From assembly GCA_036172245.1 (NCBI GenBank), contig JAYWIR010000030.1, forward strand, positions 434,001 through 498,000: a stretch of DNA of 64,000 nucleotides, given 5' to 3'. Made by a program: the position numbers and the translations under genes. The DNA is from Raillietiella orientalis (lineage: Eukaryota). Positions 1 through 64,000 of this stretch are shown one piece after another (positions within the stretch are counted from its first letter, which is position 1; every line of letters begins with the position of its first letter). The notes under the pieces are model-generated. The model had not been told where the DNA came from and did not search any database. It saw nothing but the letters and a program-made list of their open reading frames with translations.

Positions 1-192
1 AAATGATCATTGTGTACTTTAATAACTACGTGTTAAAAACAAAAGTATGCATGTAGAAAATCAGTTAGATTTGATTAAAGTTCATTTTAGTGAGGAACAA
101 AACTCGTTTTGTGCACTTAGTGAATAAATATTTTATCGTACTATTACAAACCCAAGATTGATTTGACTGCATACGTTTCATTTGCGTATCTA

Positions 193-226
193 GTTTCAGT
201 TTAGGCCAGACGGCCTAAACAGAAAC
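193..226. repeat. Near-perfect palindrome/hairpin, possibly the end of a non-autonomous rolling-circle (Helentron-type) element
   Basis: GTTTCAGTTTAGGCC-AGAC-GGCCTAAACAGAAAC: 15-bp arms with 1 mismatch and a 4-nt loop, directly visible. The element assignment is inference only. Confidence 0.45.
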
Positions 227-1504
227 AAGTATTCTGCTATAGAAAGGTGGATTTTATACGAAAACGGTTTTCTTGATGTTTGCTTCATCCTTTCTTTTTT
301 TTTGTTAAGTGGCCCCTGATTCAAGCAAAGTTTTTGTTTCTTTTTTTTCTTCTTTCACTAATGCATTTTTTGTGTGATTATTATGTGAAACTTCATTTGT
401 CCTTGGTTAGATGTTTATGAAACTATCTTCAGCTGCTTTTAGAATGTATTCATAAGTTTAAAAAATGATTTTTTAATGTTGCATATTGTATTTAAGTGAA
501 TCAGTAACAATGGTAAACATACATCTTCATTCTAAAATAATTTCAGCAGCTTTAGCATAGACATGAAATTTTTCTTTGCACATAATAAGGATTTTATTTC
601 TTTTGTGACTTAGTTCCTTCTCATGCAAATTTCAAAATTTCTGTAAGTATATAATTGAGTGAAAAATGTTAATGAGAGCTATAGAAGGATTTAATTTATT
701 ATTGGTAACTTATTTGTGATTTTATTCTCTCTTTATTTGATCACAAGTAGACGGAGAAGTCATTTTAAAGAAAATATATTTTAATTACCTTATTACTTCC
801 AGAATTGTATTCATTTAGTGATCCCTTGGCACAAGTCTGCAGTAATTTAAAAATTGTTCCCCATAAAATAAAGCAACAAAATTTGTAAAGGGATACCTCT
901 GAATTTTAATTTGTATATCTAGTAAAAATAATTAATAAACAGACGCATAGCAACAGATAACTTCTTCAACAGATTTGTGTTTGCCTGTTTCCACCTTGCT
1001 CCTCCTCTCCTATTGCTCGAGTATGTCAATATGTGTAAACTTTAGTTTTATTTCCATTATTGCTAGTAGCCCATATTAAAATGAATAGTGAGAGTTTTGT
1101 GTGTGTGTGTGTGTGTTTTTTTCTAAGAATAGCATACAAAAGAAGTGAAAGTTCAAAAAGTTGTAACAGAATTGCCCCTATAGACAGAAAATGACTGAAG
1201 TTCAGCATATATCAGGAATCATATATCAGTTTCATCAGGTTTATGTTTTGCTAAATACAAAAAAGTCAATAAGACACCAAATTATAATAAATGGGATGAA
1301 ACTAGCTTTTCATCAAAAATGCACACAGCTGTAAAGAGCTTTCAGATCAAGTTTAAATGTGAAAAATTACAGGAGTAAGGTTCATTGTTATAATTGGGTC
1401 TTCTCAAATTAGGTCAATCAGAATCTGCGATGTGTATTTGTATTTACAACTGTTTTTTATGCATTCCAAGAAATGCAAGTTTTAAATTTGATGATTTTTT
1501 CAAG

Positions 1505-2944
1505 GACTTGATGGGAGCACCACTGCTATAGAAAGAGATAAACTTGTTAATGAATTTAATAAGAATCCAGAAATCCTGCTATTTCTTATATCTACTAAAG
1601 CAGGCAGCCTGGGCATAAATCTGATTGGTGCCAATCGTGTTATTGTGTTTGATGCCTCATGGAATCCATGTCATGATGCACAGGCTGTTTGCCGTGTTTA
1701 CAGGTATACAAAGGGCAGTTGGAATTTTCACAGACAAAAACATGCACGTAGGTATGGTCAAGCAAAAGAATGCTTTGTTTATCGATTGGTTACGGACTGT
1801 TGTTTGGAAAAGCGCATTTATGATAGACAGATAAACAAGCAGGGAATGGCTAACAGAATTGTAGATGAACTCAATCCAGATCTCCTCCTGTATATGAAAG
1901 ATGTCACTACATTACTGAATCCGAGTGATGATGATCCTCCTCCTTTTTGCTTGAGTTCATGTCATGAAAACTATTCCGATAGTATTTTGAGAGGAACTTT
2001 GCTACAATATGGGACACGAATCACAAAGGTTGGGTTAGTTATATAGTTTCTCATTTCATTATAAGAACAGGAACCTTTTGAGCATGAGTCCCTGCTGATG
2101 GATAGAAAGGATAAAAAGCTCAGTGCTGCAGAGAAACGTTTGGCAAAACGCTCATATGAGATGGAAAAGCTGGCCAGTTTTAATTCACGGATGCATGCAA
2201 ATTTAAGCTATAAAGCGTCATCAAATCTGACCAAATTTATGTCCAGCCCTTGGTTTTCTGGGTAAGCTTACATACTTTATTTGAAATCTGAATTTACTAA
2301 TGATACTAAACTTTGATAGTGTTGAGCAAAGCCCCCTTGCAACTGCACATTTGTTGAATGCTTCTCCACACACAGAATGCTGTCCCTTCGAGTCGTCAAG
2401 ATATTTTTCTGCCAGTAATCAGTACAATAGTGATATACACAGTAAGGTGGATGTGTATGATATACGTACTATTTCAAGAGGTATGTTTTCGATTCACATA
2501 TGATTCATATTTTTAGTTTGCTACTCTTTGGTAGACTTGAGTATTCCAGTTGGTAATACAGGGAATTTCATTCATTTGAAAGCTGGTGAGCAAGTTACAA
2601 TCATTAAAAACCTCAATGGTCTGTATTTGAAGACATCAGATGGCAAAATTGTCGCCATCCATTTACCACCCAGTGCTCAGTTTCCTTTAGAATACTGTAA
2701 TACAAGCGACTCCCATTATAAAGTAGAAAATAATATGGATTTGAAAAATCCATATAATTTTTCAGACAGACAGAGACAGCCAGCTTTTCCTCTATTACCC
2801 ACTGTGGAGAAAAAAGAATCATCAGCTCCAAATTTTATATTAAATGAAGAAAAAGCTGTTGCTGATGAGAACAAAGAGTTGTTGGACAATTTGATCAGTC
2901 ACACTTTGCTACCAAGTTCATTTCCTAGAACTGTATTATTATGA
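1505..2944 (+). CDS. RAD54L2: SNF2-family helicase ARIP4/RAD54-like 2, C-terminal 5 exons (5' part lies upstream of the window)
   Basis: Exons 1505-1703, 1752-2028, 2071-2261, 2320-2480 and 2535-2944, all GT-AG and phase-consistent. The product has HELICc motifs (LDGST, [44 protein letters not shown]). It also has ARIP4-specific blocks: IYDRQINKQGMANRIVDELNP, EPFEHESLLMDRKDKKLSAAEKRLAKRSYEMEK and AGEQVTIIK..GLYLKTSDGKIVAI. Stop TGA at 2942-2944. Confidence 0.93.
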
Positions 2945-2956
2945 TAATTGTTATGG

Positions 2957-4770
2957 TTATCTAGTGACTGAGATTTCAAAGTTTTCAACCTCCCAAACAA
3001 TTTTGTTCTTGATTGTAAATCGTCCGTTTGAATTCAGAGTACTCAGTGATTTCTCCATAACAGCAATGAAAATCCTCTTCAATTGGTTGTACGCTCTGCT
3101 TTCATGTATCTATTTTTAGCTGAATCTCTGATGGTTTTGTGGTAGTTTCCTATTGAATGATATCTCTTCTGTGCTCAAGAAATACTCATTGATTATTGTT
3201 TTATAAAAAGTATTTTTAGTTCAATCAAAATTCGGTTTACAGTTATTTATGGTGATAGTTCAGTTAATGCATAAAGTAGAAATTATTAGTTAAGAATTGA
3301 GAATTTCTGAATATTGTGTGAATGAAGTTCCTTACATAATGAAAATTGAAAAACTTGGAATGGTACTGCATCCAGATGACTGAATCAAGTGCAAAAGTCT
3401 TGACCATGTTAAGGAATGCTTGCCCTGTAAATCTCATTGGTAAGTTGCAGGACCATATACATGTTTGTGTGCATATGTGAATTCATCTTTCTAATGGATC
3501 ACAATATATATTCAGCATTTCTTGAATGTATACTTAAGTGTCCACAATGTAGTCATGACAAGTTCTCCAGATGGATTTTATTTCCGTAGTAATGATCATA
3601 TACAGTAATTTTACTTAGAAATTGACAAACATTGTGAGCATATATACAAACTTTAGAAATTTGATATATATCTTTGTATGATACTGAGTTTTGTTTTAAG
3701 ACAGTTATTTTTCATAAAAATAATTGTTCATGGAAAGACGAAAAATATATTTTTTGATATGCAAAACCATAAGAAAGTTTGCTATTCACTTGAAAAATGG
3801 TGGAAGTTCCTATTATGTTTTGAGATGTGATTCATAATGAGTGCAGTTTAATTGATATTGCTTACAAAATCAAAACAGAAAAAATACACAGTACAAGGGC
3901 ATCCAAACCCACAAATATCCTTGTGTTTTTCTTTCGTCACGCTTTTTTGTGCTGATGGTGACACATTTAGCACAATGTTTGGAAGAGGACATCATTCAGA
4001 TGACTAAAGTTATATTCAAGTAACATATAAGATTTTCCTTGACTGAATGCTGTGGCAACAGCACTGAAAGATCTGACTGTCAGTTGGAAATTCTTTGGTT
4101 TATACAAACATATGCAGTCAACCTGTTTTAAGGCTTTGATATCGATATGAAATCTCCACAATCCTTTAGCTGCTAAAAGAAATCTCTGTACCTAATATGC
4201 AACCCTGTGATATGAAAGACAGAGGAAACAGAAGAGTACAACTATCTAATGTGCCTGCATTAATTTTTCTGAGTTAATGTGCTTCAGAATAGTACATGTA
4301 CGTTAGAACGATGAAATTATTGAAATCTTTTCTTGATCTGGAATTTTTTGGACTGTTATGCAGTTTTTTTCACATCCATAATTATCTACCGAAAAATTCA
4401 CATTTCACACAGTTGGTTGCCTTCATTCTCTTTGAATTAGAAAATGAAGCAAGGAATGAAAGAAAAGGTCTTACTGTGCATTACTCTAATAATATTCATA
4501 GTAGTTACATAACTTCAAATTGAAATTGAAATTACTGCTATTGAAATTATTTGATTTCAAGCGATCTTGTTCATCATGGCTAAGTACATTTTTGTACTAA
4601 TCTTAATATTCAATCTTCAGTTCACTTGTTAGTAGTCTTCCCTTTAAGCAAACAGGGAATGGCAGTTTTAATTCTAATAATGGTATTTTCAGAAGCTGTT
4701 TCAACAAAGATTCTGGAAGCTTTTCAGTGTGCTGTGCACAAAGCTCCACAATCCATTGAAAATACACTGC
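2957..4770 (-). CDS. Candidate multi-exon gene of unknown function, convergent on RAD54L2
   Basis: Exon-like units on the minus strand. 3424-3336 (tttacag...gtaagg; GQAFLNMVKTFALDSVIWMQYHSKFFNFHY) joins in phase 0 to 3109-2957 (IHESRAYNQLKRIFIAVMEKSLSTLNSNGRFTIKNKIVWEVENFEISVTR*). Further protein-like pieces lie near 4190-4120 (VQRFLLAAKGLWRFHIDIKALKQ) and 4770-4630 (GVAVYFQWIVELCAQHTEKLPESLLKQLLKIPLL). No homology recognised and the full model is not closed. Confidence 0.3.
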
Positions 4771-7700
4771 TACTCCTTTCAAGTAAACAATATTTCATTT
4801 GGTCACAGACAAAAAAAAAAAAAAACTCAGCTGACAGAAATTTAAAAAAAAAACATGGAACATACTTTCAGCAATACTGGTGTAATGTGTAATATTGGAT
4901 TTCCATTGAAAATTGAAAATGCATGCACTGCAAACCTTTATGGAGAATGCGGTTACCAAGTTTGAAGTTTTTCTTAAATTTTGGAGACAGAAGTTGAATG
5001 GTCATTCTTGGTAAATCTGTTTCTTATGCAGAAATTAAAATAATTCTTTTAGAAAAAGCGAATGTCTAGATGATGATACGCAAATGGCAAGCTGTTTTTA
5101 AGTAAAAGAAGAAATCATTCTTAATCTTTCAAATACAAAATACCAAAACGATGTAGGATTCTATCTTTGAATTGTAGCTTTCATTCTTTTGTTAAATCAA
5201 CTGCGATCAATGGTATTTCGATTGAAAACAACAATCATCAATGAAAGTGTTTAAATAAAAGGAGAAACGTAACTCTATTTAAGCATGTATCAAACTAAAA
5301 CTGATGGGAATGTCATAATATTGGATAACATCTTCAAACAAAATTCAATTTGTCAAACAATGGATATAATTATAACTTATAAAATTTCATTTAATCACCC
5401 ACCAGAAAACCAAGAAAAGTACATGTTTCCAAAGAAATTCTACTTTATTCTTTCTACTCGTTCAAACGAACCCCCCCCCCCCTTTTTTTTCTTCACGTAA
5501 AAAGGAAAGCACTTTCTGCATGTATTTATTTCCAATATTGATTTTCATATTTGAAATGACAGGTTCCCTGATCACTTAGATTTTCAAAATGTAAGCAAGG
5601 CAAGAAAATACTCGTGTGAACGTTTGTTGCTACACGGAGATGTTATCACGTACTCACTCATTTCCGTGATATTAGAATAGATTGTGGGCTAGTTTATCGA
5701 GCACATTGATCATACCGAACACGTTGTGAAAGCTTTGATGAGGAGACAATGTTCTGCTCTCCGAAGAAAAGAAGAAAAAAAAATGCATTTCTTAATTTCG
5801 AGTACATAGTAGCAACCATTCTTTATGAATAAGCCCATGTAATTCATTGTAAACCTGAGATTTTAACAGCTTCGAAAAACTCCTCCCTGTGTTCAAAAAA
5901 TACAGATGCTCGGATTTTATACACTTCAGCAAACATTTCATTTCTGGCACACATCTTGTACTCACTGAACCAAAAGTCCGCACTCCCGTGCCGCAACCAT
6001 GGCAACCAGAACAGCACTTCTCACCTCGAGCAGCGTCGAGAGATTCAGCCTCGTCTTCCGACGTTAGTTCCGTAGCACAATCGCTGAAAATCCCGCATAG
6101 CACTCGTAGAATGGACAGAAAACGGTCACCGTGCAGCGAAATCTTTAGCAGCCCTTATAAGAGATCTCGTCTCCGTACCGTTCTCTGGGCCAATCGTTCG
6201 CAAAGTGGATACACCTTCCCGAAGACTGGCAATCCTGCCACGGAAAATTCTTGCAAGAACAAACGGAGCACCTACCGGGCGTGTCGGCGTCCAATGTCCT
6301 ATGCAAAGTAAAGCAAAACGGAGTATACGGGAAAACCACGTAAATGGAAGGTGAACTCCGATACAGTTTTTCGAAACTCTTGCACAGCACAGAATCGGGT
6401 CGACTGAATGCCAGAATCGAATTATTTCCTTTACAGTTTGTCGAGATTTGCACCTTCAAAAATGGCCATTCATCTGACTCGGGATTCCCAAGCAGTTTCT
6501 CTCGGAAGCCACTATTTCTCTCACAATGCTTATCATCCTGTTCAGAATCGAATAATTATTTACATCTGGGTTTCGATCTAAGGTTTCCTTCCTTCCTTTC
6601 TCTCGCTCCTTTTCCCATGAGGAAACGTGAGAACTTTCAGCGATTCTATCAAAGGGTTAGCGCTGGACAGAGCACCTTTCGGATGATCATCAAGATGCAA
6701 AAGAAATGAACCAATGACTTGGGAGAGCCTGGAGTCGCTGCGACGGTCAAATTTGGCTGCTGATGGATGGAGCTGTCGAATGCTACCTTTGGTTCGAACA
6801 GTAAGTTCAGCTCAAATTCCAGGCGCGTCTCCTCGTTTCCGCTTCCTGGCGGCCCACTCTTGAGAAGAAAGCCGCTCCAATGAGCCGCACGCGTTTCCTG
6901 AGTCTTCATTTTACCATCTGGATGGATCCGTGAGACTTGGCCAAGCCGGTGAAAAATGAGCGGACAAATCCAGGTCACCAGATTTGTCTGTCGAATCCTA
7001 AGCCCGAAAGCAAAAGATTTTTTGAAGAGCCTTCCTGGTGCACCGCAGTACATTTGCACCACGTTCCTATTAAGAAAGAAAAAAAAAATACAGCAAAGCA
7101 TTTCTTATTTCCCACATGGGAAGACTTTATACCGAAGCCTTAGATTTCGTTCAATGAATTCCTAAAACAGCAGGAATCCATTTTCCGTATAAGTATAAGG
7201 AAAACCACACAAACAGTTTCTCAAAACGTTTGTACGATCTAGAATTCAACTGGGGCTCCAGCCTCGCTGTTGTTTTTGTTTCCTATTTTGTTTCATGTCT
7301 CTCTCTTTCCGGATCAAGTCTTGAAAATCGTTCGAAAGTCGCGAACGATGTTTCATTTGCCACATGACAGACTCTTTTTCGTGTTTTGTATGGCCACGTC
7401 AAGCTGGCATCTTTGTTCGCGTCCATGAGGTATTCTCGCCAGATGGAATTTTTCCTGCTTCTTTAAACGCTTCAAATTCATCTTGAGATGTTTCTCGAAT
7501 CCTCCGTGTGATTTCGTTTCGATTTCCCGTGAAGTCGTCATCGATGAGAGTCATGTATTTTTGTTCCTTTCGAACTTTTCTGGCGCCACATTGGTGTATT
7601 TCATCCATCTTGTCCTCAACGACCTGCTGCTGCTCCACTTGCTATGTCGCAAGGGTTCGACACCTTACTCCACGTTTCCAAAGAAGAATGCACTGCATTT

Positions 7701-9354
7701 CATGTGCCGAAGTCTCTGCGCCTGGAGAAGAGCTACTGCACCAGCTGTCTTTTTTCAATGCCAATACTTTAGCCAGTGCATGACATCCGCTAGCTTTTAT
7801 TCATATTGGGGTCGTTCTCCATGGAGAATGCATCCTTATCCTCCAGATAAGGCCTGATGGCATTTCCACTGTAGGACCGGAATCCTCCTTCCACCGAGGG
7901 GTGGTTTGGCTGTTTCCTTGAATCTGTCGAAGGAAAATAGAATTGGAGAGAGTGGAATTGGAGAGGTAGCAGTAGTAGACTATCAAGAATGTGGGTTTGA
8001 AGATACAGAAAATCTTCTCCTGCGTGAGTACGGATCAGCCACGAAGAACCTTTTTCTCTCAGTTCTCCAGAAATTTGCAGTGGGTCACGACTTTGGACGA
8101 AGAGAACCTCAATTTCCTAAATTTGAAATTCAGATGAGAAGGTTTTTTTTTTTTTTTTTACATTTATATTTGTGCTAAATGAATGCTCTCCGTGTTCATC
8201 GGTCCCAAATATTACGCCAGTTAGTTATCTTGGGTATATTATGCGTCAACAAGTAGTCGGAGGTATGATAGGAGGTAGTCCGTTCGTACCGGCGAGCCTC
8301 TAGTGAGGAAGTTCATTCCCATCTCAAAAAGACTCGTGAGCCGTGCAGGAACACTGAACACTCCGTAGGACGCGTGTCCGTTCCCCGTGTCTGGTGCAGA
8401 CGTTTCTATCGCTCTCTTACCCTCCCCCCAACGCTCATGGAACAGTTCCGCGTTACCCCCTCAGGTGGGTTGCAGAACGCGTTGGCGCTCTCCCTTCGCT
8501 GGGCCGTCCTGGACAGGGAGTGCCTACACAGACTGACCAGGGGGTCGAGTGAACGGTCGTTCTGAGCCGAGCCAAGGTTGGTGGGGCGAAGGAATCGCTC
8601 CCTCTCCCTCTGCCGGACTGTGCAGCGCTCTCTCCCACCCTGCGTGATAAACAGAGGAACTCGATAAGAAGTTCGGTCCTTCTTCCCCAGTGAGCTGCTC
8701 ACGGCTGCAGCGCTGGCCACCCTGTGCTGCATACTTGGAGCCTAGGGTTGAAAGCAAGACAGGAGAAGTTTGAGACTTACTGACCAAGCAGCCCTTCCTT
8801 GCTGCATGAAACGCGCAAGCGACCAATATTCGACCCAGGACGCCAGCGCGCTGATTCCAGACTGCGCCAGAGTGGTCGTCGACCCAACTCTGTTGCTTTT
8901 AGCTAAACTCCACCGAAACAGACTCGAGTCCTTCTGGTCCGGGGTGCCCCCACCTCCATAAAAGCAAGGCGGTCGAAGGAAGGAGGTGGCATGCATTCGT
9001 TCGCCTCACCGTCGGTCCTCACTCTTTTACTCCATCACGTGATTATTCTTCACTGTGATCAACGCTGCCGTTTGCATCCTTATTAGAACCTTGATCTTTT
9101 GAAGCGGCTGCGTTGGCCCGGGATCGCGGAATCGTGTACGGACATGAGTTCAGGACCTCACTGCACAGTCGTACACATTCTGTTAGGCAAGAAAACGGCC
9201 GCGTTCCCTCGGAGGGGACGTCATTGAGTGGGCGTTCTCTTTCTCCCGCCTTCCTGCTTGAGCTTCCGAAGATCGGGACTCGAGGCTCGTGCACAGGATC
9301 GTCACCACTCCGCTTTCCTCACGAGACCTTCAGCGTCAGCGTGGGGAATGAGGG

Positions 9355-10059
9355 CAGGGTTGCCAACACAAGTTAATAGAATCCTGCTAACGGGCTTTCG
9401 AAAATCCGCAATTTACTAAAAAAAAAAAACAAATCTCCAATTTCAATACCTAGGAATCTATCATTATTACCGCTATTAGAATGAAGCAATGGATAAAAAT
9501 AATTTAACGAGGTTTTGAAGCCTGCTATACCACAGCAGACGTCCAACATATGTAATGTCATTTAATCTTCAGATTTAATAGTACAAAAATGAAAATGCAA
9601 ACTAGCAATTAATTGTTGATCACGTGAAATTTATGTTACGGGGCTGCTGCTGCACTGCCGGTCTTGTTGCCTCTAGTGAAAGGAAAAAGGCTAGAGTAGT
9701 CTGTAAATTCTAATTAAATACTTAAACTAGTTGCCGCTGCCCGACAACAATCACAATTTAAATATCAAAATAGTTTAACGATAAGAAAGTCGTTTTCCTC
9801 GACGATGTTTATCCACAATGCAATAATTTGTTAACGTGACTCCGCATCCGCCAAGATGGAAACAAGGGTGGATAAAATATCCGGAATTCTAGTGAAGACT
9901 ATTCACAGCATCCATAATTGAAAATTTTCTCTGCGACCATGAAAAACTTCGGCGTTCAGTGATTTAAAAACCGCTCGAATTCCCGCTCGGAGGGATGAAA
10001 TATCTTTAGCCTCAAAAAATGCTGGATCCAGCGGGAAAACCGCTAAATTGGCAATCGTG
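9355..10059. mobile_element. Non-autonomous hAT-like DNA transposon (MITE-type), 705 bp
   Basis: Left end CAGGGTTGCCAA (9355-9366) and right end TTGGCAATCGTG (10048-10059) form a 12-bp TIR with 2 mismatches. Flanks AATGAGGG (9347-9354) and ACTGAGGG (10060-10067) form an 8-bp TSD with 1 mismatch. The interior is AT-rich with no transposase, between GC-richer flanks. An 8-bp TSD with CAG-starting TIRs is the established hAT signature. Confidence 0.7.
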
Positions 10060-10719
10060 ACTGAGGGGCTCAGCGAACACCCCGCGCGGACTTGATGTAC
10101 TCGAAGGTGTGCACCTCCCAAGTCGCACCTATCCCACGACACACGCTTCGGGAACCAGCGAGAGCCCTACTTTCTCCGTGGCAGGACAGAGAGCAGCTTT
10201 GAACATTATTCTATGGTATTCGTTACATAAAATAATACGGATGGTCGATGGAAAAATAGATATCAGTATATACTTGATCACACAGGTGTACATGATTAAG
10301 ATTTTAGTGATCATATTGAACAAAACTTGTAGCAAGTAGTAATTTTTCTTTTTTTTTTTTTAAAAAAAAAAGGGCCAAATAATAAATGAGAAGTGTGGAA
10401 ACAGCAGGAAATTTAAGAAAAAATCCGGAAGAGGCAACATGCCATTAAAAAAAAAACAAAAGCCATTTTATGTGATTTGTCCCTAATGCTTTGATACTAC
10501 CATATAGAATCCCTATGATGCGATTAGATCGCAACGTTTATGTGACTTTTGGTTTGTGGGCGGTCAGAAATGTGTCAGAATGTGCGGCAGAACGTGCAGA
10601 AAGGGTCCAGAGAGTGTGCCGGGTGGGGGAACGGCTTGGGCGGCAGATGCACGCGAGGTGTTCTCTCGTTTCTCTCCACTTGTGAGGCGACGAACTACAC
10701 TTTCTTTCATTGCTTCCCA

Positions 10720-12412
10720 TGCTGCAGAGGCTCTTGAATCAATCTGCGCTCAGCGTCTCCAGATGCCCTGAGAAGAATATCGTTCCATTCACCGAATTCA
10801 ATTTGAAAACCCTGTTGCCGTAACTTCAAGATGGAAGTGGAACATGTTCCGTTTCTGAAGATTTTTCTACCGAGTGTTTTAAATGATAAAGGAATACATA
10901 AGTGACCTCCAAGTTCTTGCCTACCCTGGAGCCCACAGATACTTGGGGATCTTGTCCGGGTTGGGCTCTCTCCAATCTCAATCCTCGATGAGCAGCTGCT
11001 GTCGAGAGCAGGGAAGAGAGGAAGAGTGCTGTCCACGCTTTCCGACCACTCCAGGAGGAAGTTTGAAATTCCTTTGCCTGGCAAGGAACCTCCGAACAAG
11101 TTTGGAGGATGCCGGTGGGCCGGCTCGGCCATCCGGAGGCGGCGGAGCACCTTTGCCAGTACTTTCGCAGCTTCGTCATCCACGAGCTCCCGGACTGGAA
11201 CGATCTGAAAGATCAGTCCGTGAGTTCTGCTTCCGGTTCCTCTTACGCCTACTTCCGTGCGACTTCGGGGTTTCCAACCGGTCACGTCGGGGCGTTTACT
11301 AAAACCCGTAAGCTTTCCGGAGTGGGGCATGTAGCCCCTCTCCTCTCCCCCCCCAACCCGATTCTACAATCGACTTGCCGGGTCGCCGGTGCACAGACCG
11401 GCTGGGCTCCCCTTGGCAGCAGAGAGGGATGGGAAAACAACAACCGGGACCACAAAATGTCTCCATCTTCCAGGGAGAGCAGTTAAAGAATATCTGTATG
11501 CAGGATGCTCTAAGGGATTCCTTGGATTGGTGCATTTACCTGACGAGGCTGACTATCTCCTCATCGATAAGTCCATCAATCCGATAGTCGCTTTAAGTGA
11601 CTAGCATCTACGACTCATGCCGGTTATGGAGCTCATCGGAGACACTCGGGTGGAGTGGTACAAAAGAGAATATTCCGCCCTAACTACTGACGCGGATCAT
11701 GTCCTAGGAGATGGCTGGAAGAAAGGGAGAAGCGACTTTCACAGTCTGTGGACGAAGGGAAGTCAGACATCTTCTCGTATGCAAAAACGATCGGCGACTG
11801 ACGGAGAAACCTTGATAATGTTGGTGAGATGACCTCTGCTTAAACCATGCGGAAGAAGTTTGCATACGGCATCCTTGAGGATCAATGAGAACCTGACACG
11901 TGAAGAATATGGAGATGATTATTGAAGGATATGAAGATTAGGGAAAGGCTAGGTCACGTATTGGATTCTAATGAGCTTCCAGCTACTAGCTCACTACTAA
12001 ATCTCAGTCTCAGTTGCCCAACAGCTGCGAGAACATACCAAACTCATTAGCCCGCACGACACCAAAGCAGAGCACGTGGCACCTCTAATGCGATATCTTT
12101 CAAGAGCTGAGCTGATGGAAAAGCAGACATCAGCTTCTCCCGTCGAAATTTTTGGCCGTTTTCCCTGTTACCTTCCGTGGTCATTGGACGCTTTGAAAGA
12201 TGTTCCATGAGTGATGTCTTATGTTTTTCCTATACATCCTTACGAGAAAATCCTTATTGCCTTTCCATTTCTTAGGAATGCCCATTTTGCTCTTCTGAAC
12301 CCAAAGCTCGGCACAGAGGCTTTCTCATGACCCGCCAGGTTGTATCCTTCCTGGAAACTCTTTCTCTCTGTGGTGGCCAAAGACTTGCAAGCTCTTTGGT
12401 AACGACTCTTTG
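10720..12412 (+). pseudogene. Decayed coding-like region, family unrecognised
   Basis: ORFs 11389-11604 and 11617-11832 share a frame and are separated by one TAG (…KEYLYAGCSKGFLGLVHLPDEADYLLIDKSINPIVALSD*HLRLMPVMELIGDTRVEWYKREY…). Protein-like text with further stops continues to about 12210. Splice-like sites occur at 11220 (gtgagt), about 11473 (ttccag), about 12275 (cttag) and about 12413 (gtaagt). Confidence 0.3.
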
Positions 12413-15400
12413 GTAAGTTTTTGATAAGCTTTGTTACCTCAAATGAACCCTTCGGAGAGTCTTCCTGGTTTCCACCGCCCGGTCAGGATGTGCATGCCAC
12501 ATCCGTGGTCGCCGCGCGCGCAAGAGCCGATGGCCCACGCGGCGGGACCCATATCCGCCCCACGTCGTCCTCCGCTTCAGGCGATCCTGCATTCGCGCGA
12601 GGGAGGGTTCGCGAGTTCTCTGACCGCGTCCCGCCCTTCCGGTAATCCAGCCGCCTGACACGTACCCTCGCACCCAAGCAGGCCGGACAACGCAGCCGAG
12701 AAGCGCCGACGGCGTTCCCGACACGAGGTTGTCTTGCACCGCCTCCTTCTGCGACCTGCAAGTCCACATCCGTTGAGGAGGTCCACTCACCTCGCCTTCC
12801 TCCTTTTCTTCCTTCTCTCCTCCTCTTCCTCGATGACCTGACTTTTCTTTATGGAGAATCAGGTCCGGGCACGCGGTCGTGAGCACATCCCCGGTGTGGA
12901 GGGCGTGCTTGAAGATCTCTAGCGCCCGCCTTGACCGGGTGGCCACCTTCTCGGTTCCGTTGGCCAGGTGCTCGTTCTTTGCGGTGAGACCGAGGACTTG
13001 CGATGGTGGCTTTTCTGGCACCCAGCACCCTCTACACATGTGACTTCTCCCGCTCCTTCTTGCAGGCTCCGCTGACGAACGGGCACAGCGGAACAGAGGC
13101 GGGCAGCGGGCAATTGGCACCGATCTGGGGACCACAGGTGGTGTCCCTGGAACACCGGACGCATGAGTCTGCCCAACGCAGGACGTGATTCGCTCCCTCC
13201 TTCTCCTGGCTAGAATGGGGGGAGAGGGCCGGGCTATCCTTCTTTGGAGGGTGCGCAAGCCGGAGATGAACAAACGGGAGAACCGCTGGCTGGCTGCCAG
13301 ACGAACCAGTTCTGCTACGGTGGGCTCCCCCTCGTGTGCAGTCCTTGATTCTTGCGCCAGATCCCACCGTGGGATCTTTGCGGCCCGCGGGTGGTCACCA
13401 CCGTATCCTTCCTGAGTCCCAAAAACCCCTGCGGCGTCCACCGCCAGAGGCTATGGCGGCCGCTTCGCGGCTGGAGAAAAGTCGGATCGCCATGGTGCAT
13501 TGGGTTCCCCCTTGGCATCTTCCCCCTCCTTCAGCATCCGGGAGGAAAGCCTCCTCCTCTGCCGCTTTCTGAACCAAAGCTAAGCGAGCCCCCCCCGCTG
13601 CGCTTCCCTTGATTTCTTCGGAGAGTCCCTCCCACGCGGGTCCGACCGCTCCGCGCGCACTCCTTCCTCCCTCATTTCCTGAACCACTTCCAGTCGAATC
13701 CGCCTTGTCAAAATCTGAAGTTTATGAGTCGCGGGAATGCTATGTCCACTCCTACCCTACCGGGCACGACCGGGGCACCCTTTCCGTGCATCCGTCCAGT
13801 CTCCGGCGTTATCCTAGGACGGAAGCGCACGAGTGCGCCTTTTCTTAAGAGTAGCTGCCTCGCACGCGCGCGCGTGGCATGCAGCGTCGAAGCGCTTCCT
13901 TCGCCTCCTCCTTTCCCCAAGGCATCTCCACCCTCCTTCCGAAGTGGCAGTAGACACTGCTGTTGCTGTTGCGCTGGGGTCCTCCCCGCAACACCCACCG
14001 ACATCACTAAACGCTGGGGAGGCGGAACCCAGACTTTAGCAGGTGCGGGGAATGGAAGTCCCCCCTCCCGCACCTGCTTGTGAACTGCGTTGCCCTACGG
14101 GAACGTTTCGGAACGGCCCTACGGACTCCCGGCTGGCAACACAGGCTCCTCTTCGTGCGGGACGGAGTGTCGCCCTCCCGCTCTTAGCAGCTGTTTTCTG
14201 CAATCGCGGGACCGTGGCGGCCTGGAGCGAGCGAACGGGAAGTCATCGACCATGCAGTCCGCCTCCCGCGGACGGCAACTAGATGACCCCACCTGGGCGC
14301 TTTCCGGACGGACCTATCCTGCATTCCGGAAAGGATGCAAAGGACTTCTTTTAACAGACCGCGATCCCCTCTCGTCCTTCCACAGTGCTTTTATTTATTC
14401 TTTTCGTTTCGTTATCTTTTTACTTTCTCCCCTCCTTGCCGCTATCGAGGTGGGCGCCGCCGGCAGTCCGCGTACCGGCGACCCGGCAGACCCTTTGTAG
14501 ATTTGAACGTGGTAGGGTCGCATGTGCTCTACCACAATGGTTGTAAGTCTATTGTTGTTCCAATAAATACGTCGGCGTGACAGGGAGGTCCCCGAGACAT
14601 CTCTGGCATCGCGACAGGTGGGAAGTGGGTGAAAATAGAAGGTGCGACGACCTCAATTCGGGTGGTTGCGCACTCCTTGGTCGTTGGTGAGCACGCGAGA
14701 AAGCTGGGGTGTGTGGTCCCTGCAACTTGCAGGATGGCGCGAAAGAGAGACCCTCCGGAACGTGAGAGCGGCGTCTGCCTTTTGTCTCCCATGGCCCCCG
14801 GGTTGGATTCCGTCCGCTGTGGGAAAAGGTCAGGTGCTGGACCTCCGTTCCATTCTCCTTCTCTCCCTCCAGGGAGATTTTCGATTGCGCCGCTGCGCAC
14901 CAGAGTGAACGGGCCGAGGGCGACCGTCCCGGCGTGTGCGCTCCCCGTGTAAGGGCGTGCGCGGGGTCTCTTTCGGTCCACTTGAAGAACCGCCACCACC
15001 ATTGTGGTAGAGCTTCACCACCACTGTGGGAAAGGTGGCAGCATCCCGGCACGCGCACGAAACCACCCGCAGAGCACGTGAGGTCAGGGGCTTGGCTAAC
15101 CGTCCGACCCTTTTCTGAAGAGGCGTGAATTCGACCGAGCGAGGGCGCACGCGAGCAGGTTCGGACAGGATCTGCAGCCAGGACGAGGCTTCTGCCACTT
15201 GAACCCGCCGCAGCCGCCTGCAATCGAGGATTTGGGAGGAGGCACTCCGAGAGAGAGGGGGAGGAAACGTTCCTCACCACCACACACTTTCCCTCCCTGT
15301 TTGCCTGATACCACGTGACTCTTCCCCGTTCAAGTCGAACGACGCACCCGACGCCTTCCGCCCTCAACCACCCGCATCACATGGAAGCACTCAACGGCCG

Positions 15401-16845
15401 AGGACTTGGCGGCGCGGATAAGCCTCCGAAAAAGGCAGGAGAGCGTCTGGAACAATCGCACACACCCTCTCCCTCCATCGATCCCGTAGATCACACCTTG
15501 GACAGTTTGTAAAAACAACAGCAAGAAAACCTACCACGGTACGTCGCCGTTTGCAGGCCGTCACACCAACGCTGAACAGCCTCAGAAGTCCTCCTATCAT
15601 CCTCCGTGCGTGCGCACTCTCCGAGTCGCAGTCGCTTTCTTGCGTGCTGGTCGCATCAGGACTGTTGCCAGGGAACGCTTCTCGGCGCTCGCGCATCACC
15701 CCGGAACCGAAACGCTTCACCGGAGGCACCCCTCCTTCCTTCAAGAAGAGCTCCTGAGGGGAGGGCCTCCTCCTACCCGTCTGGGAAGCGCGCACACGCC
15801 TGGGAACTACGCGTCCGGGAGCGGCAGATGCAGCGGCAGCTCGCCGTCTCTGCAAGGGAGGAACCCATCGAGATCCAGGGAGGAAGAGGAATCTTCCGGC
15901 AGATCTCAGCAGCAAGTCTCTGGAGTTCCTATTTCCTCCGGCGCTCGCAGCACATGCGGAAGGGGGTATGACCCCTCACTACCGAGCATGGCTCTGCCTC
16001 CCGAACTCCCGAGGATTCGGTTTTGTCTTCGGTTGATCAAAATTCCGAGAGAGGAAGGCACAGATGAGCGTGCTACGCGACCGACAAAGAAGTGTTTTTT
16101 CCAGGAGGCCAACGTGCGACTGCGACAAGGAACAGGAAGCCGTTTCGTAGCTCCGCAGAGAATTACCTTCGCCGACGCACTGCACCCATGGACGTCGGCA
16201 AGGAAAAAAAAAGAAGAAAAAAACAGTGGAGCATCCGGCGAGATTCGACTCGCAAGGTTAGCTGGGATGAGTCAGCAGATGCACACGTCTCATGCGTTCA
16301 GTCATTTCAGCCACGATCGAAGTAGAGAGGTTGCAAGGCAGAAAACGATACAAAACAAAAGGAGTACTTCACAGGCTGAAGAGGCGAACTGAAAGACCTA
16401 CGGCTAGACCTAGTGTTTGGGACGTGGTCACGCGCGCATGCCCAGCCCGAGATGGCGCGCGCGTCATCGAATCTTCCAGCGGCGCCAAAAGGAGTCGGCG
16501 GCCGCTGGCCGCGCGTCTGTTTGCCCCCCCCTTAAATTCGCTGCATTCTGCACGACAAGGGAGCAATGGCGCTGAATGCCTCCTTTTGGTTTCCTCTGCC
16601 ACGCCCACAGTACGAGCAAGCTGACCCGTGCTTCGTACTGACCTGTGGATGAATGCCCGCGTCCGTTGAGAGGCACGGCTCCAACTCGAGCATCGACTCG
16701 AGAAGGCGGAGTTGTCCGAAATGGATGCATTGTTGCGTAGTTCGGAGGGGGGGGGGACGAAGGACTTGAAACGGGAATTGCTGATCGATCCGTCGGTACA
16801 TCCGCATTCCAACCGAACCCACCCCAAAACCGTGCAAGCCAAGAA

Positions 16846-16876
16846 ACACACACACACACACACACAAAAAAAAAAA
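16846..16876. repeat. (CA)n microsatellite followed by an A run
   Basis: Directly visible. Confidence 0.9.
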
Positions 16877-18429
16877 CTTTTCCCTTTGAAAATCTAAGGC
16901 GTTCCTTGCGCAGTTTAAGTAACTCCAGTGACCCACGATAATGACAATTATAATAATAAAGCCGTGCTTGTGTTCACGCACAAACGCGTCCTACGTGTTT
17001 TCTGCACGGCAAAAAGTGGAACACCAAGATGCTCTCTCGTGAAAGAACTCGTGAGAGAAGACGGTGGGCAAGACCAGGCACGGAACACTCGGGTGTGCGT
17101 GCGGTTTCTCCGCGCCCTTTGGAACGCTGTGCCGGGCCTCATCGGCAAAGGGTAAGACCATTCTCCTTTTCTCCAGAGAGAAGCTGGTAGGGATCCTCTT
17201 AAGCGGCTGGATGCAAGTCGCGAATCAGTGGGGCCTCACAGGGCATGCTTGCATGGACTGTGCCAGAAACCGCTCGGCTTTGGTACGGAGGACGAGCCCT
17301 GCGGCTCACCAAGCAAGCGAAGCGCTCCATCGAACGGACCAGAAGAGGAATCCCTAGCTGCTCTCAATCTGGAAGGGCAGCTTCCTAGCGACACCCCAGC
17401 TTGTCATCGGGGAAGCATCCCCACAGTCCCCGGCGCTTAATGAAAGAAACCTGAAATCTCGAAGGGATGCGGCAGGTTCTCTGCCGCCGCAAGTTTCATA
17501 AAGGGCCACGCTAGAGAGAACCGGCGAGAAGGATAACGGGAAAAGGAGTTCGCGGTCCGTGAAACGGAGGGGCAGGGATCCTAGGGAGGAAAGACAAGTG
17601 CTGCAAGGGTAGCCGATGGACTGTTCGAAGTATGGCGCTCCGGATGGCTAGCCCGCCGCTTCTGTCTGGCAAGGGAGACACCCTCTCCTTCTCTTCAGGT
17701 TCCCCTGCTCGACGAGCGGGAGGAGCTGTCCTCTGGAGGACTTAGCAGGGAGGTCACCCCATCCCACTTCCCAGTCCTAACGGGAGAAGCCGGGAACTGG
17801 AGAATGACCAAACCTGGACTCTTCCTTGTAAAGAGGACTTGGAACGCAGAGAGCCTATGGCGCCTAATGTTGAATGGACACCCAAATCAGTCGAAAAAAA
17901 AAAAATTCGAATCCCTCAAGAATGGAGGGAACGGAGGAGGGAGAGGGTGGAGATCTGTGACCGTTTGGTTCTGAAGAAGAGCTTTCTCTCTGCTCACCCA
18001 TTTCTTTCCTAGAGGCGAAGGCTCCGGGATCTGAAATCTCTCTTGATGGCATCTTCGGCATCTCCCCCTTCTTCCCTTCCTCCCCCTGCACGCTACCCAA
18101 GAAACAACGCAGAGGAGGGAAGATGGGAGATATGGAGAGCGCGCTTGGGAGAGACCACCGGAAAGCCTCGTTTTTTCTCGTGTTCCTGAGCTGGTTCCTG
18201 AGTAGGTCACTCTTGTTTCTTCCCCTCTCCTTGGATTCGAGGGAGGGAGAGAAAAGGAGACTACTGCAAGCGGGCGATGCTCAAGCGGGGAGAGAAGCGC
18301 ACAAGGGGATGGAATACAGGGGATGGACCTCGCAGGAGCCGAAGTTCCCTATCCTGGTGCGCGCGCGCTGCCTCCCTTCAGCTCGACTCCCTCCCCCCTC
18401 CTCCAGGATCCTCCAGTATCAAGGAGTCC

Positions 18430-18835
18430 GGTTCCCTTTGGGGTTGCTTTCCGGTTGTGCAAAGGAGCAGCTTACCCTTCCTTCCTTCAAGAGGGACCCT
18501 CCGTCTCGTACCATGAAGCTGTTGGATTGATGACACCTCTCTGGAGTGCAAAGAAGCGTGCAGCTCCCTTTGGGAAGCACCCTTCTGAGAAAATTCGGAA
18601 GTGTCCCTTCGGGGTTCTCTTCAGAAGAGGAAACGGGTGCGCTTCCCTTGTGGGAATGAAGGGAACTTCGGAGAAAAAAAAAAATAGAGTGGACTTTTTC
18701 GGGGATCCCTCTGGAGAGAATCAAGAAGAGGTTCCCTTCGGGGTTCCTTCGGCGACAACCAGAGCAAAGATGTATTCCCTTCGAGGATCCCTCCCAGGCG
18801 TGAGAGGAACGGACTCCGAGCCCTTCCTGGATTCC
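18430..18835. repeat. Degenerate tandem repeat, period about 40-49 nt, core CCCTT(C/T)GGG
   Basis: Cores near 18435, 18566, 18605, 18645, 18694, 18734, 18777 and 18821. The exact 14-mer TCCCTTCGGGGTTC occurs at 18604 and 18733. Confidence 0.55.
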
Positions 18836-21781
18836 GGTAGAGTGGTCCCCTACCGGAATATCTCCTATCTTGAAGAGTTACACGCACCCTCGAATGGCAT
18901 GGAACAGAGTTAAGGAGCTGCACGAACCACCAGGCGCGCGATGGTTCTTGAGGTACCCAGCGACCCCCCCCCCAAAAAAAAATAGCCCGAAAAAAAAAAA
19001 AAAAATCTGGAAGGAAAACAGCAAAGACAAATAACTCAAAAGGATTTTCATCATCTGCTTGCAGTCGACTTCAACCGACCGAAAGCTTGACTATCCCAAC
19101 CACCTCCATCCCTTAAACTTCTGTTCCGGGCGAGCAGCGCCAGATTTAGCGGGTGTCTCCCTCGCTGACCACCGGAAGTCTTCCGCTTTGATGAGACCCC
19201 TTTGATGAAATGTTGGGTCTCAAGAAGAGGCGGAGCTTCTGGACCAGGCGTTGAGTCGACTTGGGGAAAGAGGATATGGGAGAAGGAAAGGAGTCCAATG
19301 TCAGTTACCCTGCTCTTTGTCGCTTCGGAGGACGGTTTTTTGAGGGTTTATTTTCCCAGCCTCCTGAGTTTGAGCACTGGTCAGCCGTCCCTCTGACTTG
19401 TAGAGGCTGTGAAGAGAAGCGGCGTTGCCCACGTCTCTGATAGCTCAGTAGCAGCTTTCTCTAGTGATGGCGGAGCCAGAGACGGGAGATACGGTGGAAA
19501 TCAGAACTTCACGCCACCCCTTACCATTCTCGTTTTGGTGAAACAAGAAACAAGGAACGTCATTCATCTCTCTCGACTTTTCCAGTGTTTCATCCGGAAG
19601 CTGAGCACGAAGAAGACTCCGCCTCAGGTATGCGCATCAGAAAGGCATTCCTTTTTTGGTCGTGGTTTTCTCGGACAACCCGAGCATACTTGCTAGGGTC
19701 ATTTCTAGATGTACCAAGACTCTTCTACATAGCTGGAAAGATAGAGAGTAAGATTCTCCTGCAATGATCCGGCAGGTTACCTCCTGCCAGATAGCGAGGG
19801 TTGCCAAGCCCATCGCTCAAAGCGAGGCGACGTCCCGGAGAATGGTCGAGAGGCCAGCTAGCCCCAATGAAGCAACACCCAGTGCCTAGACGGAAGAATT
19901 GCTTAGCAGATCTTCTGAACATTCCAGAGCCGCAGTGATTTCCATTTGGACAACTCTATGCTCTCTCTTAAGTAGGCTGCGGCTTTGCTCTTCGTCCACT
20001 GTGACTTCCCGTGCAACCAGCGTCGAGGCTGCTGGACGAGGGAGAGCGGGTCTCTACCAGCCGCACCAGATGCGGGGAGAAGGAAATGTCCCCTCAGCTG
20101 CTTATGGACTACAGTTCTCTCCAGGACAGCTGGAAGCTCATCGCGGCTGGCTTACTCCACCGCGGAGGCACCCTGAGGGTGCTGATTCGGACGCGCTTTA
20201 CGTGCAGCAGACTTTCGCCTGCCTCCCTGCTCGCAATCCCGTGCTGCATGAGGAAGATCGTGAGCACGAAAAGGCGCTCCAGAAAAAGTAGGGAAAGACA
20301 CACGCCTCACCTTCTCGGTGATAGGGAATGTGGCGAAGTGATCTCACTGGCAACAAGCGATAAGGCAGGACTCCTCCTGCATCGCGCGCGCAGGCTGCTG
20401 CAGAAGACGCGGAGAGTTTAACTAGTGATCCTTCCCCCTGTCTTTCTTATTTATTTTTTATTTTTTTTATTTATAGTTTTCCCTTTAACATCTCATCCTT
20501 TCTGTGTGGTCGACCTGAGAGTGGTGATTCCCTCCTCCTTGAGCTCCAAGAGTCACAGAGTTCATGGATTCACTCGAAGAGTCAGAGTAGGATCGATCTG
20601 CTTCGCTGGGTTCCTCTCAGCTTAACCCAACGGCTGGCGCGCGAAGCCAAGTCAGATCTCGCCCAGGGCCCTGAAAGGCAGATCGAGTTGGGCCAGAACA
20701 CTCTGAGAAAACTTCGATATTCCGGGCTGCTTGGTCGGCGCTTCCGTCCTTACCTCTTGCTACCAGTCCATCGCTGGTGCCCTGGAGAGTCCCCAGTGTA
20801 CGAGGAGCGTCAGCACTTCCGAGCAAGGAGGGCCTCCAAGGGACAGCGAGGGTCCCTCAGGGCGTGTTTTTAGAATGCATCAGATGGCGTGTATCACACG
20901 GACACGGAAACCCCCCGACTGTCAGTGTCTCCCAGGAGCTGCTCAGACTGCTCTGGGCTTACCGGTTGCTTCGTCGCTGGTCATCCTCTTCCACTTGCGA
21001 TCAGCAACGATCCCCCAAAATGGAAGAAGAGCGTGGCTGCTATACCAGAGAGCTGATCGCAAATCGCCATCGCCCTCAGGCAAAGTGCGACGAAATGGTA
21101 CAAGCTGGGAGGTCGAACAAGAAGAGGCTTCATAAAGTTGTGGACAGACTAGCTCCATTTGGTAGCACCCCATTCTTCCCCACCCTCTTATCCCGGTCCG
21201 GAACAGGCCCTCAGCAGTCATGTTCATCCCCATGAACATGACTGCTGGTCTATCCCATTCATATTTATGTATTTTTTTTATTGACGCTCCCCCTCCATTC
21301 CCATCCTAGTTCAGTCCATTCATCTCCAGATAGCACGAGTCGGGGTTATTGCAAAAGTTTATTTATTTACTTATTTTAAATAAGTGGCAATCTGAGATGA
21401 GAAGTGTCTGTTTTTCCGGCTTCCGTGCTCCGGAAGGTGGCTGGGTCTTTGATACGAAACCCTCCCTCCCTCCTCTCTGAAGACGCCTTCCAGTAGCGTA
21501 CAGGAGTTCTGCCTTCCATTACCGGCGCCACTGTCCGAGCAGCCGACTGCAGCAGCCCGCGGAAGGAACAGAGACTATGCCCGCCATCCATCGACTACGC
21601 CCTTCTCTCACCAGAAGCAGAGAGAGGGATTCGAAACTCGAGGCGCTTCCGAAGCACTGGAAGAGCTGCAGCGGTGACGCGCGTGACCCCGTAGTCTCTC
21701 TGGAGAGACTCATGCAGCCGGCTCGTTGATTTCGCAGTGCAAGAATAGGGATCCTCAGCTGTCCCTGGCCTTCGTTGCGAT

Positions 21782-21784
<3 letters not shown>

Positions 21785-21816
<32 letters not shown>
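21785..21816. repeat. Long poly(T) tract
   Basis: About 32 T residues, directly visible. The window has many similar A/T and G/C runs. Confidence 0.9.
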
Positions 21817-21823
<7 letters not shown>

Positions 21824-24560
21824 ATCACGTCATGGAGCTCTGGCCGAATGGAAGGAAAGTGGAAGACGTGGGAATAAGAGATAGGAAAGAAAAGGTAGAA
21901 AGTATAGCATATGAAGGAATTGTAAGCAAGTGCATGAATGTGGCCTTGAAGCAAAAGCAGATAATGAAAAAATACTACAGCAGAATGAGGCAGTCTCAGC
22001 AAGCAGAATCGCTCTAACCTGTCCGGGTCGTCTAGGTCGCTCTCGCAATCCCAGGATCAAAAGGAGTAGGGGGAAAATGAAAAAAAAAAAAAAAAAAAAA
22101 AACTTTCTCTTGAGCACCACAACGTCCGGGAGAACGTGGAGCTCTTGCGCAGACGGTGCAAACCGCGGGTCTCGCGGGAAACCACGAAGAAGTGCACAGA
22201 GTTTAAGGAGAGCTGGGGCGGACGAGATGCTCCGAGCTTTCGCGCCAGTGCTCGTAGGTTGCCTACGCTCCCAGATTACTTCCCTTTTATCTTCGCCCTG
22301 GAGACGAATTCGAAATCCGTTATTCTGTGGCGGAGGATTTCTGATTGCTTGACCACTCTATTTACACAAGCAGATAATGCAATGATCGATCTGTATCTTC
22401 ACTGCACTTCTAAAGCAAGATCAAATAAGCAAATCTAACAATTGCATTTGGCAGTTATCAGCTTTTAGATAAAGGAATCCCAGGTTCTGAGAATGCTTAT
22501 CTCTGAGATAATTTTTCTTCAAATAACAGAAAGATTCATGCAGCCGCTGCGGCGATACGTAAGAAGTCTGAACTGGAAGTGAGAAAAAAAAAAAAAAAAA
22601 CATGCATCGGACTGCCGCGTTGACACTAAGAAAGAGTAAGTTTTCCATATTTTTCCTACTACTACTGTTCAGTTGAATAATCGTTTAATCAAAGATGAGA
22701 GAAACTGCCGGGCTCTCGAGTTTTCTGTGGTTCTCACAACGATGAGGAGACCGGCAAGAATGAGCGAGTGGCAACCGTGAGACGCGATCGTACGAATGCA
22801 AAACGGAAACGTTTTTGTCCCACCGAGAAACGCAAAGGGGGGGGGAGGTAATGGAAATCATGAAGACTTACTGATTCGATGATTGCAACGGAGAAGGCTT
22901 TCAAAGAATCATCCTGCCCGTAATCTTGCGAATTCATTGCCGCCTTCATCGCAGTAGCACTGAAGAAGCTAATTGAAGATACAGTGTCGACGGGAACCCT
23001 GCTAAATCCTGCCATTCGAGGGAAAAAGGGGGGAAAGCGTGGTCGGACGGGGTGGGAGGAAAATTCCGGAAACCCATCGAAACAATGGGCCGAATGTGAC
23101 GCAACAGACGACATTTCGTTTTGCCAGCCGGCCGTTCCAAAGGAAGGATGGGAGGGGGGGGGGGGGAAGTGGGCTTCGCGCCATTTTGGAATCATTACCA
23201 TTCCGAACCGAAATGAACATGCGAATAATCATCATTGGGCAGTCGCGGTTAAAAATTACGGAAATTATAGTCCGGTAGTTCTTGGAAACTCAACCCTTGC
23301 AAACATTTTTAAGTGGGTCGCATGGGATCGGCACACTCGGAAGGTGAGTGCGTCGATTAAGCCAGGACACTGGTTTGACCGTTGCTGCTGCCCATTAGTA
23401 GGGATATGGGGGGTATGGCCGGGACTTCATTTCTCGTCCCCCCTCCACCCCTCCCATCGTAAAATGCGAACTCTGCAGCACACGACTTCGCCGCGGATGG
23501 AAATTTTCTGTTGGGGAAAAACTGTTCCCCTGCAAGAAGCGTGGAGAAAGGTGCGAGCCGAAAAAGCATCAGCCAAAAGAAAAATCACAAAAGGCAAGGA
23601 GAGCCGCAAAGTTCTGGCAATAAGCGCTGATTTCAATGAAGGATAGAGGCAGAAGATTTGTATTTTCATTTGATCTGCGGCTTCATGAATATTCGGGAGG
23701 AACATTTGTCCCCAAGGGCAGTTATCAAATAATGACGAAGATTCATTGAAACTGCTACTTGTGAAAGGTTTCCAAGGATTCCTTTCCTTGGGAACCGTCG
23801 TTCGTGAGGGATTGTGGAAAGAGTTTCCTGAAAGTATACAGAGAATGGTTCGAATTAGGAATCACTGCTTTTCTGATTCGATAACATAGGGTGGTGCCTT
23901 TTCGTAATAGTAAAATATTACGGAATCTCTGAATCAAATGTTTAATTGCTCAAGATTTTTGCCTTGTTCTTGAACACACCAGAAGGCACATTATCAGAAG
24001 GGGGGGGGGGGGGAGGACCTTATTGCTATTGCGTTTGAATTTTGTTGACATGGTCTCGGTATTCTATTAAGATACTGAAGAACCCTGCGACGACCGAAAA
24101 ACAGTATGGGAACCATCCAGTTACTGATAAAGTTAAAGAGCATGCCTTCGGACTCTACACCAATGACTAATTGCCAATGCGGACTTCCGAAGAGGGGCAT
24201 TTCCTGGAGTTGCGAATACCAAGCCAAGAACTACGTTCGTTCGAAATTGCATTCAGCCACACCACACCATACCTACGGCAGGCATCGTTATGACTGCTCA
24301 AGCAGTCTTGGATTTCCGTTGGGATGCTCATTCAGCTCGTTTATCATTCAAATGCCCTCCTCATGAGTAGGGTACTTGGTGTGGGGGGAAAGGCACAGTG
24401 CTCAACTTTCCTCTTTCACCGGCCAGAACGAAAACAGAGAGGCAACGAAAGTCTTCGCATCGTACACCAGCTTCCACAATCCACGGTGCAATCATATAAT
24501 TATGCACCATTCAAGTTCTGAGAGCGCTTTCACTTCTCCGGTCTCATGTCTAACGTGTTT

Positions 24561-24850
24561 CTCTCTCTCTCTCTCTCTCTCTCTCCTTTTTTTTCATGCA
24601 AATCATTCTCGGTGTATCTTCTGGAGGATGTGACAACCTTCCATCCGTAATAATAACCACAAGTTGACATGACCGTACGACGGGATCATCATTAGTGATT
24701 ATTCTTGTCACGTTTTACAGTGTTTTTATTTTCACGTTCGTTTTTGTTTCCTTGTGGGTGGGTGTGTTTCTTTTCATGTTCTTTTTTTTTCTCCCCCTCT
24801 TTTCCTTTCAAACTCATGCAGGAGTTTTCCACGCTTCCACTTGTTGGCAG
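24561..24850 (+). promoter_or_regulatory. Candidate promoter and 5' micro-exons of the GPI-anchored gene
   Basis: (CT)n/GAGA tract at 24561-24584 and Inr-like TCATTC at 24603-24608. A possible donor follows AT (24628-24629|gtgaca). A 29-nt exon at 24822-24850 has a strong polypyrimidine tract with cag and a gtattg donor, and its phase-1 end matches exon 27086. Confidence 0.35.
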
Positions 24851-27085
24851 GTATTGAGATTTTTCTGGATGCGGGACCGCTCTTCAGCTCTGAACCACCA
24901 CCGCTCTTTCCTTCCAGCTTGGCTATTGTTCGGGGTTTCCGTTATGGTGGGATCTTCCCGAACCGCCTCCATCCAAAGTGGTCAGTTTCAACCGAATGCG
25001 TCCATATATCATGCGTTTCTTTCTCCTTTTTTTCTTTTTTGCAAAACAGGTACGGTTTGAAAATTTACCGATGCGAGGAATGAGACTTTGGGTTCATTTT
25101 TCATACGACTAAAGTTTCCTCGACTTGAGCGAGGCCCTAAGAGTAGAAAAGCAAAGGTCACGCTGAGAGATGGGAAGCCACTTAAAAAGGAAATGGCTTT
25201 TTAATTAGCTTTTTTTCTTTACTGTGGAGGTGAGAAGAGCCGTTCGGTTGTACGACCATTGAAAACTCAGCTGTGATCGCAAGAAGAAAGGAAAATCGTG
25301 AGGAGGAGGTCAAGATGGAGTTAGACCATCGGAAGGTTGAGGTTCCGACGAAGAGCTCCCTCTTTCCGCAATCAGGGCCTGAGGAAAGGTTGGGATCCCT
25401 CATCCAGATAACTACTGTCCGTGGCCTCTTCTATCGGACGCTCGCAATCTTCCCCGTGCGCAGCGAAGTGACCCGCGGTGACGCGTCGTTTCCTCGGGGC
25501 CGCGCGCCGCGTCAGCGGAAGCACGCGAACGTGCCGGCGACGCCAGCGCCACTCTGGCTGTCGCCGTAAATCAGCCAATGCAAATAGCAGAGCGGAAAGG
25601 CGCGACCGAACATCCTCCGAAATTGCAGCCGCCGCTGCAGCACGTAGATAACCCCGATAAAGAAGAGGAGCATCGGAAGCGACCATCCTACGCCACCAGA
25701 ATAAGCCTCGATCGAAACTGGACCTGAAGGGGAAGCGACAGCAGTAAGGCGGATTCCCCGGATTCTCCTCCTTTTCCCCGTCCTTCTCCTTTTGTGCGTG
25801 TTGGGTGCATCCGTGTTTTCGCTGTTATGAGCATGTTAGGTTGAGCTGTTTTCCTCCTCCGCATAAATCGCACCTCGTTCACGTGTCCACTGCACATCAA
25901 AGAGAGAGTGCTCCCGAAGAGGGGACCTTGAAACTTCCACGATATTTCCTCTTTCGTTGCCAATACGTTCCAAATTCCTACGGAAGTAATGAAAGTCGCG
26001 TAACGAAACCGAACTTTTGCTAAGGAGCCGAAGCGAGAGAAAAACGACTTACGTCACCCCTCTGTACAGTACGCCGGCTGTCCTGACACAACCGGTGCGT
26101 TCGCAGCACCGGATGTGCACATTTTGTCTTGGGGACGGATGCGTCCGCCGGTCCCAACGGTCTTCCGGTGACTCAGACCAGCAGCACATCCTTCGTTGCG
26201 TGCTCCGCCGGGTGCATCTTCGCTTCCAGCCTCGCCTTCTCCCGGGTTCGAATCGCGGCTAGTGCAGGGCGGGCTGGGTTCGGGCTTCGAGGAGCGAACC
26301 AGGCGAGAGCTTTCAGAGAAGGGATGCTTTCGAATGACTAGCTGGGCAATGCCTGGAACCAGGAACCGGCAGGGGAGACAGCCTATCTGGAACGTGAGAC
26401 TCCAGCTTGGAGGAAGGTGAGGAGAGAGGGAGGTCCATCTTATGCAGGGGAGGAATGCTGAGTTCGCCTATCTGGCATCACGGCAGTAACCACGATGCTA
26501 AACCTCGTGGACCTCTGGCGCGGCAGCAACAGAGAAAGAGACTGAAAGAGCAGTGGAGCTTCTGAAACGTCTACCAAGTCTGCATGCTCTGAAGGAGCCG
26601 AAGATCGAGGAAACTAACGGACCCCACTCTCCACTCGTACGCCTTTCGCGCGGGATAAGACCTGGCACCGAAGACATCGCCCCGCCTTCGCGCCAGCGCC
26701 AGCGCCAGATTGCTATTGAGTCGCCCAGAGAGTCGCCGCCTGGCCGTTTCTTGAGCAATCGGTTTGCCCTCTTCCCCCTCCTTCCACGCCTTGTGTGCTT
26801 GGATGGGCGGTGGACGGAAGGGCAAGCGCTCCCTGTGCTCCTCGTTTCCGTCTCGCCAGGAAGCCATCACGAATCGCAGCCGAGAGAGGTTGGTGCGGTG
26901 GAGAGGAAGGGGGGTCTCAGGAAGACAGGATGTTGGGAGAGGCGTCTTGCAAGGTCAGGGTCAGGAAGTCTTGGGGGTCGCTGCCTCTGTCGATGGCTTC
27001 CCAAAGGTCCCGTAGAGCCCTCCCGTTCCGGCTCGCGTGACGCCCGTGGTGTCCGCTGGCGGTTGACCTGCCTATGTTTCCGTAG

Positions 27086-30000
27086 GCATTCTGCTCGCTC
27101 TCTGCAGCCTATTCTGCGGGACCATGACGGCCGACCTGCACGCAACCATGGTCCGCAACACCTTCTTCCAAATCAAGCCCTGCTACGAGCACCCCCTCTT
27201 CGACAATTTCAACCGGGATCCGCTGCATCTTGATTACTTCTTGACTCTGCTGAAGAAGATCGAGAGCAGCAACCTCGTCTCCCAGTGGGGGACGAAGCGG
27301 ATTCTGTTCAGCTTGCTGCGGAGGTGAGCACCTGCAAAGCGGACAGCGCGCTATGCCGCAGCCGGCGCCGCATGGTTAAGAGTCCCTCTCCTGACTCCTC
27401 CTTCTACCCCCTCCCCCATCTGGAATAGGGAACTCGTCGCCGCCGCTCCTCTCCCGTTCTTGCCCCTTCTCCCTCCTCCCTTTCCCTCGCCGGTGAGCGT
27501 CTGCAACAGCGAGCGTTCCCGGGAACGACCTTTTCTGAGCCTCCAACATCCAGTTCCCCCTTAGGGGAAGAGAGATTAGGGGAGGGGGGCGATGGCAGAG
27601 GTGAGACACCTTGGAAGATCCGCAGGACCTGCGCATGCGCCCAGAGAGCTGCGCTCGTAGCACAGGTCTTGAAACGGGACGCGGAAAACGCGCATGGAAA
27701 AAAAACCTTCCTGAAAGGAGCAACCCTCTTTTCAACTGCATCTCGAGCGGCCCTGCGTGCTCCCCTTTCCCCATCCCCAGCTCCACTTCTTCCTCTTTCC
27801 TTCCTCTTCTTCCTCCATTTCTTCACATGAGGGCGAGACGGGACGGTTTCACCTCCCAGTTCAGTTTTTCCGGTTCGACTTCCAGAGGCGCCACGAACGT
27901 CGGAAAGCAAGAAAAAAAAAAATCCCCTTCCCCCCCTCCTCCCTTCGTTGCAAGCAGAAGATTCTCCCTCTCCCCTCCTAGGAAGCGACTTTCAGTTGAC
28001 AGATGAAGTCTAATCTTTCTTTCTTGAAACCGTCGCCAAGCGAAGCGGATCTTCTCGGCGGCGAAGCAGCGACCCCCTCCCCTCTGGAGAAGGTCCGCCC
28101 GGGAAGCTACGGGGGAGAGAGGAAGAGGCCTCGGGGCGCCTCGCTGCTCCGGAGAGTTCCTCCTCTGGGGCGTTGCTTTCGAGGGGTTCATGCAAAGGAG
28201 GCGACAGCCCCCTGTGGCGAGGAGGGGACGCCGCTGAGCGATCCGGCAGCGACCTACAGATTTCAGCATCCACAGTCGTCGCTGCTTCGTGATCTTCTTG
28301 CGGCCACCTTCCTTCCCCCTCACCCTCGCGCCCCAGGAGGCGGTGCGCGGAGGCCTCTGCTTCCGTATCAGCACGAACCCGCAGTTTCCCCGGTAACATG
28401 CTTTTCTCTCTCCGTAGTTACCAGCTGAGCGGCATCTCCCTGCGTTCCAACATGACTGAAGTCCTGGTAAGTGACGGCTTTGTGACTGCGCGCGTCTGCG
28501 GCGTCACCAAGGAAGCCATGTGCCCGCCACGATCCTACGGACAGCATCATCTGGAGCGCCAGCGCCTTCCTCCTTGCGTCCTTCCGCACACGGGGAAGTC
28601 CCGTGGAGGCCTTCGTAAGCTTCTCCTCTTTCCCTCTTCGGGAAATAGGGGAAGCACTCGAGAAGTGGTCAAGTGATGGCTTTTTAGGGAACGGGGGAGC
28701 GCTCAGAGCAGCCACCTCGGGGCGTTGCTCGGCGGTGCATCCGCCCGATTGCCCCCCACGTCCTCCGGTCTTCAACGTCTTTCGTGGCGGTCTATTTTGG
28801 AATCGCCGCGTTAATCCCCGCATGCAGCTCTGTGCGACCAATCCATGCCATGTGACGCGATTCCGATGTAGAGCACCCCGTACCCCTATTTGTAGGACCT
28901 CTATATCAGCACCATACTCGAGTCTATTTATAGCACCTCGATCGATCTTTCCACATAGCATTATTCACAGAAGTATACAACTCGATCTATTTATGGAATA
29001 TCCCTGAATCTTTGCATAGGACATCGTTCTATTTATAGAACACTGCTGGATCTATAAACAGAACGTTATTTATTGGATACTATTCGATCTATTTATAGGA
29101 CGTTACTGGTTGCATTTGTGGTATACCAACCACATTGAGCATCGCGCAGTCTACCTATCATGCACTCACGGCCTTTCCGAATGTTACAGAAGGACAGGCT
29201 CTCAGGGCCTGTCCTTTTGTAGACCGCGCGACATACCTTCCCTCCCCTCCCTCCTCTCCTCCTCCCATTCTTCCACACCCCTAGACCTGAGAGGACGAGT
29301 GAACAGACACTCCTTTTGCTCTTCCTCGCGTAACGACTCCTAACAAGATTCCGCCCCTTCGCTGTGGGCACGTATGGGCACGGGCCTTCCTCCTCAACCA
29401 TTCGCTCTCTCCCAGGCGAGCGCCAAGTCGAATTCTAGGGGGATCGGAGGATGCTGCGCTGCCTTTTTTCGGAACGATGCGTCAAGACTCTCAAGAGGTC
29501 ACACGGCTCTTGGTCGGTCGGGTCAGGGTCGGGTGCCGATCCTCGTCGGTTGGGTGCCTGCTGTGCGGTTCCGTTTCTCTTGAGGGGGACCTCGGGTCAG
29601 GCGGTGCGGTGCCATGGGGCAGGGGGACGGTCGGAACGTTCGTCCATTCCCCTCAAGAGCCTCGGTAGGCCTCACCTCCCCCCCACCCCGATGGGCCTGG
29701 CGGAACGGGTGACTCCCGAATCTCTGCTGCTTCAGATACCCGAGGAAAGCTCCAAGGACGCCTTCCTGGCGACCATCGGCGCTGACATCAACATCGAGGA
29801 GTTCCGCATCCCTGATGGCATCCTTTCGGACGAGGAAATGGTGAGTTCCTCCCCTCCCCCCTTTTCCTCAGGGGGTGACCCATATGCCCTCCCCTTCTGC
29901 TCCGCGAACATGCCTTCCTGAGAGAGATGCCCTCCCTTAGTGCTGCATGCACAGGATGCTGTCACACGTCGTCGGAGACGCCATGGTGAACCCCGACAGC

Positions 30001-33000
30001 GGTCCCCTGCTGTCCAAGAAGGTCGTGTCTTCGTCCTCCAAGCAGCTCTCCCAGGGCGACTTCTCCTTCGGGAAAGGCGGCGCCGACAGGGGACGCATCA
30101 GGTGGGTGCAGCATGCGCCGGCTAGGGGGGTTGGGGCGTAGGCAACGTGCCCACCGGTCGGGTACCCCTCGTAGTGGACGTGGGCAGCCGAAACGGGTAA
30201 ACTCGTGGCCCTCCAGCCCTTTATGTGCTTACCTTAGATTCTGGGGATCTTCCTCGAGCTCTTCCTCCCTTGCCATGCCCCGAAATCCTCCCTTGCTCTC
30301 AATCAGGGCCTGAGGAAAGGTTCGGGTGCTCTCGTGTCCTGGGCTACTCCCTACACTCCTCGGGGACGCGTCTGTCTCCTTGCGAGACAGACCTCCTTCC
30401 GAAGGCACCTAGTCCATCCTTCAATCGCTCCATCTCCAGCGAGGGTGCAGGGGTCTTTTGTTCCCATATCTCGAGGGACTATCCAGGGCGCAGAGAACAT
30501 CCCGGAAGATCCATCCTGGGAGTGTCGAGTAGAAGAGTTTCCCTCTTTCGCCTCGGGGTTCGCGGTCCTCCTCCTCCCCTTTCCTCTCGAGCCACTAAGG
30601 AGGGTCTCCAAGACGCTTCCGGCACCGTGCGTGGGGCGGCGTCTCCCTTCCCTCCCTCTGCAGCGTCCGCCGAACCTCCCTTCCGGCGCACCTCTCAGCT
30701 GCTTGATGGAGTGGCTGGGCAGCGGCGGAAGGGCATGCCCGGAGGAGCTTCATCGAAGGTCCATCCTTCCTCACTTTTCTTCTTGCCCTCCTTTTCCTTC
30801 TGCGCAGCTGCCGTCTTCTTTCTGAGTCCTTCTTCCCTCTTTTAGGCCCTTCGGCGGCGGCGGCGGCTGGAAGGAGGAAGAGGCGTCCAAGCAGGAGGGC
30901 GGCGTCGTGTACACACGGGGCGGCGGCACTGTGGCCCTGGGGCTGGTGCTGCAGGGCATCGCCTTCGCGCTGGAAAGACAGGTCGTGGCCATCCGCGAGC
31001 TGCTCCCGCGCAACTACCACGTGGAAGACCGCTACGCCGGGAAGAGCGTCGACAACCTCTGGGCCGGGACCCTTGCAGGTGCGCGCGCGCGCCCTAGTAC
31101 ACCTTGGCCCCACGGAAGGCACGCGCCCGGGGCCTCTCCGTCCTTACTCCTTCTCCTCCTCTCCTTCCCTCTTTCTCCCCGCAGGCGAGCTGGCGCAGAC
31201 GGCGGTCTTCGACTGCCTGCCGTACATCGAGAGCACATCCTCCTTCCGGCTGCCCAAGGGCACCTACGGCGACTGGAACAGCACGGCCTGCCCGGACAAG
31301 TTTGTCCTCCAGGGGCCGTCCACCTGCATGAACAGGGCCGAGATCTACGGCGGCATCGACGGTGAGCTCCCGGGGTGGTCCTTTCCCCCCCATCCTCCTC
31401 CCCGCGGCCTTTTAGGGCTTCCACCTCCCGGGGTCGTCGCACGCGCGTCTCGGGAGGCAAGCGCAGGGGGGTGGACCGGAGAAGTCCGGAGCTTTGCCTT
31501 CTCCCGGCATCACCCGCGTCTCCTGTAGGCCTGCTCCTGGGACTCAAGATGGGCGCCCTGGACCGGGACTACATCAGCCTGTCTCAGATCCTAGAGATGT
31601 ACTACAGCGACCACGGCCTCAGCACGGACTCCGCCTACAAGGCCTGCAACCGGATGGCCAACTTCGGCCAGGACGTCCGCGCGAATGAGCTCAAGGACCA
31701 GGTGCGTCCTTCTCTCTTCCCCCCTCCTCCTCCTCCTCCTCCTCGCGCGTGGAGAGAGGGGGGGGATCGTCGGCGCCGACCACCCGCCTCCTCCTCCAGG
31801 CGCAGATAACCGCCTACGCGTTCTACGCGCACGTGGACGGCATCTATCCGAAGATTCTGGGAAGCTCGAACAACATCGACAGCTGCATCTCCATGGCCAT
31901 CGACAACATCAACCAAGCCCTCGGTGAGGAGTCCCTCCCCCCTCCCACCTCTCGTCGAGCCCCTCCGGGCAAGAGAGTCAGCCTTCTTATCCTCTTCTGG
32001 CAGGTTCGGCGGAGGGCCGCGACTACGACTCCTGCAGCGTCGCCCTGAGCAGGGGCAGGCAGCGCCTGTCCTCCTCCTCCTCCACCTTGCTGAAGCTGGA
32101 GACGGTGAGCCCCGACGTCTACGTGGTCATCGATTTGTACCGGTCCTCGGACGACGAGGTCGCCAGCATCAGGGCGGATGCGCTGTGAGTGGACGAGGGT
32201 CGTCCATACTCCGGGTGGCGGTGTCTCTCGCCTCGGGGAGCCAGGGGTCAGGGAAGGGAGAGGGAGGGGGACTGGTCGTCCGGTCGAGAAGAGGTGGGTC
32301 TTCCTCGGCGAACTGTCAGATCCTGTCCGGTGCACTCCAGTTGCGGACGGGATCTGGCAGATCTTTCGCTCGTGGTGGTTGCCTCGTTCCTCGCTCCCTC
32401 CCTCCAGAAGGCCGAAGAGACGGAGGGACATGATGAGGGTGTGTCGGGCCGAGGAGGGGCCCGAACGCCCTCCGGCCGGCCCACTCAGCGCGATCCCGTG
32501 GTTGCAGGTCCATTCTGGCTGACCTGGATGTCGGAGTCAACAAGAGCTGGGTGGAGGTGCTGGCTGCCCAGGGCAGTCGCGTGGACCCGCTGTACTACCA
32601 CGACAAGGACTTGGACGCGTCCCGCATCCGCTGTCTGCTGATGCACGCGTACTTCGGTAGGGAATGTGCTCGCCTGGGAGGAGGAGCTGACGACTTCCGT
32701 CCCGCTGCTGTCGCGCGCGCGCGCCTCTGTCTTCCTCCTCTTCTTTTCTTCCGGTTCGTTGCCTTCCTCTTCCTCCTCCACTTCGTTCCATCTCCTTCCA
32801 GGGAAGGCGAACTCCGTGGTGGACCTCGGATCTGTCTTCGACGTCCTCTACAAGATCTTCGAGGACGAGCGGAGGATGGAAAAGCGCCGCCTGGATCTCG
32901 CATCCAACCCCAAGATCGTGGTGCTGTTGCTGTACAACAGCTTCACCGACTCGGACACGCGCTCTCAGGGTCGGGTCCGTCGGTTCAAGAGTGACTTTCC

Positions 33001-36000
33001 AGGTGCGTCCATCCGCTCGCGAGCGACTAAGGCGCTGGTCGCGGCGCAGGGGCAGCGGGCACGTATATCGGCGCACTCTGGTCCCCTTCGAGCCCACCTC
33101 TCCCTTTGCCCTTCCCTCGCCGCTCCCCTGCCAGATCAGGGAAGCGGAGCGGACCGAGGGTGCGTCCGTGGGATGGAGTGCGGGAGGCAGATCGGTCGCT
33201 GCACTTCCACGTGCAGCGCGGGGCGCGGTCCAAATGCCGTCCCCGACATCTTCCTCGCTTTCCTTCTCTCGAGTCCTCTTCCGGATCCTCGGGCAGTTCC
33301 CCCCCCTTCTGATACCAACGATGACCGGAAATCTACGTCTTCTCCTGGCCGCTGCACAGTGACTCCGCAGCGACCAACCTGCCTCCGCTTTCTTTTTCAT
33401 ACCCGGGCAGGGCCAGGTCTCCGTCCCGTTCCCCTCCCCGGGATACGTGAGGACTCCCCTGTTTGACCTTGGAAGAAACCACGGTGTCCCCCCTTCCAGA
33501 TCTTCCGCTCGCGCGGCGTCTGGCGTCTGGAGACGGAACCCATCCTGGTAAAGGGGCAGGAAGAGGGGAGAGGAGAGGCGCGAAGTTGGTCGTGGGCGCG
33601 CCTGGGAAAGAGGTCACCAGCTGCGGGTGCTGGAGTTTCGTTTCCCGGCCACGTGAGTGGCGCGGCCCGAGCCACCCGCCAAGCGGCGAGCGGACCGCGC
33701 CACAGTCTCCTGGGCACCCGGGGCGCCGTCGTATGCGTTTCTTAGGAAGCGAGGATCACGAGCAGGTCGCAGCGGGCTGCTCGGCGCTCGTGAAGGCAGT
33801 GGGAAACACCCGCGAGCGTCGCTCCGACCGTGTGTGCCTCGAGGGGCACGGGTGGACAAACGGAAACCTTCGAGACACCAGATCCCTGAGCACCTTCCCA
33901 GGGGCACCGAGGACTGCTGGAAGTGCCCGCAGTGCCACCGCTGCGGTCCAGCAAGCCAAGTGGCCTGAGGAACGTAAGCTCGTCCGCTACCCTTCCAAGC
34001 CATGCGCGTCGTAGTCTTCGTTTCCACTGTGCTTCATTCCGCTACCCGGCGCCTCCACAACCCCTTCCTTCACCGTCTTCTCTGTTCCCCTCGTATCCCT
34101 CCGGCCTACTCTCCATGATGAATGCTCGAGCAGCGATTGGACGAGGCAGAAGGCATCACGGTAATGAGGTGACAACTCGATCTAGGTTGCACATGCGATT
34201 TATTTTCATTAAACGTGGCGTATCCGTTCGTTTGCTGTAAAGGGCGCGCGGGCGCGTTCACTGCAGCCATGCGAAGGCAACGATTTGCAGAAATCGGGGA
34301 GGCAGGCTTGGCATCCGTGGTGCGATCACGTGGCCTCTCGAAAGCATGGAGGCGCCGCAAAATGGTCAGAATGCAGCGGAGTAGGGAGGGGGAGGGGGTA
34401 GCGTTTTCTTACCCGGCAGGCCGCCTGGGCTCAAAGTGGAGTCCGTGGTGGGCGGATGCGGCGAGACAAAGTCTGCATCGTAAACAGGTTCCGAGATTTG
34501 CCTCCGTCCCGTGCTCACGTACCTTTTCTTCCGTTTCAGATGTGAAAATACTCATTGTGGGCGCCGACACGAAGTACAGCTCGATAGCCACTAATAAAGA
34601 CTACTTTGTGTCAATCAGGAGCAGCGATTGGCTGAGTAGGGTGAAGCAAATCCTGACAACTGGTAAGATAAGTACGTTGTAAATAAGGAACGCGTTGCCA
34701 GGGGTTCCCTCAATCCGATCTTAATCAGGCTCGGTTTGAAATCGGGCTGCAGGATTTTTCGATAAGACTTTTCAAGATTCTGCTTCTGTTGCAAACAGGA
34801 TGTCTTCCACGGTGCGCGGGGGTCCCTATTTAACAGCTAGCGTGCGGTGTGATCCTTGCTGTGCGCTGTCAAAGAACCACGACCTCATGGGAACGGTTTA
34901 CTTTTTTTATTATGCTTGGGCTTTGTGGTTTCCTATCCGCATCGGTATCTGATGGAACGGGGGCACACTGTTCGCCTCGATGCAACTTCGAGCTCAGAGA
35001 ACACGCCATCCTATTAGGTTGGTTGGGAGACCAGACTGCCAGGAGGATCATCTCCGCACCTTGATTTACATCATTGCGTATTTTCACGGAGGTGTTTCTG
35101 AACGATGAAGGCTTGGGAGCTCTCAGGCACACCACCGTCCGAGAACGTCTGACCATCACCGCGACGCCCTTACTGTTCCCTCCCTGTGGTTACCGTACGT
35201 CCGCTCTTGGACAGGATTGGCTTTTGTGCTGAAGGAGAGCATTCGAGCAGCTTCCATCACTGCACCGGACTTCACTTCGGTTGAGTTTCTGGCGACGTCG
35301 TGTTTGCCCCCACCTATTCGCCCGTGCTGTTTAATGAGGCTCATCTCGTGAGCCAAACAAATATTTATCAGACCAGAGGCAAAGGAAGCATGGAATCATT
35401 AATTAATTGGAAGGAGGGGCGGAGGGGTGGAAGACTTGCCGATGGTGAAATCGCAAACGTTTCATCCGAGCAGAGCACCTACGTGCTTGTTATCTGCCGT
35501 GTACATCTGCAGAGAGAATCCTGTCTCTCGAGGAGGGATGCGTTTCGCTACACCGCGTTGCGATGCGTCATCGGAACTGTCCCGAACGGGCTTTCCCGAA
35601 CGCTTCGCGCTGTCCCGGATTCCCATTTCCCCGCCGGAAGTTGGCGATGCATTGCTGATGAAAAGCGACACAACCCGTCCCTCATTTTCTTTCCGCCAGT
35701 CCTGCGTTCCTCCGATGGACGGCAAGGAAAACACCTCCTTTAATTTTGCCTCGTTCAGTTTACTTTCTCCGCCTGAATTCTCTTTACCTTTTCGAGAATT
35801 CGTGATGTTCTCTTCTTCATACGTGTTTTCAAGGCACTCCCCTTTTAATCATGTAGTTGGTGTCTGCACACTCCCCCTCCACCCCCTCGCCTGGTTGACG
35901 ACAAGTCTTTTCTTCTTCTTCTTCCTCTTCTTCTCCCATCCATCCCTTTCCAGGCGTGCACGTTGTGCCTTCACTGTCGGAATGTACTTCACGTCTTGAG

Positions 36001-39000
36001 ATTTGTCACCACGGCGCGAATTTTCATCCTTCTGTCTTCATCGCTTTCGTTTCCCCCCGTGCATTCCAGAACCAGAAGCAAGGCATTCTTTGTGAGAATC
36101 ATTCAACTGTCGGCTCATACACTCACAGCAGAGTGTAATTGAAGGTTCATTAGCGTTGTGAACGCGGATATTTTTCATGTCTGACTTTGCAGGTAATGTG
36201 ATTGCAAAGCTTAATGTGGAAACAAAACAAAACAAAACAAAAAAAAAAAAAAAAAACGCGGGCCTTTGCTGCTTTCGCAGACTCCTCTTAATCCCAATTA
36301 ATTCCAAGGACCCTGATGATTCAGGTAGTGACGTAAATGACTCGAGTTCATTTTTCTCTTTCGCCTTCCACTGCTGAAAGTACCGCTTCATTCGAACTTC
36401 CCATCGTTCGGATGGTGCGGTGGGAAGCCCCGCATGACGCGGGATGCCCTGTAACGTAAATCACATCATCGGTCTCAGGAAGAGCAATTCTTTCTCCATA
36501 TGAGCAGTTTTCTTTGTGACCGCTGGATCAACCACAGCCTACACCAACAAGCGTTTGCGCCCTTCTTTCTCTCTCTCTCTCCTTCCAGAAGCTCTCGGCC
36601 TGTTGATGTGAAATCTCGTGTTCTTGCAGCACTCGTTGTTTATGCACGGGGAATCTGCACAGTGTCGAGCATTCACCGTGTTTGTTTACATCCCTGGCCG
36701 AGGATTCGTGCCAGGCAGCAGTCCTCACATCCCTTAGTCGTCCTCGGGGGCGGCGCCTACAGTTGCACCTATTTGCCGCGTGTTACCTCAGATTTGGATC
36801 ACGAGGCAACGAGCTCGACGCGTTTCGGTCGCCAACCCCCTGCATCCCGGTCCGGATCTTCCCAGTGCCGATCCTTCCTCAAGGGTGAGGGCAGTGGCTA
36901 AGAGCCGATCGCCCGTCGGGCAGGAGACAGCTACAGTGGTGCGCGAAGAGGGGCAACGCTCTGCGGCCCCTCTCGTCCTGGTCGCTGACGAAGGGGAGAG
37001 AGAAACGCAAGCGTTTTCGGAAACCAGGGCGCGAGCGGGGCGCTAATCCGGAGATGTCGCTGCTGTCTCCGCTTGCGTGCGGATTCCATTACTGAGGCTG
37101 TTTTTCCTTTTCTTCACGCGTCCCACGTTCGCTTTCAGCTTTTTGGTTTCCCTTCTCCAAGTCGCCCTGCTTTTCCTTTTCCAGTCGTTTCGTGCCTGAA
37201 CGTCGTTTCTCCCGAACTCTTGCCCTTTCCGCCTTCGGAAGAAAGGTGTTGGTGTTGGTGTGCGAGCGCGCGCTCAGGGAGAGGGGGGTAGGGAGAGGGG
37301 GAGGAAGAAGAGGCGAAACTTTTTGCCTTTGGGACTTGCTCCATGCCAAGCTGCGTGATTTTTCAAGGATCGCTGGATGCTCGACCCAGACTCAGATGCC
37401 CTCTTGCTCGCGACGTCTTTCACAGCTGCTCTCCAGTAACGAACACAGTCTTGATTTTTTTTTTTGTTGTTTTTGCTTCTTATCTTTGTTTTCTTTGAAT
37501 GGCCTCCATCCCGTGTCCTTGATGTGCGCCAGCGGGGCGTAAGCGACGCAAGCACGCCTGGAGACAACGTGCGTAGGACTCGGCACACACGTCAACCCCT
37601 TTCTCTCCCTGTGCGTGCGCGCTCTCCCCTGTGCGTCCGCGAGGTCAGCCACACCGCAGCTCGACGGCCGCGTTGTTCTCTCCCATGGAGGGATACGGCG
37701 CCCTTCCTCTGCTTCTTTTGCATCCGGAAGAATTTCCGGAGGCAAAAACGACGAACAAACAAACACGAAGCGGCGGACGGGAGAGCCAACAGTGCTCACT
37801 CGAACCCCTTCCTTTCAGCACCGAACCGGTTGTTCTCCTACCAGTGCCAGGATGGAGCCGAAGCGCGGTTCCGAGAGACTCTGTACATGACTCCGGGATA
37901 CGTCAAGGTCTACGAACTCTCCTCCAAGTACTTCTCCCTGAGTTCGTCTTTTGCGATCAAGGTAAGGCAGGGAGTTCCCACAAAGGGGAGGAGAGGGGAG
38001 CGCGCCCTTCTGCGCGCAAGCCGGTCGGTCCGTGCTCTCCCACCTGCTCTCCTCACCGCGATGGCAGCGCGGATGCAAGTTCCTTCCGTGCTCAAGGCTA
38101 CGACCGAGAGGAGAGGGGAAGGGGAGAACCTGCAAACCGTGCGCGCGGTTCCTTTGGGCGTGGCGTCCTCCACGGCTTCTCCCCTCAGATCCTCTCGGCT
38201 TCCCCCTCGAGAGGGAAGAGGGGGAAGAGGAGGAAGGGAGGGAAGAGAAAGAGGAAAAGGGAGAATACCAGGGCCACTCGAGCCCCCCTTTCGCTTCCTT
38301 GGCCTGTGTGGAGATAGAGGGGGAGCACTTCCCTACCCTCTCCCTGCCACTTGCTCCTTTGCTGTGTCCCCAGCGTGCGCATCTTGGCAAACCAACGGAA
38401 CGGGGTTCTTCGGTATACAAGGTCCCCCCCCCCTTCCCCCCAAAAAAGAAGCTTCCAGAGGAGGTGAACGGCACAGCAGCACACGGCTTGTTCTCCTCGT
38501 CTTCCTTCTTGCCTCGAACGACGGAAGAGTGGACACAGATGTCTCGACATGGAAGGCACTCGCTTTTCCAAGCTACCACTTTCTCCTGGCCCGTCACCTT
38601 CTCCCCCACTACTCCAGCACGTCCTGGTCGGGGGGAGGAGGACGTGCCTTCTTTCCCTCTCCCGCTCCCGCGGGATCCTCCACAGACCGGTCGCCACGAC
38701 GACGCGGAGCGAGGGATCGACCCCGCATTCGGGGTCGGGCATGGGCACACTCCTCGATCCAGAAGCATCCTTCCAGGACTCGTCCCACCCCGATCTCCTC
38801 CCTCCGGGAGTGGGACGATCCTAGCCATCGGAGCAAACGCGCTGTTTCACCTCGCACCAGCGTCCACCAACGTCGTGGCGGCTTCTTGCCACGGAGCACG
38901 GCGTTTTCGTATTCCCTGGTAAACATGGTTCCCACCGACGCGCGTGGGGAGCCGTGAGGTCTGCCCAACCCTCGAAATTCGGCCGCTGACTGTGGGATGG

Positions 39001-40106
39001 CGGGCGCGCAGGAGTCTTTGAATCCCTCAGTAAGGGATGGCAGCGGCATCACAAGCTCTCCTGTTCCTCCCTCTCTCCCTTTCTTTCGTTTTTTGAGACG
39101 CGTTGGCCCCTCCCAAATCATCCCGGCTCCGCGATATTTCGCATCCGAGCGTGAGGCTGCGCTGACTCGGAGATAAAAAAAAAAAAAAATGGCGGATGAC
39201 TGTGGAGGGTCGGAAGGCGGACAGCTCCCTCCCAAGGGAAAGTAGGGGGCGGGTGGGAGGAAGAGGGCTGATAGGGAACGAGGAACTCCCCCCCCCCTCC
39301 CGTGAAATTCCAGTTAGCAAAGGAAGGAGAGTTGGTTTCTTGGGAGAGCTCCAACAGGAGATGCTCTCTCCGAAATGCACTCTAGGTGGGGAGCGCCCGG
39401 CTCCTGGTAGCGCCTTCCTCCCCGGTCAGCGGACCAGCCCCGAACCAGAAGGAGCAGCCGGTCCAGGAGCCTCCCAGAATGTGGCTCTCGCAGGTTCCCT
39501 TCCATTCCCCTCTCCCGTCCGCAGAGAACGCGCGCGTTGGCACGGCCGACTTATCGCGGGAGGTTTCCCACCCACCCGCCCGGAAAAGAAGGGTGGGCGG
39601 AGGGGGAGGAAGCAAAGGAAAGAGGAAGAAGACGGGACTCATCCGTGCACGCGGCCGCGTGCGTGCGGGCGCTTCCAGCTCCAGAGCGACAACGGGGCCC
39701 TCCATGTTTGCAGCGCCAGGGACCTGAAGAACCCGTCTGACAACGGAGTCAGTTCGAGCTGCAAGGACGTCCCCGCGAACCGAGAAGCCACCTTGCAGTT
39801 CGACAGCCCCTGCTACGACGTCAACGCCTGCAGCAGCATCTACCTGTCCATCAATTCGCAGGCCTCCGACTCGAAGGGGGACATCTGCCAAGGTGATTCC
39901 CATGATCGGGCGATGGTGGACGGAGCAAGGGGATAACTCGGAGGTGGTTCCTTGCAGATTCCTTCTGCCCCCTACCGGATCAGGTCAAGGTCACCTTGAG
40001 CTACAGCAACATGAAGTGCGGATGCATTGCGGCGGTGGTCTCGAAGATGCTGCTGGTCCTCGCTGTCTCTTTAGCATGCTTCAGACTTTACGGTTTCCAC
40101 CAATAA
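27086..40106 (+). CDS. Secreted, predicted GPI-anchored protein (about 810-815 aa): PGLYRP2 N-terminal-like domain, vWA-like domain and Cys-rich C-terminal module
   Basis: 15 GT-AG exons, all phases consistent and stop-free: 27086-27323, 28418-28466, 29736-29840, 29941-30101, 30846-31078, 31185-31361, 31529-31701, 31800-31923, 32004-32184, 32508-32656, 32802-33002, 34540-34662, 37819-37961, 39679-39892, 39958-40106 (2420 nt, ending TAA). There is strong C/G third-position bias. The N-terminus is hydrophobic (GILLALCSLFCG) and the C-terminus is a hydrophobic tail (MKCGCIAAVVSKMLLVLAVSLACFRLYGFHQ*). The start exon is not certain. Confidence 0.88.
28886..29098. promoter_or_regulatory. AT-rich intronic island with clustered CTATTTATAG (MEF2 consensus) motifs
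   Basis: Perfect CTATTTATAG at 28924, 29029 and 29089. Variants are CTATTTGTAG (28886), CTATTTATGG (28987) and CTATAAACAG (29052). It could equally be a degenerate minisatellite. Confidence 0.4.
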
Positions 40107-40327
40107 AAGAGCTTTTCCGGCGACTCTCCCACCTCCTTGCCTCCTCCTCCCGAACAGTGACCACTGGGAGCGCCGTCGCCGAAAGTGCCTGCCGCCCCGA
40201 GCAGCGGCGGAGTCAGCGATGACGTCACTACCGCCTATAGGACCGATCCAACGAGTCGCAGCCCCCATCCCGGTCTATGAAGGCATCCGCGATTGAAGGC
40301 GGCTATTGTGATAATGGCAACAATAAA
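40102..40327 (+). terminator. Candidate polyadenylation signals of the GPI-anchored gene
   Basis: AATAAA overlapping the stop codon (40102-40107) and a second AATAAA at 40322-40327. Confidence 0.4.
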
Positions 40328-43300
40328 CACAGTCATTACCCGACAGGTCAGAAAAGGGGACTCGCGCTCCAAGCTTGCGCCGTTGCCCGGATCGGGGCGA
40401 GGCCATCACCTCGTCCTGCCTCCGTGCAGCGGCAGCGGCGGTCCCACCAGCGCGCCTCCTCGGTGGCGACGCTGCAGACGGCAGAAGACCGCAGCGGCTT
40501 CCCCGGTGCACGCCTCCTCCTTAGCGTCAGGGAAGCGAGGGGGAAACCGGTGTTCGGATGGATCTCAGTCTGGGGGGATGAGCGTGATGTCCGCGGAGGC
40601 TCCCAGCGAGCTCCAAGCACGGAAGGGCGTCCCACGCTTTCAGCATCTTCCAGGCGTCGCCGACGGAGAAGGGTGGGTGGGTGGGTGGAACTGGAAGCGG
40701 AGCTTTGGAGCAAGAGCCCTCTTTGCCACCGGGGGCGCTGCGCTCGAAGAATTCCTGGCTGCGCGACGGATCGAGCGCTTCCCCATCAGAACGAGAGGGG
40801 AATTTCACGCACAAAGGGGATGCGGGAAGAGTGCCCACTGTCCCCTCCCTTCTGTCTTCTTGATGTCAGCAGAACGGTGTCGCGGCACCGTGGGCCGCAA
40901 GGACGCGTTCGTGGCCGTTGCCCACCTCCCCCGCTCGCACCGAAAGGTGTGCGGTTCCCGAACGTCCTCACCAGTGGATCGAAGAGAAGAAAAAGGCGGA
41001 AAAGGTGCGTTCCTCGGTCGGCTTGCCTGCCAGGAGCCTCAGGCAGTGGTCCGGCAGCCCACTGAGGAAACGCCTTCCAGCGACGTCCTTCTCGGATGGC
41101 TCTCTCCAGATTGCAGCCTGCTGTTCCCAGAGGCAGTAAAGCGAAGGAGAATTGTTGCCGCCACCCTTCGCAGCTGACCTTCTTCGGCTGCCAAGCGGTA
41201 TGCTTTGGACAATGAAGGAACCTGGGATGGCGTTCTGCTTGGCATCCCCGAAGATTCTCCAGCGCCTACGTTGCAGCTCGCGGCGTGCACTGAAGTGCCA
41301 GAGGTCGTCGAGCTCGTCCCTGACTACCGAGTTAGCGATGAGAAACGAGGATGAATCCGACCTTCCTGGAGGTGGCAGGAAGGCAGTGGCATTCGCGACG
41401 CCGAACGGCGAAATGGAAGGACCTGGAATGTAGAGAAGATCGTGGCCCAGGATGAGATAGAGGCGGTAACGTGTGACTGAGTTGTTGCTGCTACCCTGCT
41501 GATGCCCAAGATCTTTTGCGGCTGTTGCCGGGCGACGAGGGTATCGCAGTATCCTCGAGCTGGGGAGTTCCCTCAGCTTCCCAGGTTACCTGCAAGAGGT
41601 GCTTTTCTTTCCGGGACCCGGACGGAAGGATGGCTGTGGACCGAAGAGGATCCTCTTCGTCTACTTTCAAGCGAAGAAGGGAGGCGAGTTCAACCCCAGT
41701 CCAAGGTGTCCGCGTTCACCAGATGCAGGCATGCCACGTCGAGGGACTTTGCACTTCACGCGGGACCACCCGTTAAAGATGGAGGCATCCGCGTGGTCAG
41801 GACTGACAACCTCCATTGCCGCAGCGCCGCCCTCCCTCAGGGAACACATGGCAGCAGCCTTAAGGCTAGGTGACAGGCCTCCGTGGAGATCTCCGCCAGG
41901 AGAAAAGGACTGGGTGGGTGAAAGATGGTCCAGCTTGCAGACGCTGCGACCCCGAGTGCCCCACCCTGAGGCGCTGGAGCGAGCTACTGGATATTCCGAA
42001 GGAGGATCTGCAGTGGCCCCAGTGCTCTTGGACACTTATACACCCATATTCTTCCCTTGAAGTGGCAGGAGTCGGCGTTGATGCTGCTGCACCGCATTCT
42101 CCCGTGCAATGCCCGCAGGCATCACTGGACACGGGGGGTATGTGGACCCAAACTGTGGCAGGCGCGTGGAGTGCGAATTCCCCCACCCCACCTCCTTCTC
42201 GATAGTGTTGTTGCCCTCCGGCCCATCTGGGAACTACCGCGACCCTAGGAACCCCCGGCGGCAACTTCAGAGACGCTTTAAGACCCCTCCTTGTTCGTGA
42301 CGCCCTTCGGTCGGCAGCTCTCTGCTGCCCACTCGGGATCGTAGCTGCCTGGAGGAACGCAAGACACAGCGACAGTGATGCCATCCACTTTGCCGTCCGA
42401 TTCATGTGGGTGACAAGATGGCCTCACCTGAAGAGCAACATGCAGAAAGACCTTTCCGGCATCCTCGGACTGCCTATAAAAGGACGTAATCCCTTCCTGC
42501 CCCCCAATTTATTTGATTATTTCTGTTTTTGTTTGTCCCTTCCTCAATGCTGTCTTGGCAGAGTCCCCGATCTGCGAACCGGTGACGCGGTAGGTTAGAA
42601 CTGAAAAGCACGTGATTGGACCACTGGTCCAACCGCAGGATTTGTAAATGTTTATTTATTTATAAATAAACGACCCGGCACCCCCGTGTGATGACGTATT
42701 TCACGCGGCTGGAGTCAGTCGAGGACACGCTGGGGTCAGACCGGACTGCAAGGAAGGGAGACGCAGTTCGCAGACGTGGCTCCTACCCGTTGAGGACACC
42801 AAACTGCCTGGAGGACCACGCCCTCGTCCTCCCTCTACGCTTCCATCTTGCTGGTGCACTGGGCTGTCCTTCGAAGTGAGGTCAGTGACACGCCTCATCG
42901 AGGAGGCAGTGAGCACTCCTCGTCGTGGGTTTCTGGTACGCCCCGGAAGTTCTGGAGGGGCGTCACGAGACTCCAAGACTTGCCGGTCGCCTCGCCTCCG
43001 GTGATCTGCCGTGTGCGAGCCGCGCTGGCCGCCAAGTCGGAGGGGGAAGGGCGGGAACGTCGTTCCCTGGGGAACGCTTTGCGATCAATCACCGCCTGCG
43101 CTCAGCGAAGGGTGACGAAATAGGGCGATCCGGGACTCGAGGTGAACCTTCAGGCGATTGCGGGTAGGCTGACACGCCCTACTTCTTCCGACGCGAGCCC
43201 GCACGAAAGTACCGCGCGGCCGGCCAAACTCCTCATTCCCTGTCTGTCTATCGACCTCTTTCCCTCTTCCTCCGCTCTCCCCTATTTCCGTCTTCCGTGA

Positions 43301-46300
43301 GGGCGGTCCCTTCCGCGCTGGCACACATCGACCAGAGAAGCACGGATTTGTTGATTTGCGTCGAACGAGTGGCTTGGAGCGACCGCGGAGGTCACACTGG
43401 GAGTTTCTTCCAAACAAAATGCGCATGGAGGGAATACGCAATGGACGGGGAGCGGTCCGAAGACGCCGCTCCTTCCAGGGACAGCCGCTCGAGGGAGGGC
43501 GGCACCGGCTCGCAGGTCGGCTGCGGACGCAGGCCTCACCGAAGTGGACTATACGTGGCAAATTAGCGGTGAGGCCAGCGTGTGAGAGGGTGAGAGGTCA
43601 TCGTCGCCGCTTCCTTCCGTGCCAACCGGACTACGATGCTGGCAACAGCTGTGACGTCATCCTTTTCGAACGGGCTCGGCTCCAGACGGGCGGGACCGCC
43701 TCGTCGCTGCCTCCCGGCCAGAACCGGGAGGAGAGGGGCGATCGGCCGGGGGCGCGGACGGCGCGCGCGCGACTCGACGGCCGCCAGACGGGGAGTGCTC
43801 TCTGGGACGAGTTTCACGGCGCCGCCTGGAACCTGGCCTGGGCGAGTCCTTGCCACGTACCTCGGGAAGAGAGCAACGTGGCCCGGCGTCGGAGGCGTCG
43901 GTCCCGCCTTCCCGCCTTTGACGCGTGCAGCGGAGCCGGTTCCCGTCGCGCGGAGCATGATCACCGCCGAGGAGGAGGAGGAAGGGAGGGTGGAAAAGGA
44001 GGGAGGAAGGAAGAGGGGAAAAGGAGGGGGAGGAAGGAAGAAGAGAAAGAGGAGGAAGACGGAAGAACTTTTCGGTCATGCCGAGGGCGTTTCCTTACCC
44101 TAGAAAGTAAACAAATAGAGGTGCGCGCGCGTACATGAGGCGCAGGAGCCTCGTCCTTGAGCGCACTTCCTGAAGACCAGCACGGCGGCGAAGACGAGGA
44201 CGGCAGGCGGAGGATGAAGCGGCCGGCGCGCGTGGCGTCCCCGCCGACCCGCTTGATCCCGACCGCGGGAGGGAGGAAGGGGGATTGGCGGCCTGCCCTA
44301 CCTCCCAGCGCGGAAGCCGGGGCCAGCGGTGGAGCGCCCGCCGGGTGCGGCCGTCCCAGCCGGCTCCGCTGGGGGAACCGACCTCCGGAGGGGGGTGCAG
44401 GATTCCCGGGATGCCTGCTAGGGGATGCTAGTGATCCGTTCGGGAGGTGCACTGGCGCCGCAAAGCACGGAAAAAGGGAAAGCGCGTGTTCCCCTCCTCC
44501 TGCCCTTCCATCCGGGTTTGCCTTGCGGTTTCCGGGACACTGCCGTGCCCGGCGTCCCCTCTGGATATCCCTTCGCCTTCTAGTTTCTCCTTGCCGCTCG
44601 CCTGGACTCAACCGCTCCCGGCTGCCCTCGTCGAGAATAGTGAGCGCGGAGTCAGGTGGCGGCACGAGCGTAATAAATGCAGGCGGACTTCCCTCGTCAC
44701 TCCTCCCCATCAAGATCCCTTCCCGACACAGCCATAGCAGCTTCGAGAATTACCCCCCCCCTCCCCCCTCTCGAAGCGGGCTAGCAGTCCCGACCGTTCC
44801 TCGAGGAATTCGAGAACCCCTCGGGCAGCGACGGCACGGCACCGGGGTCGCCGATTCTCCGCACCGCCCCCATCTCGGGGTCGCAGAAGGAGGGATGTAG
44901 CCGCAGGCAGCGGCTCAACAACATGGGCTCGTCCTCTTCCCCGCCGCTCCTTTCGGTCGATCCCGGGAGGTCGACCCCGAGAGGACAAGAAGGGACAGCG
45001 GGAGAGCGTGCCCCCTCCCTCTTGCAATGAGTTTGCTCCGTGGGCTGGCAAGGGACCTCCTGCCCTCCCGAAAGGGGCCTCATCGGCGTGGTTCCTCGGC
45101 CGCCACCCGATGGCACCGAGGAGCCACCCCGGAGACATCCCGAGGAGAGGACGAGCAAGGAGCGGCGGTACAGACGCAGCATCGCAGGCCACGCCCATCG
45201 CTCGTCCCGGTTTCTCGGAGCGGCGGTGAACCCCCTGCCTGCCTGCCGGCTATGTATGGGGCAGGCGCCGACTTCCACGGAGGAAGAGGTTCCCTTCTTC
45301 TCCTTCTCCCCGCCTCTCCGGTTGCTAAGACGACTCTTCTCGTCGGTCCCTGGGAAGATCGGAGAGGCGGCGCGGAGGTCTGGGGGCGGCTACTTGGAGC
45401 TGAAAGGCGCCGCCGGCAGTTTCGGTGGCAGCGGCACGACCCTGTGGCGCACAGAAGACCCCTTGTTGGGAGAGGAAGCTCTCGTTCCGGTTTTCCGCCC
45501 GTTGGGAGCACCCGGAAAAATCGGGCCGTCCGGCCGCTCTCGGGGCTCCCGGCTCGCTCGGGGGAGGGGGGGGGGGGTGCGACGGCGGCGGCTACCGGTT
45601 TGGAGCGTGGCCATCTCGGCCCCCTCCTGGCCGTCGTTTCCGCGGGGCGGCGCTGCGCTCGGGCAGGCGCGTGGGCGAGAGCAGAAGGCGAGCGAACCGA
45701 AATCTCCCTCCCCCGTCTCCCCGCGCCCTTCTCGGATACCGCGCGTCCCTGGCCGTTCCCGTCCCGCCGCCTCCGAAGCCCTCTCGACCCGTCGGCAGCA
45801 TCCCTGCTCTCGGGGGGAGGGTCCCAGGAGTCGGTAGAAAGACGAGGGAGGCACCCGAGATCGGTCGGATCGCCGAGCCGGAGGCGTCGTCCCGCACTCG
45901 CTGGCGCGGCGCGGTGCGTGGCCGCCGCCGCTCTCGCGTGCCCGGCGGCTCTCGCGTTCAGCACGCCGCCGTTCCAGCCAGCCAGGATCGCGCCTCGGCC
46001 GACCTCGCCAGTTTCGATGATGACTCTGCGCGGAGTCGACCAGCGGGCCACGGGCCCTCCACGCGTACCCTGCGCGCAACGGCCGGCGGTGTGCGCGCGC
46101 AGCTTTTTCCGCGCGCGCCCCGTGCCGTCGAAAGCGCCGGAAACGTGGACGCGCAAGTCGCGCGGATTTCCCGCCTCCTCCACCCGACGGGCCCGCAGCC
46201 GTGCGCATCGGTTCATCCGGAAACTTCTCGAAACAACAACAAAGGGAGGGGGAGCAGAGGAGGAGGAGGAGGAGGAGGGGGGGGAGGGGGAAAGAAAGAA

Positions 46301-49300
46301 AGAAAGAGCGGACGAAATTTTTCGGCCTTTCGAACGCATCCTGGTGAAATCTACGGGGAGGAGAACCGGGAGCAGGGGCGACCGACCCCTCGTGCCCCCC
46401 TTCTGCCCGGTTCCTGCCGCCCCTGGGCGAAATCGTCGTCACGGAAAGCAGCAGGCCGGCTGCGAACCGAAGTGGGGCGCGCACGGGGAGGTCGGGGGGA
46501 GGAGGACGATCCCGGCGACCGGGAGCCGGCGATGGGCCCTGCGGCTGCTGCACTTGCCGGGAGGTTGGCGGTTGCGCTGGACAGCGGATGATGGTTCTTG
46601 CGCACGGCTGCGCCATGGCTTCCCGGTCCCCGCGAAGAAACCTCCCGGGCGACGTCTTCACGTCCCGGGAGGTGCCTCGCTCAGACCCTGGAATTTTTCT
46701 CCGACTGCTGCGCTGCCCGGGGAAGGCGGAGACTTGCGCTTCGCCGGGCTGCGGGCGGTGGTCTCCCGAGACAGCGAATACGCCGGCAGTGGGGGGAGGG
46801 AGTGCACGACAAGCTGGTCGCCAACTGCATCTCTTACCGTGCGGAAGCATCCAATGCTGTACTTTCTCCCGTATGTTTTTTTTTTTGTTTTTCCCCCTCC
46901 CCCCCCCCCCCTTTTCCGGACTCCTTGCGCTCGGGAAGCGCGTTAACCATCCCTTTATCTTTTCTTCCCACGGATAAAATCCTGTCCGATCGCTTATGTG
47001 GTGGGATGCTCTGACGCTTCCCCGTTTGGGGGAACGATTCTCTTGATCCAGGGGAGGTGATCTAGCGGCGCAGCATCCCTCGCGAAACGCACGACGACGC
47101 TCGCGCGTGTCAGAATCGAAATCTCGACGACCGCGTTTCCCGGAGAGACATCGGTCTGTAAAGCAGGATGACCTTGGATATCCCAACACCGCAACCGACG
47201 CGACGCTTCGGGCTCCCGGTGATTCATGTTCCGCCGGGTTTCGGCTTGGTTCTTCCCTCCTCCTGCATCGAACGATACGCAAAACAAGACCAAGACGGTG
47301 TTTTCTCGGTCCAGCACGGGCGGCATCCGCAAGCAGCAGCTCGCAAGGGAAGACGGGGGATGATGATGCTTCCAGCCAAGTCGCCAAGACGGCGGTTAAA
47401 CGGAGGGCAAGCAGCGAAGACGCCGCCGCACGGCAGGGATGGATGGAGGAGGATTTAAGCCCTTCGCAGTAGGGTGACGACGCGTGACTTCACAAGAAGA
47501 GAGGAACGCGAAAAAGGGGTGGTTCGCGGAAGAGAACCGCGATCTTCATTCGCAAACTTCGTTTTCCCACTCCACGTTGGCGCTCTTCGAGGCAAACCCG
47601 GCAAGCCGGGCTTGCTCGCTTTCCTGACTTGACGAACTGGGGATCGCTGAAGCTGAATGGAACACGTCACCCTGTTGACACGCACCTGCGTCAGCAATTT
47701 GACGACACCGAGCGATGGAGTTTCGTGGTAAAGTTTTTTGCCGGTGCTGACCTCCAGTTGAGCCGAGAATATCGGGGTTCAGAGAAACACACGGACGACG
47801 AAAATTCTCTCCTCAAGAGCCTCACAGACTCACTCTCCGGTTGATGAGCAGCTCAAAGAAGTTCCAGGAAGTGGAGACGGAATTTTCACTTTCATTCTAA
47901 AACTAAAAGAATCCTCCAAAGCGCAGCTCCCAACAGGATAGCTGACGTGTGACGAGATTTTCCCCCTTCTTGATAGGTCAACATGACCATTTTATCCATA
48001 ACTGCACGACGGCTAGTCGTTCCAGCGTGTTTACATCGGACGCCTCATGGCGAAGTACCAATTCCGCTAATTATGATGCAATGAATCTCAGTGATTCTAA
48101 GCAATCCGAGGAATACGAACTTTTCCTTTTTTGCATCAACGCCAAAATCGTTCCAAACGAGCGTTCCTCGAGGAGTGGCATTCCAGACATGCGCGCCAGC
48201 GGCAGGCAACGAGTGTACTATACAGAAAGAAACAACAGCACCACACGGGAAGAAGCAAGACTGAGCTCCGGCTTGTCGTCGATCCTCTGGTTCATCTGCA
48301 TGTACGAAGAGGAATTTCGCCCAACACTTCATCGGAGACGGCCCGATGGCCAGTCAGAGATCAGAAGCTGCTGGAAGAAACGACAAGGAGCGAACGCATT
48401 GTCCGATTTGTGAACCATTTTGTCCTGGAAGCCAAAATCCAGATCCAGGCAGCTGCTGCAGTTTTAGAAAAATGTCCATCAGCTGATATTCGAATCTCAA
48501 ACCTTGCCGCAGTATTCCGCCCAGTAACGCACATGGTAACCCCATCGAAGCAAGCTTTTCTGGAGCTTAGCCATATGCTTCGGTGTGCAGCATCTCTCCG
48601 GGAGAGACTCTCAAAGACATGCCTTTCAGAAAGCACGACGACAACTTTTCAATTGATGCTCTCGGCGGATCAAAAAAATACGAAATTAGTGCTGTTTGCA
48701 CACTGACTGTGTGATCTCTCTGCTCAAATTCCGCCGTCCCCCCCCCCTTTTTTTTTTTTTTTTTTTTCTTCCCAGGATGATCTCATGAACATCAGGTGTT
48801 TGGACCGCTTCAACTGAACAAATGCCATGTTAGCACCTAATGCCACTCCGAGGTTTAAATTCAGTATGCTCACGTCAACGTCAGGAGGACCAACTGCTCC
48901 AGAGGAGAGAGTACGGAACACACATTAGCATAGTGAGGATCGCCGATCTTGTGCTTTTGGTCTTGCCTTTTTGATCATACAATGAAATACTCAATTGCAT
49001 CGCACGCTGCTAGCCAAAGGCTACGCATCCACAAGTATTTCCGATGCAAATCACACAGAAACGAGACACTTCTTGCTTAAAAAAGAAATCCCATCAGTAC
49101 GTGAAAGCATTAATGGAAGAAACGTGATTCGCTCCTCAAACTCCAACTCATCTTTATTCATGCATCAAAACATGCGAGCATCTTTATTCATGTCGATTTG
49201 ATTCCTGGTTTCCGTCAGTCGGGTTCGAACGACTGCTTCGGATTCAAGTCGAATTCTTCGCGTCTCTTCGTTTCTCTCGATCTTAATTTCTGCCGGCGTC

Positions 49301-50267
49301 CTCCTGCCGCTCATCAGAATCGACCGACCGGTGCACAAGGTATCATTTCCAACAACCTCTGACGATGGCAGCCTTCTTCGCTGACGTTAAGGTGGTCAGT
49401 ACCGTCTCACAAGGGAGCCCGACGCCGCCCGGGGTTTCGAATCCAAGCGCTCTTTCAGTTACCTCGTGCTCCCTGCGCTGGGCTGACGCAGGGGAGGCGA
49501 CTCGCAGAAGAAAAGTAATGCAACAGATTGGACGGGATGCCAAAGGCGAGGAGCACGCTTGCAGCGAAAATGGCTCTGCGAATCCGAAAGCCCTCCGCCC
49601 AATTGAGCAACAATTTCACTTCCGGTTCTTTTCAGCCACTTCAGCGGGGACCAACCGAACCGATGAGGCGAGGCGTAATGGGGACCGTCGCTCCTCGGGG
49701 TCGAGCGCTGCCAAACATTATGAAGATGTGTGTGCAACACACACTTTGGCGGCCAATTCCCTATTTATCTCCGTCTTTTTAAGCTGCACAATGTTCTCCG
49801 AGTCCTTGATTTGCGAAAGGGCATCGGGAAACCGTAACAACGCTTATTACTTTCAACCACTTAAATACGATGGTTTTCGGATACCCTTCCCCCCCCCTTT
49901 CCTCCTCCTCTTCGTAATTCGCTGAAGAGTCGGACTTTTTTCTTCTTTTTTTTCCCCCCCCCTTCGCCTCCCCATTTCTTTCGTACGGGAAACACGACTT
50001 GATTTCTCAGCAGGACATTGCAAAATATTGATGATAGAAGACGGAGTGAACCGTTGACACGGATCGAACTATCGAAAGAAATAGTGTTGACACGTGAAAT
50101 CGGTTTCGTAATTCGCTATCACGTTTTCCGGGAACAGTTGCATGGAAGTCACCTTCCGCGTTGTGCGAATTCGGCTTATTGCTTGCTCGCATTCGAGTCA
50201 ACTCGCTCTCGTGTTTGACCATCTGTCTGCCATCCGATGCGTGTCCCGACTTCCGTGTAACTCTCCT

Positions 50268-50268
<1 letters not shown>

Positions 50269-50307
<39 letters not shown>

Positions 50308-50382
50308 CAGGATGTTTTTGGATCGCCGCGTTCCCCAAAGCACGCAACGTTTTTCCCACACACACGCACACACACACACACA
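50269..50382. repeat. Two (CA)n microsatellites
   Basis: About 50269-50303 and 50357-50382. An (ACT)n run also lies at about 50763-50783. Confidence 0.9.
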
Positions 50383-52799
50383 CTGGCGTCGTCGGTGGTG
50401 ATGGATGTGCAGGACTTCCGAACGGCGCAGCACGCAAAGTCCCCTCGGCAACCACTGCTTGGAGACCCCTCTTTGCCGCCGCGGCCGCCCGGAGGACCGC
50501 ACCATGCCGGAAGAGGAGCGTGGACACCGTGGAGGGGGAGGGAGGCACGGAATTTCCACGAAGAGGAGGGACTCGGCGTCCCGTTTTACCGCAGGCTCCC
50601 AGGTTTCCCGGTATGTGATGATCGCTTTTCTGGACGGCCGTCGCAAGCAACGAAAATGATGAATGACGCGTTGGAATTGGTTGCTGTTCAACGCCAGCAC
50701 GCCATCCAGATGGTCCGATGGAAAAATCGACTATTTGCAAAGCATGGAGCATAGGAACTAGGTACTACTACTACTACTACTACTTTCCTTACTCGAAAGT
50801 CGGGAGCCAGAAAAAAAACAAAAAACAAAAAAAAAAAACGAACGGAAGATAAAGGGAGATGTCGCACCTGATAATAAAGTGAGACAGCGTTCCACTGTTT
50901 TCGAAACACCAAACAAGTGGCCAAGGAAGAACGAGAAAATCGTTAGAATCCTTTGTGCCGGGGCAGTCCGTGCAGGCTCGGACTTGGGAATATCGTGGGG
51001 CTTTCACATGGGGAAATCCACGATTCCGGATGCAAACGGGAGTGCAACAGGCGGTCCCCCCTCCCCACCGCCAACTCTCCCGAAGAGCCACCGTGGTCCC
51101 CGAAGCATTTCTGCTCGACCGGCTCGGTTCTCCGGTCAAGAAAGGGTTCCTCCCTTTCAGATGATGTACGATGTCGGGAGTGCTCCCAACAGAAGAATTT
51201 ACCATTTGCTCGTTTTGCTCGTGGAATTCGTCATCAAATTCATCTGCTTCCTTTTTTTTTTTTTTTTTTTTTTTTTTTGGCAAGAGAGCTCCACTTCCCT
51301 GAATGTAGAGATAAACATTATCTTACCGAGATAAAGATAATGACACATAAAAAAAAAAAACTCTCATTAACAACGCGAAAGTTCTTTTTTTTTTTTTGGA
51401 CAGAAAAAAAGACAAAAAGGAAACGCTACTAATTTTTATCGGCCACGTCATTTTGCAAATTCCTCTACTGCCAAACATTCGCTTGCGTTTCCCCCTTTTT
51501 CTATCCGCTGCTCGAACTGCCCGTACACCCAAAAGCTTTCACGTGTTTCCGATGACTCAACGCTCGAGGTAACATTCTTGACCTTTCCGACTGTCCCGAG
51601 AACTCGGAGGCGGGCAAAGAGGCCACGGCGCCGATTCCGAAGGAAGACACCACCACCGAGGGACCGGGGGGGGGGGGATTTTTCCCGGGGTCGCCGCGCA
51701 GTGCCTTCCAGGCGCCCTGCGGCCCCAACCCCAGCACTTGCTGCTCGTTTTTTCCCGGCTCGGCTGCTGGAGGCTCTTCGGCGAGCTGGAAGCGCTCCGT
51801 GCGGAAGAGGGGCTGCTGCCCGTTCTTCCGCACACCCCACAGCACTCGGTGGAGGTCATGCAATCGATTTTCGCACAACCGCCGCTGGTCCGCACGCAGG
51901 GCGCGACAAGAAGTGGCGGCAGCTTCCTCCTCCGCGCGCCCGGGGAGGCGCTCCACTTTGACCACCACCGCGGTCACCGCCTGCAAGCAAAACTGCCCCG
52001 AGATCGCTACGTCTCCGCGATCTGCCACCCGCCGGACACGGAGAATGACCCATTCAATGGGTGAGATCCGCTTTAGGTATAACAGTTTACAAATTCAGCA
52101 TATTGAAAACAATTCATGCAGGGCCTCCATGAGAGTCCGCTCGTATGAATGTGCAAACATTTTGCCCATCCTATTTGCAACATGTCTTGTGAATGCAGGA
52201 AAACAAACAAACAAAAAAAAACTCGAAATTGAATAAAAACATATATTTCAGTAGGATATACATAATATGCAAATGAGATACAGAATATAATAAGCATATG
52301 GCATGTCTATTTAAACGAATTAGTTCGATACTTTTCTCAATACGAAGTTAAAGTCAATCATCAAAAATAAAAACTGTACTTCTACACTATTGAGTTCATA
52401 TGAAAGCATGTATTGTAATATAATTTTTATATTGAGAGTTACATACCCATAGTTCATTATAATGCACATTATTGTGTAAGGCACTTCATTTTACAATTTT
52501 AATATTTATTAGTGAAGCATTTTCAACCAAGAAAGTCAGCTGAAATGCAACTAACATTGCACAGCAAAATGACTCATGAAAAACTCAAATGTGAAGTAAG
52601 AAAATTATTTTTTTTCTATAATAATGATTTATCTGGGCTGAAAAAACTGGTTTCTTTTCTATGGATTGGATAACCCAATGAATTAGTACCTAAAACATAG
52701 AGAAAATAATAACTCAAAATTTCATTCTGCAAGATCCAAATCACAGAAAAGTTTTTCAAAACACTCAGAAACAGAAAGTCTAAACAAAACATTACCTTG

Positions 52800-53342
52800 C
52801 TAAAGTAAACAACAACAAATTCTTTTTTTTTTTGTTGCATTGTAGTTCATTATTATACGCACTATTTCTGCAAACACCTCATTAACACTTTTTCTGTCCT
52901 TTGCACTTGCTTCCAATATGGAACAATTCCACTGGTTTGCTAGTTCAAGACTTTCACTTTGTAACACTTCACGATAATGCTTTAAATCTACTTTATTTCC
53001 TACAATCAGAATTGGAACTTTATCAGTTCCTTTGACACGTGTGATATGATCTTTCATGTTTTTTATATCTTCAAATGTCTGATAATTTGTAAGGCTATAG
53101 ACTATCACAAACCCTTGTCCGTTTTTTATATATAAATCTCTCATGCTGGCAAATTGCTCAGTTCCAGCTGTATCCAATATTTCCAATACACACCGAGAAT
53201 TATCGACTTCAATTTCTTTTCTGTAAAAGTCTTCAATAGTGGGATTATAAGATTCTGGAAACTGTCCAGAAGCAAATTGGACTGTTAGTGCACTTTTACC
53301 AACACCTCCAGAACCCAGTACAACAACTTTGAACTCCCTCAT
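52800..53342 (-). CDS. Rap2: Ras-related small GTPase Rap2 (Rap2l-like), intronless, 180 aa
   Basis: Single ORF with G1 GSGGVGKS, effector loop PTIEDFYRK (F39 is Rap2-specific), G3 [22 protein letters not shown] (T61 is Rap-type), G4 NKVD and G5 EASAK. It ends in a polybasic stretch and CAAX box, [10 protein letters not shown]. Confidence 0.96.
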
Positions 53343-53796
53343 AACGAAGAAACAAAATTCTCTTTAACTGAATGTTTTTCAAATACATAAGAAACATCTA
53401 GTTATGAATCAGTTGTTATATTTTAATATGTCATAAATAAAGTCATAATGAACTATTTTTCTACAAGATAAAAGAACATCATATACATGTGATATAAGTA
53501 CAGGATGCCACAAACTTTAAAGGGGATTCATGCTCATATTACATAAATGATAAAAAATCAAAAATAAATCAAGATTAACATGATGAAACACTGGGCCAGC
53601 AAATATGTTGGCGTGCAGCCTTTCGAACCTGAATGATATGTGCATTTGCACAGTTCCAGATTACATACCATGCAAGGCTGTACGTGGTGAACTACAGCAC
53701 TGAGGCAGGAGAGAGAGCACAAGTGAACACAAACACAATGAAGCAACTTGTGCTACGATGGGCCGAGATTGCCTGCTGCTGCTACACCCTTCCCTG

Positions 53797-54100
53797 CACA
53801 CACACACACACACACACACACACTGGAGAAAGAAAAAAAAAAAAAAAAAAAAAAAAAAAGGGGGCGCGATGCACATGGGAAGGCATGTTTGGCAAACAGT
53901 TGTTTCGAATGCAGCCAAACACCACGGACGAACACGGTGAACACGGCGGCGGGGACCGTTTGCACCGACCCACAGGCACCACACACAGCATCCCCTCTGG
54001 TTCGCGACTGCCTCATCCCTCCCGCCTTCCCACAAACACGGAACGAACACGCGGTTCCGTGGAGCCGAGTGGGATGTGTGTGTGTGTGTGTGTGTGTGTG
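53797..54100. repeat. (CA)n, poly(A) and (TG)n simple repeats
   Basis: (CA)n at about 53797-53823, A run at about 53833-53859 and (TG)n at about 54075-54099. Confidence 0.9.
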
Positions 54101-57100
54101 GATGGGCAAACAACCCGAGGAACCGTAAAATCGAAAGTACGTGTACTTCACGGTGTTTTTTTTTTGTTTTTGTTGTTTTTTTTTTTCTTTTCTTCTTCTT
54201 CTTCCTTCCCCCCCCCCCCCCCCCCTCTTCTCCATCCTTTGTCGCGGACAGCATTTGTGATCATCGTCTGGAAGATCGAAGTTGTCGAACGGGAAGATGA
54301 GCATCTCGGGGGGATGCAGGGAGGAATCCGTGAAGAGTGAGCCCGCCCAGGGATTTTCCAGCTCTCTAGGAAACGGCACACGGCCGACACGGTGCACGTT
54401 TGAAAGGGTTCCACCGTCGTCAGCTCACGCACTCTTCTTCCCTTTTCCCATGAACAAGTCCCATCGGGTAAATAAACACGAGTCAATGAACTTTCGAAAA
54501 CACACTTCCAGGAATCACAAGTATGTACCATCAGATGCATCCCCGCAATCTGAAATATTTGTTTGCTTTCCTTTTGAAAATTAAAGCAGCAGCCTATTAC
54601 GAAGATTTTGACGAAAATTTATTCCGAGAATGCGTGTAACGTGCGGCGGTCTAAACGAAAAATCTAATTAGCACGATCCTTTTGAATGGGAAACCCCAAC
54701 AGGAGGCACGGCAAGCATTTTATTTCTCGTTTCTGATCTGTCCGTGTTCTCTGGTGTCCAACACAGAAGCAATTGAACGTTCTCTGCTCCGGGGACCCTC
54801 AGGGAAGCATTTCAGCATAACACTCGACTTCGTACGGTAAGGTGTTTGCCTGGCCAGGAAAAAGTCAGACCACAAAACACTTTGCAGACTTCTAAATGGC
54901 GTGCAGGAAAAAAATGGAAAGATGCTGGGCGAAGGTACAATCGGCACGAAAGAACAAAACGGAACCGGTTCAAAATCCAAAGTTTCCTGTGCCTCAGGTT
55001 TTCGTTTCCTGCTTCGCACAATGAAATTTCCTAGTCCTTTTCATGGAGAGAACAACCCTCTTGTTGTTCCAGTTACCTTTTTCTCTCTTTTTTGCCGATT
55101 GATACCGGTCATTCTTACATGCATGCATTTCTTTTCAGGACCGCGATTTCCTCCTCCGCCTTTGCACTGTCGCACGCGCGTTGCCGTTTTCCAAGAAGAG
55201 GAAATCTGTCCCTGAAATCATCATTTGATGAGACCGCGAACGCCGTTTTCATGACGTTTCATGCGAATACCTGCCTACTCCGAAGGCTGCCTGCTACCAT
55301 CTTTTGATTTTCCATTTTTTAGGATCAAACTTCCCTCATGAGTTTCTTCAGGTGTGCATTGAGCAGCAGAAATGCAGCAGGCGCAGGTTTCAGCACTTCA
55401 TTTTTTTAAAAAAAAAAAAAAAAAAATTGCCAATTTTTGAGACGAATGAAAATATTTTGGGGATTCTCCCGAAGAGCATTCTGAATTTACATTGCTGTTT
55501 ATTTGGAAGGAATCAAAGCAGGTGTCCTTTGATGATCTGATCCTTTAGTGCTTTCCCTTGACCTCTATGAATCGGATGGGGGGTGCACATATGCAGTCAA
55601 CATTTTGCTTTGGTCGCTCCACGAGCGGGTTTGATCTTTTTCATCATTAGTCAACCCTGCCACGTTCTTGGTATGTGCTTTACTTGTCTGTTTTAGCAGA
55701 TCTGCTGTTGCGTTGCTATACCAACAGGCTTGTTTTCTCTCTGCAGTCATCTTGTGCGCCTAAAAATACGTCCCGGACATTCTAATAAACTACAAAAGGC
55801 TCTTTGTTAATTTTTTTGGCAAGTTACCAGTGACAGATGGTGTTTTTTTTTTTTCTCTCTTTTTCTTCCGGTGTTTGCTGTTAAGCTTGTTGTTGCTACC
55901 TATAACTGATCAGCTCTGAGATGAAATGTGACCCTTATTGTAGTAAGACGAGTTCCTGATTCTGACACAATTCTGTTACCAGCATGTTCTTTTTGACCTT
56001 ATTATTGTGAGAACGGACCATTCATCTAGAAGTTCATTGCTCGCCCTGATGCACTCCGGTTTCCCGTTCCTCTGCCTCGCGCATGCAACGAGCTTCCACA
56101 CCCACGAGGATCTTTCTGTGATGGTCCATTGAAGTTCTGCGAGGTTTCGGTCCCGGGTTCATCTCCGAGGAGTGCAAAGCGCGGACTTCGCTCTCCACAG
56201 ATCAAGGTTTTCGTTTTCAATCCCTCCGGCGGCTTCTCCCACCCGCGAAACTCTCTGATTTTCCTGTTACGCCTATCGACGGCCCCGCCTGAGCTTTCCC
56301 TGCGACACGCGCGCTCCAGACTCCTCGCGATTCCCTCTCGGGATTCGCTTCTCTCCGAGTTGATGGGACGGCCGGACGATCCCATCGCTGCGGGTACGGA
56401 GCAGATCCTTCCCTGCTTTCGTTGGCACTTCGTCCCGCTTCCGGAGCTTCGAGATCTCTTCCCGCGCGGAGTGTCCGGTCCCACCCTCCCCTTCTTTGAG
56501 TTACCCGCGCCTCTCGCCGAGCCACGGGCATTTCCTTCGGGTTGGCGGATCCGGCACGACACGACGATGGCGACGAAAGGCGTTTGCACCCGAGCTCCGG
56601 GAGTCTCCTGCGAGTCAGGAGCGGCTGCCCCGAGCCAAACCAATCAGGAGGCACCGTCGTCTTGCCCGGGGAAACCGCGCCCTCAACGGGGGAGCGTGCG
56701 AACCGGGTCCACGAGTAGAGATCCGATCGCTATCTCTCCCGAGCGAGGGGGTGGAACCACACGATGTGGAGTGGGGGGTGCGCGGAAGAGCGTTTGCTAG
56801 GAGGAACGGCTGGGGGGAGGGGGAGGGTCGACCGCAGTCTCTCGGAGAGAGGCGACCTGGACGCGCGTCCCTCCGCGCCAGTCGCGCTGCCGGGCTCAGC
56901 CAATCACGAAGCTTCTTACGACTGCGATTCCCGAGGGAGAAACGAGAGGCGCTCGGCGCCGCCGCCAGGGACCGGAAAGCGATCCCTGCGCGCGCGGGCA
57001 GGAGGAGGAGGAGGAGGAGGAGGGAGGGGGGCGAAGAAGGTGGTGTCTACGTGCTTCAAGCCGCTGCTGCTGTTGTTGCTGCGTGACGGCGGGCGCGGGG

Positions 57101-57934
57101 AGCACCACTGGCGGACAAGTCCCTTTGCAGAGGGAATCGTCGTGAGGCGGAGAGTCCCCGTGCAATCTCCGTCGTCTCCTCGCGAACCTCTTCGCCTCTC
57201 CCTCCTGGATCGATGATCAGGGAGGGAGCGGGGCAGATCGGGAGACGGGCGGCAAACTCGGGGCACGCGCGTCCGAGGAGGCCTCGGAGGGAGGTCCACT
57301 TGGGGGGGGAAAGACGCGTTTTCGGGAGCATGCAGCGCCTCCCCTCCCAAGGCGGGGCGTGCCTCTGGCCAGGAAGACACGCTTTCCGTGGCTCCGGGTT
57401 CGCAAAGGGAGAATGGGGGAGCGAAGACTGAGGCAGCGTCTTTCCTCTTTTCCTTCCTTTTCCACACCCGTTTCTTCCCGTCCTTGTCGGGGAAAAATCG
57501 TCCGCTTTCAGCAGGTCGTCGGCGAGCCAGTATGCGCAGGCGTCGCTTCCGGGGGACGGACATCGCCACCCGAGGTGGCCCAAGGCTGTTCCTTTCCCTT
57601 TTTTCCCGAGATGAGATGCGCCTTCTCCTCGAAGGGTCCGACTGGGTGAGGGCAAGGCGGGAAGGTCCTTCCCTTCTGTCCCTGTCCACACGCCCCCGGG
57701 ACGCCGACTGTGACTGTGAGGATAATTGGGTTGGTGTTCGCAGATGTCGATCCTTCGAAGTCATCACGAGGGAGGGGGAAAGTGATGATGACGACGCCTA
57801 AGAGGAGTAGAAGGAGGAGAGCACCTTTGCGCCGACGCTCAGAGGGGTGGGGTGAGGTGCACGAGGAAGGAGCCGACCTTTCTCGTGCGGGAGATTATGC
57901 CTCTTTCTCCCTTCCCCCCTTCCGTTTTCCGTCA

Positions 57935-58464
57935 TCCTTCCCCTAGGGATGTCTCGGTCTTTCCACTTCTGGTTGGATCGGACCGGAGTGGAAAGAGGGT
58001 GGGGGTAGGGAGAAGCCATCGAAAGCCATGGAGCCCCGCGACTTGTTGTAGGTGATGATGACCAGCGCGCCCATCCTTCCCTCCCCTTGCCCTCCAGATA
58101 GCAGAAGATGAGCGACAAATGGAGGGGGAGACACTCTCAGAGAACGCCTTTGGGAGTGAACGGGGAAGTCCCTCCCTAGAACGAAAGGCAACCGGGGAAA
58201 GAATGGGGGGGACGTGTCTTCCTTGAATCTTGACTGTCTGGAGGCAAAGGGGCGAGGATGCTTCCCGACTTTGAACAGAATCCTGGTCAAGCTGGCTGAA
58301 TGAGACTACTTCGGAAGGATGCGTTTAGGGAGAGGCCCGGTTTCCTGCTCCTTATCTCCCTCAATCATCCGTTTCGATCATCTCGAGGGGAGAAGGCAAG
58401 GAGAGAGCGATCGCAGAGGAGTGCGATTGTTCCATCTCACCTCCTTCCCCTAGGGATGTCTCGG
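57935..58464. repeat. Exact 23-nt direct repeat pair
   Basis: TCCTTCCCCTAGGGATGTCTCGG at 57935-57957 and 58442-58464. Confidence 0.85.
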
Positions 58465-58593
58465 AAGCAACTGCATCCCATTTTGCGAGCCGGGGAAAGG
58501 CCGCAAATAGCTCCCGGCTAGAATAGGGTCAGGGAGGAGCTGGAGATCCTCGGGGAGAGGCGCCGGTCAGGCGTTAGATACTGAATGAGGAAG

Positions 58594-59660
58594 TCAGGAG
58601 GAGACCGAGGAATGAAGTTCAGGGGAAAGGACCCCAACCCTCTTCCTTGCCTCTTTCCCTCTTTTTCTATCTGCATCCTGAGCTTTCAAATAAGTCGTTT
58701 CCAATATCGTTCCTGGAATCTTGGCTTTGACACCAGAGATGGTTCCAACCTCGTTTTGCTCGGCAATGAAGATCAGAAAGAGGAAGAGAGAATGGCTGTA
58801 GCTAACCGGCAGCCCTTTCGACTGTTCTCTGGTGGAACCAAGGACTGCGCGATGGTTGCTGCGCTCTTTCCAAAGGAGCCCAAATTCTTGTTCCCAAGTA
58901 TCACAGAATTCTTCTCCTTCCACTCTAACCACTTCGTCTAAGTTTCTCCACGCTCCTTGGGAATCCAGGAGGATGTCCAGGGAACTATTCTAATGGCCCA
59001 AGGCGGTGAATGCTGCTTTTATATTCATCGGAAACAGGTCGAGCGAGCTTGATCTTCCGTGTGCAGAGACCCGCAAAGGAAAAAGTCCAAGGGGCATCCT
59101 GGTCTCGGGAGTTATGAGGGTGGGTCCCACAAACAGTGCTAGTGATAATGGAGTCTGCTTTGGAAAATGGATGCGTCGATTAGTGCTGGCTGAGAGATGT
59201 GTAAGGAAACGTCTGGGAACCAAGTTGCTGTAGATACGTTCAAATACGGATCAGCAATACCGCGAGCAGCAACAGAGAATGAGCAAGCAGGGCATTTCGC
59301 ATGTGCGATGGCCACACTTGCCACCACCCTCATCCCTACATCACTCCGAGTCTTTATTTCATCCGTTACAGCTTTAGCAGCCCCTTACATCAGACTAATT
59401 CCTCATTTTCCCATCTAACAAGAGTAACCACTACAGCATTCTCATCTAATACCATACGCCCAACATGCTTCATCATGGTTCCAACAAACTCATCGGGATG
59501 CGTAATTCTATTTGTAAAAACATCAAAACTTCCGACTCCCGGTAAAAATTTTCCATGAGCATCAAGGGGGCAAGATGCAATGCAGCCATGCGAGCTATGC
59601 ATGAGTTTTCGCTGCTCATGCATTGGTATTCCTGGAACGCAATCATCGATGATCCATAAC
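58594..59660 (-). pseudogene. Interrupted, apparently intronless coding-like segment (possible endogenous viral or TE-derived remnant)
   Basis: Successive protein-like frames broken by stops and shifts: LWIIDDCVPGIPMHEQRK…GVGSFDVFTNRITHPDEFVGTMMKHVGRMVLDENAVVVTLVRW; GISLM*GAAKAVTDEIKTRSDVGMRVVASVAIAHAKC…DPYLNVSTATWFPDV; …DLFPMNIKAAFTALGH*NSSLDILLDSQGAWRNLDEVV. Composition is balanced and lacks the window's homopolymer runs. Family not recognised. Confidence 0.3.
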
Positions 59661-60370
59661 TTTTAATTATCGATAATTACTAGAAACTTTCGGTAGCGCT
59701 ACAACGCGAAACAACAACGCCATTAGGCAGTACGTCACCTTACAATCGTAATTTCCCTCTTAACAGTTTGTACTTTTTTTTTCTTGTTCCTAGGAATCAG
59801 GGCAAAGGAAAGATTCCTGAAAACATTGGGACTTCAGGAGTATCAGAAAGGGAAAAGCTTCTTTATCTTATCTAACACTCTATCCGTGAAGAACGTCTGG
59901 AAAGCACTGAACAGACAGAGTTAAAAAGGATTTCATTGGAATCGTGACTAGCCATAGATTTCAGGTTCATCAAGCTGTGGCATTGAGAATTCTAAAAGTG
60001 CATCTGTGAATAACGGGTGGAAAGAACAAAGCTCAATCGAGTGCTTCCAATGGCTTCTCAGATGATGACAGATGACAAAGTATTGAAAGGGAGGGAAATG
60101 ACGAGAGAGAGGTTGTAATTTAATCCTAACAGTCATAATTCGTTGCATGACTGGTTTAATAAACTTTAAGTCATGGCAATATTTTCAAGAAACTGCAGAA
60201 TAAGCAGTACAGCGTTATTACACATCCACGTACTTATACTCAGTAAAGAATTTTATTGAGATTCATTTACCCAACGAATTTATTGGAATGTCGAACGTAA
60301 AAGGAATGGTTTGTGAAGAATTTGGCATCAGTTGTGCTCAAGTGTCAAGGAGCAACTGCAGAGCACTTGT

Positions 60371-62284
60371 TCAATGTCTGGCATCAAGACCTAGCTCCTT
60401 TTGGACTTTGACAAAAGCATCAACACAAGTGTCAATGTCTTTTGCAGAATGTGCTGCTGATATTTGTACCCTGATTCTTGCTTTGTTCTTGGGCACAACA
60501 GGATAACTAAATCCAATGACATAAATACCGTTTTCTGCAATTCTGAACATGAATAATGGCATGCTTGCAAATTTCCTCACCCAGCATTTTATCAGCAAAT
60601 ACTGAAGCCAGCTTGGCATCACCTAACATTACAGGGCAAATTGGGTGGTCATCACCCTAAAAGGTGTGGAATGAAGACCAAAACTGATCTTTGGATTTTC
60701 AAGAAAACAGAAAGAGTAGAAAAATTTCTAAATGCAAACTCCAAGCAATCATCCCAATCTTGCTGAGCTAAAACTATGTTGTAAGAATTTACAGCTTACT
60801 CCTAGTTGGAATCCAGCATTCTGCATCTTTTCCCGAAACCTTTTTGTATTTGCAGCAACCTTAACCGCTAGCTCTGGATTAGACAGCAAGATATCAAATA
60901 CCTGGATGCTATTGAGTCAAAACTGTTTTCATTATTGTGCAATTTCTTTTACCTGGCTGGCACAAGCAACTACTGCAGGAGGGAGTGAATTTGAAAATAA
61001 ATATGGCCTAGATTTTTGCCGCAAAAGAGAAACTACTTCTTTTGTGGATGCTGTATATCCACCAGCAGCACCACCAAGTGCCTTACCCAAAGTTGAATTG
61101 ATAAAATCCACAGCGCCAGGCAAATTGAAGTACTCCTCTGTACCTCTACAATTATAGATGGTGCAGTTTTTAAGAGAAAATTCTGTGAAAGTTACTACTA
61201 TTGAAGCATTGGGAGCCATGAGTAAAAAATCCAATAATACACCTTTTGAAATGTATTGCTGTTTTTCCTTCATGCTCAAATGAACTTACCGACCAGTTGC
61301 TCCAAAGAATCCTGTTGCATGGCAGTCATCAACAAAAATCAGTGCATTATGCTTCTGAGCAAGCTTCACAATACCCGAGAGAGGCATCACATTGCCATCC
61401 ATGCTGAAGACACCATCACTTGCAATGATGATTCTTCTAGCTTTCTGCACATTTGGATCACTCAATATCTTCTCTAGATCTATATGAAGCATGGAACACA
61501 AATTATTACAAAAAATGCTTTTAAGAGGAGTCTTGTATTAGGATTCAAGAGCTTTTAATGGAACAAACCTGCCAGGTCCCTATGTTTGTAACGATATCGC
61601 TGAGCCTTGCAAAGTCTGATGCCATCAATAATAGATGCATGGTTAAGCTCATCAGACACCACAGCATCCTTATCAGTCAGTAGACTTTCAAAGAAACCAG
61701 CATTAGCATCAAAACAACTTGCATAAACTATGGCATCTTCCCTTCCATGGAATTTTGCAATTTTTTCTTCAAGACTCTAAACACAAATCTGCTATCCACA
61801 TGTAAGTGCTACTTGCTTTATGAATGTCTTGTGTACCACATATGAAACGAACTGAGCTTAAGCCTGCTCCATGAGAATCAAGGGCTGATTTACCAGCTTG
61901 AATCACATCTGGATGATTCTACTGACAAACACAAAATAGAAACAAAAAAAAAAACCTTAACACTGTCTATGTGAACTTACAGAAAACCCCAAATAATTGT
62001 TGGAGCAGAAGTTCAGAATCAGCTTTTTGTTGTCACGTACTCTGATTTGAACTCCCTGCATGGATTCAATGATTCTTTCTGGTTTCCATGTGCCAGAACT
62101 TTTAACATCATTTAGTTCATCAGTTAACTGAAGTTTCAATGAACTCATTGCCACACTGGATTTCCATATCTGTCCAGCAGAGTGACAGCTGATTTGTGTG
62201 AATTGTGATCTGATGTTATTTAAAACTGGAATTTCCTTTGTTTACTCAGCTCTTTGGTTTTGTTACTTTACCTGTGAGCCTCAT
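60371..62284 (-). CDS. GCAT: Mitochondrial 2-amino-3-ketobutyrate CoA ligase (glycine C-acetyltransferase), 9 exons, complete
   Basis: Exons 62284-62272, 62225-61981, 61918-61817, 61776-61569, 61479-61290, 61145-60953, 60901-60800, 60656-60581 and 60534-60371, phases consistent. Motifs are [55 protein letters not shown], the PLP-lysine motif [19 protein letters not shown] and [19 protein letters not shown]. The N-terminal extension looks like a transit peptide ([13 protein letters not shown]…). Minus-strand AATAAA signals lie at about 60252 and 60279. Confidence 0.96.
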
Positions 62285-64000
62285 TTTAAATGCAGTACGT
62301 TTTCCTGAAAACTTATTTGGAGCTAAAAGCGGGAATTTCCAGTTTGCTAATCCTGAATTGATTACTATTCGAATGAATTAAGTTCGATTAATACAAATGA
62401 ATCAAAATGCTGAACAATCAAATAAGGCAAAATGCAGATGAAATTCGATCATGCTTTTGGAAAACTCGATGTGCAAACTTTAAAACATGCATTTCTATGC
62501 ATGTTCATTATCTTGGGTAAAAACATGCAAAACGCCAGGATGTGAGTGAACCACTATTTCTTTTGTTTTCAATAATTCATAAAATCCATTGTGTATTTGT
62601 GCGTACATTGATCCCTCCGGGTGACAGAAGGGTTTCCATGACCCCTTCAACGAAATATCCAACTCAGCATGCATGCACTTTCATTTAATTGAATATATCT
62701 CTACAACTTTACGTTTTAGCATCCCTTAATTTTTAATATGAAGATTTTTTTTTTTTTTCCCCACCTTCAAAATACGTGCGCCATTTCCTCTGAATTTTTC
62801 GACCCGACGATTGGATTTATTCACCTCAGAGAACATGGCAGTGGCCGGCACGAAATGGCCCAAAACCCGCCGCAAAAACCAGTCCGGCTTTCATCCGTGG
62901 ATGCTGCAACGTACCTGCCTACAGTCGGTCCAGCGGTTGGATTCTGAACGACGGATTTTCACCTCAATCGTTCCTCACTTTCTGCATCCCTCCAGAAGAG
63001 TGCCCACGCAAGTCAGCAATTTTCCATTCAGCGTGGTTTCGGAAGGGGCAGCAGCGACCAGCTCTGAAAATTGGAAGAACACAGCACCTACTACGGACCG
63101 GCCTCCGCGAGCCACCCACTTTGGCCAGTTGTTGACTCTTTGCTGGAACTAAAGGCAACGATTTCACACGGTAGAGGTCCATGTGGAAAGTGAGTTGGAC
63201 CTCCTCATCCATGTCATTTAGGCAGGCGCCCCCTTTTCATCGCTTCTAAAAGATGGACTGTTTGCGTGGAGATGAGATCAGCTGAGGTCGCATCCCGAGC
63301 CAGCTGCCGGCGTGCTCGACATGGCCCGTTCAATGACTGCAGCTGAATCTGCTGCTTGGGAACCGTTCGAAATCTAGTGGCTGGAGGATGGAGCTGTTAT
63401 CAGGTGCGTGGTCTGTTATTTGTGCAACTTGGCGATGGAGCAGGTGGAGAGCTCATTTGATGCGCGCATGAAAGTTCGTAGCCACTGATGAATTTTTGTC
63501 TCAAATGTCAGGAAAGTATTCTTCAAGATTTAACCCGGAACATTCTGAGCATTTGCGCTGACTAAGTAGCAAAACATATTCTGAGAACTGTCATCGAGGA
63601 TGAAAGTATTTAGTCATTTTATGAAAGAGGAAATGGAAATGAAATCGACTCCTTGTAACATGATGTGTGCAACAGGGGTGGGACAAAAAAAAAACAAAAA
63701 CATGCATATGGATTTGTGACTGTAGGAAATTAGTCAGCTTTTCTTCTGAGAGTCAATGAAGGGAGGAAGTGCAAGTTAGATTCCAGGCAATAGCGATGAT
63801 CTTTTTTTCTGTGAATGATGAATTAAGAGAAAGGTTTTAAGTCCCCTGCAGAGATGCTGCAAGCAAAGCATCAATACTCGTGCACACTTGTGTTCATCAC
63901 ATCAGCTCGAGAGGTGTTCCTAATCAAGGCGAGATTTCCAGAGAATTAACATAATAAATGATATGAAGAACACTGAGGGTATGGTGCACTATATTTATCA

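What the first reader, a model, noticed from the sequence alone, without database searches (positions are those of the whole stretch)
27086..40106. Hidden 15-exon gene: amidase-less PGLYRP2-N-like domain fused to a vWA-like domain and a GPI anchor
Seen: a phase-perfect 15-exon reading frame that the ORF track does not show, with a signal-peptide-like start and a GPI-signal-like end. Established, from memory of human PGLYRP2: its non-catalytic N-terminal region has the ordered motifs GVVLAPDGSTVA / VDSLLAVTLAGNLG / GCWDQLSAPRTFTL / LNGALDGVILG / LSHLLSQYYG. This protein has the same ordered series: GVVYTRGGGTVALGLVLQGI / VDNLWAGTLAGELA / GDWNSTACPDKFVL / IYGGIDGLLLG / LSQILEMYYS (exons 30846-31701). 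Where PGLYRP2 has its Zn-amidase domain, this protein has alternating beta/alpha vWA-like segments (DVYVVID, WVEVLA, PKIVVLLL, DVKILIVG) and a Cys-rich module. I recall similar uncharacterised proteins in insects. Inference: a cell-surface recognition or adhesion protein, possibly microbe- or matrix-binding, in which the poorly understood PGLYRP2 N-domain works without an amidase.
Basis: partly seen in the sequence, partly recalled or inferred. Interest (0 to 1): 0.78.

Follow-up and report, generated by a model that had tools for sequence, protein, structure and literature searches.

The report
Hidden 15-exon surface-protein gene, PGLYRP2-like
A real-looking, unannotated 15-exon animal gene encodes an ~840-residue protein with a greasy C-terminal tail and short ordered matches to the poorly understood non-enzymatic part of human PGLYRP2, but no database, profile or fold search could confirm what family it belongs to.

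Summary
The 15-exon reading frame is there. I rebuilt it on the + strand from 27086 to 40106: 843 codons and one terminal stop. All junctions are GT-AG. Splice sites picked blind to phase were compatible at 10 of 14 junctions (p=0.004). Four upstream exons were found by a codon model trained only on the other eleven.

Position 27086 is a splice acceptor, not a start codon. The signal-peptide-like stretch lies upstream of the first in-frame ATG (27124), so secretion needs an unseen 5' exon.

The C-terminal hydrophobic tail is real and looks more like a GPI signal than a transmembrane helix.

Those three match the protein in order, scoring 94 against 45±6 for shuffles. No profile or fold test was possible, because the tools do not take a spliced protein.

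vWA: no support. Pfam, PDB and a purpose-built vWA profile all failed, and the MIDAS motif is absent.

No amidase exon was seen. No homologue turned up in any search. Neighbouring genes (Rap2-like, ATRX-like) suggest a poorly sampled invertebrate.

Verdict: real gene, interpretation partly supported, function open.

The parts
23322..23343 (+). Speculative 5' coding mini-exon: an ATG plus 7 codons and one base. It would supply the missing initiator in front of the hydrophobic stretch.
   Evidence: It is the only one of 11 phase-1 ATG-to-donor candidates in 20000-27080 with a full consensus donor, AAG|GTGAGT. No RNA evidence.
27086..27323 (+). It starts at an acceptor (TAG|G). A hydrophobic run of 11 residues is followed by the first in-frame ATG at 27124.
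   Evidence: Codon score 19.1, not part of the training set. Donor GAG|GTGAGC. Weak DUF7763 match: E=0.14, 12.9 bits against a cut-off of 27.
28418..28519 (+). Exon 2 (U2). The donor is weak (CAT|GTGCCC), so the boundary is uncertain.
   Evidence: Codon score 12.6; junctions.
29669..29840 (+). Exon 3 (U3).
   Evidence: Codon score 11.6; donor ATG|GTGAGT.
29941..30101 (+). Exon 4 (U4).
   Evidence: Codon score 15.6; donor CAG|GTGGGT.
30846..31078 (+). Exon 5 (A). It holds the matches to PGLYRP2 strings 1 and 2 (start of the PGLYRP2-N-like region, 30901-31608).
31185..31361 (+). Exon 6 (B). It holds the match to string 3, the start of string 4, and an N-S-T sequon.
31529..31701 (+). Exon 7 (C). 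It holds the end of string 4 and the match to string 5.
31800..31923 (+). Exon 8 (D), the end of the N-terminal domain. The acceptor could be 31800 or 31806.
32004..32184 (+). Exon 9 (E). A Ser-rich linker, then the first hydrophobic strand of the beta/alpha region (from 32114). It has D-x-Y-x-S where a vWA has D-x-S-x-S.
32508..32656 (+). Exon 10 (F), beta/alpha region.
32802..33002 (+). Exon 11 (G), beta/alpha region. Donor CAG|GTGCGT at 33002.
   Evidence: The phase-blind pick preferred 32974.
34540..34662 (+). Exon 12 (H), the last strands and helix of the beta/alpha region.
37819..37961 (+). Exon 13 (I), start of the Cys-containing C-terminal module.
39685..39892 (+). Exon 14 (J), Cys-rich. 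The acceptor could be 39685 or 39676 (same phase).
39958..40106 (+). Exon 15 (K) with the stop at 40104-40106. Positions 40011-40103 encode small residues followed by a hydrophobic tail with a 12-residue uninterrupted core, which is GPI-signal-like.
   Evidence: The eight highest 19-residue hydropathy windows of the whole protein all start at residues 813-821 of 843.

Best explanation
This is a genuine, so far unannotated protein-coding gene of an invertebrate-like animal genome. It has 15 (possibly 16) exons spread over about 13-17 kb and encodes about 840 residues. I read the product as a cell-surface or secreted glycoprotein built of four parts.

(1) An N-terminal region of about 470 residues. 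Its second half is related to the non-catalytic region of vertebrate PGLYRP2, the part outside the PGRP/amidase domain.

(2) A beta/alpha domain of about 190 residues with a hydrophobic-strand/amphipathic-helix pattern that fits a doubly-wound (vWA-like) fold. It lacks the metal-binding MIDAS residues, so if it binds a ligand it does not do so through a metal.

(3) A module with seven cysteines.

(4) A C-terminal hydrophobic tail that is most simply a GPI-attachment signal.

It has no amidase, so it cannot cut peptidoglycan. The most likely role is binding or adhesion at the cell surface through the PGLYRP2-like module.

Shown: the exon structure, the tail, the absence of recognisable enzyme domains, and the motif-level match. 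Inferred: homology with PGLYRP2, the fold of the beta/alpha region, secretion, GPI anchoring, and function.
For: Gene: a single open frame of 843 codons across 15 GT-AG exons. 10 of 14 junctions were phase-compatible when sites were picked blind (p=0.004). The upstream exons were recovered by a model that was not trained on them. Composition is unlike the surrounding GC-rich ORFs.

PGLYRP2 likeness: the five strings of the finding match collinearly within residues 243-387, scoring 156 against 68.2±7.7 (maximum 89 of 300 shuffles). Three of the five strings are in print as parts of Q96PD5 peptides. Those three alone score 94 against 45.2±5.9, with 0 of 5000 shuffles reaching it. The maximum over 87 decoy pieces from other ORFs of the window is 53. 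Read by eye against the printed 33-residue peptide that holds string 1, the window has 11 identical residues of 33. Against the 21 C-terminal residues of the peptide that holds string 2, it has 10 of 21.

Surface protein: the only strongly hydrophobic stretch is the extreme C-terminus, and a Lys cuts it to a 12-residue core, too short for a membrane helix. There are 18 Cys outside the tail and 3 N-x-S/T sequons. A hydrophobic run sits directly after the acceptor at 27086.

No amidase.
Against: No search found any relative:
- Exhaustive HMMER of exon A against 1.84 billion representatives gave 1 hit, a bacterial repeat protein matched on a 24-residue repeat. PGLYRP2 did not appear.
- Word-index searches with exon B and exon U1 found nothing.
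- Metagenome scans with exons C and G found nothing.
- PDB gave only chance-level rows: alanine racemase E=0.11 and ADGRG3 E=0.93.
- Pfam had nothing above cut-off.
- The ESM Atlas had no usable hit for exons A and C.

All of these were single exons or one-frame read-throughs, so they are weak tests.

vWA: a profile built from 30 bacterial PF00092 domains scored the spliced protein 0.1 bits (28th of the 334 rows listed; the shuffle maximum was 3.3). It did not report the excised region at all. hhalign gave probability 0.13%. The MIDAS positions read D-x-Y-x-S and Y-N-S where vWA has T-D-G.

Secretion: no ATG precedes the hydrophobic run in its exon.

The motif strings were selected after the fact. 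Strings 3 (most of it) and 4 are unverified. Their order in PGLYRP2 is recalled, not checked.
Confidence: 0.45

Rival explanations
1. The gene is real, but the protein is a lineage-specific orphan. On this view the ordered matches to PGLYRP2 are a by-product of picking the best-looking blocks from two long sequences, and there is no common ancestry.
For: No profile, database or fold evidence supports the link. Each block scores 28-37 raw BLOSUM62, which is about what the single best chance block between two proteins of these lengths would give (my estimate from Karlin-Altschul constants). The strings were chosen post hoc. Two of the five are not verified in print.
Against: All five best hits fall in the right order inside 145 residues, and no shuffle comes near the total.
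Confidence: 0.3
2. Translation starts at the ATG at 27124 and there is no signal peptide. The protein would then be cytosolic and held in a membrane by its C-terminal hydrophobic segment (tail-anchored), not GPI-anchored or extracellular.
For: 27124 is the first ATG of the open frame and sits in an A-at-minus-3 context. The hydrophobic run lies upstream of it. The candidate 5' exon is only one of 11 weak options. There are only 3 sequons in 831 residues.
Against: 27086 has a strong acceptor (pyrimidine tract plus TAG|G), with the hydrophobic run in frame right behind it. The tail's uninterrupted hydrophobic core is 12 residues, short for a tail anchor. There are 18 Cys outside the tail, seven of them clustered. 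PGLYRP2 itself is secreted (PMC11996887, passages seen, mention its signal peptide).
Confidence: 0.2
3. The beta/alpha region is not vWA-like. It may be a decayed PGRP/amidase domain, which would make the whole protein a PGLYRP2-type pseudo-enzyme. Or it may be another Rossmann-like fold.
For: It sits where PGLYRP2 has its amidase domain. All vWA tests failed. MIDAS is absent.
Against: Amidase_2 was not detected either. No His/His/Cys zinc-site pattern is visible in exons E-H. By eye, the number and spacing of hydrophobic strands and the closing strand-helix pair fit a ~190-residue vWA better than a ~165-residue PGRP domain.
Confidence: 0.3
4. It is not a functional gene: either chance open frames in GC-rich DNA or a decaying pseudogene.
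For: GC-rich DNA gives many long ORFs here. There is no RNA evidence and no homologue. One donor (28519) is poor.
Against: 15 segments join in one phase with no internal stop. Splice signals lie at the edges of the coding-score peaks. The composition is protein-like, with many AT-rich codons in a 59% GC intron background.
Confidence: 0.07

Closest known systems
Vertebrate PGLYRP2 (N-acetylmuramoyl-L-alanine amidase, Q96PD5): its region outside the PGRP domain
   Same: Ordered short matches to five stretches of that region; three of them were verified in print. Both proteins place this region N-terminal to an alpha/beta domain. PGLYRP2 is secreted.
   Different: No Amidase_2/PGRP domain. The long disordered insert of PGLYRP2 is missing between the first two matches (its IDR is given as 164-208 in PMC11996887). 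The window protein has about 240 extra residues upstream, a different C-terminal half and a membrane tail. PMC11996887 calls residues 209-377 an HBV-DNA-binding domain. By my recollection of the numbering (not checked by a call), strings 2-5 lie in that stretch.
MIDAS-less vWA (von Willebrand factor A, PF00092-type) domains of surface proteins, such as those followed by a Cys-bearing beta module in anthrax-toxin-receptor-like proteins (recalled)
   Same: By eye, about 190 residues of alternating hydrophobic strands and amphipathic helices. A Cys follows soon after the last helix, and then a Cys-containing module and a membrane tether.
   Different: No profile or sequence match in any test. The metal-site residues are replaced. 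There is a large N-terminal domain in front.
GPI-anchored vWA proteins such as the calcium-channel alpha2delta subunits (recalled)
   Same: A surface protein with an N-terminal helical part, a vWA-type domain and a C-terminal GPI-type tail.
   Different: No VWA_N, Cache or VGCC_alpha2 Pfam match. It is about 300 residues shorter and has no MIDAS.

Membership tests
PGLYRP2 / PGRP amidases | PGRP (Amidase_2, PF01510) domain with zinc-binding His, His, Cys | tested here: not met
   There was no Amidase_2 match in any exon, or in the three + frames of 26001-50002 read through with X at stops (E up to 0.1-10). A domain split over several short exons could escape these scans.
PGLYRP2 / PGRP amidases | Sequence relationship to the PGLYRP2-specific non-catalytic region | tested here: inconclusive
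   The collinear motif match is far above shuffles, and 3 of 5 strings were verified in print. But there is no database retrieval, no Pfam family for this region, and no full-length alignment was possible.
PGLYRP2 / PGRP amidases | Same fold as the PGLYRP2 N region | not testable with these tools
   The fold tools take only unspliced window sequence. No solved structure was matched. PMC3686734 (passage) states that in 2013 no 3-D structure or homology model existed.
vWA domain (PF00092 and relatives) | Significant match to a vWA profile | tested here: not met
   Pfam found nothing on the exons or on the E+G read-through. A profile from 30 bacterial PF00092 domains gave 0.1 bits against a shuffle maximum of 3.3. 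hhalign gave 0.13%. PDB phmmer gave 0 rows. A bacterial profile is a weak probe for a decayed eukaryotic domain.
vWA domain (PF00092 and relatives) | MIDAS motif D-x-S-x-S ... T ... D | tested here: not met
   The first strand is followed by D-x-Y-x-S. The fourth strand is followed by Y-N-S instead of T-D-G (sequence; the motif definition is recalled).
vWA domain (PF00092 and relatives) | Doubly-wound beta/alpha fold with six strands | not testable with these tools
   This is only a reading by eye of hydrophobic runs at 32114, 32548, 32909 and 34539. No structure of the spliced domain could be predicted.
GPI-anchored proteins | Cleavable N-terminal signal peptide | tested here: inconclusive
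   A hydrophobic run stands at the start of exon U1 with no ATG before it. One speculative upstream exon exists.
GPI-anchored proteins | C-terminal signal: small residues, a short spacer, and a hydrophobic tail to the end | tested here: met
   The top hydropathy windows start at residues 813-821 of 843. Small residues (S, N, C, G, C) lie upstream, and a 12-residue hydrophobic core is followed by 9 mixed residues. No GPI predictor was on hand.
GPI-anchored proteins | Release by PI-PLC / lipid anchor shown | not testable with these tools
   This needs an experiment.

The most novel reading that the evidence does not exclude
The non-catalytic region of PGLYRP2, long treated as a vertebrate-only stretch without relatives, is an old, portable extracellular module. 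On this reading it survives in an invertebrate without any amidase, joined to a metal-site-less vWA-like domain and a GPI tail. PGLYRP2 would then have arisen by fusing this module to a PGRP amidase. The module's own activity (binding of a glycan, matrix or nucleic-acid ligand) could be studied free of the enzyme.
Probability: 0.35. Interest if true: 0.7.

Novelty: new variant of a known kind. Interest (0 to 1): 0.5.

Why it matters
More than half of PGLYRP2 lies outside its amidase domain, and that part has no Pfam family. In 2013 it had no structure (PMC3686734, passage). Only recently was a function proposed for residues 209-377 (PMC11996887, passages). A relative that lacks the enzyme would define the module's borders, show which residues are conserved across phyla, and give a clean system for asking what it binds.

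The case also shows that a multi-exon gene with GC3 of 0.85 can sit unnoticed between AT-rich genes (GC3 0.24-0.30). No relative of the exons tested, A and B, is on record in the protein collections searched.

If the match is only a motif coincidence, this is one more orphan surface protein of a poorly sampled animal.

Tried and rejected
RNA evidence: no RNA holder was listed, and no run of any kind was listed for 30800-40200. No whole genome is held. No earlier notes exist by place, words or sequence.

Homologue searches that found nothing: exon B and exon U1 by word index; exon A by exhaustive HMMER, where the one hit was rejected as a repeat artefact; exons C and G in metagenome contigs, where 442 and 596 pattern hits held no relative; ESM Atlas with exons A and C.

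Weak Pfam rows, all far below their cut-offs and not pursued: Myotub-related E=0.049; THOC3 beta-propeller E=0.15, which falls in intron read-through; DUF7763 E=0.14; POTRA_2 E=0.2.

PDB rows at chance level: alanine racemase E=0.11 and the ADGRG3 GAIN region E=0.93.

Co-folding of the four beta/alpha exon peptides as separate chains gave 'no answer' (score 0.01, mark 0.34). This counts neither for nor against.

I first guessed a coccidian origin from the GC-rich, purine/pyrimidine-tract-rich DNA. I dropped this when a Rap2-subfamily GTPase and an ATRX-like helicase exon turned up beside the gene.

An in-frame TAA inside the aminotransferase match briefly suggested a variant code. It lies in a G|GTAAGT donor.

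The top Rap2 hit, a bird protein, is only a duplicated bird Rap2, not a clue to the source.

Slips. The brute-force exon chaining timed out. Two frame slips were corrected (by 33, by 52). The wrong frames were picked for some GC-rich bacterial loci (corrected in 46). The decoy set held the gene's own exons and was redone.

Print checks that found none of the strings: the supplements of PMC3549705 (one file not searched), PMC8633286, PMC4334607, PMC8455557 and PMC5530927. bioRxiv supplements are closed. A literature search for a stated 'unknown function' of the N region found nothing.
Full report
WHAT IS THERE

The window is eukaryotic and very uneven in composition: GC runs from 0.32 to 0.68 in 2-kb steps. 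On the + strand between 27 and 40 kb lie short open segments whose translations look like ordinary globular protein.

From frame, stop positions and GT/AG sites I rebuilt eleven exons from 30846 to 40106. They read 622 codons with one terminal stop in one phase; the other two phases give 7 and 18 stops.

A codon log-odds table trained on those eleven exons flagged 15 segments on the + strand of 24-42 kb. These were the eleven exons plus four upstream segments that were not in the training set, with scores of 19.1, 12.6, 11.6 and 15.6. Elsewhere in the 64 kb, on both strands, the same scan gave 12 segments above the threshold of 11, with a maximum of 15.3. Four of them lie antisense to, or just upstream of, the gene.

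The four upstream segments join in phase to exon 30846. 578 combinations of sites keep the frame open, so the chain exists but two boundaries are not unique.

The 15-exon model is 2534 bases: 843 codons from the acceptor at 27086, or 831 from the first ATG, with a stop at 40104-40106. Exons are 102-238 bases and introns 65-3156 bases.

IS IT MORE THAN CHANCE?

I picked the best donor near each coding-score end and the best acceptor near each next start without looking at phase. 10 of 14 junctions were phase-compatible, where one third is expected (p=0.004). The other four become compatible with the second-best site.

The product is poorer in A, G, P, R and S (0.345 against 0.478±0.094) and richer in K, N, I, Y, F, D, E and M (0.355 against 0.231±0.079) than 533 other ORFs of the GC-rich block. 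The introns are 59% GC.

No RNA run or genome was available. I put the gene being real at about 0.9.

THE TWO ENDS

Position 27086 directly follows a pyrimidine tract and TAG, so it is an acceptor. The frame opens at 27067, and its first ATG is at 27124, after the hydrophobic run of 11 residues. The 'signal-peptide-like start' therefore needs an upstream coding exon that ends in phase 1.

Of 11 ATG-to-donor candidates in 20000-27080, one has a full consensus donor: 23322-23343, AAG|GTGAGT. It would give a short polar N-terminus in front of the hydrophobic run. That is a guess.

At the other end, the eight highest 19-residue hydropathy windows of the whole protein all start at residues 813-821 of 843. 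A Lys interrupts the stretch, which leaves an uninterrupted hydrophobic core of 12 residues preceded by small residues. That fits a GPI signal better than a membrane helix. No GPI predictor was on hand.

WHAT FAMILY?

The search and fold tools take only sequence that the window encodes without splicing. Every outside search was therefore made with single exons, or with one-frame read-throughs that carry X at stops. All were negative.

- Pfam: nothing above cut-off on any exon; on frame-1 and frame-0 read-throughs that each carry two or three exons; or on all three + frames of 26001-50002. So there is no Amidase_2, no VWA and no other named domain.
- Exhaustive HMMER of exon A (77 residues) against 1.84 billion representatives: one hit at E=1.1e-5. 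It is a 1177-residue bacterial protein matched seven times on a 24-residue repeat, which I reject.
- Word-index searches with exon B and exon U1: nothing.
- Metagenome scans with exons C and G: nothing.
- PDB: 0 rows, or chance-level rows only.
- ESM Atlas with exons A and C: no usable hit.

A negative result with a 40-77-residue query in libraries of this size does not exclude relatives at 25-35% identity.

THE PGLYRP2 CLAIM

I checked them in print.

- The 5th stands in a PGLYRP2 peptide in a table of PMC3549705 (passage).
- The 1st, 2nd and 5th stand in peptides listed under Q96PD5 in supplementary file 2 of PMC5090863. I saw the 20 rows that hold Q96PD5.
- The last four letters of the 3rd begin another listed peptide.
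- The rest of the 3rd, and the whole 4th, I did not find. The searches were the main text of the library and the supplements of six papers.

The collinear BLOSUM62 total is 156, against 68.2±7.7 for 300 shuffles (maximum 89). With only the three verified strings the total is 94, against 45.2±5.9, and 0 of 5000 shuffles reach it. 87 decoy pieces cut from other ORFs of the window reach at most 53. The decoy set was flawed because it held the gene's own exons.

By eye I count 11 of 33 identical for the peptide around string 1, and 10 of 21 around string 2.

Three caveats apply. The strings were picked because they matched. Each block alone (28-37) is near what the best chance block would score. 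The order and spacing of the strings in PGLYRP2 are recalled, not checked by a call. I put common ancestry at about 0.6.

On the known side, PMC3686734 (passage) says that in 2013 this region had no 3-D structure or homology model. PMC11996887 (abstract and passages) places a disordered region at 164-208 and an HBV-DNA-binding domain.

THE vWA CLAIM

By eye, residues ~480-690 show five or six hydrophobic runs alternating with amphipathic stretches, ending in a strand-helix pair and a Cys. That is how a vWA domain reads. No test supported it.

Besides Pfam and PDB, I fetched 30 bacterial PF00092 domains and built a profile. I then searched the spliced protein, the excised region, its reverse and 500 shuffles. 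The full protein scored 0.1 bits (28th of the 334 rows listed), the excised region was not reported, and shuffles reached 3.3. hhalign gave a probability of 0.13%.

The MIDAS positions are not kept: D-x-Y-x-S, and Y-N-S for T-D-G. A bacterial profile leans heavily on just those residues, so the test is weak. Still, the claim stays an inference, which I put at about 0.5. A decayed PGRP domain or another Rossmann-like fold is not excluded.

SURROUNDINGS AND SOURCE

I scanned 84 of the 418 ORFs of 75 or more residues, namely those under 50% GC. Four matched Pfam:
- a Helicase_C exon at 1495-2043 (+), closest to ATRX in the PDB (E=8.9e-29);
- an intronless Ras-family gene at 52803-53342 (-);
- two aminotransferase exons at 60935-61537 (-).

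The GTPase is of the Rap2 subfamily (RAP2A E=2.6e-72). Its best relatives are arthropod proteins at 76-78% identity. Its exact sequence is not in the 15-billion collection. The source therefore looks like an animal, probably an invertebrate, whose near relatives are poorly represented. That partly explains the empty homologue searches.

These neighbours are AT-rich (GC3 0.24 and 0.30), while the gene has GC3 of 0.85.

VERDICT

The decisive step is to fold and profile-search the spliced product, which these tools could not do.

Noticed in passing
window 52803-53342 (-): An intact, intronless Rap2-subfamily small GTPase of 180 residues, ending in a Cys-rich CAAX-like tail. By eye it is about 75% identical to human RAP2A, and at best 76-78% identical to arthropod proteins. 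Its exact sequence is absent from the 15-billion-protein collection. It may be a diverged retrocopy.
   Followed up: partly
window 1495-2043 (+): A long exon encoding the Helicase_C part of an SNF2-family ATPase, closest to ATRX in the PDB (E=8.9e-29). A 16-residue stretch with no counterpart in ATRX may be a short in-frame intron.
   Followed up: partly
window 60935-61537 (-): Two exons of a class I/II aminotransferase (Pfam E=6.9e-9 and 1.1e-9). They are separated by a TAA that lies inside a G|GTAAGT donor, so the cause is an intron, not a variant genetic code.
   Followed up: partly
whole window; gene 27086-40106 compared with 1495-2043 and 52803-53342: An extreme contrast in codon composition between neighbouring genes: GC3 is 0.85 in the 15-exon gene, against 0.24 and 0.30 in the Rap2-like gene and the helicase exon. 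AT-rich gene islands sit in GC-rich (0.52-0.68) non-coding DNA. The cause is unexplained; biased gene conversion, different gene ages or an assembly artefact are possible.
   Followed up: no
window 43970-44066: A purine-rich tandem array (25-27-base unit, 3.2-3.7 copies, 80-82% matches). It lies in a 44-47.5 kb block of 0.60-0.68 GC that carries overlapping ORFs of up to 699 residues on both strands. Their translations are low-complexity, so they are probably not coding.
   Followed up: no
window 34700-37800: The 3156-base intron between exons 12 and 13 is less GC-rich than the rest of the gene (0.53) and holds poly-T/poly-A and purine tracts. No Pfam match was found in its + frames. The - strand was not scanned.
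   Followed up: no
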